Below the pieces are notes generated by a model. It did not search any database, was not told where the DNA came from, and saw only the letters and a list, made by a program, of their open reading frames with translations. A stretch of DNA of 64,000 nucleotides, taken from an uncultured delta proteobacterium. Lineage in GTDB: Bacteria > Desulfobacterota > RBG-13-43-22. Position 1 is the stretch's first letter. Each line of letters begins with the position of its first letter. Below, piece by piece: positions 1 through 64,000 of the stretch. The stretch spans positions 64,001-128,000 of the forward strand of contig CAVUPH010000033.1 of NCBI GenBank assembly GCA_963743305.1, given 5' to 3'. A program made the position numbers and the translations under genes.

Positions 1-952
1 CCGGCCTTCCAGGGCCGTCATCAAGGCCGTTGATTCACCACAGACAAAGGCGCCCGCCCCCTGGTGGACGATCACTTCGAAATCAAAGCCCGATGCCCAG
101 GATGTTCCGGCCCAGCAGGCCGTACTCCTCCGCCTGCCGGATGGCGAGAAACACGTTTTCCACGGCTAAAGGGTATTCCTGTCGAACGTAGATATAGCCC
201 TCGTGGGCGCCGACGGCATAGGCCCCGATGGTCAACCCCTCGAGGACGGCGTGAGGGTTCCCCTCGAGCAGGCTCCGGTCCATATAGGCTCCCGGGTCCC
301 CCTCGTCGGCATTGACGATGACATATTTGATCTCCTCCGGGGCATTGCGGGACCCTTCCCACTTGCGGCCGGCAGGAAAGCCGCCGCCCCCCCTCCCTCG
401 CAGGTTGGCTTTCTTGACTTCCTGCAACACCTGATCGGAGGTCATTCCGGAAAGGGCTTTGGCCAAGGCGGAATAACCGCCAATAGCCAGGTAGTCATCG
501 ATATTCTTGGGATCCACACTGCCGTTGGAACCGAAGACCAGCCGCGTTTGGTACTTGTAGAAGGGGATATCCCGTTCATGAACGATCTTCTCCTGGGTGT
601 TGGGGTCGGTATAGAGCAGACGTTCGACGACCTTCTTTTCTTTGATCGTCTGGGAGAGGATCTCCGGGACATCCTCCGGTTTTATCTGGAAATAACAGAT
701 TTCTTCGGGATGGATAACGATAATGGGACCCCGCTCACAAAAACCGTGACAGCCGGTCTTCCGGAGGTCGACCGCAGCGCCTAAACCTTGTTTCTCAATC
801 TCTTCTTCGATACGCGCCGCGACTTCCCGACTGCCGGTAGCATGGCAAGCCGATCCGGAACAGAGGGTGATGCACGGTTTTTGAGGGTCTCGGGTCGAAA
901 GGATTTCCTTCCGCAGTGCTTCCAACTCAGCGGGTGAATTTATCCGCGCCAT
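1..952 (-). CDS. bamH: BamH, NuoF/HoxF-like NADH-binding flavoprotein subunit; runs off the window start, apparent +1 frameshift at ~94-98
   Basis: Thioredoxin-like 2Fe-2S N-terminus (CSGSAC, TGCHGFC), [12 protein letters not shown] and NADEGDPGA motifs. The shifted frame continues [24 protein letters not shown], the NuoF consensus. Confidence 0.88.
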
Positions 953-961
953 AATTCTTCC

Positions 962-1414
962 TTACTCATAGGTTTTCAACACGTTGGCGGCCTCGGCCGG
1001 CGCCATCTTCCCGTGGGTTTTCCCATCGATTTCCATCACCGGCCCCAACGCACAGCAGCCGAGGCAGTTGACGGTCTGCAGGCTGAACTTCAAATCCAGG
1101 TCCGATTCCCCGGGGTGAATACCGGTCAGGTCCTGCACCGTATCGAGAACCCGCTGCGCCCCACGGACATGACAGGCCGTCCCCACACAAATGTGAATTT
1201 CATGGCGTCCTTTCGGGACCAGGCTGAAGGCCTTATAAAAGGTGGCGATATGCTGGATGCGGGTCATGGGAACCTGCAGCCGCTCGGCGACCCGCTCCAG
1301 GGCTTCCCGGGGGAGCCAATGTTTTTCGGCCTGAATCTCCAACAGTACTTGAATGAGCGAACTGGGCTCACCGTGATGTTTATCGATGATTTGATCGATT
1401 CTTTCGTTATCCAT
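962..1414 (-). CDS. bamG: BamG, NuoE-like 2Fe-2S subunit
   Basis: CVGTACHVRG and CLGCCALGP motifs; position in bam operon. Confidence 0.9.
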   Translation of the reverse strand: MDNERIDQIIDKHHGEPSSLIQVLLEIQAEKHWLPREALERVAERLQVPMTRIQHIATFYKAFSLVPKGRHEIHICVGTACHVRGAQRVLDTVQDLTGIHPGESDLDLKFSLQTVNCLGCCALGPVMEIDGKTHGKMAPAEAANVLKTYE

Positions 1415-1468
1415 AGCCTCTGTTCCTGATCTCTCTCTTACTCCTAACGCTACGCTCTTTTTTTCACC

Positions 1469-2236
1469 TCAGGCGAGCGCATAGCGCTTCAGGGTTTCAT
1501 CATACCGCACCAGTCGATGTTTGGAGGAAATCCCCAAGTGTTTGGATACTTCAGACGGGGTGAGACCGACACCCTGGGCGATTTCTCCGGTGGTGAGGGG
1601 CCCTTTTCGCAGCAGCGACACAATCTGGCCTATGGCCAATTTTTCGATAATCGTCTCATCAAATATCCGTTTCAGCTCGTCGCTGTCAAAGAACTTCTGG
1701 TACGCCTCTTCCGCCAGGGCCGGCAACCTCAGCCGCTCCCTTTCCACCAGTCTAATGTAAGGGATGAGTTCGGTCACCACCCCCAGCTTGAGCTGCAATC
1801 CTTTGGCCTCCAGGCCTTCGCCTGCGCCCAGTGGCCCCAAGGTCTTAACCTGTTTGACGAATTCATTGACAGAATCCACAAAGAGGCCTCCCTCGGCCCC
1901 GGACATAAATTGGATCTTGACCCTTTCCGGGCTCAGCCCGATATGCTCCAGGATCTTCTTGCAGATATGCACCATGGTCAAGGCATGGAAGTTCCCATGG
2001 GTAATGTAGTTGCATTCATTGAGATGGCAGGCACCGATAAAGACCCCATCCGCGCCCTTGGAGAAAGCCCGGAAGACATGGGCCAGGTCGATCCTGCCGG
2101 AACACATGACGCGAATAAGCCTCATTTCGGTGGTATATTGCTGTCTGGAAACTCCAGCCAGGTCCGCGGCGCCGTAGGCTCACCAATGGCAGACAAAACC
2201 CAATACTTTTGGCTTAAATCTAGGTCCGGCACTCAT
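1469..2236 (-). CDS. bamF: BamF, MvhD/FlpD-like 2Fe-2S selenoprotein (Sec at codon 19, TGA 2180-2182) with C-terminal winged-HTH-like extension
   Basis: ATG at 2236 gives MSAGPRFKPKVLGFVCHW-TGA-AYGAADLAG in frame with the 1469..2125 ORF (RVMCSGR, GACHLNECNY). The Cys paralog domain in this window reads CCNWCSYAGAD. Confidence 0.9.
2141..2161 (-). promoter_or_regulatory. Candidate bacterial SECIS of bamF
   Basis: mRNA CUG-G-CUGGA-GUU-UCCAG-A-CAG hairpin starting 19 nt after the UGA, G-first apical loop. Confidence 0.6.
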
Positions 2237-2277
2237 TCGTTCCACCCTCCGTTCCGGCTTCAGTCCCGCACAGGCTT

Positions 2278-5200
2278 CTAGGCATTTACAGCCGCCGCCA
2301 TAGGTTCTATGATCGTTTCATCGGAAATCGCCGCGTCAATTTCGCTCAAGATCTCTTCGTCGGTAAAGTGCTTTAGAAAAATGGCGCTGGTGGCGCACTT
2401 GGTGTTGCAGAGGCCGTCTCCTTTGCAGAGGACCGGGTTCACCTTGGCCTTTCGGCCCCGCGGCGTCTCGTAAAACTCAATGGCGCCGTACGTGCAGGCC
2501 GTAATGCAGGCCCCGCAGGAAACACACTTCTCCTCATTCACCTCGCAGACGGCGCCGGAAGCGACGACGGTCTCATGGGAGAGGAGCGTTAAGACCCGGC
2601 CGGCGGCTCCATAAGATTGGTTGATTGTTTCCGGAATAAACTTGGGATAATGGGCCAAACCGCAGAGGTAGACGCCGTCCGTGGCAAACTCCACCGGTCT
2701 CAATTTGACATGGGCTTCTTTGAAGAAGCCGTCCGGACTCAAGGTTACCTTGAAGAATCCGGCAATTTCTTTGGTGCTGGCGGAGGGAATAACCGCGGCC
2801 GCCAGGGCCAGGATATCGGCCTCCAGTTCCAGCTTCTTGCCCAAGATGGAATCGGTCTGGGTAACTTTGAGAACGGGACGACCGTCCTCCGAGGTCCCCG
2901 CTTCTACCTGAGGCGCGTCCTGCGGCTCGTAGCGGATAAACTTGACGTCTTTATTCGAGGCTTCCCGGTAATAATCTTCTTTAAAGCCATAGGTCCTCAT
3001 ATCCCTGAAAAGTATGGTGATATCCATCCGCGGGTTGAGCTCTTTCAGTTTCAAGGCATGCTTGACGGACTGGCTGCAACAAATCCGGCTGCAATAATTC
3101 CGGTCTTGATTTCGGCAGCCGATGCATTGGATCATCACCAGACTCCGGGAGTTAATCACCCGTTCATCGCCTAGAGCGATCCGCCCTTCCAGCTCCAGGT
3201 GGGTCAGAACCCGGTCATCTTCTCCATACAAGTATTCCGTCGGTCGGTAAACCTCGGCCCCGGTGGCGATGACGGCGGCGCCATGTCGTATCTCGCTGAC
3301 CCCTCGGTCGGATTTCACTTTGGTGACGAAACTCCCGATATATCCGGTCGCTTCGGTGATGGTCGCCTCGGTATAGACATGGATCAAGGGGTGCCGATAC
3401 ACCCGACTCACCAGATCACGCACCTGGGCCTGGACGTCCAGGCCTTCCAGGGTATAATGGATTTTTCGGGCGATCCCCCCCAAATCGGTTTCCTTTTCCA
3501 CCAGATGCACCTCGTGCCCCTGGTCGGCAATGGAAAGCGCACAAGTCAGGCCGGCCAGACCCCCGCCGACTACCAAGGCCGCCTTGTTGACCGGCAGATC
3601 AAATTCTTGCAGCGGCTCCAGGTGACAGGCGCGGGCCACCGACATGCGGATGATATCTTTGGCTTTCTGAGTGGCTTCTTCCTTTTCCTTCGAGTGAACC
3701 CAGGAGTTATGCTCTCGGATATTCGCCATGTCTAAGTAATATTGATTGATTCCCGCCTCCCGCAGGGTGTCCCGGAATAACGGTTCCAGGGTTCGGGGGG
3801 AGCAGGCAGCGACAATGACGCGATTGAGCCCTTTTTCCCGGGTCATGTCCGTTATTTCTTTGGCCGAATTCGTCGCACAGGAAAAAACCTGATTCTGAGC
3901 GTGAACCACATTGGGCAGGGATTTGCAGTACTCGACCGTGTCGGGAACATTCACCACGGAGGAGATATTCGCCCCGCAATGACAGACAAAGACCCCGATC
4001 CGCGGCTCCTCTTGGGAAACATCCCTTTCCGGGGGATAGATTCTTTCCCGGGTCAACTTCCCGCGCCGGTAGTTCAGGAATTGGCCGCATTGGGAGCCGG
4101 CTCCACTGGCACTGAAAACCGCCTCCGGGATATCGACCGGCCCCTGGAGGGCGCCGCTGACAAAGATCCCGGGCCTGTTGGTCACCAGAGGATTGACCGG
4201 ATCGAGCTTGCAAAAATTGTGGTGATTGAGTTCGATGCCGAATTTCTTGGCCAACCCCGATACCTCCGCCGGAGGATTCAATCCGACGGATAGCACCACC
4301 ATATCGAATTCTTCCTCTTGGACGCCGTCTTCGGGGGTGGCATACCGCAGGGTGACATTCTTGGATTCCGGGATCTCTTTTCCTATAGATACATAGCTTC
4401 TGATAAAGCGAACCCCGGGGAGGTTCTCGGCCCTTTGGTAGTAGCGTTCGAAATCCTTCCCGAAGGAACGAATATCGTTATGGAATATGGTACATTCGGC
4501 CTCCGGGTGATGATCCTTGGTCAAAATCACCTGTTTCTGGGTATAGGTGCAACAGACGGCGGAACAATAGCTGTTACCGCCCGGAGGGTTGATCTGTCTG
4601 GAACCGACGCATTGGATCCAGGCGATTTTACGGGGATGCTTCAGGTCGGAAGCGCGCAGTATCTCACCAGCGTAGGCCCCGGTGGAGGATAAGAGCCGTT
4701 CATAGTCCATACTGGTCACCACGTTTTGGAACTCTCCGTAGTGATAGTCTCCCCGTACCTTAGGGTCAAAGGGCTCGAGGCCGAGGGAGAGAAGGATCGC
4801 CCCGACCTTTAGCTCGAGCTTCTCCGGCACTTGATGGAAGTCGATGGCCTTATTTTCGCAAACGCCTTCGCAGATACGACATTTCTTCTCCTTCAGGTAA
4901 AGACAGCTTTCGTCGATATAGGAGACCAGGGGGATGGCCTGCGAAAAGTAGATATGGACGGCTTTATTCTCCGAAATCTCCTGATTAAATGGATCGGGAT
5001 ACAAAACCGGGCAGTATTTCACGCAGGTGGTACAACCCGTGCAGAGGTCCTCTTTGATATATCGGGGTTTTCTGGTCAGGGAGACCGTAAAATCTCCCGC
5101 TTCTCCTTCGATACCATTTACTTCAGTATACGTCAGGACTTCGATGTTGGGATGCCGGCCGACCTCGACCAGTTTGGGTGACAGGATTCACATGGAGCAG

Positions 5201-5403
5201 TCATTGGTGGGAAAGGTCTTGTCCAATTGGGCCATGTGGCCCCCGATGCTCGGTGCCTTCTCAACCAGGTAGACCCTAAAACCCGCCGTGGCCAGATCGA
5301 GTGAGGCTTGAATACCGCTGATCCCGCCACCGACTACCAGGACGTCGCCGAATGTACCGGCGTCGAGACTATTCGCATGCTGTTCCATCTGTTCTTTTTC
5401 CAC
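2278..5403 (-). CDS. bamE: BamE, tandem HdrA-like FAD/FeS subunit, selenoprotein (TGA 5188-5190), ~1041 aa
   Basis: ORFs 5188..5403 and 2278..5022 are in one frame, joined across [30 protein letters not shown]. Two GGG Rossmann motifs, CSAVCC and CSRICC, HVKLRP, C-terminal ferredoxin. Confidence 0.9.
5155..5172 (-). promoter_or_regulatory. Candidate bacterial SECIS of bamE
   Basis: mRNA CUGGUCG-AGGU-CGGCCGG 7-bp stem starting 16 nt after the UGA. Confidence 0.65.
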
Positions 5404-5447
5404 TTCTTTTTCCTTCTTCAGGTTTCTCGGGTTAATTTTCGGGTTAC

Positions 5448-6599
5448 TTATATGGTTTCCTGAATAATTTCCGTGAGATCCTTCACCTCGAGGCGTTCGC
5501 TAAGCTCCAGAGTCAACCGGCTGTCTTCGAACATGGTAATGCAGTAGGGGCAGGCCGTCACCAGCACCTCGGCCCCAACCCCCAGGGCCTGTTCCAGGCG
5601 GAGTTCGGAAAATCGTTCGCCCTTGGGCGTCTCCATCCAGATCCGGCCGCCGCCTCCTCCGCAACAGAGGCTGTCAACCCGTGAATCCGGCAGTTCCATC
5701 AGCTCCAACCCGGGGATTTTCTTTAAGGCCTCCCGGGGCTCGTCAAATATACCATTATGGCGACCCAGGTAGCAGGGGTCATGATACGCTACTTTTTTCC
5801 CATATTCCTTTTTGATCTCCAACCTCCCTGCCTGAAGCAGCTCGAATAAATACTGGGAGATATGCATGATCTCAAAATTCACCTGGAATTCCGGATACTC
5901 ATTCTTGAAGGTATGGTAGCAATGGGGGGAGGAAACCAGGATTTTTTTCACCCCATGATCGATGAAGGTTTTGATGTTTTCCCGGGCCAGGCGTTTGAAT
6001 AATTCCTCATCGCCCGCCTTGCGGATGCTCTCTCCGCAGCAATTTTCCTTCGTACCCAGTATCCCGAAGTCCACCCCGGCTTGATTGAGGAGAGCGGCTG
6101 TGGCCCGGGCCACCTTTTTTAACCTGGGATCATAGCTGAGGTAACAACCGGGGAAATATAAAATTTCCATCCCCTCGGTGAAGGGCTTGACCGACAGACC
6201 TTCCGCCCACTTGGCTCGGTCTTTTCGCGCTTCAGTCAAGGGGTTCCCTTCGTCAATGAGGCTGGCGCTGGCGGTACGCACCGGCTTGACGGCCTTCGGA
6301 AAAACTTGGTATTCTGTGGCAATCCGGCGCAGGGCGATCCCGGATTGTATCTGTTGGACGTCTCGGGGACACCGCTGCGGGCAACGGCCGCAGGTCGTAC
6401 AGCGCCAGATTTCTTCACTTTCTATGTCCGTCAAACCGAACGTGGCCTCCCGAACGATCTTGCGTATACTGAAGTTTCTGACCCGGTTCCAGGGACAAAC
6501 CGTATCGCATAATCCGCATTGATAGCATCGCTTGAAGGCGTCTCCACCGCTCGCCTTGATGACTTCTATGATCTCTTGATAGGGGGCTACAGTCTCCAC
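5448..6599 (-). CDS. bamD: BamD, HdrD/HdrCB-like Fe-S protein with CCG domains
   Basis: [51 protein letters not shown]. Confidence 0.9.
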
Positions 6600-6720
6600 G
6601 GTCTCTCTCAGTCCTTTTCCCGGGGCATAAGGGGATGTTTACCCTTTCTAATCCGAAAACGGTTTTCTAAATCGTTACCCGGCGGGCTATTAATTTCAGC
6701 CAAAAATTGAAAAGTTTCGG

Positions 6721-7272
6721 CTAGCCCTTCTTGGACACGGACATCCGGGCCGCAGTGTCCAGAACCTTCTCCAGGCCATATTTGTCCACCAATGATTCCA
6801 ACCCGATTTCCACGTCCTCTGCCTTCACCTCTTCTTCGACTTCCTCTTCCCTTTCTTCGTACGACAGGGCATTCACCAGGCACCACTTGACGCACAAGGG
6901 CTCCTTCTCGCCTTCACACATATCGCATTTCAGCGGAAGACCGGAATCGGGTTCCTTGAAAAGATCCCGGGAGGGGCAGGAAGAGCGGCAAAAAGCACAT
7001 TCGTCGTATTCCTTGCCGTCAATCACATATTTGTCCCGCCCCATACACTCGGCTTTAGCATTTTCGCCGGCGTAAACGGGAACATAAACGTCTTTCAGCG
7101 GTTCACGGATCACTCGAATACGGGACCTGGCCGGATTATTGCTACTATATTGGGGTGCCGCGTGAAAGGCGGAGCAGGCGACCTCGCAGGCTCGGCAACC
7201 GTTGCATTTATCCACATCGACCTTTATCGTTTTAACTATTTTCTTTTTCTTCTCACCCATGACGATACCCAC
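6721..7272 (-). CDS. bamC: BamC, Fe-S electron transfer subunit
   Basis: CNGCRACEVAC, CAFCRSSCP, KCDMC, PLCVKWC; directly downstream of bamB. Confidence 0.9.
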   Translation of the reverse strand: MGIVMGEKKKKIVKTIKVDVDKCNGCRACEVACSAFHAAPQYSSNNPARSRIRVIREPLKDVYVPVYAGENAKAECMGRDKYVIDGKEYDECAFCRSSCPSRDLFKEPDSGLPLKCDMCEGEKEPLCVKWCLVNALSYEEREEEVEEEVKAEDVEIGLESLVDKYGLEKVLDTAARMSVSKKG

Positions 7273-7297
7273 CTCTTCACTTTATTTCTCCAGCCAT

Positions 7298-9290
7298 TTA
7301 CGCCGAAGCCGCTTCAGATGGAGTCCCTTCGTTTTCCGTGTAGATCCCTCTCTTTTCAAAGTCTTCGCTCACGTAATCCAAACCCAATTCATGCAGGGAC
7401 TCTTTCGTGGGAATTCCCTCACTATTCCAACCCTTAAATTGGTAATAGGTATCTAAAAGCTCCTTTTCCAATTCGGGAAATCTTTTTTTCCAATGGTCTT
7501 CCGGCGGCTTATCATCTTTTCTCCTCAGGCCTCTGCGGATATTTATAGCCCTAACCAAAGTCCGGTACCTCTTGGTGGCTTGCGTCAGTTTGTCTTCATC
7601 CATTTCGATCCCGGCACCAGACGAGATAAATTTAGGGTAGTTATGTATATGATAGGGGGGCTTCAGGGGAAAGGATGACAAACCGGCGCACATCCCGAGG
7701 GCGTCATCAATGTAGTGCATCCGTTCCTGCCAATCGACAATGTCACAACACATTTGCACCGTGGGGTAGAAGGGCATGGATTTCTCCCCCCGGGGTTCCC
7801 AATCCAAAAAAATCTGCTTGAACTTTTCGTCCGGAACGTGAAACCAATCCTGGACAAAGGCCTCCCGCTCCTCCCGCGTCGGAAAAGGCGCCTGGGGGAA
7901 CTGCCCTTCAATTTGGGTGATGTTGATCTTTTCGCCGGTGGCATACATGAGGAAATAAATGGGATTGAGCATGGACAGCTTGAGGGGCAGTTGCTCGTGC
8001 TTTTTAATATTATTATGGGCATAGGCTTCCGCGCCCTTGCCGATCTGCCGGGCCGCCCAATAGGTGCCGTTGGCCAACACATCGCCGATCCCGTCCCGCC
8101 GAACGATGCGGTCCAATAACCAGTGAAATCTCCCTTCATTATCGGAAGGCATTCCGGGAAAGTCCTGATCAGTCAAAATGCCGGCTTCATAAAGCTCCAG
8201 GGCGAAGGCCATGACCTGGGGGGCGGAGAAGGCGTCCACCCCATACTCCGTGGCGCTTTGAGCGATACCCAACCCAAACTCCAGATCGGACATGGCCGCC
8301 ATGGTATAGGTAAGTTTCGAGAAGCATTTCATCATGTAGGTGGGCTGTCCCGGGGGCGCAATGGTGGCCCCGCAGGTCATCGGACAGTTGTAGCAACTGA
8401 TCAGCCGTCTCCGCATACTATCCAGGGTCTCCGCCCACTGGCTGGCGATCTCCTCGTTCCAAAAATCTTTGCGGCGGGTGCGGGAATTCCCCCACATGAA
8501 ATTTTCGGTGTGCCATTTTTCATCATGGACTTTCATCTCTTGCGGCGACCCCAGCCCGGCTAAAATGGGCATGACCCCGGGAACCGGATTTTCATTTCGC
8601 CATTTTATGTAGTTCAAAACTTCGTTGCACAGTCCCATGAATTCAGCCGGCCGGGCCACATTGATGTCCCGGGTTCCCCGCACGACTATAGCCTTGACGC
8701 CTTTGTCGCCCATCACGGCGCCTATGCCGCCCCGGCTGGCACTGGATCGGCCCTGCTCGATGGAAGCAAAATAGACCCTGTTTTCACCTGCCAGGCCGAT
8801 AGCCGCCACCTGGGCCTTGGGCTCCTTCAACTCCTGCCGAATTAGTTCCGCCGTTTCCACGGCGCCTTTACCCTTCAAATGAGCGGCATCCCGTATTTCC
8901 ACTTTATCATTGTTTATCCAGATATAGACCAGATGAGGGGACTTGCCGCGCAGGACCACTTTGTCATAACCGGCATACTTCAATTCCGGCGCCCAAAAGC
9001 CCCCCATCATGGAATAGGCCATTAATTGCGTCTGAGGGCGAAATGGTGGAAACGATGGTCCGATTACACCCGGTGGCCGGTGTCCCGCATAAAAGACCGG
9101 CGCCGAAGATCAGAAGATTATCAGGGGAAAAGGGTTCGGTTTCGGGGGGAACCCTATCCCATAAAAGCTTGGCGTTTGTCCCCAGGCCCCCCAGATAAAG
9201 TTCGGTGTCTCTCGGATCGGTTTCTACCCGCTCAATGTTTCCTCGGGATAGATCAATTTCTAAATTAAACCCCGTCTCGGCGTAACGCAT
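7298..9290 (-). CDS. bamB: BamB, tungstopterin active-site subunit of class II benzoyl-CoA reductase (AOR family); apparent +1 frameshift at 9036-9038
   Basis: MRYAETG start, SPQEMKVHDEKWHTENF, CYNCPMTC and MKCFSK motifs. Removing one C joins the two ORFs as STISPQTQLMAYSMMGG. Confidence 0.9.
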
Positions 9291-9397
9291 TTTTTTCCCC
9301 TTCTAGATTACCTGAACCCGTGATGGAAGTTATTCTTCCGTCAAAATCAAGATCGTGAGTTCAGGGGCTAGTAAGCCTTTAATGTCGGATCAAAAAA

Positions 9398-9862
9398 TTA
9401 CTCTTTCGGTTCCAATTTTTTATATAGATTAATAAAGTTGCTCCGGTTAAACCCGATGGATTTAAAAAAGGAAAGTATATCCACCGCGTCCCAACGGGCG
9501 GCCGTGTAAATCTCATTGATTTTATTTTTTTTAAACAGCTTGAACAAATGGGTAATCAAGGACTGGCCGATGCCGGTCCCCATGTATTTGGGATGAACCC
9601 CGATGATCTTGATCCAGCCGCTCTGGTCCAGGCCAAAGCTATTGGTCATGATTTCGCTGATGATGAAGCCGACCACCTGATCCCCATCCAAAGCCGCCAG
9701 ACTCAGGCTGCTGTCATTCTGAATGGTATCCCCCCATTGGGCAATTTTCTTGGGGCCGATCTTTTTTTTGGTGATAATCTCCTGAATATGTATCACCTGG
9801 GGCAGATCGGCGGTCAATAATTTTCGGAATTTAATCGTTTTCAAGGCCATCTCGCTCTCCAT
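9398..9862 (-). CDS. GNAT-family protein
   Basis: VHPKYMGTGIG acyl-CoA-binding motif; ATG overlaps the upstream stop (TGATG). Confidence 0.85.
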   Translation of the reverse strand: MESEMALKTIKFRKLLTADLPQVIHIQEIITKKKIGPKKIAQWGDTIQNDSSLSLAALDGDQVVGFIISEIMTNSFGLDQSGWIKIIGVHPKYMGTGIGQSLITHLFKLFKKNKINEIYTAARWDAVDILSFFKSIGFNRSNFINLYKKLEPKE

Positions 9863-10062
9863 CAATCAATGCGAATGATTTTGACGTGTTTCCCCACCCA
9901 TTCCGGGGGAAGATAAACCCGTCCGCTGTTTCCGCTTTGTTTGACCTCTTTTTCAATCATTTCTTCCCCAAATACTTCAAATTTGGCCTTGAGTGATTTG
10001 CTGGTTTCTTCGATATTCTCAGGGAGTTCTCGGGGATAGTTTTCTCTTTTCAGGGGTACCAT
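9862..10062 (-). CDS. Small DUF2080-like (AbrB-type swapped-hairpin) protein
   Basis: EKEVKQSGNSGRVYLPPEWVGKHVKIIRI pattern; AAGGG RBS. Confidence 0.75.
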   Translation of the reverse strand: MVPLKRENYPRELPENIEETSKSLKAKFEVFGEEMIEKEVKQSGNSGRVYLPPEWVGKHVKIIRID

Positions 10063-10192
10063 ATTATTCCCTTATCCGACTAAAAAGTCAAACCCGGTTT
10101 GATGGTGCCAGCAGGTCATAATCCATTGAATTAGTGATAGAAAAATAATAAAATCGCCTCTTCCGTTGAACTCTCAGGAAGGAATATCTATG

Positions 10193-10254
10193 GCTATAAA
10201 TTAACTACAATTTAACTATAAAGTAGTTATAGGTATTTTTAAAAAGTTTGTCAA
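10193..10254 (-). promoter_or_regulatory. Sigma70 promoter with overlapping tandem/palindromic operator
   Basis: TTGACA (10254-10249), 17 nt, TATAAC (10231-10226); three 11-bp repeats at 10193-10225; palindrome TAACTA-N5-TAGTTA at 10213-10229. Confidence 0.75.
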
Positions 10255-10265
10255 GGGAAAAATAA

Positions 10266-11129
10266 TCAGGGAAGATTTTTTATGGTCAGGGATTTCAAGC
10301 AGGGGGCGGCACAGTTTTTAGCTCCGGTCCAGAACCCTTGGGGGTCGTAACGACGGATAATCGCCAATTCTTCCGAGGTAGGGGCCGGGCTGATAGTGAT
10401 CTTCGAGGCTGTTTTCAGCTTCCAACCGGTTTGCGCGATGACGGTTTCCGGGGAAATGCCGGGATGCACTTGGCCTAGATAGGCCTCGCGGGTAGTTGGA
10501 TCGAAACGCAAGACCCCTAAAGTGGTGATGACCGCCGAGGGGCCACCACGGACAAGTCCCTGGCGGTTGCGCCAATCTCCGCCGTCACCAAACCCGGACG
10601 AGGTGATATAACTGACTTTTTCCACAAAGCGGCGTTTCTCATGGGTCATGATAATCAACAGCTTGCGGGCCAACGAAGCGATATCCCCGCCGCCGCCGCT
10701 GCCGGGGAGGCGAATCGGGCCTTTCGGCCCGCCCACCTGGGTGGTGTTTAAATTGCCGAACTTATCCACCTCCGCTCCACCGATAAAGCCGATATCTACC
10801 CTCCCTTTTTGTAGAAAACCCATGACCGTCAACATATCGCAGCACATGGTGGCCTGGAAGATATTGGGGGGATCCCCCATGGTGACCATGGGGCCGGCGG
10901 CTGGGATTTCTCTGATGACGCCGTTTTCAAAAAGACCGATCGCTCTCGGGGCATGGGTTATTTTGGCCAAAATAAAGGCCAGCAAGGGCAGCCGCATACC
11001 GACGAAAACCACGTCCCCGTCACAGATTTCCCGAGCAGCGATGGTGACCATCAGCTCGGCGGGGGTGTAGTCCCGTGAGGCGCAAGGCGCAAGGCGCGAA
11101 GCGTTTGATTTAGGGGGATACATTCCCAT
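10266..11129 (-). CDS. Family I CoA-transferase beta subunit (GctB/CatJ-like)
   Basis: VFVGMRLP, FENG, GFIGGAEVDKFGNLNTT, RLPGSGG motifs. Confidence 0.85.
   Translation of the reverse strand: MGMYPPKSNASRLAPCASRDYTPAELMVTIAAREICDGDVVFVGMRLPLLAFILAKITHAPRAIGLFENGVIREIPAAGPMVTMGDPPNIFQATMCCDMLTVMGFLQKGRVDIGFIGGAEVDKFGNLNTTQVGGPKGPIRLPGSGGGGDIASLARKLLIIMTHEKRRFVEKVSYITSSGFGDGGDWRNRQGLVRGGPSAVITTLGVLRFDPTTREAYLGQVHPGISPETVIAQTGWKLKTASKITISPAPTSEELAIIRRYDPQGFWTGAKNCAAPCLKSLTIKNLP
11078..11103. repeat. Heptamer tandem repeat (AGGCGCA)~3.7
   Basis: aggcgca aggcgca aggcgcg aagcg, in the 5' end of the CoA-transferase ORF. Confidence 0.7.
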
Positions 11130-11134
11130 AAGTT

Positions 11135-11611
11135 TTAAGCAAAAGCTGGATGGCCGGGAACAGGTTTGATTTTATCCTGATGAACCGACATCAGGGTGAC
11201 CAGAGCCTTCGCGGCCAGGACTTCCCCAGCGGATCTCAGGTCAAAGACCTCGGATTCTCCCACCAGGATACGAATTCCTTCCCGGAGGATCCGGGATTTA
11301 CAAATCAAACCCTGCCCGTAAGCCGGCTGCAGGAAATTGATTTTAAATTCAATGGTCAAGATGCGGTGCACTTCATCCACCAGGCTGAAGGCGGCGTACC
11401 CGGCCGTATGGTCGGCCATGGCGGCCAGGACCCCCGCATGAATGTACTGATCCTGCTGGCGATGGCGGTCCAGTACCTGCAGCCGGGATTCCAGGTAGCC
11501 TCGGCGGTATTCCTGGACCCGGTAGCCCACATCTCCAATAAAGCCCCGGGAATAGTCCCGGGTCAAAAAATCCCGGCGCTCCGGCGAAAATTCTTTACTC
11601 GCTCCGGCCAT
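11135..11611 (-). CDS. PaaI-family hotdog thioesterase
   Basis: HAGVLAAMADHTAG and TIEFKINFL; start moved to ATG 11611. Confidence 0.85.
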   Translation of the reverse strand: MAGASKEFSPERRDFLTRDYSRGFIGDVGYRVQEYRRGYLESRLQVLDRHRQQDQYIHAGVLAAMADHTAGYAAFSLVDEVHRILTIEFKINFLQPAYGQGLICKSRILREGIRILVGESEVFDLRSAGEVLAAKALVTLMSVHQDKIKPVPGHPAFA

Positions 11612-12422
11612 CGTTTTGTCCCAATAAGGTGAACCAGGTATGATCCGTTTCCCATTCCCCGAGCAGGGGAAAGCCCGGGTGGTCAAGCCGTCTTTTGATC
11701 TCGGTGTATTCGCTTCTCAGCAGCCCGGAAAGAACGACCCATTTTTTTTCGAAAAATGCCGGTTGCTCAATCAGTTCCCGGACGACCGTGAAATGCAAAT
11801 TGGCGAAGAGTAGATCGGCCTTCTGCTGGAGGTATTCCTCGGCCAGCCCTTCTTCCACCCGAATTCGGGAGGATAATCCGTTTAATTCAATGTTTTTCCG
11901 GGCGGTGGCCACGCAGGCCGGGTTCCAGTCGATCCCCAAGACTTCCCGGGACCCTAGCTTGACGGCGGCAATGGCCAGGATCCCGGTCCCCGTCCCCAGG
12001 TCCAGGACCATTTCGGGCGTTTCTCGGTCAAAGATCGAGAGCAGGGCCTTGAGGCAATCCCGGGTGGTGGGGTGCTGTCCGGAGCCGAAGACCACCCCGG
12101 GGTCGATAATCAGGGGAATCCGATCCCCGTCCTCCGGGACCGGGTGACCCAGGGGGATGATCCGCAGCCGGCCTATGGATAGCGGTTCCAAACTTTCCCC
12201 GGCCTGCCAGTCCCGGTAACTGATCTCGTGGGTCCGGACCCAGGAGAGGCCGGGGCGGTCGGTCAAAAAGGTCTGAAGTTCAGCCGCCGAGGGACGAGAG
12301 AAAAAGAGAAACGTGCTCTCCCCTTCCCGCCAGTGGGCGATCAGGTTGTTTTGAAAAAAGGATTCCGGCTGGGACACCGTCCCCGACAGTTCATAAATAT
12401 ACAGACGGTCTTCGGGGTTCAT
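11595..12422 (-). CDS. prmA: PrmA-like (L11) SAM methyltransferase
   Basis: IDPGVVFGSGQHPTT, VLDLGTGTGILA, ANL, LSGLL. Confidence 0.7.
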   Translation of the reverse strand: MNPEDRLYIYELSGTVSQPESFFQNNLIAHWREGESTFLFFSRPSAAELQTFLTDRPGLSWVRTHEISYRDWQAGESLEPLSIGRLRIIPLGHPVPEDGDRIPLIIDPGVVFGSGQHPTTRDCLKALLSIFDRETPEMVLDLGTGTGILAIAAVKLGSREVLGIDWNPACVATARKNIELNGLSSRIRVEEGLAEEYLQQKADLLFANLHFTVVRELIEQPAFFEKKWVVLSGLLRSEYTEIKRRLDHPGFPLLGEWETDHTWFTLLGQNDGRSE

Positions 12423-12487
12423 GCTTGAATGACTTTTTGTGAAACCTTCCTGGTGATGGGCTCGTCCGACCCGAAGTCAAAACAACC

Positions 12488-12521
12488 CGGCCCCTGGAAT
12501 AAAGAGTTATTTCAGGGGCCG
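12488..12521. terminator. Intergenic hairpin, possible terminator or processing stem
   Basis: cggcccctggaataa-agag-ttatttcaggggccg. Confidence 0.5.
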
Positions 12522-12605
12522 AAGTCTGAATCTTGCGCCGCGGCTACCCGCGGGCCTTTCGATCGCTGCGGCAGTCGGTGCAACCTGAGTGCCGCCCCAG
12601 AGAGG

Positions 12606-13106
12606 CTACTCTGCCGGGACCCAATAATAATCGAGTACGGTGTTCGTAGGTTTAGCGGTCCGGAACTCGGCCTTGACCTTCATTCCGATGAAGGGTTTCC
12701 CGTGTAAGAGATAGCTCTTGGGGATGGTCGCCAGTTCTGGGATTTCCACGTCGATCTGCCAGTAGGGGGTGGAAAGCTCTATCCCGATCCCGGCATAGAC
12801 CACTTCGGTAAAGGCATAGACCTGACCGATGACCGGATTGCGCAGGGCCTTCCATTTCATTTCCGTATGGCAGTCGGGACAGTGCGCCCGCGGGGGTATC
12901 CAGAGGCGGTTTTCGGTACATTGCTTATTGGGGCAAAAGGTGGCCATCAGTTTTCCTTCCGTCAGTCCCTTGAAGAAAGGGGATAGCATCCCATAGGTAT
13001 GTACATGGGTTAAGCTTCGGGGCCACTCAATAACCGTCTGGGGTTCGGTCTGCCGAATTTTAGTCGTCTGACCAATGAATTTGGTCTGCAGTTGTTTTTT
13101 AGCCAT
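12606..13106 (-). CDS. DUF35 Zn-ribbon/OB-fold protein
   Basis: CPNKQC...PPRAHCPDC plus OB-fold; AGGAGG RBS before ATG 13106. Confidence 0.85.
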   Translation of the reverse strand: MAKKQLQTKFIGQTTKIRQTEPQTVIEWPRSLTHVHTYGMLSPFFKGLTEGKLMATFCPNKQCTENRLWIPPRAHCPDCHTEMKWKALRNPVIGQVYAFTEVVYAGIGIELSTPYWQIDVEIPELATIPKSYLLHGKPFIGMKVKAEFRTAKPTNTVLDYYWVPAE

Positions 13107-13120
13107 GGTTTCTTCCTCCT

Positions 13121-14491
13121 TTACCAGCTCTTCCTGAGAATACCGACGGTCACATGCGATCCGACCCCTGCATGGGAGACCCAGAGGGCCTGCTTGCTTT
13201 TTTTCGGGATCTGCAGGCTCTTCCAGTCCCGGGGTTTGGTCTTGCCCCATTTTTTCCAGATCTTCGAGTCACCGTGAAACTGATCGTATTTTTGCTGCAA
13301 TTGCCAGAGGCACTCCACAGCCTGGAAGATGCCGGTGGCGCCCACGGCATGCATGGTCCCCAGCAATCCGCCGGACAAGTTGGAGGGACATTTCCCGCCG
13401 TAATAGGCGTCTCCCGATTCGATATACTCCTGTTCCTGGCCGTAAGGCCGGAGGCCGATATCGCCGTAGGTCTGAAGATCGCTGATGGTGAAGGCGTCAT
13501 GGAGTTCCACCAGATCCAATTCTTCCAGCGGGTCATGAATTCCGGCCATGCGATACGCTAAGTAAGCGGCAAAGCGAGCGGCCAGAAAACTCTCGAATCC
13601 CGGATAGCGGCTCCCTTCCTTCAGATAATTTTTATACATTCCCGGTTTTTCGTTGGGCAGCAGCGGGATTTCCATGTGGCGCCGGTCGGCCACCCGCAGG
13701 GTGTGGGAACCGCCGCAGATGAAGACCTCCACCGGGTGGTCGGTCAACTTGTAGGCCGTTTTTTCATCGCAGAGCAGGGCACAGGCCGAACCGACGCTCA
13801 TGGCGCAGCATTCCAGGAAGCGCAGGGGATAGGCCGACATGGGGCTGGCCAAGACCTCTTCCACGGTGTGCTTACCCGGTTGTTGCGCATAGGGGGAAGA
13901 GCAGGCATAGAGACGGTTTTTGACGGCGATCTTAGCCCGGGTGGTTTCCGATACATCGAAAGCCCAAGCAAAGCGGTTGGCCATGGCGGCATAATAAGCA
14001 GAATAGATGCGAGCCAGCCGGGTTTCAAAATCCTTGCAGGCGGCGGTAGCGATATAAAAATTTCCCGTCCGGGTATCGACTTCGTCCATCCGTTCCCAGC
14101 CGGCGGCCAGAGCCACGTCGGCATAGCCCGAGGCGACGGCCATGGCGGCGTTCAGGATGGTGGTTCCGCCGGTGGCCCCTCCGGTTTTGACTCCTACGTT
14201 AAACATAGGGTCCAGACCGAGATAATCATGAACCTTGGCCTCGCAGAGCAGTTGATCTTGGAAGTGATCGGCAAATTCGCCATAGGCGGCATAGTTGATC
14301 AGGCCCTTGACTTCCAGGGGGTCCATTTTAAGATTGTTATTTTCGAGCATTTGTTTGAAGGCCATCATGACCAGCTCTTCCAGTCTGTATTCCGGAAAAT
14401 ACTTTTTGTAGGCCGTCGTGCCCCCGGCGACCAAGAAGACCTTGCGATTCCATTTGGGAATCCTCAAATTACCCTTCTTGAATGTAATCAT
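13121..14491 (-). CDS. SCP2-type thiolase-fold protein lacking catalytic cysteines
   Basis: Thiolase fold motifs AKIAVKN, VELHDAF, NLSGGL, HAVGATG; the CxS site reads GGATG. Confidence 0.8.
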   Translation of the reverse strand: MITFKKGNLRIPKWNRKVFLVAGGTTAYKKYFPEYRLEELVMMAFKQMLENNNLKMDPLEVKGLINYAAYGEFADHFQDQLLCEAKVHDYLGLDPMFNVGVKTGGATGGTTILNAAMAVASGYADVALAAGWERMDEVDTRTGNFYIATAACKDFETRLARIYSAYYAAMANRFAWAFDVSETTRAKIAVKNRLYACSSPYAQQPGKHTVEEVLASPMSAYPLRFLECCAMSVGSACALLCDEKTAYKLTDHPVEVFICGGSHTLRVADRRHMEIPLLPNEKPGMYKNYLKEGSRYPGFESFLAARFAAYLAYRMAGIHDPLEELDLVELHDAFTISDLQTYGDIGLRPYGQEQEYIESGDAYYGGKCPSNLSGGLLGTMHAVGATGIFQAVECLWQLQQKYDQFHGDSKIWKKWGKTKPRDWKSLQIPKKSKQALWVSHAGVGSHVTVGILRKSW

Positions 14492-14538
14492 CCCCGATCC
14501 TCCTCCAATTTTAATCTTGTAACCCGAATAGAAGCTAC

Positions 14539-14566
14539 GTTATAATTGAAATTTGAACGCTGTCAA
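14539..14566 (-). promoter_or_regulatory. Putative sigma70 promoter of thiolase-like operon
   Basis: TTGACA, 16 nt, TATAAC. Confidence 0.5.
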
Positions 14567-14601
14567 GCAGAAAGTCGTCTTTAGACTTTTTGCGAGGTAA
14601 T
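14566..14601 (+). repeat. 36-bp dispersed repeat, copy 1
   Basis: 33/36 identical to the reverse complement of 25089..25124. Confidence 0.75.
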
Positions 14602-14603
14602 CA

Positions 14604-15512
14604 TTGATCGCCTCTCTCCATCCCTGCATTCGTAAAGAGATTAATATCCTCTGCGCCGGCCGGTCCCTCACGGACCGGGAGAAAAAACGGCTTCAAAAAG
14701 CTCGGGCGGTTATCCTCCCCCAGGGAGTAACCGCCGAAGTTTACCGGGAGTGTCGCCGTCTGGTACCCCGGGTCTTTCCCAATTACGATCTGCGATTCGG
14801 TTTGGAAGGCAAAGTCGGCGACGCCCTTCTTTTTGAATATTTCCAGGTCCCCCATCCCCGAACCCTGGCCTTCGTCGACCGGGAATCGTTCCGTAAGGCC
14901 TTCCCTGACCCAGAATTGCCACCCGTCCTCCTTTCCGGCTATCCCCTGGTCATGAAAGGGAATGAAGGAGGGGAGGGGTCCCTGGTCTTTCGAATTGAAT
15001 CCAATCGGGACCTTGAGGACAAACTGGACCTATTGCGCGGTTCAGCAGTCCGGGATCAGGGGTTTGTCCTTCAGGAGTTTATTGACCATGGAGGGCGCGA
15101 TTTGCGGGTGGTGATTCTCTATGATCAACTGTTCGCCTATTGGCGGGTTCAGCCTGACCCCAGCCGGTTCCGGACTAATCAAAGGCAGGGCGGAACGATT
15201 GACCATGGTGGAGATTCAAGGCTGAGAGAGAAGGCCATAAAGTCGGTGGAACGGTTTTGCCGCCGTGCAGGGATTCAGGTGGCCGGAGTTGATATCCTCT
15301 TCAATCGGAAACGCGATCCGGACACTCCTTTATTTTTGGAAATAAATTATTACTTCGGAAGAAGGGGACTGGGCGGATCTTTGCTTTTTTATGAACTTTT
15401 CGAGCAGGCCGCGGATCGCTGGCTGGCCTCCGGGGAACCAGAGGAAAGGTCGGGGTTTAGTACGAAAATAGAAGGTTCGGCGGTTATTCCAACTCCTTTC
15501 AAATCCCCCTAA
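14604..15512 (+). CDS. RimK-like ATP-grasp protein
   Basis: YPLVMK, GGEGSLV, LQEFI, DLRVV, AGVDILF, FLEIN. Confidence 0.75.
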   Translation: MIASLHPCIRKEINILCAGRSLTDREKKRLQKARAVILPQGVTAEVYRECRRLVPRVFPNYDLRFGLEGKVGDALLFEYFQVPHPRTLAFVDRESFRKAFPDPELPPVLLSGYPLVMKGNEGGEGSLVFRIESNRDLEDKLDLLRGSAVRDQGFVLQEFIDHGGRDLRVVILYDQLFAYWRVQPDPSRFRTNQRQGGTIDHGGDSRLREKAIKSVERFCRRAGIQVAGVDILFNRKRDPDTPLFLEINYYFGRRGLGGSLLFYELFEQAADRWLASGEPEERSGFSTKIEGSAVIPTPFKSP

Positions 15513-15630
15513 ATCCCCCTTTGTTAAAGGGGGACTTTAACTCCCCCCTTAGAAAAAGGGGGGCGGGGGGGGGGATTTTCATGCTTCGCGGGTGGCCCCT
15601 GAGCCATGTGGGTTTAGTACGAAAATAAGA
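15473..15630 (+). repeat. ~155-bp palindromic dispersed repeat (MITE/REP-like), copy 1
   Basis: aatccccctaaatccccctttgttaaagggggac core; inverted copy at 22605..22760. Confidence 0.8.
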
Positions 15631-15695
15631 CGAACATCGAATATCGAATTTAGTACGCCAATAAATTGTTGCTCGTTGCTGGTTAAAAAACTCTT

Positions 15696-15792
15696 GTCAT
15701 TGCGAGCGAAGCGAAGCAATCCCCCAGATAGACTTTTGTTGGCTGCCAAGCTTGGGTGGGGATTGCTTCGTCGCTTCACTCCTCGCAATGAC
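15696..15792. repeat. Palindromic element with GTCATTGCGAG / CTCGCAATGAC termini (RPE-like MITE)
   Basis: 11-bp terminal inverted repeat plus inner cgaagcaatcccc / ggggattgcttcg arms. Confidence 0.8.
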
Positions 15793-15947
15793 GCGGCCTT
15801 GAATTTTCATACTTCGCGGGGCCCGTTCCGGCCTTGGGGGTCTCGTTCGAAGCTAGGTTTTTTAATTTCCGGTGATTCAAGTTGTTTTTATCCCGCGGGT
15901 AAAGTAAGATTTGTACAATAGGTAAAAGGAGGTCGCCGTTAAACCCC

Positions 15948-16184
15948 ATGTGCTTAGCTATACCGATGGAAGTCAAAGAGATCAGAGAGAACTGGGCCCT
16001 GGTGGAATATGAGGGGACCCGCCGGGAGGTTCGGCTGGATATTGTGGACCAGCGACCGGAGGTGGGGGATTATGTGATCATTCATGCCGGGTTCGCCCTG
16101 CACCGGATTGACGAGGACGAAGCCAAAATCAGTTTAGCCTACTGGAAGGAAATCCTGGCCCATGCCCCTGAAGCATTTGAGTGA
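15948..16184 (+). CDS. hypC: Hydrogenase maturation chaperone HypC
   Basis: MCLAIP N-terminus, GDYVIIHAGFA; AGGAGG RBS. Confidence 0.95.
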   Translation: MCLAIPMEVKEIRENWALVEYEGTRREVRLDIVDQRPEVGDYVIIHAGFALHRIDEDEAKISLAYWKEILAHAPEAFE

Positions 16185-17250
16185 ATACCGGGATAAAGAC
16201 CTGGCTCAGAAACTGATCGCCGCCATCCGGTCCGAATCCCGCAAACCGGCCCGTTTGATGGAGGTCTGCGGCACCCATACGGTTGCCATCTTCCGGCACG
16301 GCATCCGGCAATTACTGCCGCCGTCGATTCAACTTATTTCCGGCCCCGGCTGTCCGGTCTGTGTGACCGCCACCGAGGATATTGATCAGGCGATCAAGTT
16401 GGCGCGATTCCCGGAAGTGACGGTGACCTCCTTCGGTGACCTGCTCCGGGTCCCGGGTTCGAATTCCTCCCTGCAGCAGGAAAGGGCTGTCGGGGCCGAT
16501 GTCCGCATCGTTTATTCCACCTTTGACGCCCTGAAATTGGCCCAGGAAAACCCGGCGAAGAAGGTTGTTTTTCTGGCCATCGGTTTTGAAACCACGGCGC
16601 CCACCATTGCCGCCGCGGTGGCCGAAGCGGAGCGGTTGGACCTGAAGAATTTTTATATCCTGGCCGCGCACAAACTGCTCCCTCCGGCCTTGGGGGCCCT
16701 GCTGGGCCTGGGGGAGCTGAACCTCCAGGGGTTCATTTATCCGGGGCATGTGACGACCATTATCGGCACGGAAGCTTATGAAGGAGTGGCCCGGGAGTAT
16801 GGGATCCCCGGGGTGGTCTGCGGGTTTGAACCGGTGGATATCCTGGAGACGATCCTGATGCTGGTTCAACAGATCGAAAAGAATGAGGCTCGGGTGGAGA
16901 TCCAGTATAAGCGGGGGGCCACGGCCCAGGGAAATCCGAAGGCCAGGGAACTGTTGAATCAGGTTTTCGAACCCTGTTCGGCCATCTGGAGGGGCTTGGG
17001 CCCTATCCCGGAAAGCGGCCTGACCCTGAAACCGGCCTATCGTCGGTTTGCCGCCGAAGACGTTTTCGATCTGCAAGTCCCCCCGGCCAAGGACCATCCC
17101 GGGTGCGGCTGCGGGGAAGTGCTTCGCGGCATGATAACGCCCCTGGAATGCCCGCTCTTTCGAAAAGCCTGCACCCCTGAATCCCCCATCGGCCCCTGCA
17201 TGGTCTCCACCGAAGGCACCTGCGCCGCCTACTTCAAATACCACCAGTAA
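16162..17250 (+). CDS. hypD: Hydrogenase maturation protein HypD
   Basis: MEVCGTHT, GPGCPVC, GFETT, PGHV, GPCMVSTEGTCAA. Confidence 0.97.
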   Translation: MPLKHLSEYRDKDLAQKLIAAIRSESRKPARLMEVCGTHTVAIFRHGIRQLLPPSIQLISGPGCPVCVTATEDIDQAIKLARFPEVTVTSFGDLLRVPGSNSSLQQERAVGADVRIVYSTFDALKLAQENPAKKVVFLAIGFETTAPTIAAAVAEAERLDLKNFYILAAHKLLPPALGALLGLGELNLQGFIYPGHVTTIIGTEAYEGVAREYGIPGVVCGFEPVDILETILMLVQQIEKNEARVEIQYKRGATAQGNPKARELLNQVFEPCSAIWRGLGPIPESGLTLKPAYRRFAAEDVFDLQVPPAKDHPGCGCGEVLRGMITPLECPLFRKACTPESPIGPCMVSTEGTCAAYFKYHQ

Positions 17251-17278
17251 AATCCTCCAACATCCTGGAGGAACGGGT

Positions 17279-18052
17279 TTATTTCGGCAGTTTGGTGATG
17301 AAGGCCTCAATGGCCTGGTTGACTTCCTTCGGCCTTTCCAGCATGACCAGATGCCCGGCAGAGGGGATTACCACCAGGCGGGAAGAGGGGATTTTTTGGT
17401 TTAAGCTTTGGGAAAAGGACGGGGGGGTCATTTTGTCCTCTTGACCGACGATGATCAGGGCGGGTAGGGTGATGGTTGAAATGTTTTCCGAGCGGTCGAA
17501 ACGGTTGCAGGCTATGAAATCATTGGTGATGATGGGGATAGACGTCTGTTTGAGGATCTGAAGCGACTGTTGAATCAGCAGGGGATCGGTGTTTATGGGG
17601 AGACACCACCGGTTGATTAGGGCCAGGGTCTGATCCGGATCGGTTAGCAGGCCCTCCAGGATCTTGGGGGAGACATTAAGTTCTTCCCCGGTGGCGATCA
17701 GGATGAGCCCGGCTAAAGGCAGGGAAGAACGAAGGGCCAATTCCTGGCCGATGGCGCCCCCCATGGAATGACCGCCCAGGACATAAGAAGGGATCGGTAA
17801 ATTGGACAACGCCTTTTCCACCCAGTTCGCATAAGCGCTGATAGTATCCTGCCCTGGTCCGAAAGTGCCGCCATGGCCCGGAAGATCGAAGGCCAGGACA
17901 TTCATTGTCCGGTCAAGATGGCGAAGCTGATGGAGAAAGGCCTGAGAGCTGCTTCCGGCCCCATGGAGCAGTACCAAGGTAGGTCGGTCCGCTAAAATTC
18001 CCTTTTCTCCGATTTTATAGCCAATATCAGGAGCCAAACCAAATTTATTCAT
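17279..18052 (-). CDS. Alpha/beta hydrolase
   Basis: LLHGAG, DLPGHG, GHSMGG, AGH. Confidence 0.9.
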   Translation of the reverse strand: MNKFGLAPDIGYKIGEKGILADRPTLVLLHGAGSSSQAFLHQLRHLDRTMNVLAFDLPGHGGTFGPGQDTISAYANWVEKALSNLPIPSYVLGGHSMGGAIGQELALRSSLPLAGLILIATGEELNVSPKILEGLLTDPDQTLALINRWCLPINTDPLLIQQSLQILKQTSIPIITNDFIACNRFDRSENISTITLPALIIVGQEDKMTPPSFSQSLNQKIPSSRLVVIPSAGHLVMLERPKEVNQAIEAFITKLPK

Positions 18053-18087
18053 AGGGCGTTGGAAAAAAAGCGAAGGGCAAACCGGAA

Positions 18088-18112
18088 GCGTGGCGGCAGG
18101 TCGCCGCCACGC
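18088..18112. terminator. GC-rich hairpin downstream of etfA
   Basis: gcgtggcggc-aggtc-gccgccacgc, perfect 10-bp stem. Confidence 0.5.
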
Positions 18113-18155
18113 AGTCTGAGTGAGTTTGCGGCAAAAAAAACTTAATGGCCATCAA

Positions 18156-19142
18156 TTAAGATAGGATCTTTTTAAATTCCTCTTTTAACACCGGAACGAT
18201 CTCGAAAAGGTCCCCCACAATCCCGTAATCCGCCTTCTGGAAGATGGGAGCATCCGGGTCCTTGTTGATGGCCACGATGATTTTGGAGGAGCCCATGCCG
18301 GCCAGGTGCTGGATGGCTCCGGAGATGCCGCAGGCGATGTACATGTTGGGGCAGACCACCTTCCCGGTCTGGCCCACCTGATCGGTGTGAGGCCGCCAGC
18401 CGGCATCGACTGCCGAACGGGAAGCGCCGACACTGGCTCCAATAACGCCGGCCAGTTCCTCCAGGACCTGGAAGTTTTCCTCCGCCTTCATGCCCCGACC
18501 GCCGGAGACGATAAAGGTAGCCTCGGTCAGGTCGACCTTGCCGCTGGCATCGGCCAATGATTCAACCAAGGTCGTGCGTAAATCATCCGGCTTCAGCTCG
18601 ACCGGAACGGCGACGATCTCGGCCTGACGGCCGGGGTCCGGCTCCGCCACGGCCAGGACATTGGGCCGGGCCGCGGCCATCTGAGGCCGGGCGGTTTCAC
18701 AGGCCACGTCGGCATATACCTTGCCGGCATACAGAGGCCGTTTGGCGATCAACAGGCCGTTTTCCAGACGGAAGGACACGCAGTCCTGAGCCATTCCGGT
18801 CTCCAGACGAGCGGCCAGTTTGGCGGCCAGCTCTTTTCCCTGGGCGCTGGCGCCCAGGAGGACGATATCGGGCTCTTGTTTCTTGATCAAATCGGCCAGA
18901 ACAGCCGTATGGGCCTCCGGGGTATAGTCGGCCAAGGCCGGATCATCGACAACATAAAGGGTGTCGGGCCCATAGGGGATCAACTTCTTGGCCTCTTCTC
19001 CGATCTGAGAGCCGACGACGACGGCCGCCAAAGGCTGGCCCGACTGATCGGCCAACCGACGACCCTCGCTGGCTAATTCATACGATATCTTGCGCAGGGT
19101 TCCCCCGCGTTGTTCGGCTATAATCCAAATTCCGTTTGCCAT
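18156..19142 (-). CDS. etfA: Electron transfer flavoprotein alpha
   Basis: [26 protein letters not shown]. Confidence 0.97.
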
Positions 19143-19157
19143 GGTTTCTTCTCCTTG

Positions 19158-19955
19158 CTAAATAATTTTGGCTTCTTCCCGCAACAGCTTGACCAGACCG
19201 GCGCCTTTTTCCTGAGGCGTTTCCCCGGAAACGATCTGGCCGGCTTTCCGTTCCGGCGGCGGGGTTAACCCCAGGATCTTGATTTTGGAACCGGCTTCCC
19301 CGGCCTGGCTGGGATCCAACCCTAAATCAGCTAATTTTTTAGCGGCCAGGGGTTTCTTTTTGGCTTTCATGATCCCGGGAAGGGAGGCATAGCGGGGCTC
19401 GTTCAAACCTTTCTGGGTGGTAATCAGCGCCGGCAAGGTGGATTCCAAGACCCAGTTGGCCCCCTCAACGGAACGCAGGATGCGGACCTTGGTCTTGTCT
19501 TCGGAAAGGTCCACTTTGGTGGCCACCGATAACAAAGGGATATTCAATAATTCGGACAAAGCCGCCCCGACTTGGCCATTGTCATGGTCCACGGCCCTTT
19601 GTCCGCAGAAGACCAGGTCAAAAGGGACCGTTTTAATAGCGGCGGCCAAGGCCCGGGCGGTGGCCAGGGAATCCCCGCCGTCGGCGGCCGGGTCGTCGAT
19701 ATGAATGGCTTCATCGGCCCCCATGGCCAGGGCGGTGCGCAGGGATTCTACCACCCGCTGAGGTCCTAATCCGACGACGGTGACTTTTCCTCCGCCCGCC
19801 TTCTCTTTAAGACGCAGCGCTTCTTCCACACCGAATTCATCGTAGGGGTTCATCACCCATTTAATGTCGGCGGTTTGAATGCCCTTACCTCCGGAATCGA
19901 TCTTGATTTGCGCTTCCGTGTCCGGGACTTGTTTAATGCAGGCCAGTATGTTCAC
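19158..19955 (-). CDS. etfB: Electron transfer flavoprotein beta
   Basis: CIKQVPD, MNPYDEFGVEEAL, NEPRYASL. Confidence 0.97.
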   Translation of the reverse strand: MNILACIKQVPDTEAQIKIDSGGKGIQTADIKWVMNPYDEFGVEEALRLKEKAGGGKVTVVGLGPQRVVESLRTALAMGADEAIHIDDPAADGGDSLATARALAAAIKTVPFDLVFCGQRAVDHDNGQVGAALSELLNIPLLSVATKVDLSEDKTKVRILRSVEGANWVLESTLPALITTQKGLNEPRYASLPGIMKAKKKPLAAKKLADLGLDPSQAGEAGSKIKILGLTPPPERKAGQIVSGETPQEKGAGLVKLLREEAKII

Positions 19956-20604
19956 GTTTTCCTCCTTTCCGTGTCCTGCCGCTGTGAGGAGCAGGACCGG
20001 GTTGTTTTGTTGTTGGGGGTTCAGGGGTCACCATCCCCTGCAGGAAATAGCCGCTGATCTGCCGGGCGGCCAGCGGGATGGAGTGTTTTTTTATGGGGGA
20101 GAGGACCAGGAGTCGGGAGATTTCGTCCAGAGCCCCAAAAAAAGCCCTTTTGGCAATCCCGGGATGGATATCAGACCGAAAAATCCCCTGGTCTTGTCCT
20201 TCCCGGATGATGGCGGAGATCAGGTCCAGGTACTGGGCAAATTGTTGATTATCATATTCCTTCATGAATTTGCTGCTTTGGCGAACCTCCACCTGAATGA
20301 CCTCCGCCAATTCTTTGTTCTTTTGAACCAACCCCAGGTGGGCTTGGGCAAATTGTTCCATCATCCGGACCGGATCGTTCTCCCGGGCGATAACGGTTTT
20401 CATTTCTTTAATGATGTTGGTCATCTCCTCTTCGAAGAGGTTGATCAGAATATCGTCCTTATTGTGAAAATAGAGATAGATCGTCCCGTCGGCCACTTCG
20501 GCTTCCCGGGCAATTTCGGAAACCTTGGACTGATAGAACCCGTTCCGGGCAAAGATCCGAACGGCGGCCTCCAGGATTTTTTTGCGTTTGTTGGTGTCTC
20601 TCAT
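19933..20604 (-). CDS. TetR/AcrR regulator, FadR(YsiA)-like
   Basis: IAREAEVADGTIYLYFHNKDDIL HTH. Start probably 20604, since ATG 20679 lies inside the operator. Confidence 0.85.
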   Translation of the reverse strand: MRDTNKRKKILEAAVRIFARNGFYQSKVSEIAREAEVADGTIYLYFHNKDDILINLFEEEMTNIIKEMKTVIARENDPVRMMEQFAQAHLGLVQKNKELAEVIQVEVRQSSKFMKEYDNQQFAQYLDLISAIIREGQDQGIFRSDIHPGIAKRAFFGALDEISRLLVLSPIKKHSIPLAARQISGYFLQGMVTPEPPTTKQPGPAPHSGRTRKGGKREHTGLH

Positions 20605-20663
20605 GGGTGTCGGCGGACGCGAAACCGGTGAGGACATCTGGGTCCCCAGGGGCCGTCTTCTTT

Positions 20664-20712
20664 CTGAATGAAGCGTCATTCAGGATATAGATGAAAGATT
20701 GGCCGCTGTCAA
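20664..20712 (-). promoter_or_regulatory. Promoter and FadR-type operator of tetR-etfBA
   Basis: TTGACA (20712-20707), 17 nt, TATATC; palindrome CTGAATGA-N4-TCATTCAG at 20664-20683. Confidence 0.8.
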
Positions 20713-20739
20713 GCATTTAATTGGGCGGAAATCTTTCCG

Positions 20740-20768
20740 TTGACAATGATCAGGATAGGGAATAGAAT
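20740..20768 (+). promoter_or_regulatory. Sigma70 promoter of TA operon
   Basis: TTGACA, 17 nt, TAGAAT; ATAAC-N7-GTTAT palindrome just before the start codon. Confidence 0.7.
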
Positions 20769-20802
20769 ATATAAAAAAAACAACATAACTATAGAGGTTA
20801 TT

Positions 20803-21036
20803 ATGAGGACGATACAGATGACTCTTGACGATGAACTGGTTGAGACTGTCGACGCCCTGGCGAAAGAGCTTAAAACCTCCCGGTCCGCTTTTACCCGCGA
20901 AGCCTTGAAAGGGGCCCTCCAACACTATCAGATCAAAAAGCTGGAAAGCAGACATCGTCTGGGATATGAGCGCTTTCCAGCGGTCAAACAGGAATTTGAT
21001 TCCTGGGAAAAAGAACAGGTGTGGGGGGAGGAATGA
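20803..21036 (+). CDS. CopG/RHH antitoxin
   Basis: MRTIQMTLDDELV...SRSAFTREAL ribbon-helix-helix; ATGA overlap with toxin. Confidence 0.85.
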   Translation: MRTIQMTLDDELVETVDALAKELKTSRSAFTREALKGALQHYQIKKLESRHRLGYERFPAVKQEFDSWEKEQVWGEE

Positions 21037-21344
21037 AAAGAGGGGAGATTCGATGGTACAGATTCATCCATCCCGATAAGAAACGGCCAATCCTTATCCT
21101 AACCCGGGATTCCATTCTAGAATATCTTGGTGAGGTCACTGTCGCCCCAATTACGACAACGATGCGGGATATTCCGAGTGAAGTCATCTTGACCCAAAGG
21201 GAGGGAATGCCGATGGACTGCGCCGTAAATTTGGATCATATCCAGACCGTTTCCAAGGGTAAAATCGGCCCACTGATCGCTACCATTTCCTCGGATAAAT
21301 TAGAGAAAGTCGCCGAGGCTATTCGATTTGCACTCAATATTTAA
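21033..21344 (+). CDS. mazF: PemK/MazF-family toxin
   Basis: MKRGEI, KKRPILIL, VTVAPITT, NLDHIQTV. Confidence 0.88.
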   Translation: MKRGEIRWYRFIHPDKKRPILILTRDSILEYLGEVTVAPITTTMRDIPSEVILTQREGMPMDCAVNLDHIQTVSKGKIGPLIATISSDKLEKVAEAIRFALNI

Positions 21345-21356
21345 GAGGATTTACCC

Positions 21357-21911
21357 ATGGATTTGATCGCCAAATGGCAGCGCACCGGCCGTAAGGTCCT
21401 GCATTCCTTTCGAATTTTTTCAATCCGGGAAGACCGCTATCGCCTTCCCCGAAACAGTCGGGAGGTACCTTTTTACGTCCTGGAAAGCTCCGACTGGGTG
21501 AATGTCATCCCCCTGACGGATTCGGGAGAGGTTATCCTGATTCGCCAATTCCGGTTTGGTACGGAAAGTGTCACTGTGGAAATCCCGGGTGGTATCGTGG
21601 AGCCGGGGATGACACCCCTGGAAGCCGCGCAGAGAGAGTTGCTGGAGGAAACGGGATATCAATCCGTGGAATGGGACTATTTGGGATATGTACATCCTAA
21701 TCCGGCCTTCTTGAACAACCGCTGCCACAGCTTTGTGGCCCGGGGGGTGAAGAAGACGGGGGAAATCGACTTGGACGAGAGTGAGGAAATCGAGGTCACA
21801 ACGACGCCCCTGAAGAACATACCGGATTTAATCGCCGCGGGGGAAATCACCCATTCGCTGGTGGTTTGCGCCTTTCATTGGCTGGGGCTAAAAAAAATCC
21901 ACCCCCAATGA
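21357..21911 (+). CDS. NUDIX hydrolase (ADP-ribose pyrophosphatase-like)
   Basis: GIVEPGMTPLEAAQRELLEETGY Nudix box. Confidence 0.9.
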   Translation: MDLIAKWQRTGRKVLHSFRIFSIREDRYRLPRNSREVPFYVLESSDWVNVIPLTDSGEVILIRQFRFGTESVTVEIPGGIVEPGMTPLEAAQRELLEETGYQSVEWDYLGYVHPNPAFLNNRCHSFVARGVKKTGEIDLDESEEIEVTTTPLKNIPDLIAAGEITHSLVVCAFHWLGLKKIHPQ

Positions 21912-21935
21912 ATTGGTCTTGGGCGTTGATTTTTT

Positions 21936-22595
21936 TTAAAAGTTCCCCATCTTTTCCCTAAAAGTTCTGATAGTCTTCTTATAGTCCGGGGTGTGAAAAA
22001 CGGCCGATCCGGCCACGAAAATATCGGCCCCGGCACTGACCAGAGTACCCACGTTGTCCGGGGTCACCCCGCCATCCACTTCGATGTCCACTTCCAGGTT
22101 TTGTTCCCTAATCATTTTTTTCAGGTCCCGAATCTTACGAATGCTGCTGGGGATGAATTTCTGCCCGCCGAAGCCCGGATTGACGCTCATGATCATCACC
22201 ATATCCACCTCCTCCAGGATTTGATCCAGCAGAACCAGAGGAGTCGCAGGGTTCAGGACCACCGCCGGAATCATTCCGCATTCTCGGATCAGGTTTATCG
22301 TCCGGTTCAGGTGGGGACAAACTTCGATCTGGACCGCCAGGATATCGGCCCCAGCCCGGGCAAAATCCGGGATGTATTGATCCGGGTTCTGGATCATCAA
22401 ATGGACATCCAAGGGCAGGCAACTGATCTTCCGGGCGGCTTCCACCATGACCGGCCCGAAGGTGATGTTGGGGACGAAATGGCCGTCCATCACATCGATA
22501 TGGAGGTAGTCGGCGCCGGCGGCTTCCACCGCCTGGATTTCCTCGCGCAGACGGCCGAAATCGGCGGAGAGGATGGAAGGGGCAATTCGTTTCAT
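21936..22595 (-). CDS. rpe: Ribulose-phosphate 3-epimerase
   Basis: IAPSILSADF, HIDVMDGHFVPN, MSVNPGFGGQ. Confidence 0.97.
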   Translation of the reverse strand: MKRIAPSILSADFGRLREEIQAVEAAGADYLHIDVMDGHFVPNITFGPVMVEAARKISCLPLDVHLMIQNPDQYIPDFARAGADILAVQIEVCPHLNRTINLIRECGMIPAVVLNPATPLVLLDQILEEVDMVMIMSVNPGFGGQKFIPSSIRKIRDLKKMIREQNLEVDIEVDGGVTPDNVGTLVSAGADIFVAGSAVFHTPDYKKTIRTFREKMGNF

Positions 22596-22604
22596 TTTCT
22601 AAAC

Positions 22605-22760
22605 CTTTATTTTTGTAATTTAAACCATGCCCGCGGCGGGCAACCACGAAGCCTGAATATCCCCCCCAACCCCCCCTTTTTCTAAGGGGGGAGTTGAAGT
22701 CCCCCTTAGCAAAGGGGGATTTAGGGGGATTTCCAATGAACTGGAATAACCACCCAACCT
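22605..22760 (-). repeat. ~155-bp dispersed repeat, copy 2 (inverted)
   Basis: Reverse complement aligns along 15473..15630. Confidence 0.8.
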
Positions 22761-22779
22761 TTTTTTCCTCATTCCAAAG

Positions 22780-24132
22780 CTATTTTCGTACCAACCGGGC
22801 GGCGAAGAAGCCGTCGGTCCCGTGTCGGTGCGGCCAGGCGTAATAAAAACCCCGGGGATCAGCTAACCCCCCCGCCGGTCCCGGCAGATAGGGAGCTACC
22901 GAATCAAGGAAAAATTCGGTGTGCCTGGTCAGGAATCGTTCTATCACCCTTTCGTTTTCAAGCGGGCATAAGGTGCAGGTCGAATAAACCAACGTTCCCT
23001 TGGGTTTAAGGTATTCAGCCGCCTTTTGCAAGAATTTAATTTGCTGTTCCGCCAGGCGTTCGCTGTCTTCCCAGCGGATGCGCCATTTAAGGTCCGGGTG
23101 ACGCCGGATCACCCCCCAGCCGCTGCAGGGGGCGTCGACCAGGATGCGGTCAAAGGCTGGTTGATCTTTCTGGAAAAAGTCCGGTTGCAGGAAATCCCCG
23201 GTCCGGAAGCGGATATTTTTTATTCCCATCCTGAGGGCATTTTTCCATAAATCCCGGATCTTCCGGGGGTTGGAGTCGACCGCTAAAACCGATCCCCGGT
23301 TTTCAAGGAACTGGGCCAGATGGGTGGTTTTTCCCCCGACGCCCGAGCAAAGATCCAGGACCCTTTCTCCGGGCTTGGGATGGAGGAGATAAGCGATCAA
23401 CTGGGAAGCCTCATCCTGGATCTGGTAAAGCCCCTCCCGGTAAGGTCCCGAGGCATGGAGCGGGGCCTGAGGCCGAAGGATACGGAGGCCCACCGGTGAG
23501 AAGGGCGTGGGGCTCAGCGGTCCGACCTCCCTTTCCAGACGAGGGTACAGTTCTTCCCGGCTGCCCTTGAGGGTGTTGACTCGCAAGTCCAGGGGCGGGA
23601 TTTGATTGTCGGCCTCGCAGAGGGAAAGGGTTTCCTTCGGTCCCAAGGTGTCCAGCCAGTAGTTCACCAGCCAGACGGGGTGGGATTGGGTAATGGTCAA
23701 GTAACCCGGGAGATCGTCGGGAGTGGGAAAGGCCAAAGATTCCTGTATTCGGCACAAAGCTCGAAGGGTCCCGTTGATCAACCCGCCGGTCCAGGGCTCG
23801 GGCCCGGACTTGGCCAATTTGACCGATTCGTTCACGGCGGCCGAGGCCGGCACCCGGTCCAGGAGAAGAAGCTGAAAGGCCCCCAGGCGGAGAATGGACA
23901 GAGTCCGGAAAGAAAGTTTCTTTAGGGGGGCGTGAAGGCACTTTTCCAGCGCCCAGTCGATCCTGGACCGCCAGCGATAGACTCCGAAGAGCAGTTGCTG
24001 GATAAAGGCGCGGTCAATCGAGGGGATGTCCGGATGTTTCTCGTAGAGTTCCCAGAGCATTCGATCCGGAAAGAGGTCGGTTTTTTGACCATGAAGCAGG
24101 AGGGTCAGGGCCCAATCACGGGCGGAGGGCAT
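22780..24132 (-). CDS. rsmB: 16S rRNA m5C967 methyltransferase
   Basis: NusB-like N-terminus, IQDEASQ, DAPCSG, YSTCT. Confidence 0.93.
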   Translation of the reverse strand: MPSARDWALTLLLHGQKTDLFPDRMLWELYEKHPDIPSIDRAFIQQLLFGVYRWRSRIDWALEKCLHAPLKKLSFRTLSILRLGAFQLLLLDRVPASAAVNESVKLAKSGPEPWTGGLINGTLRALCRIQESLAFPTPDDLPGYLTITQSHPVWLVNYWLDTLGPKETLSLCEADNQIPPLDLRVNTLKGSREELYPRLEREVGPLSPTPFSPVGLRILRPQAPLHASGPYREGLYQIQDEASQLIAYLLHPKPGERVLDLCSGVGGKTTHLAQFLENRGSVLAVDSNPRKIRDLWKNALRMGIKNIRFRTGDFLQPDFFQKDQPAFDRILVDAPCSGWGVIRRHPDLKWRIRWEDSERLAEQQIKFLQKAAEYLKPKGTLVYSTCTLCPLENERVIERFLTRHTEFFLDSVAPYLPGPAGGLADPRGFYYAWPHRHGTDGFFAARLVRK

Positions 24133-25086
24133 TTATGGACCTAATTTTTCCCCAACCCGAAGATGAAAACCAATCAGGAAATCCTGACTGTTCAGGCGGC
24201 GATGACCTTCCAATTGAACTTCCAATAAAGACAGCGTTCCCTCCCCGGTAAGGACCTGAATTTGGGCATGCTCAAAGGAAACTATGGTGCCCGGCTCACC
24301 GGAGGCTTTTCCCTCCAGGGGTTGAGCACAGTGGATGATCAATCGTTTCCCCCGCAAAAAAGTAAAGGCTCCCGGCCAGGGCGTCAAGCCCCGTATCCAG
24401 AAATCCAATTCCGGCGCGGAAAGCTGCCAGTCGATCCGGCCTTGGGATTTTTTTAAGGGGGGAGCATAACTGGCCTGTTCCGGATCCTGGGGGCGGGCCT
24501 CTAAGGTCCCGGCCCTCAAAGACTGGAGGGTCTTGACCAACAGATCGGCCCCCAGACCGGCCAACCGGTCATGGAGGGTCTGGGCCGTGTCGGTTGTTGA
24601 AATGGGAGTCGGTTCCTGGAGCAGCAGAGCCCCGGTATCCAGGCCCGCGTCCAGGCGCATGGTAGTGATCCCGGTTTCTTTTTCCCCCGAAATCAGTGCC
24701 CATTGAATGGGAGCCGCCCCGCGAAATTTGGGGAGTAGGGAGGCATGAACGTTGATGGACCCCCAGGCCGGAATATCCAGAACAGGTTGAGGCAGGATCA
24801 GGCCATAGGCCACGACGATCAATAGATCCGGGCGGTAGGCGGATAGGGTTTCCATCACGACGGGATCTTTAAGTGATTTGGGCTGCACCAGAGGGAGCCC
24901 GTAAGCCAGGGCCGTTTCCTTTATCGGGGATCGGGCCAAACGCTGTCCGCGTCCTTTGGGGCGGTCCGGCTGGGTAAAAACGGCCAACACCTGTTCGTTA
25001 TTATCCAGTAGTTTTTTCAGGCAGGGCAAGGCAAAGCCAGGGGTCCCCATAAAAACCAGACGGGAATAATCAGACGAGTCCATCAA
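24133..25086 (-). CDS. fmt: Methionyl-tRNA formyltransferase
   Basis: FMGTP, TQPDRPKGRG, NVHASLLPKFRGAAPI. Confidence 0.97.
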   Translation of the reverse strand: MMDSSDYSRLVFMGTPGFALPCLKKLLDNNEQVLAVFTQPDRPKGRGQRLARSPIKETALAYGLPLVQPKSLKDPVVMETLSAYRPDLLIVVAYGLILPQPVLDIPAWGSINVHASLLPKFRGAAPIQWALISGEKETGITTMRLDAGLDTGALLLQEPTPISTTDTAQTLHDRLAGLGADLLVKTLQSLRAGTLEARPQDPEQASYAPPLKKSQGRIDWQLSAPELDFWIRGLTPWPGAFTFLRGKRLIIHCAQPLEGKASGEPGTIVSFEHAQIQVLTGEGTLSLLEVQLEGHRRLNSQDFLIGFHLRVGEKLGP

Positions 25087-25088
25087 TA

Positions 25089-25124
25089 ATAACCTCGCAA
25101 AAAGTCAAAAAACGACTTTCTGCT
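25089..25124 (-). repeat. 36-bp dispersed repeat, copy 2
   Basis: ataacctcgcaaaaagtcaaaaaacgactttctgct; inverted match to 14566..14601. Confidence 0.75.
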
Positions 25125-25215
25125 CGGCGGGGGAGGGTTTCCCACTCCCCCGCCATTGGAAATGAATTCCAATGGTGCCACCCCCTCCCAGCCCGGCGCT
25201 TAATCGCGCTCGGGC

Positions 25216-25746
25216 TTATGATGGACTTTGAACGAGTCCATCATTTGACTTCAGTTGTTTTTGGCGCCGTTTCTTGTAAAGGGCCCTTTTCAGGGGGCTG
25301 ATGCGGTCCAGCATGAGGACTCCTTCGAGGTGGTCAATCTCATGCTGCAGGACCACGGCCAGCATCCCTTCTCCGCAGATTTCCACCGGTTCTCCCTGGG
25401 CGTTTAATCCCCGAACGGTAACCCGGGCGTGCCTTTTCACCTCCGCATAATACTCGGGCACGCTGAGACAACCCTCTTCCTGAGTTTGAGAGCCATCGGC
25501 GGAGATGATTTCCGGATTGATCAATGCCTCGGGGTTTCGGGGCTGATCCTTGGGAGTGATATCATAAACGATGAGCCGCAGCGGTTTTCCCACCTGGTTG
25601 GCGGCCAGCCCGATTCCCGGCGCTTGGTACATGGTCTCAATCATATCCTCGACCAATTGAAGGACGGAGTCGTCAATGGCCGTTATGGGAACGGCCTTTT
25701 GCTTCAGGACCGGGTTGGGGTAGGTACAAATGTTTAAAACAGGCAT
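25216..25746 (-). CDS. def: Peptide deformylase
   Basis: GIGLAANQ, EGCLS, QHEIDH. Confidence 0.97.
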   Translation of the reverse strand: MPVLNICTYPNPVLKQKAVPITAIDDSVLQLVEDMIETMYQAPGIGLAANQVGKPLRLIVYDITPKDQPRNPEALINPEIISADGSQTQEEGCLSVPEYYAEVKRHARVTVRGLNAQGEPVEICGEGMLAVVLQHEIDHLEGVLMLDRISPLKRALYKKRRQKQLKSNDGLVQSPS

Positions 25747-25796
25747 ATCCTAAAATAACAATTTATACGCCAAATTTCAAATATTTTTGGCTAGTT

Positions 25797-28208
25797 TTAC
25801 AACATATCCACCGGATCCACATCCAGAATCAGTTGGACTCCGGAGCCCCTGAGGAACCGCCTGCTGTTTTCCAGAACCCAGGCGGAGATCTGATGCAGCA
25901 TCCGGGGGTCTTTCCCTTTCAGTAAAATCTGCCAGCGGTACCGACCTTTGATTTTATTGATCGGAGCCGGTACCGGACCCAATAGGGTCAGGGAGGAGAT
26001 CAGATTTCGTTTTTCTCTTTCCAGAGACAGCTGGATACCGATTTCCTGGGCCTTCTCTCGGACCCCTGTTTCCGGGTTGCCCTGAATAAGTATATGGACC
26101 AACCGGGTGAAGGGGGGATATTCAAATTCACGGCGGAATTTGAGTTCCTGGCGGTAGAAACCCAGGTAATCGTGACGACGGACATATTCAAAGATATAAT
26201 GATCGGGGTTATAGGTCTGAATGAATACCTTTCCCGGATAGGGGCCCCGTCCGGCCCGGCCGGCGACCTGGGCCAAGAGCTGGAAGGTCCGCTCCCCTGA
26301 TCGGAAATCCGGCCAATTGAGGGATAGATCGGCGCACAATACGCCGATCAGGGTTACTCCGGGGAAATCGTGCCCTTTGGTGATCATCTGGGTGCCGACC
26401 AGGATCTGGGTTTTTCGATCCTGAAAACGTTTGAGGATCTGGTAATGAGCATTTTTCTTGGACACCGTATCCCGGTCGAGTCGATCGATAACGGTTTCCG
26501 GGAAAAGCATTTTAAGTTCTTTTTCAACTTTTTCGGTGCCCCAGCCGATGGTCTTGATCCCCTCTCGCCCGCAGGCCGGGCAAAGAGGAAGCAAGGGCTG
26601 ATGAAAACCGCAGAGATGGCAGAGCAATTCCTGAGAAGCCGCGTGGAAGGTTAAGGAGACCGAACAGTTTCGGCAGCGGACCGGAGCTCCGCAGAGAGTG
26701 CATAAGGTCAGCGGTTCGAACCCCCGTCGGTTGAGGAAAAAGAGGATCTGGTGTCCCGCTTCCACCTGGGTCCTGACGGCTTCCAACAAAGGAGGCGACA
26801 GCGGCGTTCTCTGACGCCCTTTTCTGAATTGCTTAAGATCGATCAGGCTGATCTCGGGCATGGCCCGCTGACGAACCCGACGGGTCAACGGGAGATAAGC
26901 CATTTTTTTCCGGTCTTGAAGGTGAAGGGTGGTCAGGGAAGGAGTGGCAGAACCCAAGACGGCTACTGCCTGGGCCAGTTGGGCCCGGACCAGGGCCAGA
27001 TCCCGGGCATGGTATCTCAAAGATTCCTGCTGTTTCAAGGAGGGATCATGCTCCTCGTCCACGACGATCAACCCCAGGGCTTCCAGGGGGGCAAAAATCG
27101 CGGATCGGGTCCCCACCACGATCGGGGTTTCCCCCACTTGGATGCGCCTCCATTGATCCAGTCGTTCCCTGGGGGAAAGACCGCTGTGGAGGACGGCAAT
27201 TTTTTCACCAAACCGGGTACGGAACCGTCCTTCCATTTGGGGCACCAGACCGATTTCCGGTACCAGGATCAGGGCTTGACGGTTCCGGACCAGGGTATCC
27301 TCCGCCGCCCGCAAATAAACTTCCGTTTTCCCCGAACCGGTGACTCCGTGAAGAAGTAGAGACCGGTATTGCCCGTCGGCCAGTGCCCGCTTTATTTTTT
27401 CCAGGGCCTGCTCCTGCTCAGCGGTCAAATCAACCGGCCTTTCTTCAACGCAAAAAATTTCCCCCAGCGGGTTTTGAATACAGGGTTGTTCCCGGATCTC
27501 CAGCAGGCCTTTCCGACACCATTGGTTTAGCCGCCGGGACGAAAGGGGGAAAAAAAGGCGCAAATCCGTTAAGGGCATTCCTTCCGGCCGTTGCAGATAA
27601 GCATGGAGGGGCCGATCCTTTTCAGAAAAAGCCTCCTCCGAAAAACCGGGACCGGGATAGATCCATTTGATTTTTTTGGTGCGGGTCTTCTCTTTCGGCA
27701 GGTCTTTTCTTCTGCTGATCAAACCCTGGGCCTGCAACCGGGCAACCAATTTTTTTTGTTCTACGTCCAACTTACCCCAGGGCCGTCTTTTTTGGGTAAG
27801 ATCGGTCAGTAATTCCCGCTCCAGCCGGGGCAAAGGAGACGTTTTAAGGGTTTCCACGCCGCGGGGGGTGATTTCAATCACTTCCCGACTGTTCACGGCC
27901 AGTCCCGGGGGCAGAGCCGCTTTGATCACCTGTCCCAGAGGGTGGTGGTAATATCGGGAAATCCAGCTTAAAAAGGCCCGCAGGGAGGGACTGAAAAAGG
28001 GTTGAGGGTCGAGGATCTGCTCGATCATTTTTATGGATTGTTCGGGACCGGGGTCCAGGGCCGGCCCCCAGAGATAGCCGGTAACCCGCTGGTTCCGTAA
28101 GGGGACCAGGACCCGTTGCCCTATCTCCGGAGGAATAGGGGTTGGCGTTGGGAGCTGATAGACATAGGGCTGGTCTAAAGGTGGGATGACCACCTGGAAA
28201 AAAGACAT
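25797..28208 (-). CDS. priA: Primosomal protein N'
   Basis: GVTGSGKTEVY, DEEHD, four CxxC motifs, QVAGRAGR. Confidence 0.97.
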   Translation of the reverse strand: MSFFQVVIPPLDQPYVYQLPTPTPIPPEIGQRVLVPLRNQRVTGYLWGPALDPGPEQSIKMIEQILDPQPFFSPSLRAFLSWISRYYHHPLGQVIKAALPPGLAVNSREVIEITPRGVETLKTSPLPRLERELLTDLTQKRRPWGKLDVEQKKLVARLQAQGLISRRKDLPKEKTRTKKIKWIYPGPGFSEEAFSEKDRPLHAYLQRPEGMPLTDLRLFFPLSSRRLNQWCRKGLLEIREQPCIQNPLGEIFCVEERPVDLTAEQEQALEKIKRALADGQYRSLLLHGVTGSGKTEVYLRAAEDTLVRNRQALILVPEIGLVPQMEGRFRTRFGEKIAVLHSGLSPRERLDQWRRIQVGETPIVVGTRSAIFAPLEALGLIVVDEEHDPSLKQQESLRYHARDLALVRAQLAQAVAVLGSATPSLTTLHLQDRKKMAYLPLTRRVRQRAMPEISLIDLKQFRKGRQRTPLSPPLLEAVRTQVEAGHQILFFLNRRGFEPLTLCTLCGAPVRCRNCSVSLTFHAASQELLCHLCGFHQPLLPLCPACGREGIKTIGWGTEKVEKELKMLFPETVIDRLDRDTVSKKNAHYQILKRFQDRKTQILVGTQMITKGHDFPGVTLIGVLCADLSLNWPDFRSGERTFQLLAQVAGRAGRGPYPGKVFIQTYNPDHYIFEYVRRHDYLGFYRQELKFRREFEYPPFTRLVHILIQGNPETGVREKAQEIGIQLSLEREKRNLISSLTLLGPVPAPINKIKGRYRWQILLKGKDPRMLHQISAWVLENSRRFLRGSGVQLILDVDPVDML

Positions 28209-28329
28209 GGGGACAGGTTTTTTACCTTTATTTATCGGATGGTTAATTGTAGCATACGGGTTGGTTGAGGTACCGTCGGTTAAAAGGACAGACCTACAAA
28301 ATGTCTGTCATCAGCGACTAAGGATTCCC

Positions 28330-29238
28330 ATGCGTTCCATTGAGCAAATCGTTTCGGCCTTGGAAAAACATCATTATATAACGGATCGGCCTCTGGCCAC
28401 AGTTTTATTTCTGGCCCAAGCCCTTAAGAAACCTGTTTTTCTCGAGGGGGAGCCCGGGGTAGGGAAGACCGAGGTGGCCTTGGTGCTTTCCCGGATATTA
28501 AAAACCCGGCTGATTCGCCTTCAATGTTACGAGGGGTTGGACGTCCAGACCGCCTTGTATGAGTGGAATTATCCGAAACAGATCTTAAGCATCCGCCTGG
28601 CGGAAGCCGCCGGCCGGGGTTCGAATGACCTGGAAAAACATATTTTTAGCGAGGAATTTCTGATAAAGAGGCCCTTGCTCGAAGCGATTCTCAGTTCGGA
28701 ACCCCGGCCGCCGGTCCTCTTGATCGACGAACTGGACCGGGCTGACGAAGAATTCGAAGCCTTTTTGTTGGAAATACTTTCCGATTTCCAAATATCCATC
28801 CCCGAAATCGGGACCCTCAAAGCCAAAAAGCGTCCTTGGGTGATCATTACCTCCAATCGGACCAGGGATATCCACGACGCCCTTAAGCGGAGGTGTCTCT
28901 ACCACTGGATTGAGTACCCATCGATGGAAAAGGAATTTCAGATCATCCTCTCCCGCATACCTAAGATCGATCACTCCCTGGCAGGGAAAATCGCCCGGTT
29001 TATGTCCAGGCTGCGCAGCCAGGATCTTCAAAAAATGCCGGGGATCTCCGAGAGTCTCGACTGGGCCTGGGCCCTGATTCACTTGCACAAGCCGACCCTG
29101 GATGAACAAACCGTGGAGGAAACGTTGGGCTGTATCCTGAAATACCAGGAGGACCAACGTTTTTTTCGGGAAAAAGTGCTGGGGGATGAAGGACGGCGGC
29201 AAGCCTTTTTTGGGACCGATGCCGGGGCCCCGGGTTAA
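28330..29238 (+). CDS. MoxR-family AAA+ ATPase (CoxD-like)
   Basis: GEPGVGKT, RLQCYEG, LIDELDRADEEFE; start reassigned to ATG 28330. Confidence 0.9.
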   Translation: MRSIEQIVSALEKHHYITDRPLATVLFLAQALKKPVFLEGEPGVGKTEVALVLSRILKTRLIRLQCYEGLDVQTALYEWNYPKQILSIRLAEAAGRGSNDLEKHIFSEEFLIKRPLLEAILSSEPRPPVLLIDELDRADEEFEAFLLEILSDFQISIPEIGTLKAKKRPWVIITSNRTRDIHDALKRRCLYHWIEYPSMEKEFQIILSRIPKIDHSLAGKIARFMSRLRSQDLQKMPGISESLDWAWALIHLHKPTLDEQTVEETLGCILKYQEDQRFFREKVLGDEGRRQAFFGTDAGAPG

Positions 29239-30424
29239 CCTGCCCGTCTGCGCCGGACCGGGTCCTCTGCCCGGGGTCCTGAACCAAGAGCGGCTCTCCG
29301 GAAGGGTTCATCGTTTTGGACGCCGATTGAAATCCTTGGGAATACCGGTGACCCTTACCGGGGTTCGCGATGCCCTGCGTTCTCTGCTCTATGTGGATAT
29401 AACCCGAAAAGCCGATTTCGAGATCGCCCTGCGGGCCAATTTAATTTTTCGAAAGGAGGATCTGGGTCTTTTCGAGGCCGAATTCGATTATTTCTGGCGT
29501 TCCCTGGAAATCCCGGAAGAACCGGGGCCCAGCCGGGAGTCCGGGATCAGCCCCAGCCTTTGGCCGGCAGATCGGGGGATGGGGGAGGAAGATTCACGCG
29601 TCGTCGAAGAGAAGACCGGAAGGCTTTTCAGCCGGGCCGAGGTGCTGGCCGAAAAAGATTTCCAGGCCTGGGAGGAGGACGACTGGCAGGAGGTCTCCCG
29701 CTGGGTGCGGCATTGGGTCCGTCCATTGATTAACCGCCATTCCCTTCGTTTTCGATCCTCCCATCGCGGATCGAGGCTCGAAATCCGAAAAATGCTTCGC
29801 CGGAGCCTGCGGGTGGGGGGGGATTTGACGGCCCTGGCCTATCGCCGGAAGAAAATCAAGCCGCGGCGGTTGATTTTTCTGGCCGATGTAAGCGGGTCCA
29901 TGGAGCAGTACGGACGGTATTTCTTTCTTTTTCTGCAGGCCTGGCTGCAGGACCGTTTTCCGGTGGAGGTTTTTGCTTTTTCCACCCGTTTGACCTATTT
30001 AACCCCTTTGATTAAATCAAAAAAGAGGGAAGAGGTGAGGGAGATCGTTTCCGCTCACGTCCCTCAATGGTCAAGCGGAACCCGGATCGGGGAGTCTTTA
30101 GGGCAGTTTTTACGGACTTACGGCAAAAAGCTTTTGGGGACCCGAAGTCTGGTCCTGATTTTCAGTGACGGCTGGGACTTGGGGGAGCCGGAGGTATTGC
30201 GGGAGGCCATGCGTAGAATTCACCGACGGTCTCATAAGATCCTCTGGTTGAATCCTCTGATGGGGTGCGCCGATTACCAACCCATTTGCCGAGGCATGGC
30301 CGCGGCCCTGCCCTGGGTGGATCGCTTACTTCCGGCCCATAACCTGCGCACCTTTTGGGAAACGGCGGCATTAGTCAAGAGCCTGTTGGTCACCGGAAAA
30401 TATGTTGATTTGGAAGGCGTATGA
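29186..30424 (+). CDS. VWA-domain CoxE-like protein
   Basis: DVSGSM MIDAS, GTRIG, SDGWD, WLNPL. Confidence 0.88.
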   Translation: MKDGGKPFLGPMPGPRVNLPVCAGPGPLPGVLNQERLSGRVHRFGRRLKSLGIPVTLTGVRDALRSLLYVDITRKADFEIALRANLIFRKEDLGLFEAEFDYFWRSLEIPEEPGPSRESGISPSLWPADRGMGEEDSRVVEEKTGRLFSRAEVLAEKDFQAWEEDDWQEVSRWVRHWVRPLINRHSLRFRSSHRGSRLEIRKMLRRSLRVGGDLTALAYRRKKIKPRRLIFLADVSGSMEQYGRYFFLFLQAWLQDRFPVEVFAFSTRLTYLTPLIKSKKREEVREIVSAHVPQWSSGTRIGESLGQFLRTYGKKLLGTRSLVLIFSDGWDLGEPEVLREAMRRIHRRSHKILWLNPLMGCADYQPICRGMAAALPWVDRLLPAHNLRTFWETAALVKSLLVTGKYVDLEGV

Positions 30425-30484
30425 CGAGAAATCGGGGAATGGTAATTCGATACCTTGAGCAATCTGAATCTCGGTCTCGGTAAG

Positions 30485-31609
30485 ATGAAAGTTTCCTTCG
30501 TTACCTCGGATTTGAAACTCTCGGGAGGAATAATGGTAGTCGCTGAATATGCTAGCCGTTTAGCCGCCCGTGGGCACCAGGTTTGCGTAATTAGTTCCGC
30601 GGGGGAGGCGAGCCCCTTGATCGCTCTTCTATTGTCTGAGGTAGAAATTAGGAAAACAGAAATTTCATTAGAGCGCGTTTTAAAAAATCGGTGGGGGCAG
30701 TTACGTTTTTGTTGGCAGTTAGCCCAAAAAGTTCCTTCCTCCGATTGGGTCATCGCCACACACACCCCGACGACTATTCCTACTCTTTTGGCCACCAGTT
30801 GGTTTTGGCGAAAAGGGAGTCCCTCCTGGTTGTACGCCGATTTCCGGGAAATGTTTGACACCCGGACCATGGAGCGATGGCTCGTTACCGTAGCTCCCCG
30901 ATTTTTTAAACGACTGCTGGTTTTCTCTCGAGACAGTCAGGAAGAAATTTGGAAGAATTGCAAAAAAAAATCGATGGTCGTGGGATTGGGTCTAAGCAAC
31001 CTGGCCGATTTCAATCAGGTAATTCCTAGAGCGGTCAACCAGACACCTTTTAAGGTAATGACCATTACGGATAAGCGGCCGAGGAAAGGATTGACTGATT
31101 TTTTGTCGGCCATGGACAGAGTCGGTCGGAAAATTTCTGGTCTTCAACTGATCATCGTCTCCAAGGAACCGCTGGAAGTGGATAGCAGTCTACCGTATCG
31201 ATTATTTATTAACCCACCCCGCAGTCGGCTGATAAAATTATTGCACGAGGCGTCCCTTTTCGTTTCCGCTTCTTGGAAGGAAGGGTTCGGGTTACCGCCG
31301 TTGGAAGCCATGGCCAGTGGAACCCCCGTGGTATTGACCGATTCAGGAGGAGTCAGAGATTATGCTCAAAACGAGGTCAACTGCCTTCTCGTGCCGCCGA
31401 AATCACCTGTTAAACTGGCGGAGGCGATTATCCAGTTGCTTAATGATAACCGGCTGGCAGAGAAATTCTCCCGAGCGGGGTTGGAAACTGTGAAAACTTT
31501 TTCCTGGGAAAAGGCGACTGACCGTTTTGAACAGGCGCTAAGTGGACCTATCCCGCGAGGGATTCTTCCATCCACTTGGAGAGTATTTTGGCCGCCGCGC
31601 CGACACTGA
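30485..31609 (+). CDS. GT4 glycosyltransferase
   Basis: EGFGLPPLEAMASGTPVV. Confidence 0.9.
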   Translation: MKVSFVTSDLKLSGGIMVVAEYASRLAARGHQVCVISSAGEASPLIALLLSEVEIRKTEISLERVLKNRWGQLRFCWQLAQKVPSSDWVIATHTPTTIPTLLATSWFWRKGSPSWLYADFREMFDTRTMERWLVTVAPRFFKRLLVFSRDSQEEIWKNCKKKSMVVGLGLSNLADFNQVIPRAVNQTPFKVMTITDKRPRKGLTDFLSAMDRVGRKISGLQLIIVSKEPLEVDSSLPYRLFINPPRSRLIKLLHEASLFVSASWKEGFGLPPLEAMASGTPVVLTDSGGVRDYAQNEVNCLLVPPKSPVKLAEAIIQLLNDNRLAEKFSRAGLETVKTFSWEKATDRFEQALSGPIPRGILPSTWRVFWPPRRH

Positions 31610-32617
31610 GGCGTTGATGATAAAGTCGGCGACCATTGGCCCCCAGGGTCTTACGCAGCGTATCATCCCCGATTAAGGTTTCAATCGCTTGGGCTAAGGC
31701 CTGGGCATTAGCGGTAGGACACATGAACGCATCCTGGCCATGGGTTAATACCTCGCGGTTGGCTGGGGTATCGCCAACAATAACGGGTTTAGCATTCGTC
31801 AAGAATTGAAAAGTTTTATTAGAAATAACGCGATGGGCCTTGGGAATATCTGAAAAATGCCCCCCTAAACAAATATCCGCCTGGGCGATGTAATGGGCCA
31901 GGTCTTGGTAGGGTATCGGGCCGGTGAACTCGATATTGGTCAATCTGCTCCGGTTAACCTCCTCCAGGCATTTGGGGAATAAGGGGCCCTTCCCCCCCAA
32001 GATAAAACGAATATGGGGGAGTCTCTTTGCGGCGTTAATTATGATATCCATTCCGTGCAAGGGGAGGAATCCGCTAACCGTAAATACAGTCGCCGTCTTT
32101 TGATGGACAAGAGACGGAGACCGCTCGGGGACTTGGTCGGGGCAGCCTAAGTACAATACCTCGATTTTTTTTTAAGGGCAGACGGAAAGTCTCGCTAAAA
32201 TAGTGGGCCTGGGCCAGGGAGTCAAGAATGAGGCGACTTGCGGACAAGGCCGCCCAGTCGATCCAAAGCATAGGACAAATAGCCGATGGGGGAACGGGGA
32301 GAGTATTTTTGGCGGTCGAAACAAAGGGTGTCGTAGACGGATATTAAGCTGTCAAAGAGGATCGGTTTGGAGGTGAGCCGTCGCAAGAAGGGAACAAGCA
32401 AGTGCCCGAAAAAACCGACTATAATAACATCGCTGTTTTTTATGGCACCTGAGGTAAGAAGTTTGTTGAATAGAAGTAAGGAGCGGAATAAAATAGATCT
32501 TCCCGGGATGTCGTCCGTGACCTCGACGATCTCACAAGGGTTCAAGGCCAAGGCCTGTAACAATGCGGCATTTCGAGGATAACTGGCTTCTCTTCCACAG
32601 GTAAAAAGTATCCGCAT
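31548..32617 (-). CDS. GT4 glycosyltransferase with two apparent +1 frameshifts (~32254, 32165-32173)
   Basis: Three consecutive ORF pieces join on removing one G and one A; FLPLHGMD, RVISNKTFQ. Confidence 0.75.
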
Positions 32618-32695
32618 CGCATTTCCTTGATTAGTGGATCGGTTCATCAGCGATTATAATGGCAGCCCCTGAAATGATCAAATTAAATTAGGTGT

Positions 32696-33604
32696 GTGGA
32701 CCTCCGCGTGTCCGGCCCAAAAATTTTTATTGTCATCGTAAACTGGAATTCGCCACAGGAGACGTTGGCCTGCGTCCATTCATTAGCCAAATCTTCCTAC
32801 CGTAATTTCGAAATAGTCCTGGTGGATAATGCCTCCTCGGACCATTCCGTAAGATGGTTTAAACAAGAACTTTCTCCTGTTGTCCTCTTGACTTCTGCCG
32901 TCAATTTAGGATATGCCGGTGGAAACAATATCGGGATACAGTATGCCCTGCAGCATCAAGCCGATTATATCCTTCTGTTGAACAACGACACGGAGGTTCA
33001 TTCTAACCTGCTTGAAATGATGGTCTGGGCCGCCCAGGAAGGGCCCGGGTTCGGCATTTTAGGGCCGGCGATCTATTATTTTGATGAACCAAGTCGGATA
33101 TGGGGGTTGGGAAGCAGATATAAATGGTGGTCCCCGATCCCCATCGATGTTGGACGAAATAAAGTAAATAGAGGTCGATACCAGGAATTTTTTGAAGCGG
33201 ATTACGTGACCGGGTGCGCCATGTGGATTAAGGCCACGGTGTTTGCCCAAATCGGGTTTTTGGACGAAAGCTTCTTTATGTATTATGAAGACGCGGAATT
33301 CTGCCACCGGGCGCGAAAGGCGGGAATTCATATCGGAGTGGTCCCCGGAGGAACGGTTTTCCATAAGGCTTCACGGAGTTCGAGATCGTTTCGCGGGGAA
33401 GCCCTCTATTATCAAACCAGAAATCGTTTCATTTTCTATAATCGGCTGGCCAAAGGGCCAAGGAAAGCAATGGTTAACCTATTCTTGGGGCTAAAAATCC
33501 TGCGGCTGGGTATGACCTTCCTATCCGACCGCGGGGCATTGGGTTTATTCTGGCACGGCCTCGGAGATGGCCTGAAAAGGAAAACGGGTAAAAGGGTGAA
33601 ATAA
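32696..33604 (+). CDS. GT2 glycosyltransferase
   Basis: VDNASSD, NLGYAGGNN, LLNND, FMYYED. Confidence 0.92.
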   Translation: MDLRVSGPKIFIVIVNWNSPQETLACVHSLAKSSYRNFEIVLVDNASSDHSVRWFKQELSPVVLLTSAVNLGYAGGNNIGIQYALQHQADYILLLNNDTEVHSNLLEMMVWAAQEGPGFGILGPAIYYFDEPSRIWGLGSRYKWWSPIPIDVGRNKVNRGRYQEFFEADYVTGCAMWIKATVFAQIGFLDESFFMYYEDAEFCHRARKAGIHIGVVPGGTVFHKASRSSRSFRGEALYYQTRNRFIFYNRLAKGPRKAMVNLFLGLKILRLGMTFLSDRGALGLFWHGLGDGLKRKTGKRVK

Positions 33605-33776
33605 AAAGTATGCTGATCTCACCCTATGCCAACCCGGTTAACTTCGGACTGTGGATGCCGTTTGCCTGTTTGCGCTGCGCCGGGCCTCACCAGCGCGCGA
33701 TATTCTTGCCCCGAGCGAACGAAATGTCCTCCTTCCTGCTGTTCGATCCCCTAGATCGCTACGAACGGTCTTTTGT

Positions 33777-34733
33777 ATGAAGATCATTCCTTGCCCTCTT
33801 TGTTCTTCCTCAGCAGATCTCCCCGTCGCGGAGGTGTATGACCGTTTAATGGGCATTTCTGGCCGGTTCACTATGGTTCGCTGCCCTTCCTGTGATTTAC
33901 ATTTTCTTAATCCGCAGCCCACCAGGGAGGAATTGGCGCCTTATTATCCCCAGGCGTATGATCCTTATGAGACCCCTCTACCTGATCAGTTATCCTGGAT
34001 AAAGCGACTGCTGGTTCGTTATGGATTTTACAAGCGTTGTAAAGAGGTCTTGAGATATAAAGGCCAGGGACGGCTATTGGAAATTGGTTGTGCCAAGGGC
34101 CTGTTTTTGCAGGCTATGAGCCAAAAGGGGCTTTGGGATCTTTATGGGGTCGAGACGAGTGAGTATGCTACAACGTTTGCTCGAAGGGAACTGCGGCTGA
34201 ATGTTTTTCATGGATCGGTTGAAGAAGCCCGGTTCCCTGACGGGTATTTTGACGTAGTCGTAATGTGGGATGTCTTGGAACATGTGCATGACCCAAAGAA
34301 AACCCTTCAAGAGATCCTCCGCACCCTTAAGTCCGATGGTGTATTGATCTTCAGGCTGCCGCTACTCGGCAGTTGGGATCAAAAGTTATTGGGTCCCTAT
34401 TGGGCCGGGTGGGACGCTCCCCGTCATCTGACCCTTTTCTCTAAGCTTACCATAGAAAGGATGCTTATTGATGCCGGTTTTCGAGTAAAAGGCATGTCCT
34501 GCATCTCGGGCAGTTACCCGGCTTTTGCCTTAGGGGTGCGTTTCTGGGTTCGCGAACGCCTTTCTTCCAAGGGCCAAAAAATGGTCCAAGGTGTGCTGGA
34601 ATCCTGGGCTGTTCGATTATTGGTTGCTCCTTTTTTCTTTTTCGTTGATCGTATGGTCAAGGGAACGGTCGTGACAGTCGTTGCCCTGCCTGCCAATAAA
34701 ACCCAGCTTCCCCTGTCACGACAGGGAAATTGA
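33777..34733 (+). CDS. Class I SAM methyltransferase with N-terminal Zn ribbon
   Basis: CPLC...CPSC, LEIGCAKG, WDVLEH, PRHL. Confidence 0.85.
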   Translation: MKIIPCPLCSSSADLPVAEVYDRLMGISGRFTMVRCPSCDLHFLNPQPTREELAPYYPQAYDPYETPLPDQLSWIKRLLVRYGFYKRCKEVLRYKGQGRLLEIGCAKGLFLQAMSQKGLWDLYGVETSEYATTFARRELRLNVFHGSVEEARFPDGYFDVVVMWDVLEHVHDPKKTLQEILRTLKSDGVLIFRLPLLGSWDQKLLGPYWAGWDAPRHLTLFSKLTIERMLIDAGFRVKGMSCISGSYPAFALGVRFWVRERLSSKGQKMVQGVLESWAVRLLVAPFFFFVDRMVKGTVVTVVALPANKTQLPLSRQGN

Positions 34734-34771
34734 TAATCTAATCGGTTCAGGAAAAAGTAAGGGAATTCGAA

Positions 34772-35557
34772 TTGGACGAACAGAATGAGAAAAAACAGAC
34801 GCGGCAGGAAACATTTCACCTTGGGCGACTTATTGAATTGCGGAGTAGTAAGGTCGAAACTTCCACCGATTGCCTGTCGGCCTATGATCAGTTACACGAA
34901 CAGGGCGGCCTTCAGCAAAGGGACTCATTTTATAAGTGGTTATTGAGTCTTTTGCCCCTCTGCCCGGAGAAACAACTACTGGATATATCTTGCGGCAGAG
35001 GGAAATTATTGCACTTTGCCAAGGAGGCAAGGCTCAAAACAACCGGGATTGACCTTTCTCCCGCAGCGGTTTTCGCCACTTCCCTGCTAGTGCCCCGTTC
35101 CAATTTAACCGTTGCCAACGCGGAAAATCTACCCTTTAAGAAAGACCTTTTTCATTATGTAACCAACATCGGAAGCCTGGAGCATTATTTCAATCCTGCC
35201 CGGGCCATCAAGGAAATGACCCGGGTCATGGCTCCCACCGGACTGGCCTTAGTCTTGCTTCCCAACACTTTTGGTTTTTTAGGAAATATCTTTCATGTTT
35301 GGCGCACCGGTGACGTTTTTGACGACGGCCAACCCTTGCAACGTTACGGAACTCCCCTACAATGGAGTACCTTACTACAAGAAAATGGGTTGCGGGTCAT
35401 CCGGGTCATTAAATACGAAAGGGAATTCCCCAGAACCTGGAGGGATGGGTGTTGGTATCTATGGCACCCTCATAAACTGGTTCGGGTTTTTCTGTCTTTT
35501 CTGATCCCTGTAAATTTTGCCAGTTTTTTAGTGTACCTGTGCCAAAAAGCCGATTAA
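34772..35557 (+). CDS. Class I SAM methyltransferase
   Basis: LDISCGRG, AENLPF, GSLEH. Confidence 0.85.
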   Translation: MDEQNEKKQTRQETFHLGRLIELRSSKVETSTDCLSAYDQLHEQGGLQQRDSFYKWLLSLLPLCPEKQLLDISCGRGKLLHFAKEARLKTTGIDLSPAAVFATSLLVPRSNLTVANAENLPFKKDLFHYVTNIGSLEHYFNPARAIKEMTRVMAPTGLALVLLPNTFGFLGNIFHVWRTGDVFDDGQPLQRYGTPLQWSTLLQENGLRVIRVIKYEREFPRTWRDGCWYLWHPHKLVRVFLSFLIPVNFASFLVYLCQKAD

Positions 35558-35628
35558 CCCGGAACAGGCCATGTGTATTCTGAACCTTGAGTCGAAATTT
35601 AAACGGTTTACAAATAGAGGTCTATGGA

Positions 35629-36682
35629 ATGAATGAACCTATTGTAGCCTGGATGAAGGTAAGCGTCAGGAAAATATTTTTATTTCGACTAATTACCTTC
35701 ATTCGCGGCACTACTTTTAAAAAAATTATCAATCTGATTTTAACAAAAATACAGTGTCGGCTGAGAATGGAAAGGGCAATGGGAATGCCTATTGAATATG
35801 TTATTGACCCAATAAACCAATGCAATTTGGAATGTCCCTTATGCCCTACGGGATTAAAAATATCAGGTCGAAAACTCGGCCAACAAAATCTGGAATCCTT
35901 CAAAAAACTGATTGATCAAATCGCTCCCCATGCGTATCGCATTGAATTATATAATTGGGGGGAGCCACTTACTTCATCCGAATATTTTTGAGATGATTGC
36001 TTATGCCACGGCCCGTAAGGTTGCCGTAGGATTAAGTACCAATTTGAACCGCTTAAACCCTGGATTGGCGAGGAAATTAATCGAGTCCGGATTGGCCCAG
36101 ATGATTGTATCTATCGATGGGTCAACCCAACAAACTTACGGAGAATATCGAAAACGTGGTAATTTGGACCAGGTTCTAACGAATTTAAGGCTGCTAATTG
36201 AGGAAAGGAAACGTCTTCAAAAGAAAGGCCCCTTTATAATCTGGAGGATGCTTATTGGAAAGCATAATGAAAATGAGATAACGGATGTCGCGAAAATGGC
36301 CAAAGAGATCGGAGTGGATGGGTTCATGACCGGGGGGCTGTTTATAAATACTGAAAATCCTGATCATATTGCCCGATGGATTCCAACTATTCCAAAATAT
36401 AACCCCTATTTCAAAAAGGATAAATTGGAAAATACCTGGGATTGTCGTGATTTGTGGGAAACTATGGTTATTAATTGGGACGGGGGAGTTTCACCTTGTT
36501 GCTGGCCCCATAAAGCGCAACACGATTTCGGCAATATATTTGAAAAGACGGTAGTCGAAATCTGGAAAGGAGCTAAATTTACTAGCGCCCGACGTCAAAT
36601 AGGGAAAAAGAAAAGAACCCCAAACGATCCTCAAACGCTATGTCATATCTGTAAAAGCCATCCGCGCTATTTGACGTATTGA
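35629..36682 (+). CDS. Radical SAM protein with SPASM/twitch domain; apparent +1 frameshift at ~35969
   Basis: CNLECPLC, NWGEP(LLHP), SIDG, C-terminal C...CC...CxxC. Confidence 0.8.
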
Positions 36683-36726
36683 CTTGCACCAGCTTATCCC
36701 TCTTCTTCCCGAGGATTCCCAAAAGA

Positions 36727-38163
36727 TTACGGTAAATACTTTTTCCCTTGAACAAAAATTCTGAGTACGCCTTTAAAATTATTCCACAAATGGAGCCAAT
36801 TTCTGGCATTGGTCAAACGGTTAAAGTTCATTCCGAGGTTGAAAATGTTGTGGGCAGTTAATTCCACCGAGCGTCTGAAACGGGACCACAAGTATTGAAG
36901 TTCCTGGTCCGAAAGCCCACTTAAATTATAAAAAATGGTGGCCTCTTCGGGTTTGTCCGGGTCCGAACTAAACGCCTGATCCCAATCCAGAATAGTATTC
37001 TTATCCACGTATTTATCGTAGAATTCGGTCCCGGGGTAGGGCGTGACAATATTTAAAGTGACCCGTTCAGGTCGAATTCGAAGGGCCAAGTCTATGGATT
37101 CCTGAACGGTTGCGGCAGTTTCTCCCGGAGTTCCGATCATAAAACAGGCACATCGACGAAGCCCTGCTTGGCGAGTCACCTCAAAAGCCCGAATTATTTC
37201 ATCGTGAGTTATTCTTTTTCTTAGCGTATTTAGTATCTTCGGTGACCCTGACTCCACTCCCATGTACAACATCGAGCAACCGGCCTCTTTCATCATTCGA
37301 GCGGTCTCATAATCTATCAATTTAACCGTGGAAGAGCACACCCAACGGATCTTGTTTAAACCCCTCGAATGGATTCCCTGACAGAATTCAGTCAGCCGAT
37401 CCTTCCGCAATGTAGTTAACTCGTCAGCAAATTCAAACCCATAAACATTAAAACGATCGACTACTTCTTCAATCTCGTCCAAGACGTTCTTGGCGCTGCG
37501 CATGGCGCAAAAATGTCCCCCCCAAACGGCAGCCGTTGAACAGAAAGCACAATTGTTCGGGCAGCCCCGCGCACTATAAATCATTGTTTTTCTTCTTATT
37601 CGCGGTGGGAAGGCCAATCCCGCCTTGTAGATGTGCATAGGCATCAAGTCCCTGGCTGGAAAAGGAAGGTTGTCCAGATTAAGGATGCGCTGACCTTGGC
37701 CTTGATGAACGATTTCCCCATTCTTTCGTATAGTGGTCCCCAAAACCCCTTCCAAGGATTCGCCCGAGTTCCACCGTTTGATAATTTCTAAAAAGGCGTA
37801 TTCGCCCTCATTGCGAACGACTACGTCAACAGCCGGGTCCTTAATGACTTCATCGGGACAGACAGTGGCATGGACACCCCCTATGGCAACTTTAACCCGG
37901 GGAAAAAAGCTTTTAGCCGCCGCGGCCAATTTCAGAGCGTTTTTGGCCGTAACGGTCATCATGGTTAGCCCGACCACATCGGGAGCCGCCTCTTTGATGT
38001 AGGTGATGGTCTGCTCCATGGTTAACCTTAAGGAACAGGCATCTAAAAGCTGGATATCGGCATAACCTTCTTCTCGGAGTACGGATGCCAGGTATCCAAA
38101 GCCTAACGGTTGCGAGGGGGTATTCGCTTTGGGCAAGGGCGGGGCAATAAAAAGGATTTTCAT
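36727..38163 (-). CDS. Cobalamin-binding radical SAM enzyme (class B methyltransferase-like)
   Basis: PLGFGYLAS, GGVHAT, SARGCPNNCAFC, GVESGS. Confidence 0.9.
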   Translation of the reverse strand: MKILFIAPPLPKANTPSQPLGFGYLASVLREEGYADIQLLDACSLRLTMEQTITYIKEAAPDVVGLTMMTVTAKNALKLAAAAKSFFPRVKVAIGGVHATVCPDEVIKDPAVDVVVRNEGEYAFLEIIKRWNSGESLEGVLGTTIRKNGEIVHQGQGQRILNLDNLPFPARDLMPMHIYKAGLAFPPRIRRKTMIYSARGCPNNCAFCSTAAVWGGHFCAMRSAKNVLDEIEEVVDRFNVYGFEFADELTTLRKDRLTEFCQGIHSRGLNKIRWVCSSTVKLIDYETARMMKEAGCSMLYMGVESGSPKILNTLRKRITHDEIIRAFEVTRQAGLRRCACFMIGTPGETAATVQESIDLALRIRPERVTLNIVTPYPGTEFYDKYVDKNTILDWDQAFSSDPDKPEEATIFYNLSGLSDQELQYLWSRFRRSVELTAHNIFNLGMNFNRLTNARNWLHLWNNFKGVLRIFVQGKKYLP

Positions 38164-38218
38164 ATTCTTACGTTATGGTCATTTTATCCGGGCGAGGAAC
38201 TGCAGAGAGAACGAAATA

Positions 38219-38255
38219 AAAAGGAGACGCCAATATCCATGGCGCCCCCTTTTTT
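38219..38255. terminator. Intrinsic terminator, possibly bidirectional
   Basis: aaaaggagacgcca...tggcgccccctttttt. Confidence 0.55.
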
Positions 38256-38288
38256 AGATTGAAAGGAAATTTTAGCTAGCTATGGCAA

Positions 38289-39626
38289 TTAATTGTTTGA
38301 GGCATCATAGCCGTAAAACTGGTCTCCGGCTAATGCGGTGTTGATTTCATTAACGATAGCGGCAATTTTACAACCTACCCCAGTACCGGTAATGGTTGCC
38401 GACCCGACATATTGGGGACTGGCAAATTGGCCGGAATTCTGGATAAAGGTAGCAGAATCTCCCGGAGCTAGACCATTAGCCACATCATTGGCCGGAGAAA
38501 ATGAGGTTCCCGGGCTGTAAGCAATGGTGACATCGCAGGGAGCCGTTCCGACGTTCTGGACCTGAAGCCCGGTATAGAAACCGCTGTTATTGGCCATGAT
38601 TAATGGAGCCAGCGCGCTGACCGTAGCTCCACTGGGGTTGAAGCCTTCATATGCGTTCCCCACACCTGCGGATCCGATTTGATTGACGATGGCGACTAAG
38701 TTGTTGCCGCCCGAGTTGGAGACGACAGCCCCGCCGACATATTTTTGGGTCCATTGGCCGGTATTGTGCAGTTTTGTGCAGGAGGCCCCGGGCGCAAGAT
38801 CAGGACAGGTTTCATCTGCCGGGGAAAAAGCCGCCCGTGTTGGGTGAATATTTTATCGTTACATTCGTGGCGGTGGCCCCGGTGTTCTGAACCTGTACCC
38901 CGGTATAAAAACCACCGTTATTGGCCATAATTAGAGGCAGGTTAACGTCAGTTGAACCACTGGAAAAACCATTATAGCCTAAAAGGACTTTGAGCCCCCC
39001 CTGGCCGACCTGCATGACCGTAGCTACTATGGGCGTTCCCCCGGTGCTGGTTACGGTAGCCGAGCCGACGAAACCGGCCGGCAAAGCAGCGTTGGTGGCC
39101 TGATCGAAGGTTTTAGCCGCTCCGGGAAGGATGGTGGCCGTCTCGGTGGTTGCTGGATCGGTGCTGTAGGTTACCGTAACATCCGTGCTGGCCGTCCCTG
39201 TGTTTTGAACGTTGAACCAGGTGTCGAACCCCGAATTCCCTTTCATCAGCAGGGGCAGGCTGATACTGGAGGAGCCCGAAGAAAATCCGTTGGTAGAGGC
39301 TCCGTAGGTAGGGAAATCCCCCAACGGTGTTGACAATAGCCACGACCTGCTGGTCGGACTCGATGATCACGGAACCATTAAAACCAGAAGGAGCATCGAT
39401 GGGAAAGTAGGTTTTTGAACTATTGGCCCAGAATGGTGTCCGTTGGACTGTTCACCACATTTCCAGCCTGGTCAATGTACTTGATTAGGATGTTGGCGGT
39501 CGTGGCGCTCAAATTCTGAACCTGAAAACCTGAAGAATAAGTAATGGCGTTAACCGGATTGCCCATCGACAACAATACGAACACTCCCAAGAAAACGATG
39601 GCTGAAATTTGGCTGACTTTTTTCAT
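38289..39626 (-). CDS. Secreted four-repeat beta-rich surface protein (~444 aa after removing three +1 insertions)
   Basis: Signal peptide ending VNA; four repeats with [Q/N]VQN and IVA..VN motifs; frame breaks at ~39428, ~39326 and ~38827. Confidence 0.75.
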
Positions 39627-40120
39627 ACACGGCTCCTTCCCTTTTTTGAAATTAGACTAGAGAATTTAGTTGTTGATTTTGGTATTATTTAATAATTTTG
39701 TCAATATAAAAAATAGGCTTGTTTAATCAAGATAATTATTAATTTCGTTTCAACATAGATGTTATCGGCCAGATAATGAAAAAGTTAAGTCTTCTTTTCT
39801 CCTTTCTTTGTCAAAAAGAATAAAGCGGATTTTATAAAAACAAAATGGGGTAAACCATGTATTTTGGTTCGCCAAACAACCTAATTTGTCGGGTTAAAAT
39901 AGGACTTCGGAATCTACCGGTCTTCATTTCCCGCTTTCAGGTTTTGCAAAAAGCCTTAAGCGATTACAACTGGCCATGGCGAACAGGAACAAGATATTGT
40001 GGTCTAAGTCTTCCTTAGACCCTCCATTTGGTGTCGGCCTTTGGGGAGGAAGGCCGGCCTCCCTGGCCGGCCGGTAACGAAAAACCTCTCTGAAAACAGC
40101 GAAGCCCTCCCCAGCAAAAG

Positions 40121-40387
40121 TCAGAGTTCCAATACGAGGTCCGATTTAGGGAGGGCCACGCAGGGGAGAATCAGGTTATGGCCAGGTGGTTCTTCGTCCA
40201 GACCGTCATCCACCTCCATGAATACTTCACCGGAAAGCAGCTTCACTTTGCAGGACCCGCAAACCCCCACATGGCATTCGTTTTCAAGGTGTATTCCGTG
40301 TTCTTCCGCGAAATCCATAATATTTTCAAAACGTTCATCCCATTTCAGGACTTTCCCGCTTTTTTTGAATTCAATGGTATAAGTCAC
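40121..40387 (-). CDS. 2Fe-2S ferredoxin
   Basis: CHVGVCGSC...ILPC. Confidence 0.9.
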   Translation of the reverse strand: MTYTIEFKKSGKVLKWDERFENIMDFAEEHGIHLENECHVGVCGSCKVKLLSGEVFMEVDDGLDEEPPGHNLILPCVALPKSDLVLEL

Positions 40388-40440
40388 GGGGTCAGGTTCC
40401 TTTCGTTAGAGACAGATTCTCGGAACAATGGAATAAGCAC

Positions 40441-40629
40441 CTAAGTTCCGGCCGGCCGAGTAAAAAAATTAACCAGAAAATTGCATTCCTTAGGCGAAAG
40501 GTCAAAGTGTTTTCCCGCCTCATCGATCAATTCGATCAGGGGAGGCGGTGAATTCAACTCCCGTTGTTCGCTGATCCAACGAATGGCCCGTCTGAGAAGC
40601 TCGCCTTCGGGTAAATCCGGGTGTGTCAT
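40441..40629 (-). CDS. Small hypothetical protein
   Basis: GGAGG RBS; helical GELLRRAIRWISE...FDLSP. Confidence 0.6.
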   Translation of the reverse strand: MTHPDLPEGELLRRAIRWISEQRELNSPPPLIELIDEAGKHFDLSPKECNFLVNFFTRPAGT

Positions 40630-40870
40630 AGGGGGGGTAACCTCCGGGTATATTGACCTAATCGGCCATAAAAACGAATAGATAATACCGAATTCAGAAT
40701 GTTGATGGGGCTGGGACGACTTTGGTCGATCCGCCCGGGGAGGCCGGATCCTCTCCGGCCCTATCTTTTCAGGTTGCGCGGGAGCCCGCCCGCTGCTGAA
40801 AGCGTCACTATCTTAATTTTTATTATAGTGGAAATCAGGGAACAGGTCAATAAAACAACTTCTTTTAAGG

Positions 40871-40899
40871 TTGACAGACTGAGAGTTGATTATTAGTTT
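40871..40899 (+). promoter_or_regulatory. Putative sigma70 promoter of sod
   Basis: TTGACA, 17 nt, TAGTTT in an AT-rich tract. Confidence 0.5.
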
Positions 40900-41043
40900 T
40901 ATTACATTTAATAAGGCTTAGGTAGTTATACCGGCCTATGATCGACGGCGGATCGTTTTTAGCTATAACCGGCCCAATCGGGATGGCGGCTGACAATCGA
41001 CCGGTCAATCCTGCCGGGCCCCAACCTAAAAGGAGGTAAAAGT

Positions 41044-41622
41044 ATGTCTTATGCAGCCAAGGATTTCTCCAAGTTGATCGGTATGGAAGGATTCAGTGAA
41101 ACCCTCTTGAAGAACCATTTTACCCTGTACCAGGGTTATGTGACCAACACCAACAAGGTCCTGGATACCCTGAGCCAGATGCTCAAAGACGACAAGGCCG
41201 GCAGCTACGAATTCGCCGAATTAAAAAGGAGGCTGGGCTGGGAATTCAACGGGATGAGACTCCATGAATATTATTTTGAAAACCTGGGTGGGAAGGGCGG
41301 CCTGAACCAGGGAGGAAAGCTGGCCAAGAAGTTAGTCGAGGACTTCGGCGGCTACGAGGCTTGGGAGAAGGATTTTAAAGCCACCGGTGCGATGCGGGGT
41401 ATCGGCTGGGTGGTCCTTTACCAGGACCCGGCCAATGGGAAGCTGGTTAATTTTTGGATCAACGAGCACGATGTCTCCCACCCGGTCGGCGGCAATCCCC
41501 TTTTAATCCTGGATGTCTTTGAGCATGCCTTCATGATCGATTATGGGCTGAAACGTGCGGATTATCTCGAGGCCTTTATAAAAAATATTCACTGGGGTGC
41601 CGTGGAAGCTCGCTTGAAGTAA
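41044..41622 (+). CDS. Fe/Mn superoxide dismutase family protein
   Basis: Metal ligands KNH, RLHE, LDVFEHA; AGGAGG RBS. Confidence 0.88.
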   Translation: MSYAAKDFSKLIGMEGFSETLLKNHFTLYQGYVTNTNKVLDTLSQMLKDDKAGSYEFAELKRRLGWEFNGMRLHEYYFENLGGKGGLNQGGKLAKKLVEDFGGYEAWEKDFKATGAMRGIGWVVLYQDPANGKLVNFWINEHDVSHPVGGNPLLILDVFEHAFMIDYGLKRADYLEAFIKNIHWGAVEARLK

Positions 41623-41664
41623 CCACCGAATGGTGACTTTCCCCCAATTGGGTGTCTAAAAAGT

Positions 41665-41708
41665 GCGTTGCCGTATCACCATCCGGTGATACGGGGCGCC
41701 TTTTTTTT
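41665..41708 (+). terminator. Rho-independent terminator
   Basis: ccgtatcacc-atcc-ggtgatacgg followed by a T8 run. Confidence 0.8.
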
Positions 41709-41719
41709 GGTCAAAAGGC

Positions 41720-42856
41720 TCAGGTCCTCATCACCGTATCCGGATCGATGGTGGCCGCCCGCCAGGAAGGGATGATAGCGGCCGCCAGGTAGGGAATAAC
41801 TGTGAGAAAAAAGAGGGTCACCACCTGGTAGGGATCGACAAAAGGGGTCAGTCGGTATTCCGGGTAAAGGATGGCCCAACCCTTCAACGCGTGTTCGAAA
41901 AGGACGGCCGAGGTGAAGAATACATGGGCATAGGCCAGGGTGAAACCCAATAAAAATGAAGAAAAGGCCAGGACCGTTCCTTCCCAAAACTTCATCAGCA
42001 GCACGTCCGAGGTCTCCCAGCCGAGGGCTTTCAAAATGCCGATTTCCCGCCTCTCCCCGGCGCTCAAGCCCGAGGCTTTTTCCCAGGCTAAGATGATGAA
42101 GGCCAGGGCCGAAGCCGTAAAAATAACCACGATCATCCCGCTCCGCCAGTCGAAAAGCGAGTCGTAGGTCCGCAGGATTTCGTCCCGGAGGATCGGCCGG
42201 GTGTCCGGCAGCAGTTCGCTAATTTTAAAAGCAATGGTGTTCCATTCCCGCGAATTGCTGACCCGAAGGGCAAAGTCGGTGACATAAGGAGAGGCCAGGC
42301 CAAAAAAACTTCGGAAATCCCGTTCGGAGAGTAAGATCAAGTCTGAACTGATCAGTTCCGATTCGGCGGCCAGGAGGCCTTTAACCTGGAAGATGGCCGG
42401 TTCTCCCCGGTAGTTGCGAAAGGAAAGGAGATCGCCCGGAAAGACCTGCCGGCTTCGTGATATCCCCGCTCCAATGAGGATTTCCCCTGCGGCCCAGGGC
42501 TTCCGGTTCGAGACCATTAAGGTGTAATTAGCCTTTACCGCGGGATCGTAATAGTAACCCCAAAGCCTCGGGGTCAAAGAGGTGACCCCGCGGATTTGAC
42601 GGATTCTATCTGCATAGGCCAGAGGCATCAGGTCATGCCGGCCGGCAATCATCCGCTGGACCAATATCTCCGGCGTACCTTTCAGGATGAGGGCGGCTTC
42701 CTTTTTCAGGGCTTGGGTAAATAGGGTCACCGAACCCAGGAAGAAGACCACTGTCGTAAAGGTCAGTACCAGGGCGATGTTTTTTCCCAGGCGACGTCTC
42801 AATGAGGAAAGGGTGAAGTCGATCAGGTTTCGTTGTTTTTCAATCCAGATTCGCAT
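41720..42856 (-). CDS. FtsX/LolE-like ABC permease
   Basis: One TM, periplasmic domain, three TM; ERREIGILKALGW, AATIDP. Confidence 0.85.
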   Translation of the reverse strand: MRIWIEKQRNLIDFTLSSLRRRLGKNIALVLTFTTVVFFLGSVTLFTQALKKEAALILKGTPEILVQRMIAGRHDLMPLAYADRIRQIRGVTSLTPRLWGYYYDPAVKANYTLMVSNRKPWAAGEILIGAGISRSRQVFPGDLLSFRNYRGEPAIFQVKGLLAAESELISSDLILLSERDFRSFFGLASPYVTDFALRVSNSREWNTIAFKISELLPDTRPILRDEILRTYDSLFDWRSGMIVVIFTASALAFIILAWEKASGLSAGERREIGILKALGWETSDVLLMKFWEGTVLAFSSFLLGFTLAYAHVFFTSAVLFEHALKGWAILYPEYRLTPFVDPYQVVTLFFLTVIPYLAAAIIPSWRAATIDPDTVMRT

Positions 42857-43157
42857 GAGGTGGCCTTAACCTCTGGGGCGGCAGGACGAAAGAGCCGCTG
42901 GGAAAGTGCTCAAACGATAGGGGATGATCCTGGAAAGGAGAATGCCGATCCGCTTGCGAGAGGTGGCGGGTATAGCGGGCCTCGGTAAAAAGGCAGAGAT
43001 CGGTCAGGGTCAGGTCTTCCACCATTCGGCCCATTCGCGTCAGCCTCTCCTGATCCGCCACCACCTGGGTCAAGGCATGAAGGCTGATCAGGATTAACAC
43101 CAGCGTGCAGGCAGTCATAAATACAAAAAAAAGGGAAGAGGGACGCAAGGGGTTCAA
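42840..43157 (-). CDS. Small membrane-anchored hypothetical protein
   Basis: N-terminal TM; LTDLCLFTEARYTRH; overlaps both neighbours. Confidence 0.65.
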   Translation of the reverse strand: MNPLRPSSLFFVFMTACTLVLILISLHALTQVVADQERLTRMGRMVEDLTLTDLCLFTEARYTRHLSQADRHSPFQDHPLSFEHFPSGSFVLPPQRLRPPHANLD

Positions 43158-43627
43158 TCCAGCGGTTTCAGGATCTCGGAGGTGATTTCCTGAAAACGCA
43201 GAATCTTTTTTCCTTTATGATCTTTAAGAAACTCCCGGGCCTCGGCCTCCTTTCCAAAAGGGACTAACTCTTTGCCCATGGGGCCAAAAACGTCGCTGCC
43301 GATGACGTAATAGGCCCGACTCCCCTCGATGCTCTCCAGGGAATAGTAGTCGGTCACGAAAATAGCGGCGGGCTCCGGCCGGGATTTGGTTGATTGGTAG
43401 GGGAAAGGATTCAAGTAGAATTTCATCAGGTCCTTCACCCCATCGAAATACAGGCGGCGGCCGTCGCGAAAAACCGTCTGGGCCACCCAGTCCGGGTATT
43501 TGTAGACGAACATGCCACAAACCGGGCACTTGTCCTTGGGCGTAGGCCTAAGGGGCTTAGGGTCACCGGCCCAGGCCCCGGCAGCCAATAGGAGGGAAAC
43601 AGCTATGAAGAAGGCGGTCTTTTTCAT
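43154..43627 (-). CDS. NosL-family protein
   Basis: Signal peptide, CPVCGM, YFDGVKD, GSDVFGPMG, FLKDHKG. Confidence 0.88.
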   Translation of the reverse strand: MKKTAFFIAVSLLLAAGAWAGDPKPLRPTPKDKCPVCGMFVYKYPDWVAQTVFRDGRRLYFDGVKDLMKFYLNPFPYQSTKSRPEPAAIFVTDYYSLESIEGSRAYYVIGSDVFGPMGKELVPFGKEAEAREFLKDHKGKKILRFQEITSEILKPLD

Positions 43628-43773
43628 AAATTCACCGTGTGGCTTTACGATTCACCCGGGCGCGAGGGTTCGGGGAGCGGGCAGGCGCCTTGGCACACGA
43701 AAAAAAGGAGGATTCCTTTTCCCGCCCCCCCCCTCGCACACCGGGGGTTGGATTTGGTTTTCCTAAGGACCGG

Positions 43774-44286
43774 CTATTTTTTTTCCATCATCTTTTGACG
43801 CATCATCCGTCTTCTTTCGCGGATCATTTTGGTGTCCTCGGCGATATCTTCATAGGCCGTTTTCAGGGCGCCGTCGAAATCCGCCATAGTCCCTCCGTTT
43901 TCTTTCACAAATTTCTCGGCCTCTTCCCTCTGGGCGAAGGCCCACTTGGCCCTTTTGGTCATAACCCCTGGTTTGGCCCCCCCGATCACCCAAACGGCCT
44001 TCTCGGCGTTGATCAGGGTTTTGGTTGAATAGTCGCCGACCCATAACAGCTTGGGCGTTTTATCGAGGTTTAAGGCCAGATCGATCGCCGCACAGTGCAG
44101 GCTGCAAGTGCCGACCTGGGTGCCGTCGTCATACTCGATGAGCATCCGGCTGTGGGCGAACTTTTCACGATCCATCCCGCAATATTTGCAGGAGGTGTGC
44201 TTCTGGGTATCCTCGTGCGCCCATAGCATGGTGGATAAGGACAAAATGAAAAGTACTGAAACCAAAAGTACTAAGATTTTTTTCAT
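43774..44286 (-). CDS. NosL-family protein
   Basis: Signal peptide, CKYCGM, CSLHC, GVM, FVKENGG; AGGAGG RBS. Confidence 0.85.
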   Translation of the reverse strand: MKKILVLLVSVLFILSLSTMLWAHEDTQKHTSCKYCGMDREKFAHSRMLIEYDDGTQVGTCSLHCAAIDLALNLDKTPKLLWVGDYSTKTLINAEKAVWVIGGAKPGVMTKRAKWAFAQREEAEKFVKENGGTMADFDGALKTAYEDIAEDTKMIRERRRMMRQKMMEKK

Positions 44287-44498
44287 AAAACCTCCTGAGA
44301 TAAATACCCCTCTTCTTGCGAGGGGGCATTGTAGCGCAGACGCTACCGATTTAGGCAAATTCTTTCCAGGCCCGGCTCCCTCGCCGACGCAGCGGTTTAA
44401 TCCTCGCTGGGTCGCTCCGGTTCGCTGGATTTTTTCGCGGTAAAGCCCGGGGGCTACCGTCCGGGAGCTCGTTGGGCCGCAAAAATGCGGGTCGGGAA

Positions 44499-44831
44499 TT
44501 ACAGGAGGAAAGGGGGCGGTTTTTGCGGGGTACGCCCGAAAAAGGTCCGGCTGAACGGGTTTGGGGTATCTATAGTTCCTGTCGTCCCCAGATTAAATTC
44601 CAAAACGTTCAGGGACATAATGAGGTCCTGGTCAAAGGAGGGGGATTGTTCCGGTCCGGGACAGGGGCAAGGGGATAAGGCCTCCCCGGTTGGGTGAGGC
44701 CCTTTAGGGGTGCAACAGGCACAGCCCAACCCTTTCTGTCCGAAACAGGCCATCCCCCGGGCATCCCCCCGAGAGGGCAGAAGGCCGATTAAAAGGGCGG
44801 TCAAGAGCAGAAGGATCGATAGTTGTTTCAT
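44499..44831 (-). CDS. Cys-rich secreted small protein with Pro-rich C-terminus (CutF/CruR-like candidate)
   Basis: Signal peptide, CACC and CPCP, C-terminal RTPQKPPPFLL; ATGA overlap with the upstream gene. Confidence 0.6.
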   Translation of the reverse strand: MKQLSILLLLTALLIGLLPSRGDARGMACFGQKGLGCACCTPKGPHPTGEALSPCPCPGPEQSPSFDQDLIMSLNVLEFNLGTTGTIDTPNPFSRTFFGRTPQKPPPFLL

Positions 44832-45376
44832 TTGACCATCAAGGCGGATACCCGTTTATGCAATTCGTCTCTATTGATTTCGCCCAGGATCTTAATCCGG
44901 ATCAGGCCTGCCCGGTCCACGATGAAGGTGGTGGGGATCCCGGTAATTCCGTACCGTTTGGCGGTCGAGGAATCGGCATCCAGGGGGATGGAATAGGAGA
45001 CCTTGAGGCCGGCCAGATAGGCCTCCACGGCCGCGGTGTTTTCCCCCACGTTAATGGAATAAGGGAGAAATCCTTTGCTTTTGAATTGTTGGAATAGGGA
45101 TTCGATGGCCAGAATTTCCTTCCGGCAAAAGGGACACCAACTGGCCCAAAAATGCACCAGACCCACCCGGCCCTTCAGATCGTCCGGCAGGGAAACTTTT
45201 CTTCCTTTCAGGTCCAGGAGGTCGGCCCGGGGGGGGACCTCTCCGATCTTAACGGCCCCTTCGGCTGCTCCCTGCGGCCCCTCTAGACTCAGCCCCAGGC
45301 CGCCTAACCCGATGAGCAATCCTTTAAGGAGGGCTCTCCTCGTCAGGAAATGGGGGAATAACAAATTATCAGGCAT
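44828..45376 (-). CDS. TlpA-family thiol-disulfide oxidoreductase with Tat-like signal
   Basis: TRRALLK, FWASWCPFC, GIPTT. Confidence 0.88.
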   Translation of the reverse strand: MPDNLLFPHFLTRRALLKGLLIGLGGLGLSLEGPQGAAEGAVKIGEVPPRADLLDLKGRKVSLPDDLKGRVGLVHFWASWCPFCRKEILAIESLFQQFKSKGFLPYSINVGENTAAVEAYLAGLKVSYSIPLDADSSTAKRYGITGIPTTFIVDRAGLIRIKILGEINRDELHKRVSALMVK

Positions 45377-45392
45377 ACTATCTCTCGGGTTG

Positions 45393-46403
45393 TTAACAGA
45401 TGCGCGGCAGTTGCTCCCCGGTCAACATGTCGATCAGCCGCCGTCCGCCGATGGCGGTTTTCATAAATACCAGGCCGGGGTTATCCCCGAGTACCCGCCC
45501 GATCCGGGCGGCCCCCCGACCATAGGGGTGCTGCCGCATGGCTGTCAATAATCGATCCGCTTCGGTCGGGGGGGCGACGGCCACCAGTTTCCCCTCATTG
45601 GCCAGGTACAAGGGGTCCAATCCCAGTATTTCGGCCGCGGCCTGGACCTCGTTGCTGACGGGCAGGGAATCTTCCCATATTTCCATTGATACCTGGGATT
45701 GCTGAGCGATTTCGTTTAAAGTGGTGGCCAATCCCCCGCGGGTGGGGTCCCGGAGGACATGGAGGTCCGGGCAAACGGCCAGGAGGGCCTTAACCAGGCC
45801 GTTTAAGGGGGCCACATCGCTTTGCAGCGAAGAGTCAAAGGCCAATCCTTCCCGTTTGGAAAGAATGGTCATCCCGTGGTCTCCCAGAGTCCCGCTGACC
45901 AGGAGAACGTCCCCCGCCCGGGCATTCTGGCCGGCCACCTCGACGCCCGGGGGGATCAGGCCGATCCCGGCGGTGTTAATGAAAATCTTGTCGACATTGC
46001 CTTTGGGAACCACCTTGGTGTCCCCGGTGACCACCTGGACACCGGCCTGCCGGGCTGCTTCGCCCATGGACCGCAGGAGGCGCTCCAGATCAGACAATAA
46101 GAAACCCTCCTCCAGGATGAAGGCCAGGCTTAAATAACGGGGATCGGCTCCACGCATAGACAAGTCGTTTACCGTACCGCAGACGGCCAGAGAGCCGATG
46201 TCTCCGCCCGGGAAGAAGATGGGGTCTACCACGTAACTATCGGTGGTGAAAGCCAGACGGACCCCCCCTAGGTCCAGAGAGGCGCTATCGTTTAAATCAT
46301 TCAGAAAAACGTTTTGAAAATAAGGGAGAACGGTTTCGGCAATCAAGTCGTGAGAAGAGCGGCCCCCGCTGCCATGGTCAAGCATTATTCTATTTCCAGC
46401 CAT
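45393..46403 (-). CDS. hypE: Hydrogenase maturation protein HypE
   Basis: HGSGG, TTDSYVV, DPTRGG, C-terminal PRIC. Confidence 0.97.
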   Translation of the reverse strand: MAGNRIMLDHGSGGRSSHDLIAETVLPYFQNVFLNDLNDSASLDLGGVRLAFTTDSYVVDPIFFPGGDIGSLAVCGTVNDLSMRGADPRYLSLAFILEEGFLLSDLERLLRSMGEAARQAGVQVVTGDTKVVPKGNVDKIFINTAGIGLIPPGVEVAGQNARAGDVLLVSGTLGDHGMTILSKREGLAFDSSLQSDVAPLNGLVKALLAVCPDLHVLRDPTRGGLATTLNEIAQQSQVSMEIWEDSLPVSNEVQAAAEILGLDPLYLANEGKLVAVAPPTEADRLLTAMRQHPYGRGAARIGRVLGDNPGLVFMKTAIGGRRLIDMLTGEQLPRIC

Positions 46404-46561
46404 TGGTCATTCCTTTAAATTCCGATACCGGGCCTTGAATCTCCGGGTTCGGGCCTGGATTCTTTCATAGGATGGTTTTCAGCGGCTTCGGAATGAGCGG
46501 GTGATAAAAAACGCTTAAGGAAAATAGAACAGTTCCAGATTGATCGGGAGGCCAAAGGGAC

Positions 46562-48286
46562 CTATTCGGATTCCCTGGGTCCTTTGGCCAAGGTTCGGAG
46601 CCGTTTGCCGGGATGTTTTTTAGGGGATGGCGTTTTAAGGGACCGATCGGCTCGGACCAGGGATCGGCGTTGGGAGCCTTTGATCTTTTTCCCGGTTTCC
46701 GGTTTGCTTTTTTCTTCTCCGTTTTCTTTGGCCACAAAAAGATTCAAAGTTCGTCCGGCGTGCATTCTTTTGCTTTCCTGAGGATTCCATTTTTTGATCT
46801 GATCGACGGTGATCTCATAGGTGTGGGCGATGGAAACCAAAGTGTCTCCCTTTTTGACCCGGTAGCGAAGGGGTTGCCGACCGGTGGACTGATTTTTGTT
46901 CTCCACCCGGTTTGAACGTTTAGCCGTTTTGGAATTCGCCGATCGGTTGGCTTTTAAAGACGATCCGCCTCCGCTATCTTTTTCTAAGTCTCCCTCGGGG
47001 ATTTCCTCGGGCAACCCCTTCTGGGGGATCAACAGGAGGGTCCCGGCGGCGGGATAGGCGGTCAATTTAACCCGGTTCACCCTGGCGATGGTAGCGGCCT
47101 TGACTCCGTATTTTCGGGCAATGGCGGAGAATCGCTCTCCCTTCTTGACCTTGTGATGGGCGTAGACGGCGCGGGGTTTGGGTTTGGTCAACTGGGCGTA
47201 ATTATCCATCAGGCGTTCCTTGGATCCGAGGGGGATGCGCAGACGGTATTCGGATTCACCCGGGGGGGTGATCCATCGTTTTAATTCCGGATTTAAGTCC
47301 ACCAATTGGCTGACTTCCACCCCGGAGGCGGCGGCCACATCTTTTAATTCTATGGCCGCGGGGAGGGTCACCTCCTCATAAGACAACGGAGGCTGATAGG
47401 AGACGCCGTGAAAACCGTATTTTTCCGGCTCCTTGGCAATCAGGGCGGCCGCGATCATTTTGGGCACGTACTGCTTTGTCTCGTCCTTGATGTAGTTGCA
47501 ATGCTCGGCGGTAATATCCCAATAAGTCTGGGCGTCATACATGGCCAGAGCCCTGGTGATTTTCCCTTCCCCGGCATTGTAACCGGCGGCGGCCAAATAC
47601 CAGGAACCGAATCGTTTGAATAAATCGGACAAATGCCTGGCGGCGGCCTGAGTGGACTTAACCGGGTCTTTTCGTTCATCCACCCAGGAATTGACTTTAA
47701 GTCCGTACCGTTGACCGGTTTCCCGGATGAATTGCCACATGCCCGCGGCCTGAGCCCGGGAATAGGCTTTATTGCTGAAGCCGCTTTCGATCATGGCCAG
47801 ATAGATTAGATCTTCCGGAAGGCCCTGTTCGTTCAATATTTTCTTGATCAAGGGGATATAACGGCCGGATCGGGAAAGCCAGAGCGAAAATCGTTTCGGT
47901 ATCTTGGTCTGGAAGTAGTCCAGGAAATATTCCACCTGATCATTAATGACGAGGGGAATATCATTGGAACCTTCGGATTCCGAAGCGAGGCCTTTTTGCA
48001 GTTCCTTCCACTCTAAAATGACCTTTTTCCGGATTTCCTCCTGAGAGGGCCGGATCACCGGAGGGATTTCATTCACCGTTTCATTTGAGGCTTCCTCCAG
48101 GGCGGCGCCATTATCGGGACCAGCGAGCGCCGGGGAGGGCTTGAGGGTTTCCAACGGTTCGGTTAAAATAGAGGGAGAGCCAACGCGGGCGGGTACGGAA
48201 GCGGCCGAAAGATAGGCCTCCGGGAACAGGAGCAAGGCAAAAAAAACAACCCACGAGAAACAGCCGATCCTTGGCCATTGGTTCAT
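46562..48286 (-). CDS. mltD: Lytic transglycosylase with LysM domains (MltD-like)
   Basis: MIESGF, AAGMWQF, AGYNAG, ETKQYVPK, LysM repeats. Confidence 0.9.
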   Translation of the reverse strand: MNQWPRIGCFSWVVFFALLLFPEAYLSAASVPARVGSPSILTEPLETLKPSPALAGPDNGAALEEASNETVNEIPPVIRPSQEEIRKKVILEWKELQKGLASESEGSNDIPLVINDQVEYFLDYFQTKIPKRFSLWLSRSGRYIPLIKKILNEQGLPEDLIYLAMIESGFSNKAYSRAQAAGMWQFIRETGQRYGLKVNSWVDERKDPVKSTQAAARHLSDLFKRFGSWYLAAAGYNAGEGKITRALAMYDAQTYWDITAEHCNYIKDETKQYVPKMIAAALIAKEPEKYGFHGVSYQPPLSYEEVTLPAAIELKDVAAASGVEVSQLVDLNPELKRWITPPGESEYRLRIPLGSKERLMDNYAQLTKPKPRAVYAHHKVKKGERFSAIARKYGVKAATIARVNRVKLTAYPAAGTLLLIPQKGLPEEIPEGDLEKDSGGGSSLKANRSANSKTAKRSNRVENKNQSTGRQPLRYRVKKGDTLVSIAHTYEITVDQIKKWNPQESKRMHAGRTLNLFVAKENGEEKSKPETGKKIKGSQRRSLVRADRSLKTPSPKKHPGKRLRTLAKGPRESE

Positions 48287-48396
48287 TCGTCCATCCTTTG
48301 CCGTTTGGGTATGAATTCGGTAACCCTGTATTTCAGCGGATTAAGGGATTAAATTTTCTTTTAATTATCACGTCTTGATAAATAATACAACCCCTA

Positions 48397-48479
48397 AAAA
48401 ATTTTAGGAGCCTTCCCGGTTTGAACCATCACCCCGGGTGTTCCAGCAATTGAAAACCGGGAAGGCTCCTAAAATTTTT
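48397..48479. repeat. Perfect 26-bp inverted repeat with 31-nt spacer
   Basis: aaaaattttaggagccttcccggttt / aaaccgggaaggctcctaaaattttt. Confidence 0.9.
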
Positions 48480-48637
48480 AAAAACGGCCGGGAAGGGAAA
48501 AGGGATGGCTAAAATTTTACTCCGGTGACCAGATTTTCTTTCTTCGGTATATTCCGGTTCATTCATCCAAATGCCCCCCTCTTGAAGCCCGGCATACGGG
48601 GACCAGGGATCACCTGCGGTCCGGGCCAAATGGGCTG

Positions 48638-48666
48638 AATGTATTGGCTTCCTTTCCGTTTGTCAA
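48638..48666 (-). promoter_or_regulatory. Sigma70 promoter upstream of mltD leader
   Basis: TTGACA, 17 nt, TACATT. Confidence 0.65.
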
Positions 48667-48752
48667 GGTTTTTTGGTGGCGAATATTCGTGAAACAGTAA
48701 TAATTTCGAGGCGTTATTAGAAAGGGCCGACGGGCTGAATATAGGGGCCAAA

Positions 48753-48799
48753 TAAAAAAGCCGAAGACCCGCCTTTTCCGGCAGACTTCGGCTTTATTT
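48753..48799 (-). terminator. Rho-independent terminator after hesB-like gene
   Basis: aaagccgaag...cttcggcttt stem with a U-tract on the minus strand. Confidence 0.75.
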
Positions 48800-48811
48800 G
48801 ATGAAATACGG

Positions 48812-49132
48812 CTAACAACTACAAGAAGTACCGCAGGTTCCTCCACCGCCCAAGCTGACATCCGAAGTAACCATAAATCCCGAACGTCCCCATTGGTCTA
48901 CAAAATCCACTTTTATTTCTTTGGCCTGCTCCTCCAAACTCTTATCGACTACATAGGTCAGGCCGTTAATTTCAAATACGTTGTCCGTCTCTTTAGACTC
49001 ATCCAGAGCCAAGGCCAAGGAAGGCCCTGATCAGCCACCTTGACTTAAAAAAATACGGATGGGCGAGTTCACATTTTGTTTGGAAAAATAATCTTTAAAT
49101 GCACTTTGAGCCTGTTCGGTTACCGTTAACAT
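48812..49132 (-). CDS. HesB/IscA-like selenoprotein (Sec at codon 34, TGA 49031-49033), 106 aa
   Basis: GAGGG RBS; MLTVTEQA...IRIFLSQGG-TGA-SGPSLALALDE in frame with 48812..49018; C-terminal CGTSCSC. Confidence 0.88.
48996..49010 (-). promoter_or_regulatory. Candidate SECIS of hesB-like gene
   Basis: GGCUC-UGGAU-GAGUC starting 21 nt after the UGA. Confidence 0.5.
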
Positions 49133-49224
49133 AATTAACCCCTCTTTTCTCAATGATATTTCGTTTTGTTTATACTACTTAATGATTTTCTCTAAAAAGA
49201 AATTAGTCACCGGACCACTCTTTG

Positions 49225-50124
49225 TCAAGAACTGGAAGCGATTTGTTTTAAAATCGGCTCCAAACTGATTCGGTGGTCATTAAGCCCCAATAGGTTTCTA
49301 TCCAGGCCGAAGGCCAGTCCGATAAGCTGGGAGATATGGAAAGCGGGGAGATTAAACCCGTCGTGATACTTACGTTCCAACATCATTTGCCCCCGATCAA
49401 ACTGGGAAAAACAGGAAGGGCAGCCTACGGCAATGGCCTGGATATGATGCTTTCTCATGTGGCTGAGTTTTTCCCGGGTAATTTCGTTGGCCGCTTCCTG
49501 ATCAATATTGGTCCCTAAAGCCGATCCGCAGCAGAGGAATTTTCGGGAATATTCTATCGGTTCGGCGCCTAACAAAGACAGGATCTGGTCCATGCTTTTG
49601 GGTACATAACTGTCGGCTTCTGATAAATTTTCCGGGTACATCAGCCGGGGCGGGCGGTAGAGGTGACAGCCGTAATGGCAGCCGATCCGGACCCGACTCA
49701 ACGAGTGAACGGCCCGCTCGCCCAGTCGAGCCAGGCCCAGGTCGTCAACCAGGACGTCCAGGAGGTGCTTGACTTTAATGGTTCCTTGATAGCTATGACC
49801 GAATTCCTGCAGCAGGCCGTTGACCTGGTTTTTTCGCTGGGGATCCTTTTTTAAGGCCAGGTTGGCCTCCTTCAAGGTATTCACGCAACCGTTGCAGATG
49901 GAGATGATGTTGACTCCGGCCTCTTCGGCCAGACAGAGATTTCGGGCCGCTAAGGCCAGCCAACTGTCGAAGTGGACCAGTTTCAGTTGGGTCGGAGCCG
50001 GGCAGCAGGAAAAAGGCAGGTCCAGCAGTTCCACGTCCAAGGCCTGGAGCACCTCGCGGGTGGCCTTTTCAAAGCCCGGATACTTCACCGGGATCACACA
50101 GCCTAAAAAGAGTGCATATTTCAT
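49225..50124 (-). CDS. hdrB: Heterodisulfide reductase subunit B-like
   Basis: FLGC, SCCP, ICNGC, HYGCH, CCG, CPSC. Confidence 0.9.
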   Translation of the reverse strand: MKYALFLGCVIPVKYPGFEKATREVLQALDVELLDLPFSCCPAPTQLKLVHFDSWLALAARNLCLAEEAGVNIISICNGCVNTLKEANLALKKDPQRKNQVNGLLQEFGHSYQGTIKVKHLLDVLVDDLGLARLGERAVHSLSRVRIGCHYGCHLYRPPRLMYPENLSEADSYVPKSMDQILSLLGAEPIEYSRKFLCCGSALGTNIDQEAANEITREKLSHMRKHHIQAIAVGCPSCFSQFDRGQMMLERKYHDGFNLPAFHISQLIGLAFGLDRNLLGLNDHRISLEPILKQIASSS

Positions 50125-50125
50125 C

Positions 50126-50596
50126 TTAACTCAGTTCGATGACCTCGTTCAATCCGGTTTTTCTAAGAAGGCCCTCAATTTCGTCCACCGCCAGAGGACC
50201 CAGGGGGGGCAGGGCCAGCCTCTTCCGGTCGCGATGAACCTTGTCCGATATCACCAGGGTCCGGCCGGTCTTGGCCACCAGGTCCACTCCAAATTTAATT
50301 TTCTCGGGCAGATTCCCCCGTTGAGCGGCCAGGTTACAGATGGCCGTCAGCAGATCGGAGATATGAATTTCCTGGGGACAGCGGTCTTCGCAAACCTGGC
50401 AGGTAGTACAGTACCAGATGCGTTCATCGTTGATCACCGCCTCCTGACCCAGATTCAAGCAGCGCAAGAGGGTCTCCCGGGGGCCATAGGAATGGTCCAG
50501 GACCATGGCCGCCGGACAGCTCCCGGTACACCGGGCGCACTGATAGCATTCAAAGAGGTCTTCCTTGTTGAACATTTCCCAGATGCTTTTGATCAC
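50126..50596 (-). CDS. hdrC: Heterodisulfide reductase subunit C-like
   Basis: CYQCARCTGSCP, CTTCQVCEDRCP. Confidence 0.9.
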   Translation of the reverse strand: MIKSIWEMFNKEDLFECYQCARCTGSCPAAMVLDHSYGPRETLLRCLNLGQEAVINDERIWYCTTCQVCEDRCPQEIHISDLLTAICNLAAQRGNLPEKIKFGVDLVAKTGRTLVISDKVHRDRKRLALPPLGPLAVDEIEGLLRKTGLNEVIELS

Positions 50597-53046
50597 CTTA
50601 ATAATCCCTCACCCGTCTTTTTCTCTTTTTTTTCGGGGACCAGAACGGCCTTGGTTTTTTCAATTTCCTCCCGGGTCACCGTCCCGATAATTTCGTCTAT
50701 TTCTTTGATCTTTTTGGAAAACTGAAGGCCCTCGGCCGCGCTGATCCAGGCCAGTTGGAGACGGTTCTGGTCCAGGCCCAGGCGCTCCATTTTTTTCCAG
50801 ACCTTCTTCACCCGTTTTTCGGTCTGATGGTTCGCATGGATATAGTGGCAGTCCCCGATATGGCATCCGGAAACCAGAACGGCGGCCGCCCCCCGGCGAA
50901 AGGCGGTTTCAATAAATCGGGTGCTGATGCGACCGGAGCACATGGTGCGGATGATGCGCACCGACGGCGGATACTGCATGCGGCTGACGCCGGCAAAATC
51001 GGCGCCGGCGTAGGAGCACCAGTTACAGCAGAAGGCCACCGCCTTTTTCTCGGGATCTTCTTCGGTGATGGCCTCGATCTGGGCCAGGATTTGCGCATCG
51101 GTAAAATGCCGCTGGCTGAGCGCCCCGAAAGGACACTCGGCCACGCAGGTCCCGCAGCCGGCGCAGGAGGCCTGGGTGACGGCCACGATTTTGGTTTCCG
51201 GGTCCTGGCGGATGGCGGAATAAGGGCAGACTTTGACGCACATCCCGCAGCCCTGGCACAGATCCTCATCGACCTGGGCGGTAATGGCCTCCACCATGAC
51301 CTTGCCTTGGGACATGAGAATGTTGGCCCGGGAAGCGGCGGCACAAGCTTGGGTGACGGAATCCTTGATGTCCTTGGGGCCTTCGGCGCAACCGGCCAAA
51401 AAGATGCCGCCGGTGGGCGTGTCCACCGGCCGCAACTTGGGATGGGCCTCCAGAAAAAAACCGTCCGAACCGGTGGACAGGTTCAAAAGCCGCTGGATAA
51501 CCGGGCTGTCCTTGCGCGGTTCGATCCCTACGGAAAGTATAGCCAGGTCCGCTTCATAGCGGTAGAGCTGGGAAAGAAGGGTGTTCTCCCCGATGAGCGT
51601 CAGGTTATGCGATTCGGGGTCCTCGATGATTTCCCCGGGGACCCCCCGAATGAAGGAGATCCCCTCCCGGCGCGCCCGCTGAAATAAATCCTCAAAGCCT
51701 TTGCCGAAGGCCCGAATATCAATATAAAAAACGACGACCTTGGTTTCGGGCCAGTGTTCCTTGATCAGCAGGGCGTCCTTAATGGTGTTCATGCAGCAGA
51801 TATTGCTGCAGTAGATATTGGAACGCTTGGAGCGGGAACCGATGCATTGCAGGAAAGCCACTGTCTTGGGGATCCGCCGGTCGGAGGGACGGATGAGATT
51901 ACCCCCGGAAGGGCCCCCGGCGTTGATCAGCCGTTCGAACTCCAGGCTGGTGATGACATTGGGGAACTTCCGGTAACCGAATTCGGTCAGGGAAGTGGGG
52001 TCGTACACGTCCACGCCGGTGGCGACGATGATGGTGCCCACCTCCAGGTGCAGGATGCGGTCTTTATCGGCATAGTCGATGCACCGCTTTTGACAGGCCT
52101 GGGAACAACGGTCGCAGGCCACGATGCCGTGCTTATTCAGGCAGAGGTCCATGTCGATACGGAAAGTGGAAGGCACGGCCTGGGCAAAAGAGCGGTAGAC
52201 GGCCCGGCGCATGGACAGACCGGCATTGAACTCATCCGGAGCCACCTGGGGGCAGACCTGAGTGCAATCCCCGCAGGCGGTGCAGGAATCCTTGACGTAG
52301 CGGGCCTGCCGGCGGACCTGGACCTGAAAGTTGCCTATGTAGCCGTCCACCTGTTCCACGTCGCTCAAGGTCAACAGTTCGATATTGGGGTGGCGGCCGA
52401 CCTCCGACATTTTGGGGGCCAGGATACAGATGGAGCAGTCCATGGTGGGGAAGGTCTTGTCGATCTGGGCCATGCGGCCGCCGATGCTGGATTCCTTTTC
52501 CACCAGATACACCTGATAACCGCTGTTGGCCAAATCCAGAGCCGCCTGGATCCCGGCCACTCCACCCCCGATCACCAGGGCCTTACGGTGCACCGGCACT
52601 TCCAGTTCCTGCTGGGGGGCCAGGAGCCGGGCCCGGGCCACCGCCATTTTGACCAAATCCTGCGCTTTGAGGGTCGCCCCTTCCTTGTCGTGGAGATGCA
52701 CCCAGGAGCAGTGTTCCCGGATATTGGCCATTTCAAACAGGTAGGGATTCAAGCCGGCGTCCTGGCAGGCGGTTCGAAAGGTGGGTTCATGGAGGCGCGG
52801 CGTGCAAGAGGCCACCACCACCCGATTGAGCCGCTGTTCGCGGATATCCTGCTTGATTTCTTCCTGGCCCGGATCGGAGCAGGTGTATAAATTACTCTTG
52901 GAGAGAACCACGCCGGGCAGGGCGGCCGCGTATTCAGCCACTCGAGCACAGTCCACCACGGCGCCGATATTCAGGCCGCACTGGCAGACGTACACCCCGA
53001 CCCGCGATTCTTCCTTGTCTTTTCTGTGAACTTTCTTGGCGGCCAA
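50593..53046 (-). CDS. hdrA: HdrA fused to a C-terminal MvhD domain (all-Cys version)
   Basis: GVYVCQCG, GGGVAG, DCSICILAPK, CSNICC, GKGFE, HPKLRP, then CCNWCSYAGAD and TMCSGR. Confidence 0.92.
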   Translation of the reverse strand: MAAKKVHRKDKEESRVGVYVCQCGLNIGAVVDCARVAEYAAALPGVVLSKSNLYTCSDPGQEEIKQDIREQRLNRVVVASCTPRLHEPTFRTACQDAGLNPYLFEMANIREHCSWVHLHDKEGATLKAQDLVKMAVARARLLAPQQELEVPVHRKALVIGGGVAGIQAALDLANSGYQVYLVEKESSIGGRMAQIDKTFPTMDCSICILAPKMSEVGRHPNIELLTLSDVEQVDGYIGNFQVQVRRQARYVKDSCTACGDCTQVCPQVAPDEFNAGLSMRRAVYRSFAQAVPSTFRIDMDLCLNKHGIVACDRCSQACQKRCIDYADKDRILHLEVGTIIVATGVDVYDPTSLTEFGYRKFPNVITSLEFERLINAGGPSGGNLIRPSDRRIPKTVAFLQCIGSRSKRSNIYCSNICCMNTIKDALLIKEHWPETKVVVFYIDIRAFGKGFEDLFQRARREGISFIRGVPGEIIEDPESHNLTLIGENTLLSQLYRYEADLAILSVGIEPRKDSPVIQRLLNLSTGSDGFFLEAHPKLRPVDTPTGGIFLAGCAEGPKDIKDSVTQACAAASRANILMSQGKVMVEAITAQVDEDLCQGCGMCVKVCPYSAIRQDPETKIVAVTQASCAGCGTCVAECPFGALSQRHFTDAQILAQIEAITEEDPEKKAVAFCCNWCSYAGADFAGVSRMQYPPSVRIIRTMCSGRISTRFIETAFRRGAAAVLVSGCHIGDCHYIHANHQTEKRVKKVWKKMERLGLDQNRLQLAWISAAEGLQFSKKIKEIDEIIGTVTREEIEKTKAVLVPEKKEKKTGEGLLR

Positions 53047-53076
53047 CCCGGTAACTCCTTTAATAAAGCCTTGGTA

Positions 53077-53658
53077 TTAGCTGACTAGCGACTGAACGCC
53101 GCCGGCTGCAGTCAATTGTTTTCCGTAGGCATACCCTTTTTCGAAGGCCTTGAGGTTCAATTCCTCGGTTCCCCGGGGGATGGAATCGAAGAGGGCCTGT
53201 TTCATGGCTTCGTAGCCGACCACCTCGGTCACAGAGGTGATAAACCCCAGCATGACGATATTGGCCACGATCTTCCGCCCCAGCTTTTCGGCAAACCGGG
53301 TGGCGGGGATTTTGAACAAGCGGGAGCCCTCCGGGGCCGAATCCAACTGGACCAGATCCTCATCGATCAGGACCGTGGAATGACCCGCTAACCCGCTTCC
53401 GTAGGTATTTTTGGCCTCCTCGGACATGAGGACCAGAATCTCCGGGTGGGTTACCCGAGGATAATGAATCTCCCCCCGGGAGAGGACCACATCGGCGCTG
53501 CAGGCGCCTCCCCGGGCCTCCGGGCCGTAACTCTGGGTAAAAACCGCATTGAGGTGCTCGAACAAGGCGGCGGCCTTGCCCAGGACCTGGCCGGCCAGGA
53601 CGATCCCCTGGCCGCCGAAGCCCGCCAGTCGGATTTCTGTTTTTGTATCGGTACTCAT
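53077..53658 (-). CDS. korC: 2-oxoacid:ferredoxin oxidoreductase gamma
   Basis: AGFGGQG, SYGPEARGG, NIVMLG. Confidence 0.88.
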   Translation of the reverse strand: MSTDTKTEIRLAGFGGQGIVLAGQVLGKAAALFEHLNAVFTQSYGPEARGGACSADVVLSRGEIHYPRVTHPEILVLMSEEAKNTYGSGLAGHSTVLIDEDLVQLDSAPEGSRLFKIPATRFAEKLGRKIVANIVMLGFITSVTEVVGYEAMKQALFDSIPRGTEELNLKAFEKGYAYGKQLTAAGGVQSLVS

Positions 53659-53739
53659 TGGAATAAGTCGCCCGTAGTTAGGATCTATAATTCCGAAATT
53701 CGGCTTTGTCGGGTCTTACCAAAAGTCAAATAGTTGTGG

Positions 53740-54636
53740 TTAGATTTCCCGTTTAAATTTGCTTAAAATATTTTCCTGGTAGAGTTCGTCAAAGGTCGGC
53801 CGGCTTTGATCAATAAATTTTCCGACGATGATTTTCCCCTTCAGGCTAATGTCCGCTTCACGGGGGTCCGTGTCGTTTTGAACCAGGCTGTTCTCCCGAT
53901 AAAACTTCATTTCGTCCAGGCCGCTGCCCAGTTTGTTCGGTCGCCCGTAACCGATGGGGCAGGGGGAGATGACTTCGATGAAGGTAAACCCCTTTTTAGT
54001 CAGGCTTTCCGCGATGGAGGTGACCAGATGCCGGGCATGAAAGGTGGTCCAGCGGGCCACGTATACCGCCCCGCTGGCATAAGCCAGAAAGGGCAGGTTG
54101 AAGGAATGCTCGAAATTGCCGTAGGGGGTGGTGGTGGTCCGGGCCGTCACCGGGGTCGTGGGGGCCGCCTGACCGCCGGTCATGCCGTAATTGAAATTAT
54201 TGACGCAGATGATCTTCAGATTGATGTTTCGCCGGGCGGCATGAATGAAGTGATTGCCGCCGATGGCGAAGAGGTCCCCGTCACCGCTGAAAACCGTTAC
54301 CGCCAGGTCCGGCCGAACCAGGGCCAGGCCGGTGGCGAAGGGGATGGCCCGCCCGTGGGTGGTGTGATACGTGTCCATATCCAGATAACCGGCCACCCGG
54401 CCCGTACAGCCGATTCCGGAAACCACCGCCGTCTGGTCCACCTGCAGGCCGGCCGTCTTCAGCCCGTTGATGTAGGTATTCAGGACCACCCCCAGCCCGC
54501 AGCCCGGACACCAGATATGGGGGATGCGGCCCGGCTTTAAATAGATATCGTCAGGATGGAAACCATGCTGCTCCTCCCTGAGGCGGCGGCTGGTCTGAGG
54601 GTCATAGGGGACTAGGGGTTGAAAGCGGATTTTCAT
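53740..54636 (-). CDS. korB: 2-oxoacid:ferredoxin oxidoreductase beta
   Basis: WCPGCG, SGIGC, THGRA, GDGD TPP motif, YGMTGGQ. Confidence 0.9.
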   Translation of the reverse strand: MKIRFQPLVPYDPQTSRRLREEQHGFHPDDIYLKPGRIPHIWCPGCGLGVVLNTYINGLKTAGLQVDQTAVVSGIGCTGRVAGYLDMDTYHTTHGRAIPFATGLALVRPDLAVTVFSGDGDLFAIGGNHFIHAARRNINLKIICVNNFNYGMTGGQAAPTTPVTARTTTTPYGNFEHSFNLPFLAYASGAVYVARWTTFHARHLVTSIAESLTKKGFTFIEVISPCPIGYGRPNKLGSGLDEMKFYRENSLVQNDTDPREADISLKGKIIVGKFIDQSRPTFDELYQENILSKFKREI

Positions 54637-55823
54637 ACCAGCGTTTCCTTAACGGCCTCGATGATCTCGGCGGGGGTGTGGATCGATCCGCCCATGAGAG
54701 GCAGCAGTATCGTTTCCGCCCGACCCTGGGCGCAGCGCTCCACCTCGTAGGCCATCTGGCCGTAATTGATTTCCGGGACGATAAAGGCCTTGACCCGCGC
54801 GGAGATTTCTCTGATCTCTTCTTCCGGAAAGGGCCAGAGGGTGATGAGACGCAGCAGTCCGACTTTTTCTCCGGCCTGCCGGAGATCGGTAACCGCCTCC
54901 CGGGCGGCCCGGGCGGTACACCCATAGGCTACGACCACCACCTCGGCCTGCTCCAGGCCGAGGGCTTCGGTCTGGATGATCTTGGCCGCGTTCAGACGGA
55001 TTTTATCCACCAGCCTCCGGACCAGGCGTTCATGGGTCGCCGCCGTAATGACCGGGTAACCCTGTTCGTCGTGGGTCAACCCGGTGACATGGACATGGTA
55101 GCCATCCCCGGCACAGGCCATGGAAGGAACCAGGTCCTCCCCGGCCAGAAAAGGGAGATAGCACTCCCGGGTCTGATCCGGACGTTGGCGGGCAACCAAC
55201 TGAATCTGTTCCGCCGGCGGGATAATTACTTTTTCGCTCATGTGCCCCACCATCTCATCCCCCAAAACAAAAACGGGCAAACGGTAGGTTTCCGACAGAT
55301 TGAAGGCCGTAACGGTCAAATCAAACATTTCCTGAGGGGAGGAAGGGGAGAGGGCAATCACCCCATAGTCCCCATGCGAACCCCAGCGGGCCTGCATGAC
55401 GTCCGCCTGGCCGACCAGGGTGGGCAACCCGGTGGAGGGACCGGCGCGCATAATATTCACTACCACACAGGGAGTCTCGGTCATCATACCCAACCCGATA
55501 TTTTCCATCATCAGGGAAAAACCCGGACCGGAGGTGGCGGTCATGGCCTTCACCCCGCCCCAGGAGGCCCCCAGGATGGCCGCCATGGAAGCGATTTCGT
55601 CTTCCATCTGGATGCACATCCCTTGCACCTGGGGGAGTCGCTTGGCCAGTCGTTCGGCGATTTCGGTGGCCGGGGTGATGGGATAACCGGCAAAAAAGCG
55701 ACACCCGGCGGCGATGGCACCCTCGGCGCAGGCTTCATCGCCGTTGATAAAAAATTCACCTGTTAAGAATCCTGGAATGGACATGGTCCTGTTGCTTTCC
55801 CGATCTTCCGCTCCCGGGTTCAA
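54633..55823 (-). CDS. korA: 2-oxoacid:ferredoxin oxidoreductase alpha (start may be ATG 55784)
   Basis: YPITP, QMEDEIA, TSGPG, RAGPSTGLPT. Confidence 0.9.
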   Translation of the reverse strand: MNPGAEDRESNRTMSIPGFLTGEFFINGDEACAEGAIAAGCRFFAGYPITPATEIAERLAKRLPQVQGMCIQMEDEIASMAAILGASWGGVKAMTATSGPGFSLMMENIGLGMMTETPCVVVNIMRAGPSTGLPTLVGQADVMQARWGSHGDYGVIALSPSSPQEMFDLTVTAFNLSETYRLPVFVLGDEMVGHMSEKVIIPPAEQIQLVARQRPDQTRECYLPFLAGEDLVPSMACAGDGYHVHVTGLTHDEQGYPVITAATHERLVRRLVDKIRLNAAKIIQTEALGLEQAEVVVVAYGCTARAAREAVTDLRQAGEKVGLLRLITLWPFPEEEIREISARVKAFIVPEINYGQMAYEVERCAQGRAETILLPLMGGSIHTPAEIIEAVKETLV

Positions 55824-55850
55824 AACGGGGGGAGATCCGCCGGAGGGGGG

Positions 55851-56162
55851 TTACACTCCGAATTTCTTGGAATAATTAATGATGTCCTCGGCGGTTAATT
55901 CTTTGTACTCTTTCAGCTCACTGTAGATGGCAAATTCCGGGCAGATTATTTCACAGAGGTTGCAATTTACGCACTCCCCTTGCTTGGTGACCAAGGGGGG
56001 GTGATAGCCCTTTTTATTAAATTCGGAGGATTCCTTGAGGACCTGGTTCGGGCAGAACTCAATGCAAAAGTTGCACCCCTTGCAGCGGTCCTTGATAATA
56101 TGCAATTCCCCGATCGGTATGGAGTGGGAAGAGGCATCTAATGGAAGTCTCCAAAATTTCAT
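55851..56162 (-). CDS. korD: 2-oxoacid:ferredoxin oxidoreductase delta, 2[4Fe-4S]
   Basis: CKGCNFCIEFCP, CVNCNLCEIICPEFAI. Confidence 0.88.
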   Translation of the reverse strand: MKFWRLPLDASSHSIPIGELHIIKDRCKGCNFCIEFCPNQVLKESSEFNKKGYHPPLVTKQGECVNCNLCEIICPEFAIYSELKEYKELTAEDIINYSKKFGV

Positions 56163-56330
56163 CGTGTTACCAATAAATAAGAAAATAAAGCTTTACCTTG
56201 TAATAATTTCCGGCCTGTTTGTCAATAAGAATCTCCGCGACTATTTTCCAGGCAAATCCTTCCGCCGGTGAAGGCCGAATCCCGCTAACCCGGAATCCCC
56301 GGCTGGGGGAGTCGATGCGAAAAGCAATAA

Positions 56331-56840
56331 TCAGCTCAGGGAGGATAGCAATTCGGACGCTCGATCCCGGACCTCCTCGTCCTCGGCCAGCGCGGACAGG
56401 GTGCGCAGCTTGCTTAGGAAGGCCTGCTGTTCCCGAGGGGAACGCGTGGGATGCTGTCGGGCCATCCGATCGAGACTGCCGTTCGAAATAGCGGGGTCGG
56501 GAAAGTCCAGAAAAAGGAAGAGCAGGCCCCAGTCTCGGGGCAGGCCGTATTCTTTGACATACTCTTTGACCAGGGGGGGGAATTTTTTGCCTCCGAAATT
56601 TTGGTGCAGGGCGTCCGCCAGCTTCTGATGGGCCGGGGTCCCTTGCTTGCCCTCAAAAACCTTATGCGCCTCCTGGAGCGCCCGCTGGCGCATCCGTTCC
56701 GCCCGGGGGCTTCCCGGTCGGACCGCCGGCCGCTCTCCTCGGGAGACGTGACGGCTGCCGTCCCGCCGCTGGTCGATTTCTCGCCAGGAGAGCCGCTCCC
56801 GTTCGGAGGAATCGTTATTTCGCGGGGTCACCCGGCTCAC
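56331..56840 (-). CDS. Hypothetical protein
   Basis: SWREIDQRRD; overlaps the pfk stop. Confidence 0.6.
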   Translation of the reverse strand: MSRVTPRNNDSSERERLSWREIDQRRDGSRHVSRGERPAVRPGSPRAERMRQRALQEAHKVFEGKQGTPAHQKLADALHQNFGGKKFPPLVKEYVKEYGLPRDWGLLFLFLDFPDPAISNGSLDRMARQHPTRSPREQQAFLSKLRTLSALAEDEEVRDRASELLSSLS

Positions 56841-58219
56841 CCTTCACTGGGCGGATGCCAGTCCGGCGTGTTCTTTAAAGGAGGCTGACCGGTGGATTCC
56901 AAAACGCTTAACCACATATTGCCCTCCAGGTCCACCTGCTTTCTGCGGGCCACCGCGGCCCGGATGGGAACGTGCACGTATTGGTTGTTCCAGAGGCTGA
57001 CCAGCATATTGGTCTTGCCGGCCATCCCGGCATGGACCGCGTTTTGACCCAGGAAGCCGCAAAAGATCCGGTCGCTGGAATTGGCCGGCTGGCTGCGGAC
57101 AATGTAACTGGGATCGATGTATTTCAGGTTGATTTCCAGATTCAGTCGGGCGAAGTGCGTTTTGATTTTATCGACTAGAAAAGGCCCGATATCGCCCAAT
57201 TTGATGTTTCCCGAGGGGTCCCGCCGCAAGGGGTCGCCGGTAAAAAACTTTTGTCCGGCGCCTTCGGCCACCACGATCACCACATGTTTACGATCAGCCA
57301 GGCGTTTTTGAATCGCGGCCAGCAACCCCTCGGGACCCTCCAGGTCGAAATCGGTTTCGGGAATGATCACTAAATTAGCTTCCCGGGAGGCCAGGGCGGC
57401 ATGGGCGGCGATAAAGCCGGAGTTGCGCCCCATCAGCTTGACGATCCCGATTCCTTGGGGCGCCCCCAGGGATTCGATATGGGCGCTGCGGATGGTCCCG
57501 GCCGCGCTTTCCACGGCCGTGGCAAAACCGAAAGACTTTTCCACTAGGGAGATATCGTTGTCGATGGTCTTGGGGATGCCGATGACCGCCGTGACCAGGC
57601 CGCGTCGTTTGATTTCCCGAGAGATCAGATCGGCTCCCCGCAGGGTGCCGTCGCCGCCGATGGCAAACAGGATGTTGACGTTAAGCTGCTGCAGGGAATC
57701 CACGATTTCCTCGATCGGATATTGGCCCCGGGAAGAAGACAGAATCGTTCCCCCCAGTTCGTGAATGGAGGAGACCCGCTCGGGATTCAAATCGATCACC
57801 GAGTGATTGTAGGCCGGGATGAAACCTTGATAGCCGTAGGGGATGCCGATAATATTTTGGACACCGTAGATATAATAGAGCTCCAGGACGATGGCTCGGA
57901 TCACATCGTTCAGTCCGGGGCAGAGTCCGCCGGCGGTGACGATGGCACATTTGACCTGCTTGGGGTGAAAAAAAATCTTGTCTCGGGGGCCGGCCTTTTC
58001 GAAGGACAAAGGCGCCTCGCCCCGGCGAAAACAATCCAGAAAATACTGTTCGGATAGATCGATGACGACCCGATCTTGGTCGCGGATATAGTTTTTGCAG
58101 ATACGCTCGGGGTCCTGCAGCCCCTCATGGGAGAAGCAGCGGACCGGGGTTTCGGTTTTAGGCGCCCCGACGGTTTCAATCAGGACGTCTTCCTCCGTGA
58201 GACAATTGATAATATCCAT
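56837..58219 (-). CDS. pfkA: ATP-dependent 6-phosphofructokinase
   Basis: GGLCPG, GGDGT, PKTIDND, MGR. Confidence 0.92.
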   Translation of the reverse strand: MDIINCLTEEDVLIETVGAPKTETPVRCFSHEGLQDPERICKNYIRDQDRVVIDLSEQYFLDCFRRGEAPLSFEKAGPRDKIFFHPKQVKCAIVTAGGLCPGLNDVIRAIVLELYYIYGVQNIIGIPYGYQGFIPAYNHSVIDLNPERVSSIHELGGTILSSSRGQYPIEEIVDSLQQLNVNILFAIGGDGTLRGADLISREIKRRGLVTAVIGIPKTIDNDISLVEKSFGFATAVESAAGTIRSAHIESLGAPQGIGIVKLMGRNSGFIAAHAALASREANLVIIPETDFDLEGPEGLLAAIQKRLADRKHVVIVVAEGAGQKFFTGDPLRRDPSGNIKLGDIGPFLVDKIKTHFARLNLEINLKYIDPSYIVRSQPANSSDRIFCGFLGQNAVHAGMAGKTNMLVSLWNNQYVHVPIRAAVARRKQVDLEGNMWLSVLESTGQPPLKNTPDWHPPSEG

Positions 58220-58239
58220 GGCGGTCCTTTTCGAACGAG

Positions 58240-59217
58240 TTAGCGGAACTTAAACTCCCCCCGACCCAAAAGGTCATGGAGATGCAGTATCCCCAACACG
58301 CGCCGCCGATGGTCCACGATGGGCAGCGCCGTGATGAGATACGTTTCCATGAGCTCCAGGGCCTCGGAGGCCAGGGCTTCCGGGGAAAGGGTCTTCGGGT
58401 CTGCGGTCATGGCTTGGCCGGTCAGCGTTTCCAGAAGCGAAACCCGACGTTGGATCAGACGTCGCAGGTCCCCATCGGTCAATATCCCCCGCAGGATTTT
58501 TTCCTCGGTTTCCACCACCAGGGCGACGCCCAGGTCTTTACGGTCCATTTCCCGGATGGATTCCTCCAGCGGCTGGTCCGGAGAAACCAGGGGGATCCGA
58601 TCTCCGGTCAGCATGACTTCCGCTACCCGGACGGTCAGGCGCTCCCCCAGTGTGCCGCCCGGGTGAAAGCGGCGGAAATCCTGATGATTGAACTGGCGTT
58701 GTTTGATCAGGGCCACGGCCAAGGCATCCCCCGCGGCCAAGGCCGCGGTGGTGCTGGCGGTAGGCACCATTCCCCAGGGGCAGGCCTCTTTTTCCACGCC
58801 CACGTCAATGACGATATCGCTCTGCTTGGCCAGGGTGGATTCCGGGTTGCCGGTAAAGGCGATGCATTTAGCCCCGATCCGTCGAATGCTGGAGAGGATG
58901 AGGGTCAACTCCCCGGTTTCGCCGCTGTTGGAAAGGGCTAGAACGATATCCTTGGAGGTGACCATACCCAAATCCCCGTGCATGGCTTCCACCGGGTGCA
59001 GGAAGAGGGAAGGGGTGCCGGTGCTGTTCAGGGTGGCTACGATCTTACGGGCCACGATCCCGGATTTGCCGATTCCGGTGAGTATGACCCGGCCCTGGGA
59101 GCCGTAAATGAGGTCAACCGCCTCTTGAAATTCATTTCCCAGCTTGGGGATTAGATTTAGAATCCCTTGGGCTTCTATTTCCAGGACCTCTTTGACCGTC
59201 GCCAGAACGCTCATCAA
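58240..59217 (-). CDS. kdsD: Arabinose-5-phosphate isomerase (KpsF/GutQ)
   Basis: GIGKSG, HGDLG, FHPGG, CBS pair. Confidence 0.93.
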   Translation of the reverse strand: MMSVLATVKEVLEIEAQGILNLIPKLGNEFQEAVDLIYGSQGRVILTGIGKSGIVARKIVATLNSTGTPSLFLHPVEAMHGDLGMVTSKDIVLALSNSGETGELTLILSSIRRIGAKCIAFTGNPESTLAKQSDIVIDVGVEKEACPWGMVPTASTTAALAAGDALAVALIKQRQFNHQDFRRFHPGGTLGERLTVRVAEVMLTGDRIPLVSPDQPLEESIREMDRKDLGVALVVETEEKILRGILTDGDLRRLIQRRVSLLETLTGQAMTADPKTLSPEALASEALELMETYLITALPIVDHRRRVLGILHLHDLLGRGEFKFR

Positions 59218-60623
59218 ACGATTCGTTCCAGGCAGAGTTTGGAGAAGGCCTGATCGGGGGGTATCGGGTAACGGCCGTCAAAGCAGGCCAGGCAAAAGCT
59301 GGCAGCCGGAAGGCCGGTGGCCGAGATCATCCCTTCCAGGCTCAGGTACCCCAGACCGTCCAGCTCCAGAAATTTTTGGATCTCCGGTACGGAATGCTGA
59401 CAGGCAATTAATTCCCCCTTGGTGGAAAAATCGATGCCGTAATAACAGGGGAAACGATGAGGGGGGCAACTGACCAGCATGTGGATCTCGGTGGCCCCGG
59501 CGGATCGTATGGCCTGGACCCGGGTCCGGCTGGTGGTTCCTCGGATGATCGAGTCCTCGATGATCACCACCCGTTTCCCTTTCAAAACGGATTTGACCGG
59601 GTTGAGTTTGACCCGAACGCCGAAATCCCGCATGGTTTGGGAAGGCTGGATGAAGGTCCGGCCGATGTAGTGATTCCGGATGACTCCCATTTCAAAGGGG
59701 ATGCCGGAAGCCTCGGCATAGCCGAGGGCCGCGTAATTGCCGGAGTCCGGGAAGGGCATGGACAGGTCCGCTTCCAATTGAAATTCCTGGGCCATCATGC
59801 GGCCCAACCGTTTTCGAACCTGGTAGACATTCTGTCCGAAAATCAGGCTGTCCGGCCGGGCGAAGTAAATGAATTCGAAGATACAAAAAGCCTTTCGCTC
59901 CTGGGGAAAGGGCTTGATGGAACGCAGGCCCTGGGCGTTGATAAAGACAATCTCGCCCGGTTCGATATCGCGGACATACTGGGCCTCCACCAGATCCAGG
60001 GCGCAGGTTTCGGAGGCCAGGACATAAGCACCGTTTAAGCGGCCCAAACACAAGGGTCGAAAGCCGAAGGGGTCCCGCACCCCGATCAGTTGATCCTGGG
60101 TCAGCATCACCATGGAATAGGCCCCCTCGACCTGAGACAGGGCTTTGGTCAGGGCCGACTCCAAGCCGTTTTCCAGCGCGTGGGCGATGAGATGAATGAA
60201 TATTTCGCTGTCCATGGTGGATTGAAAGATGGCTCCCCGTTTTTCCAATTCCTGGCGCAGGGTGTGGGCATTGGTCAGGTTGCCGTTATGCGCGATGGCC
60301 AGGGCCAGCCCCCCGTGGGAGACTAGAAAGGGCTGGGCATTTTTCAACATGGAAGAACCGGTGGTGGAGTAGCGTACATGGCCGATGGCCATATTCCCCT
60401 GAAGCCGGCTTAACTGCTGTTCGTTAAAGACATCCGGCACCAGACCCATGCCCTTGTGTTCCCGGACCCAGGTGCCGTCGGAGATGACGATGCCGGCACT
60501 CTCCTCCCCCCGGTGCTGCAGGGCGTACAGTCCGAAATAAGTCAACTTGGCGGCCTCCGGGTGTCCGAAGACCCCGAAAATGCCGCATTCTTCTTTGATC
60601 TCGCGGTTGGAAAAAAGGGCCAT
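59214..60623 (-). CDS. purF: Amidophosphoribosyltransferase
   Basis: EECG, LQHRG, HNGN, DSIIRGTT. Confidence 0.97.
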   Translation of the reverse strand: MALFSNREIKEECGIFGVFGHPEAAKLTYFGLYALQHRGEESAGIVISDGTWVREHKGMGLVPDVFNEQQLSRLQGNMAIGHVRYSTTGSSMLKNAQPFLVSHGGLALAIAHNGNLTNAHTLRQELEKRGAIFQSTMDSEIFIHLIAHALENGLESALTKALSQVEGAYSMVMLTQDQLIGVRDPFGFRPLCLGRLNGAYVLASETCALDLVEAQYVRDIEPGEIVFINAQGLRSIKPFPQERKAFCIFEFIYFARPDSLIFGQNVYQVRKRLGRMMAQEFQLEADLSMPFPDSGNYAALGYAEASGIPFEMGVIRNHYIGRTFIQPSQTMRDFGVRVKLNPVKSVLKGKRVVIIEDSIIRGTTSRTRVQAIRSAGATEIHMLVSCPPHRFPCYYGIDFSTKGELIACQHSVPEIQKFLELDGLGYLSLEGMISATGLPAASFCLACFDGRYPIPPDQAFSKLCLERIV

Positions 60624-63600
60624 TTACTTTATTCCTTGATGATATTCCTGGATGGTCCGCACGGTTAATTTTTTTCCCTGCAGGGCTTCAATGGCCTGGG
60701 CGGCGGCTTTGGCCCCGGCCACGGTAGTATAATAGGGCAGGTTATGCATCAGCGCGGTGCGGCGGATGGAATAGGATTCCGAAACGCTGCGGGCGCCGAT
60801 GGTGGTATTGATGACCAAGTGAATGTCCCCGTTTTTGATATGGTCTACCACATGGGGCCGTCCCTCCCGGACTTTGTGCACCGTCTGGTTAGGCAGACCG
60901 GCCTGCTGAAGAAAGTCGGAGGTGCCCCGGGTGGCCAGGATTTTAAAGCCCAAATTATATAGTCTTTTGGCCGTGGAACAAATTAATTTTTTATCCCGAT
61001 CCCGAACGCTGATAAACACGCCGCCCCCCAGGGGTAGATTCTGTCCGGCCGCCAACTGGGATTTGGCGAAGGCCAAACCGAAGGTCTCGTCGATGCCCAT
61101 CACCTCACCGGTGGATTTCATCTCCGGACCCAGGAGGGTGTCCACCCCGGGAAAGCGCAGGAAGGGAAAGACGGCCTCTTTGACCGATACGTGGGTCGGG
61201 ACAATCTCCCGGGTCAGTCCCTGGGCTTCCAGGCTGCGGCCCAACATGATCCGGGTGGCGACCTTGGCCCAGGGGATGCCGGTGGCCTTGCTGACAAAGG
61301 GGATGGTGCGGGAGGCCCGGGGATTCACCTCCAGGACGTAGAGGATTTCATCCTTAAAGGCGTACTGGATGTTCATCAGGCCGCAAACGTTTAATTCTTC
61401 GGCCAGGGCATAGGTGTTCTGCTGAATCCGGCGGATCTGTTCCGGGTTGAGGGTATAAGGGGGCAGGACGCAGGCGCTGTCGCCGGAATGGATTCCGGCT
61501 TCTTCAATGTGCTCCATGATCCCGCAGATCAGAGTGCGCCGGCCGTCCGAAATGGCGTCCACATCGATTTCGATGGCCTCTTCCAGAAATTTGTCGATCA
61601 GAATGGGGTGTCCGGGCGAGACCAGGACCGCCTTGGCCATAAAGGAGTCCAGGGCTTCGGGTCCATAAACGATCTCCATGGCCCGGCCGCCCAGGACATA
61701 GGAGGGGCGGACCACCACCGGGTAACCGATCCGGGCGGCCACTTCCCGGGCCTCGGCCGTGGTCAAGGCCGTTCCGTTTTCCGGCTGGATCAAGTTTAAC
61801 TTTTGCAACAGGGCCTTGAACCGTTCCCGGTCTTCGGCCCGATCGATGCTGTCCGGCGAAGTCCCGATGATCGGGGCCCCGATTTTTTCCAGCCCTACGG
61901 CCAGATTCAGGGGGGTCTGGCCGCCGAACTGCACGATCAGCCCTTTCGGTTTTTCCCGGTCCAGGATGTGGCGGACATCCTCCAGGGTCAGCGGTTCAAA
62001 ATAAAGCTTGTCCGAGATGTCGTAATCGGTGCTGACCGTCTCGGGATTGCTGTTGACCATGATGCTGGTCAGCCCTTCCTCCCGGGTGGTCAGCGAGGCG
62101 TGGACGCAGCAATAGTCGAATTCGATCCCCTGGCCGATCCGGTTGGGGCCGCCTCCCAGGATGACAATACTCTCCGCGGGGGAGGGACGGACTTCGTCTT
62201 CCTGCTCATAGGTGGAATAATAGTAAGGCGTATAGGCTTCAAATTCGGCGGCGCAGGTGTCCACCAGCTTGTAAACCGGAAGAATCCCGGCGGAGGTCCG
62301 GCGCCGGAAGACGTCCTCCGGGGAGGCCTGAAGCAGTCGGCTCAACTGGATGTCCGAGAAGCCGTATTCCTTGGCCTGGCGAAGCCGTTCAGCGGAGAGC
62401 TCCTCCAGTCGGTGCCCGGCCAGGGATTTCTCCAAATCCAAAATTTGAATCAGATTTTCGATGAACCAGGGATCGATCCAGGACAGCTCATGAATCTCCC
62501 GGACCGTTAGTCCGGCCTGCAAAGCGGCCCGGAGATAAAAGAGACGCTGAGAATTCGGCTGGCGAAGTTTTTTCTGGATTTCTTCCAGAGGCACGTTCTC
62601 GAGGTCTTTGCCGTCGGCCCCGAATCCGTACCGGCCGATCTCCAGGGAGCGGATGCCTTTCTGCAGGGCCTCCTTGAAGGTCCGGCCGATGGCCATGGCC
62701 TCACCCACGGATTTCATGGAAGTAGTCAGCAAGTCCTCCGTACCCGGGAACTTTTCGAAGGTCCAGCGGGGAATCTTGACCACGCAATAATCGATGGTGG
62801 GCTCAAAGGAGGCCATGGTCTCCCGGGTGATGTCGTTGGGGATCTCGTCCAGCGAATAGCCCACGGCCAGTTTGGCCGCGATTTTGGCGATGGGGAAGCC
62901 CGTGGCCTTGGAGGCCAGGGCCGAGGAACGGGAAACCCGGGGATTCATTTCAATGACCACCATCTCTCCGGTCCGGGGGTGGACGGCGAACTGGATGTTG
63001 GAGCCCCCGGTTTCCACCCCGATCTCCCGGATAATGGCCAGGGAGGCATCGCGCATGGCCTGGTACTCCCGATCGGTCAGGGTCTGGGCCGGGGCCACGG
63101 TGATGGAATCGCCGGTATGAACCCCCATGGGATCGAAGTTCTCAATGGAACAGATAATGACCACGTTGTCCTTATAGTCCCGCATGACTTCCAGTTCGTA
63201 TTCCTTCCAGCCCAGGGCCGATTCTTCCAGCATGACCTGGTGGATCATACTGGCATCCAGGCCGGAGGTGACCAGGATCTCCATTTCTTCCCGGTTATAG
63301 GCTACGCCGCCCCCGGTCCCGCCCAGGGTGAAACTGGGCCGGATAATGACCGGATAGCCGAGTTTTTCGGTCAGCGTCCGGGCCTCTTCCAGGGTGGTGG
63401 CAATGCCGCTTTCCGGGACCCGGAGGCCGATTTTCCACATGGCCCGACGAAATTCATCCCGGTCCTCGGCCTTCTTGATCACCGGCAGCGAAGCCCCGAT
63501 CAATTCCACCTGGTAGCGCTCCAGGGCGCCGCTCTCGGCCACGGCCACGGCGGTATTGAGGCCGGTCTGGCCGCCCAGGGTGGGCAGCAGGGCCTGGGGC

Positions 63601-63845
63601 CTTTCCCGCTCAATGATCCGGATGACCATCTCCGGGGTAATGGGCTCGATATAGGTGCGCTGGGCCATTTCCGGATCGGTCATGATGGTGGCCGGGTTGC
63701 TGTTGATCAGTACGACCTCGTAGCCTTCTTCCCGCAAGGCCTTGCAGGCCTGGGTCCCGGAATAGTCGAATTCGCAGGCCTGGCTGATGATGATCGGTCC
63801 GGAGCCGATAAGCAAAATTTTCTTTATATCCTGACGTTTGGGCAT
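60624..63845 (-). CDS. carB: Carbamoyl-phosphate synthase large subunit
   Basis: MPKR...QACEFDYSG, two ATP-grasp domains, MGS domain. Confidence 0.98.
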
Positions 63846-63863
63846 AATTTTTTTTGTGTTATC

Positions 63864-64000
63864 CTACCTTTTTGGGTTCTCCATAAGGTTCAGAAAATGA
63901 TCGAACAGATAGGAGGCGTCATGGGGGCCGGGGGAAGCCTCGGGATGGTACTGAACCGAAAAGAGGGGCAACTCCCGGTGCCGCAGTCCTTCCAAAGTCC
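63864..64000 (-). CDS. carA: Carbamoyl-phosphate synthase small subunit, 3' end only
   Basis: [16 protein letters not shown] then TAG. Confidence 0.93.

Follow-up and report, generated by a model that had tools for sequence, protein, structure and literature searches.

Few redox steps in anaerobic carbon metabolism are as demanding as the synthesis of 2-oxoglutarate, at about -500 mV. In methanogens, where HdrABC has CoM-S-S-CoB as its substrate, the MvhAG hydrogenase occupies the donor place at MvhD. Supercomplexes of MvhAGD-HdrABC and of Hdr with Fmd/Fwd have been solved (PDB 5odc, 7bkb, 8rvu and 9sw2; PMC13518236), and in the Hdr-Fmd/Fwd complexes (7bkb and others) a ferredoxin-dependent CO2-handling enzyme is encoded beside Hdr. 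The accessible parts of two papers report F420H2-dependent activity for HdrA2B2C2 of Methanosarcina acetivorans (PMC6085437, PMC12054007), in which an HdrA-MvhD fusion is partnered by HdrB and HdrC, and Desulfovibrio has FlxABCD-HdrABC (cited in PMC6315080), an NADH dehydrogenase/heterodisulfide reductase that is soluble and presumably bifurcates, its acceptor being a protein disulfide or some other disulfide. The closest described arrangement is that of tubeworm symbionts: as far as the accessible text of Rubin-Blum et al. 2019 goes (PMC6315080), korABCD is interspersed with flxABCD-hdrABC, and with tfrAB, in an rTCA-linked cluster of Ca. Endoriftia, the Escarpia symbiont and Thioflavicoccus mobilis, and low-potential bifurcated electrons are proposed to reach the 2-oxoglutarate:ferredoxin oxidoreductase. 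Co-expression of this cluster was reported in 2024 (PMC11636981, accessible portion), and PMC13147460 also mentions it in the part available, so that a sequence-only reading of the present DNA, which called the same coupling possibly undescribed, went too far.

The locus studied here lies in a window of 64,000 nucleotides, the whole stretch of DNA that was analysed (positions 64,001 to 128,000 of contig CAVUPH010000033.1, assembly GCA_963743305.1, from an uncultured delta proteobacterium). Its minus strand carries seven genes, korD-korA-korB-korC and then hdrA (with MvhD fused to it), hdrC and hdrB. As in the tubeworm cluster, kor adjoins hdrABC; unlike that cluster, as the accessible text describes it, the operon has no flxABCD, tfrAB, aclAB, other TCA genes or donor module, its MvhD is fused to HdrA, and its HdrA is of the full methanogen type with the N-terminal domain. 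Alignment with the methanogen structures covers the entire length of HdrA, HdrB, HdrC and MvhD, whereas the operon is bacterial, lacks hydrogenase and formate dehydrogenase, has Kor where methanogens have Fwd and carries MvhD as a fusion. It differs from the Desulfovibrio system in having no Flx subunits, and from HdrA2B2C2 in that F420 biosynthesis is unsupported in this genome and kor linkage is not among the features described in the accessible parts of the HdrA2B2C2 papers. What is new, relative to the Flx-containing form of 2019, is a minimal operon without hydrogenase or Flx and with a Cys-type HdrA. Our main reading, to which we assign a probability of roughly 0.55, is that korDABC-hdrA(mvhD)-hdrC-hdrB is a single operon encoding one functional module, a bifurcating HdrABC-MvhD core dedicated to a 2-oxoglutarate:ferredoxin oxidoreductase.

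The coordinates bear out much of what the sequence-only reading had claimed for this layout, namely the seven kor and hdr genes on one strand, a 30-bp gap between korC and hdrA, and overlapping or abutting hdr genes. The korA and korB genes overlap by 4 nt and korB is 81 nt from korC; the 30-nt korC-hdrA spacer (53047..53076) holds a Shine-Dalgarno sequence, AAAGGAG, 8 nt upstream of the hdrA start codon TTG, and a terminator scan of this spacer returned no terminator-like site; hdrA and hdrC overlap by 4 nt, and 1 nt separates hdrC from hdrB. Beyond hdrB, on the same strand, lies a gene for an IscA/HesB-family selenoprotein (48812..49132; NF038090 IscA_HesB_Se, 131.2 bits against a cut-off of 85), with an in-frame TGA at 49031-49033 that becomes residue 34 when TGA is translated as U. 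In a related locus (L053) hdrB is likewise followed by this gene, TGA included, and here it is probably the final gene of the transcription unit. It is followed by an intrinsic-terminator-like hairpin and U run (48750..48800, minus strand; minimum free energy -28.5 kcal/mol, z -4.97), which none of 200 shuffled sequences equalled. We read the genes as one operon because of the Shine-Dalgarno-bearing 30-nt spacer, the 4-nt and 1-nt junctions and the placement of the terminator only beyond the following gene. The TTGACA claimed upstream of korD is present (56220..56225, minus strand) and could be a -35 box; the best -10 is a weak TACAAG at 17 nt, and no promoter was called here by the scan.

The four kor products together have the domain content of a four-subunit 2-oxoacid:ferredoxin oxidoreductase. 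KorA (54633..55823; alpha subunit, 396 aa from the annotated TTG) has POR_N and PFOR_II domains, passes NF006412 (578.7 bits, cut-off 411) and matches PDB 1yd7_A (E 1.3e-126) as well as 8ys5_A and 6n2n_A; translation more likely begins at the ATG at 55784 (residue 14), since alignments of relatives set in at about residue 13-20. KorB (53740..54636; beta subunit, 298 aa) has the TPP-binding TPP_enzyme_C domain, KorC (53077..53658; gamma subunit, 193 aa) has the POR domain and scores 224 bits with NF006323, slightly below the cut-off of 235, and KorD (55851..56162; delta subunit, 103 aa) matches Pfam Fer4 families as a ferredoxin-like protein with two [4Fe-4S] sites, its translation containing two CxxCxxCxxxCP motifs, CKGCNFCIEFCP and CVNCNLCEIICP. 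The 2-oxoglutarate-specific NCBIfam models all fall below their cut-offs (alpha, 403 against 579; beta, NF007207, 241 against 364; delta, OGOR_delta, 63.8 against 125), which counts against a firm assignment of the substrate. TCA-cycle genes that neighbour Kor-Hdr in relatives favour 2-oxoglutarate as the probable one: one locus (L098) has hdrCBA-korDABC within a cluster of ATP-citrate-lyase-like, Icd, Mdh, fumarase, TfrA-like and SucCD genes, and in another (L020) citrate synthase and malate dehydrogenase genes adjoin the Kor-Hdr cluster.

The Hdr subunits conserve the methanogen-type HdrA/HdrB/HdrC architecture almost completely. HdrA (50593..53046; 817 aa, TTG start) passes the NCBI 'HdrA2' model (NF040770, 1231 bits, cut-off 1100), and its residues 12-660 align with residues 2-649 of 5odc_A (E 2e-244), as in a canonical full-length HdrA with the N-terminal domain, the FAD domain and both the inserted and the C-terminal ferredoxin domains; the genome, 90% complete, has no second full-length HdrA. 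The MvhD/FlpD [2Fe-2S] adaptor is fused to it at residues about 666-787 (nt 50686-51051; 5odc_D, E 7e-42), the FlpD domain match itself covering residues 670-787. Both motifs that the sequence-only reading places around the bifurcating flavin are in the translation, GKGFE at residues 448-452 and HPKLRP at residues 535-540, and most of their positions are invariant across 17 relatives. HdrC (50126..50596; 156 aa, two [4Fe-4S]) matches 9sfi_E and 5odc_C at E about 1e-24, and HdrB (49225..50124; 299 aa, the catalytic subunit with two CCG domains) matches 5odc_B over its full length (E 1.8e-72). Because they score below the NCBIfam equivalog cut-offs (HdrB with TIGR03288, 285.8 against 345; HdrC with TIGR03290, 108 against 160), we class them as HdrB-like and HdrC-like proteins, not as certified CoB-CoM enzymes.

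An adjacency unique to this genome would have spoken against a kor-hdr coupling; a survey of genomes found it to recur across many phyla. At least two of korA, korB and korC are present in 37 of the 78 loci retrieved with this HdrA, which carry about 13 phylum labels, Bathyarchaeia among them, and when the comparison is confined to loci with at least 54% identity and at least 6 kb on both flanks, kor is found in 20 of 23 and absent from three. In a 300-genome sample of this genome's phylum, 41 of the 50 full-length fused HdrA matches listed lie within 10 kb of a KorA encoded on the same strand of their contig, and for eight of the other nine a contig end is 0.4-7.3 kb away. As judged from this recurrence across phyla, the adjacency is far beyond chance, and Kor and Hdr are probably one working unit and not a chance neighbourhood.

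We propose that a mid-potential donor, from a partner encoded outside the operon, would enter at the fused MvhD domain and that its electrons would part at the HdrA flavin. One, at low potential, would travel by the ferredoxin domains of HdrA to KorD and Kor, with or without ferredoxin as a carrier, and drive the conversion of succinyl-CoA and CO2 to 2-oxoglutarate, and the other, at high potential, would pass through HdrC to HdrB and reduce a disulfide; the reactions being reversible, the same machine could run oxidatively. Domain and NCBIfam searches agree with the claim that a hydrogenase, Fdh or Flx partner is lacking, in that none was found within the operon, nor any hydrogenase or formate dehydrogenase gene beside it, and because the minimal operon has no donor module the bifurcation cannot be closed on paper. 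Mvh-like and Flx-like sets do occur elsewhere in the genome, the flx-hdr-like cluster on a separate contig (C7), and both include HdrA-like and MvhD genes of their own, so that an unlinked donor may exist. The sequence-only reading had offered two options, reductive carboxylation driven by Hdr-generated low-potential electrons or oxoacid oxidation feeding disulfide reduction, and our analysis favours the former, because of the rTCA context of L098 and because in another relative (L021), in which fwdA, fwdC, fwdDB and fwdA, all above NCBIfam cut-offs, flank an NAD(P)H module and HdrA2, formylmethanofuran dehydrogenase (Fwd) stands in the place of Kor, mirroring the methanogen Hdr-Fmd/Fwd complexes. 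With the queries used, among them the L098 ATP-citrate lyase, this genome (90% complete) gave no match to that enzyme, to citrate synthase or to malate dehydrogenase, and a full reductive TCA cycle is therefore unsupported here.

The opposite assignment, which we consider unlikely, makes Kor the donor: 2-oxoglutarate or another 2-oxoacid would be oxidised, KorD would deliver electrons to the fused MvhD, and the HdrA flavin would split them between the HdrB disulfide and ferredoxin, with GltD-like forms merging them with NAD(P)H towards another acceptor. The minimal operon has no other donor and its MvhD domain has no encoded partner; 2-oxoacid oxidation is by established thermodynamics the easy direction, which counts against the reductive reading, as does the fact that many carriers look like heterotrophs. 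In Bathyarchaeia-type clusters the place of HdrC and HdrB is taken by a protein that joins an HdrC-like Fe-S head to a GltD-like NAD(P)H body, as would suit a 2-oxoacid/NAD(P)H machine in fermenters. However, the rTCA cluster of L098 and the exchange of Kor for Fwd in L021 point to Kor at the low-potential exit, and in some variants an NAD(P)H input module (Flx-like in L102, GltD-like in both L020 and L023) already provides a donor.

A further alternative, distinctly improbable in our estimate, is that Kor and Hdr are physically independent enzymes that are co-transcribed merely for a shared ferredoxin pool. Each is complete by domain content, and gene order varies by lineage, with kor before hdrA, after it or 1.4-7 kb from it. 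Against this stands a Kor lineage that travels with Hdr. In the KorA tree one branch has all 43 Hdr-linked rows on the same side, with this genome's own KorA paralogues placed separately; none of 500 shuffles scored as low, the exact split having only 71% SH-aLRT and the unlinked rows having been picked from lower-identity matches. KorD of this group bears an N-terminal signature, W[RKH]xPLD (WRLPLD here), found in 30 of 40 Hdr-linked sequences and none of 14 unlinked ones, and KorA and HdrA distances are correlated (r 0.54), which shared ancestry would also predict. As a control, the retrieved flanks of 15 lower-identity kor operons of the same phylum contained no Hdr gene. Because this separate lineage with its KorD signature accompanies Hdr and other kor operons do not, we favour a dedicated module. 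The tubeworm-type locus L102, from this genome's phylum, falls in the same KorA group and has hdrA and flx-like genes inserted between korA and korB, which also argues against independence. An F420H2-dependent HdrA2B2C2 with kor adjacent for unrelated reasons is very improbable: the HdrA-MvhD fusion does pass the HdrA2 model, but in this 90%-complete genome CofD has 0 matches, CofH-like proteins reach 347 and 342 bits against a cut-off of 374 and the single FrhB-like gene lies elsewhere, and the conserved kor linkage would be left unexplained.

Returning to the dedicated module, a bolder form of it, which we offer tentatively and expect to be wrong sooner than right, is that the seven proteins would form a self-contained Kor-Hdr supercomplex, with the 2-oxoglutarate/succinyl-CoA couple wired directly to the bifurcating flavin without free ferredoxin. 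It would be the minimal core of a cross-domain family combining a CO2-handling enzyme with HdrA-MvhD, in which Kor and Fwd would substitute for one another as low-potential modules, and HdrCB, GltD-like and Flx modules likewise as partners, and a bacterial thiol/disulfide carrier would close the cycle. If a bifurcating Hdr is dedicated to Kor, it would be a general answer to how 2-oxoglutarate synthesis is supplied in bacteria that lack a strong low-potential source; uncultured anaerobes of many phyla, and Bathyarchaeia, share the linkage. Such an enzyme could also help to show which substrate HdrB reduces in bacteria. We know of no enzyme of Kor-Hdr composition that has been purified. The version described here is attractive for purification, with seven genes, no extra modules and a cysteine at HdrA position 207, where most relatives have an in-frame TGA stop (aligned to Cys207 in 45 HSPs) that is read here as selenocysteine.

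All the relevant kor and hdr genes lie on the minus strand of the window in one tight operon (49225-56162), and coordinates together with domain matches bear out the korDABC-hdrA(mvhD)-hdrC-hdrB layout, with a gap of 30 nucleotides (nt) between korC and hdrA, that the sequence-only reading had described. The kor genes comprise korD (55851-56162, minus strand; 103 amino acids [aa], with two CxxCxxCxxxCP motifs), korA (54633-55823, minus; POR_N and PFOR_II domains), korB (53740-54636, minus; TPP-binding domain) and korC (53077-53658, minus; POR domain), and their predicted product is a four-subunit 2-oxoacid:ferredoxin oxidoreductase. The alpha subunit, KorA, passes the generic NCBI model NF006412 (578.7 bits, cut-off 411), and its nearest solved alpha chains are 1yd7_A, 8ys5_A and 6n2n_A. 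The substrate is likely to be 2-oxoglutarate, uncertified because the alpha, beta and delta subunits all score below the cut-offs of the 2-oxoglutarate-specific NCBI models.

Across the gap, hdrA (50593-53046, minus; 817 residues) starts behind AAAGGAG; hdrC (50126-50596, minus) overlaps it by 4 nt, and hdrB (49225-50124, minus) begins 1 nt past hdrC. HdrA of the solved Mvh-Hdr complex (5odc_A) aligns end to end with residues 12-660 of the window's HdrA (E 2e-244), the MvhD subunit of that complex (5odc) aligns with residues 666-784, and the window's HdrC and HdrB each align with a solved subunit. The window's HdrA passes the NCBI 'HdrA2' model (1231 bits, cut-off 1100; we write HdrA2, gene hdrA2, for HdrA with a fused MvhD domain), and HdrB and HdrC both fall below the NCBI CoB-CoM equivalog cut-offs. 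The GKGFE and HPKLRP motifs noted earlier are present in HdrA, most of their positions being invariant across 17 relatives, and residue 207 is Cys, at which 45 aligned relatives have an in-frame stop. Judged by these alignments, the window's HdrABC-MvhD set retains every part of the architecture known from the solved methanogen enzyme.

We searched with the window's HdrA, taking one genome per species, and fetched 78 loci, scoring a locus as kor-bearing if at least two of korA, korB and korC lay on the same strand. Rather than being unique to the window's genome, as the sequence-only reading had allowed, the adjacency recurs in 37 of the 78 loci under about 13 phylum-level labels, although labels of metagenome-assembled genomes (MAGs) can be wrong; these include Thermodesulfobacteriota, Spirochaetota, WOR-3, Planctomycetota, Calditrichota, Gemmatimonadota, Zixibacteria, Acidobacteriota, Chloroflexota, Krumholzibacteriota and Bathyarchaeia. 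All 37 have an HdrA at least 54% identical to the window's, a level that 60 loci reach in total; the other 23 of these are mostly cut by contig ends, and where both flanks reach at least 6 kb, 20 loci have kor and three do not. The 18 more distant loci (Clostridia, 45-51% identity) carry hdrB-hdrC-hdrA without kor. Among the matches listed from a sample of 300 genomes of the window's phylum are 50 full-length fused HdrA sequences (at least 57% identity), and for 41 of them KorA is encoded no more than 10 kb away, on the same contig and strand. In six it is on another contig, HdrA there lying at most 5.2 kb from a contig end; two have no KorA match (upstream contig of 1.7 kb and 7.3 kb), and one has no KorA on its own contig. 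A window-type HdrA is present in all nine other genomes of the window's family, eight of which also have the KorA. Fifteen loci around lower-identity kor operons (49-57%) of the same phylum served as a control and had no Hdr gene in the fetched flanks, nor does one lie beside the closest kor paralogue in the window's own genome. The kor-hdr adjacency is more than chance, which we reject as an explanation on the synteny counts. Separately, the phylum sample includes two genomes (G129:C71:3966-6365 and G264:C1:320037-322433) in which the fused HdrA2 match lies within a 1308-aa open frame, which may be a fusion to a further module.

The Kor subunits also differ according to whether they are linked (encoded beside Hdr genes). 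In a tree of 63 KorA sequences, the unlinked rows of which were picked from lower-identity matches, the 43 Hdr-linked rows are all confined to the same side of one branch; they lie inside a clade with 99% SH-aLRT support that also holds four unlinked rows, the exact linked/unlinked split having 71% support, and none of 500 label shuffles needed as few changes on the tree. Of 40 linked KorD sequences, 30 carry a W[RKH]xPLD motif roughly 20 residues ahead of the first cluster motif and most of the remainder carry near variants; none of 14 unlinked ones has the motif. KorA and HdrA distances are correlated (Mantel r 0.54, with 0 of 999 permutations as high), a value that shared ancestry alone could yield. 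Tree and motif counts show a dedicated Kor lineage that co-travels with Hdr.

The gene order varies among relatives. Architecture 1, the window's form (korDABC-hdrA2-hdrC-hdrB), recurs across three families of its phylum and in a single MAG labelled Spirochaetota, and architecture 2 (korDABC-hdrC-hdrB-hdrA2) in WOR-3 and one Bathyarchaeia locus. In architecture 3 (Bathyarchaeia and others) a protein of about 500 residues, in which an HdrC-like Fe-S head is joined to a GltD-like NAD(P)H flavoprotein body, adjoins hdrA2 and korDABC, without hdrB. In architecture 4 (Planctomycetota and many others) korDABC comes first; a large HdrA-like protein (with a GltD-like N-terminus in some loci), mvhD, an HdrD-like gene and an hdrA2 with selenocysteine come next, and hdrC-hdrB often stands behind them. 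Architecture 5 (hdrC-hdrB-unfused hdrA-korDABC; locus L098) is flanked on one side by genes for an ATP-citrate-lyase-like protein, isocitrate and malate dehydrogenases and fumarase, and on the other by genes for a TfrA-like flavoprotein and succinyl-CoA synthetase. Architecture 6 (locus L102) begins with korD-korA-hdrA and ends with korB-korC-hdrC-hdrB, and between the two stand mvhD-containing, Fer4_22 and NAD-binding (Flx-like) genes. In locus L020 the cluster has genes for citrate synthase and malate dehydrogenase as neighbours, and in a few further loci it is adjoined by genes of the same two ORF families, by family membership only rather than individual scans. In a MAG labelled Undinarchaeales (L021:5982-15743) the order is fwdA-fwdC, an HdrC/GltD-like NAD(P)H protein, hdrA2(mvhD), fwdDB and fwdA, with no hydrogenase gene among the ORFs scanned; the fwd genes flanking the NAD(P)H module and hdrA2 all exceed their NCBI cut-offs, and a predicted formylmethanofuran dehydrogenase takes Kor's usual place.

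We propose that the HdrA flavin would bifurcate electrons from a mid-potential donor docked on the MvhD domain. The low-potential arm would run to KorD and Kor, either directly or by way of ferredoxin, and power the reductive carboxylation of succinyl-CoA, and the high-potential arm would reduce a disulfide at HdrB; in the window's genome this would serve a branched pathway (2-oxoglutarate supply, for example) and not a complete reductive cycle. In the main rival the Kor-Hdr complex stays, with Kor as the donor at the MvhD site. The window's minimal operon encodes no donor genes, which weighs against Kor on the low-potential arm, and the results given below on the Mvh-like and flx-hdr-like sets, F420, TCA-cycle enzymes and DsrA weigh against that reading too or limit it. 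The low-potential position is nevertheless favoured because architecture 5 has a reductive-TCA context, because architectures 3, 4 and 6 have separate NAD(P)H input modules, and because Fwd replaces Kor in L021, Fwd/Fmd being seated on Hdr in solved methanogen complexes. A weaker rival holds that Kor and Hdr are two independent enzymes sharing ferredoxin.

The closest published system is korABCD / flxABCD-hdrABC / tfrAB in reductive-TCA clusters of tubeworm symbionts and Thioflavicoccus mobilis (PMC6315080), for which the authors suggested that electrons pass directly to the oxoglutarate enzyme; architecture 6 is this published tubeworm-symbiont arrangement. Co-expression was reported later (PMC11636981), and a 2026 survey saw no co-location of this kind in the other autotrophs that it covered (PMC13147460). 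The window's form differs in having no Flx, Tfr or Acl genes, in the fusion of MvhD to HdrA, in its full methanogen-type HdrA and in Cys 207. The interpretation given in the sequence-only reading is partly supported. Its idea of coupling is sound, resting now on broad synteny; its description of the coupling as possibly undescribed gives way to the PMC6315080 proposal. This kind of coupling is known but purely hypothetical so far, and the window's form is a new variant: we found no description of a Flx-less kor-hdrA(mvhD)-hdrCB cluster in the literature searched (subscription journals lie outside its coverage). The operon makes a genuinely interesting subject for biochemical work.

Elsewhere in the window's genome, Mvh-like hydrogenase sets (contigs C14 and C5) and a flx-hdr-like cluster (C7) each carry their own MvhD and HdrA- or HdrD-like genes. 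SelB adjoins the hydrogenase-MvhD-HdrD-like set on C14. Modules of the Hdr and 2-oxoacid oxidoreductase types are unusually abundant in the genome (14 MvhD-domain matches, four with in-frame TGA or TAG, and nine POR_N matches). Of the TCA-cycle enzymes, isocitrate dehydrogenase, fumarase and succinyl-CoA synthetase are present; the queries used matched no ATP-citrate lyase, citrate synthase or malate dehydrogenase in this 90% complete genome. F420 was set aside as donor, its biosynthesis being unsupported here. DsrA reaches only 35 bits (cut-off 393), which makes sulfate reduction improbable in this organism; DsrC-type logic, which we set aside, therefore does not obviously apply. The window itself holds a putative class II benzoyl-CoA-reductase-like (bamB-H-like) gene string (83-9022, minus), named after the Geobacter Bam genes: an AOR-family tungsten-enzyme-like gene (7298-9022) followed by a 183-aa ORF, an HdrD-like CCG protein (5448-6599), a 914-aa HdrA-like protein (2278-5022), an MvhD gene with in-frame TGA (1835-2206), and NuoE-like (962-1414) and NuoF-like (83-952, cut by the ORF call) genes, all on the minus strand. 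Nearby genes for electron-transfer flavoprotein alpha and beta (18156-19955), a thiolase-like protein (13121-14491) and a CoA-transferase (10266-11129), all minus, would suit an anaerobe that degrades aromatic compounds or fatty acids. The hydrogenase maturation genes hypD and hypE are separated by 28 kb (16162-17250, plus, and 45393-46403, minus), and the window has no hydrogenase structural gene.

The TTGACA reported upstream of korD was found at 56220-56225; its -10 element is weak, and the promoter scan called no sigma-70 promoter there. An IscA/HesB-family selenoprotein gene (48812-49132, minus; in-frame TGA 49031-49033) lies 92 nt past hdrB and passes NCBI model NF038090 (131 bits, cut-off 85); the same gene and TGA occur in L053, the closest fetched relative extending that far. 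Supply of Fe-S clusters may be what links this gene to the Kor-Hdr operon. A SECIS-like hairpin 3' of the TGA was no better than shuffles (z -0.18). A strong terminator hairpin (z -4.97) follows the gene, and the transcription unit therefore probably runs from korD through the IscA/HesB-family gene. Two metatranscriptome runs gave contigs 90-95% alike to the window and therefore from relatives rather than its strain; one spans hdrB-hdrC-hdrA (49910-51034) and another korC/korB, and none of the matches listed bridges the korC/hdrA junction (53047-53076), such libraries being liable to contain DNA. Searches of the window returned no Rfam match and no tRNA gene. A 169-aa Arg/Glu-rich ORF with no family match (56331-56840, minus) lies between korD, 168 nt before which it ends, and the upstream phosphofructokinase gene, whose stop it overlaps by 4 nt.
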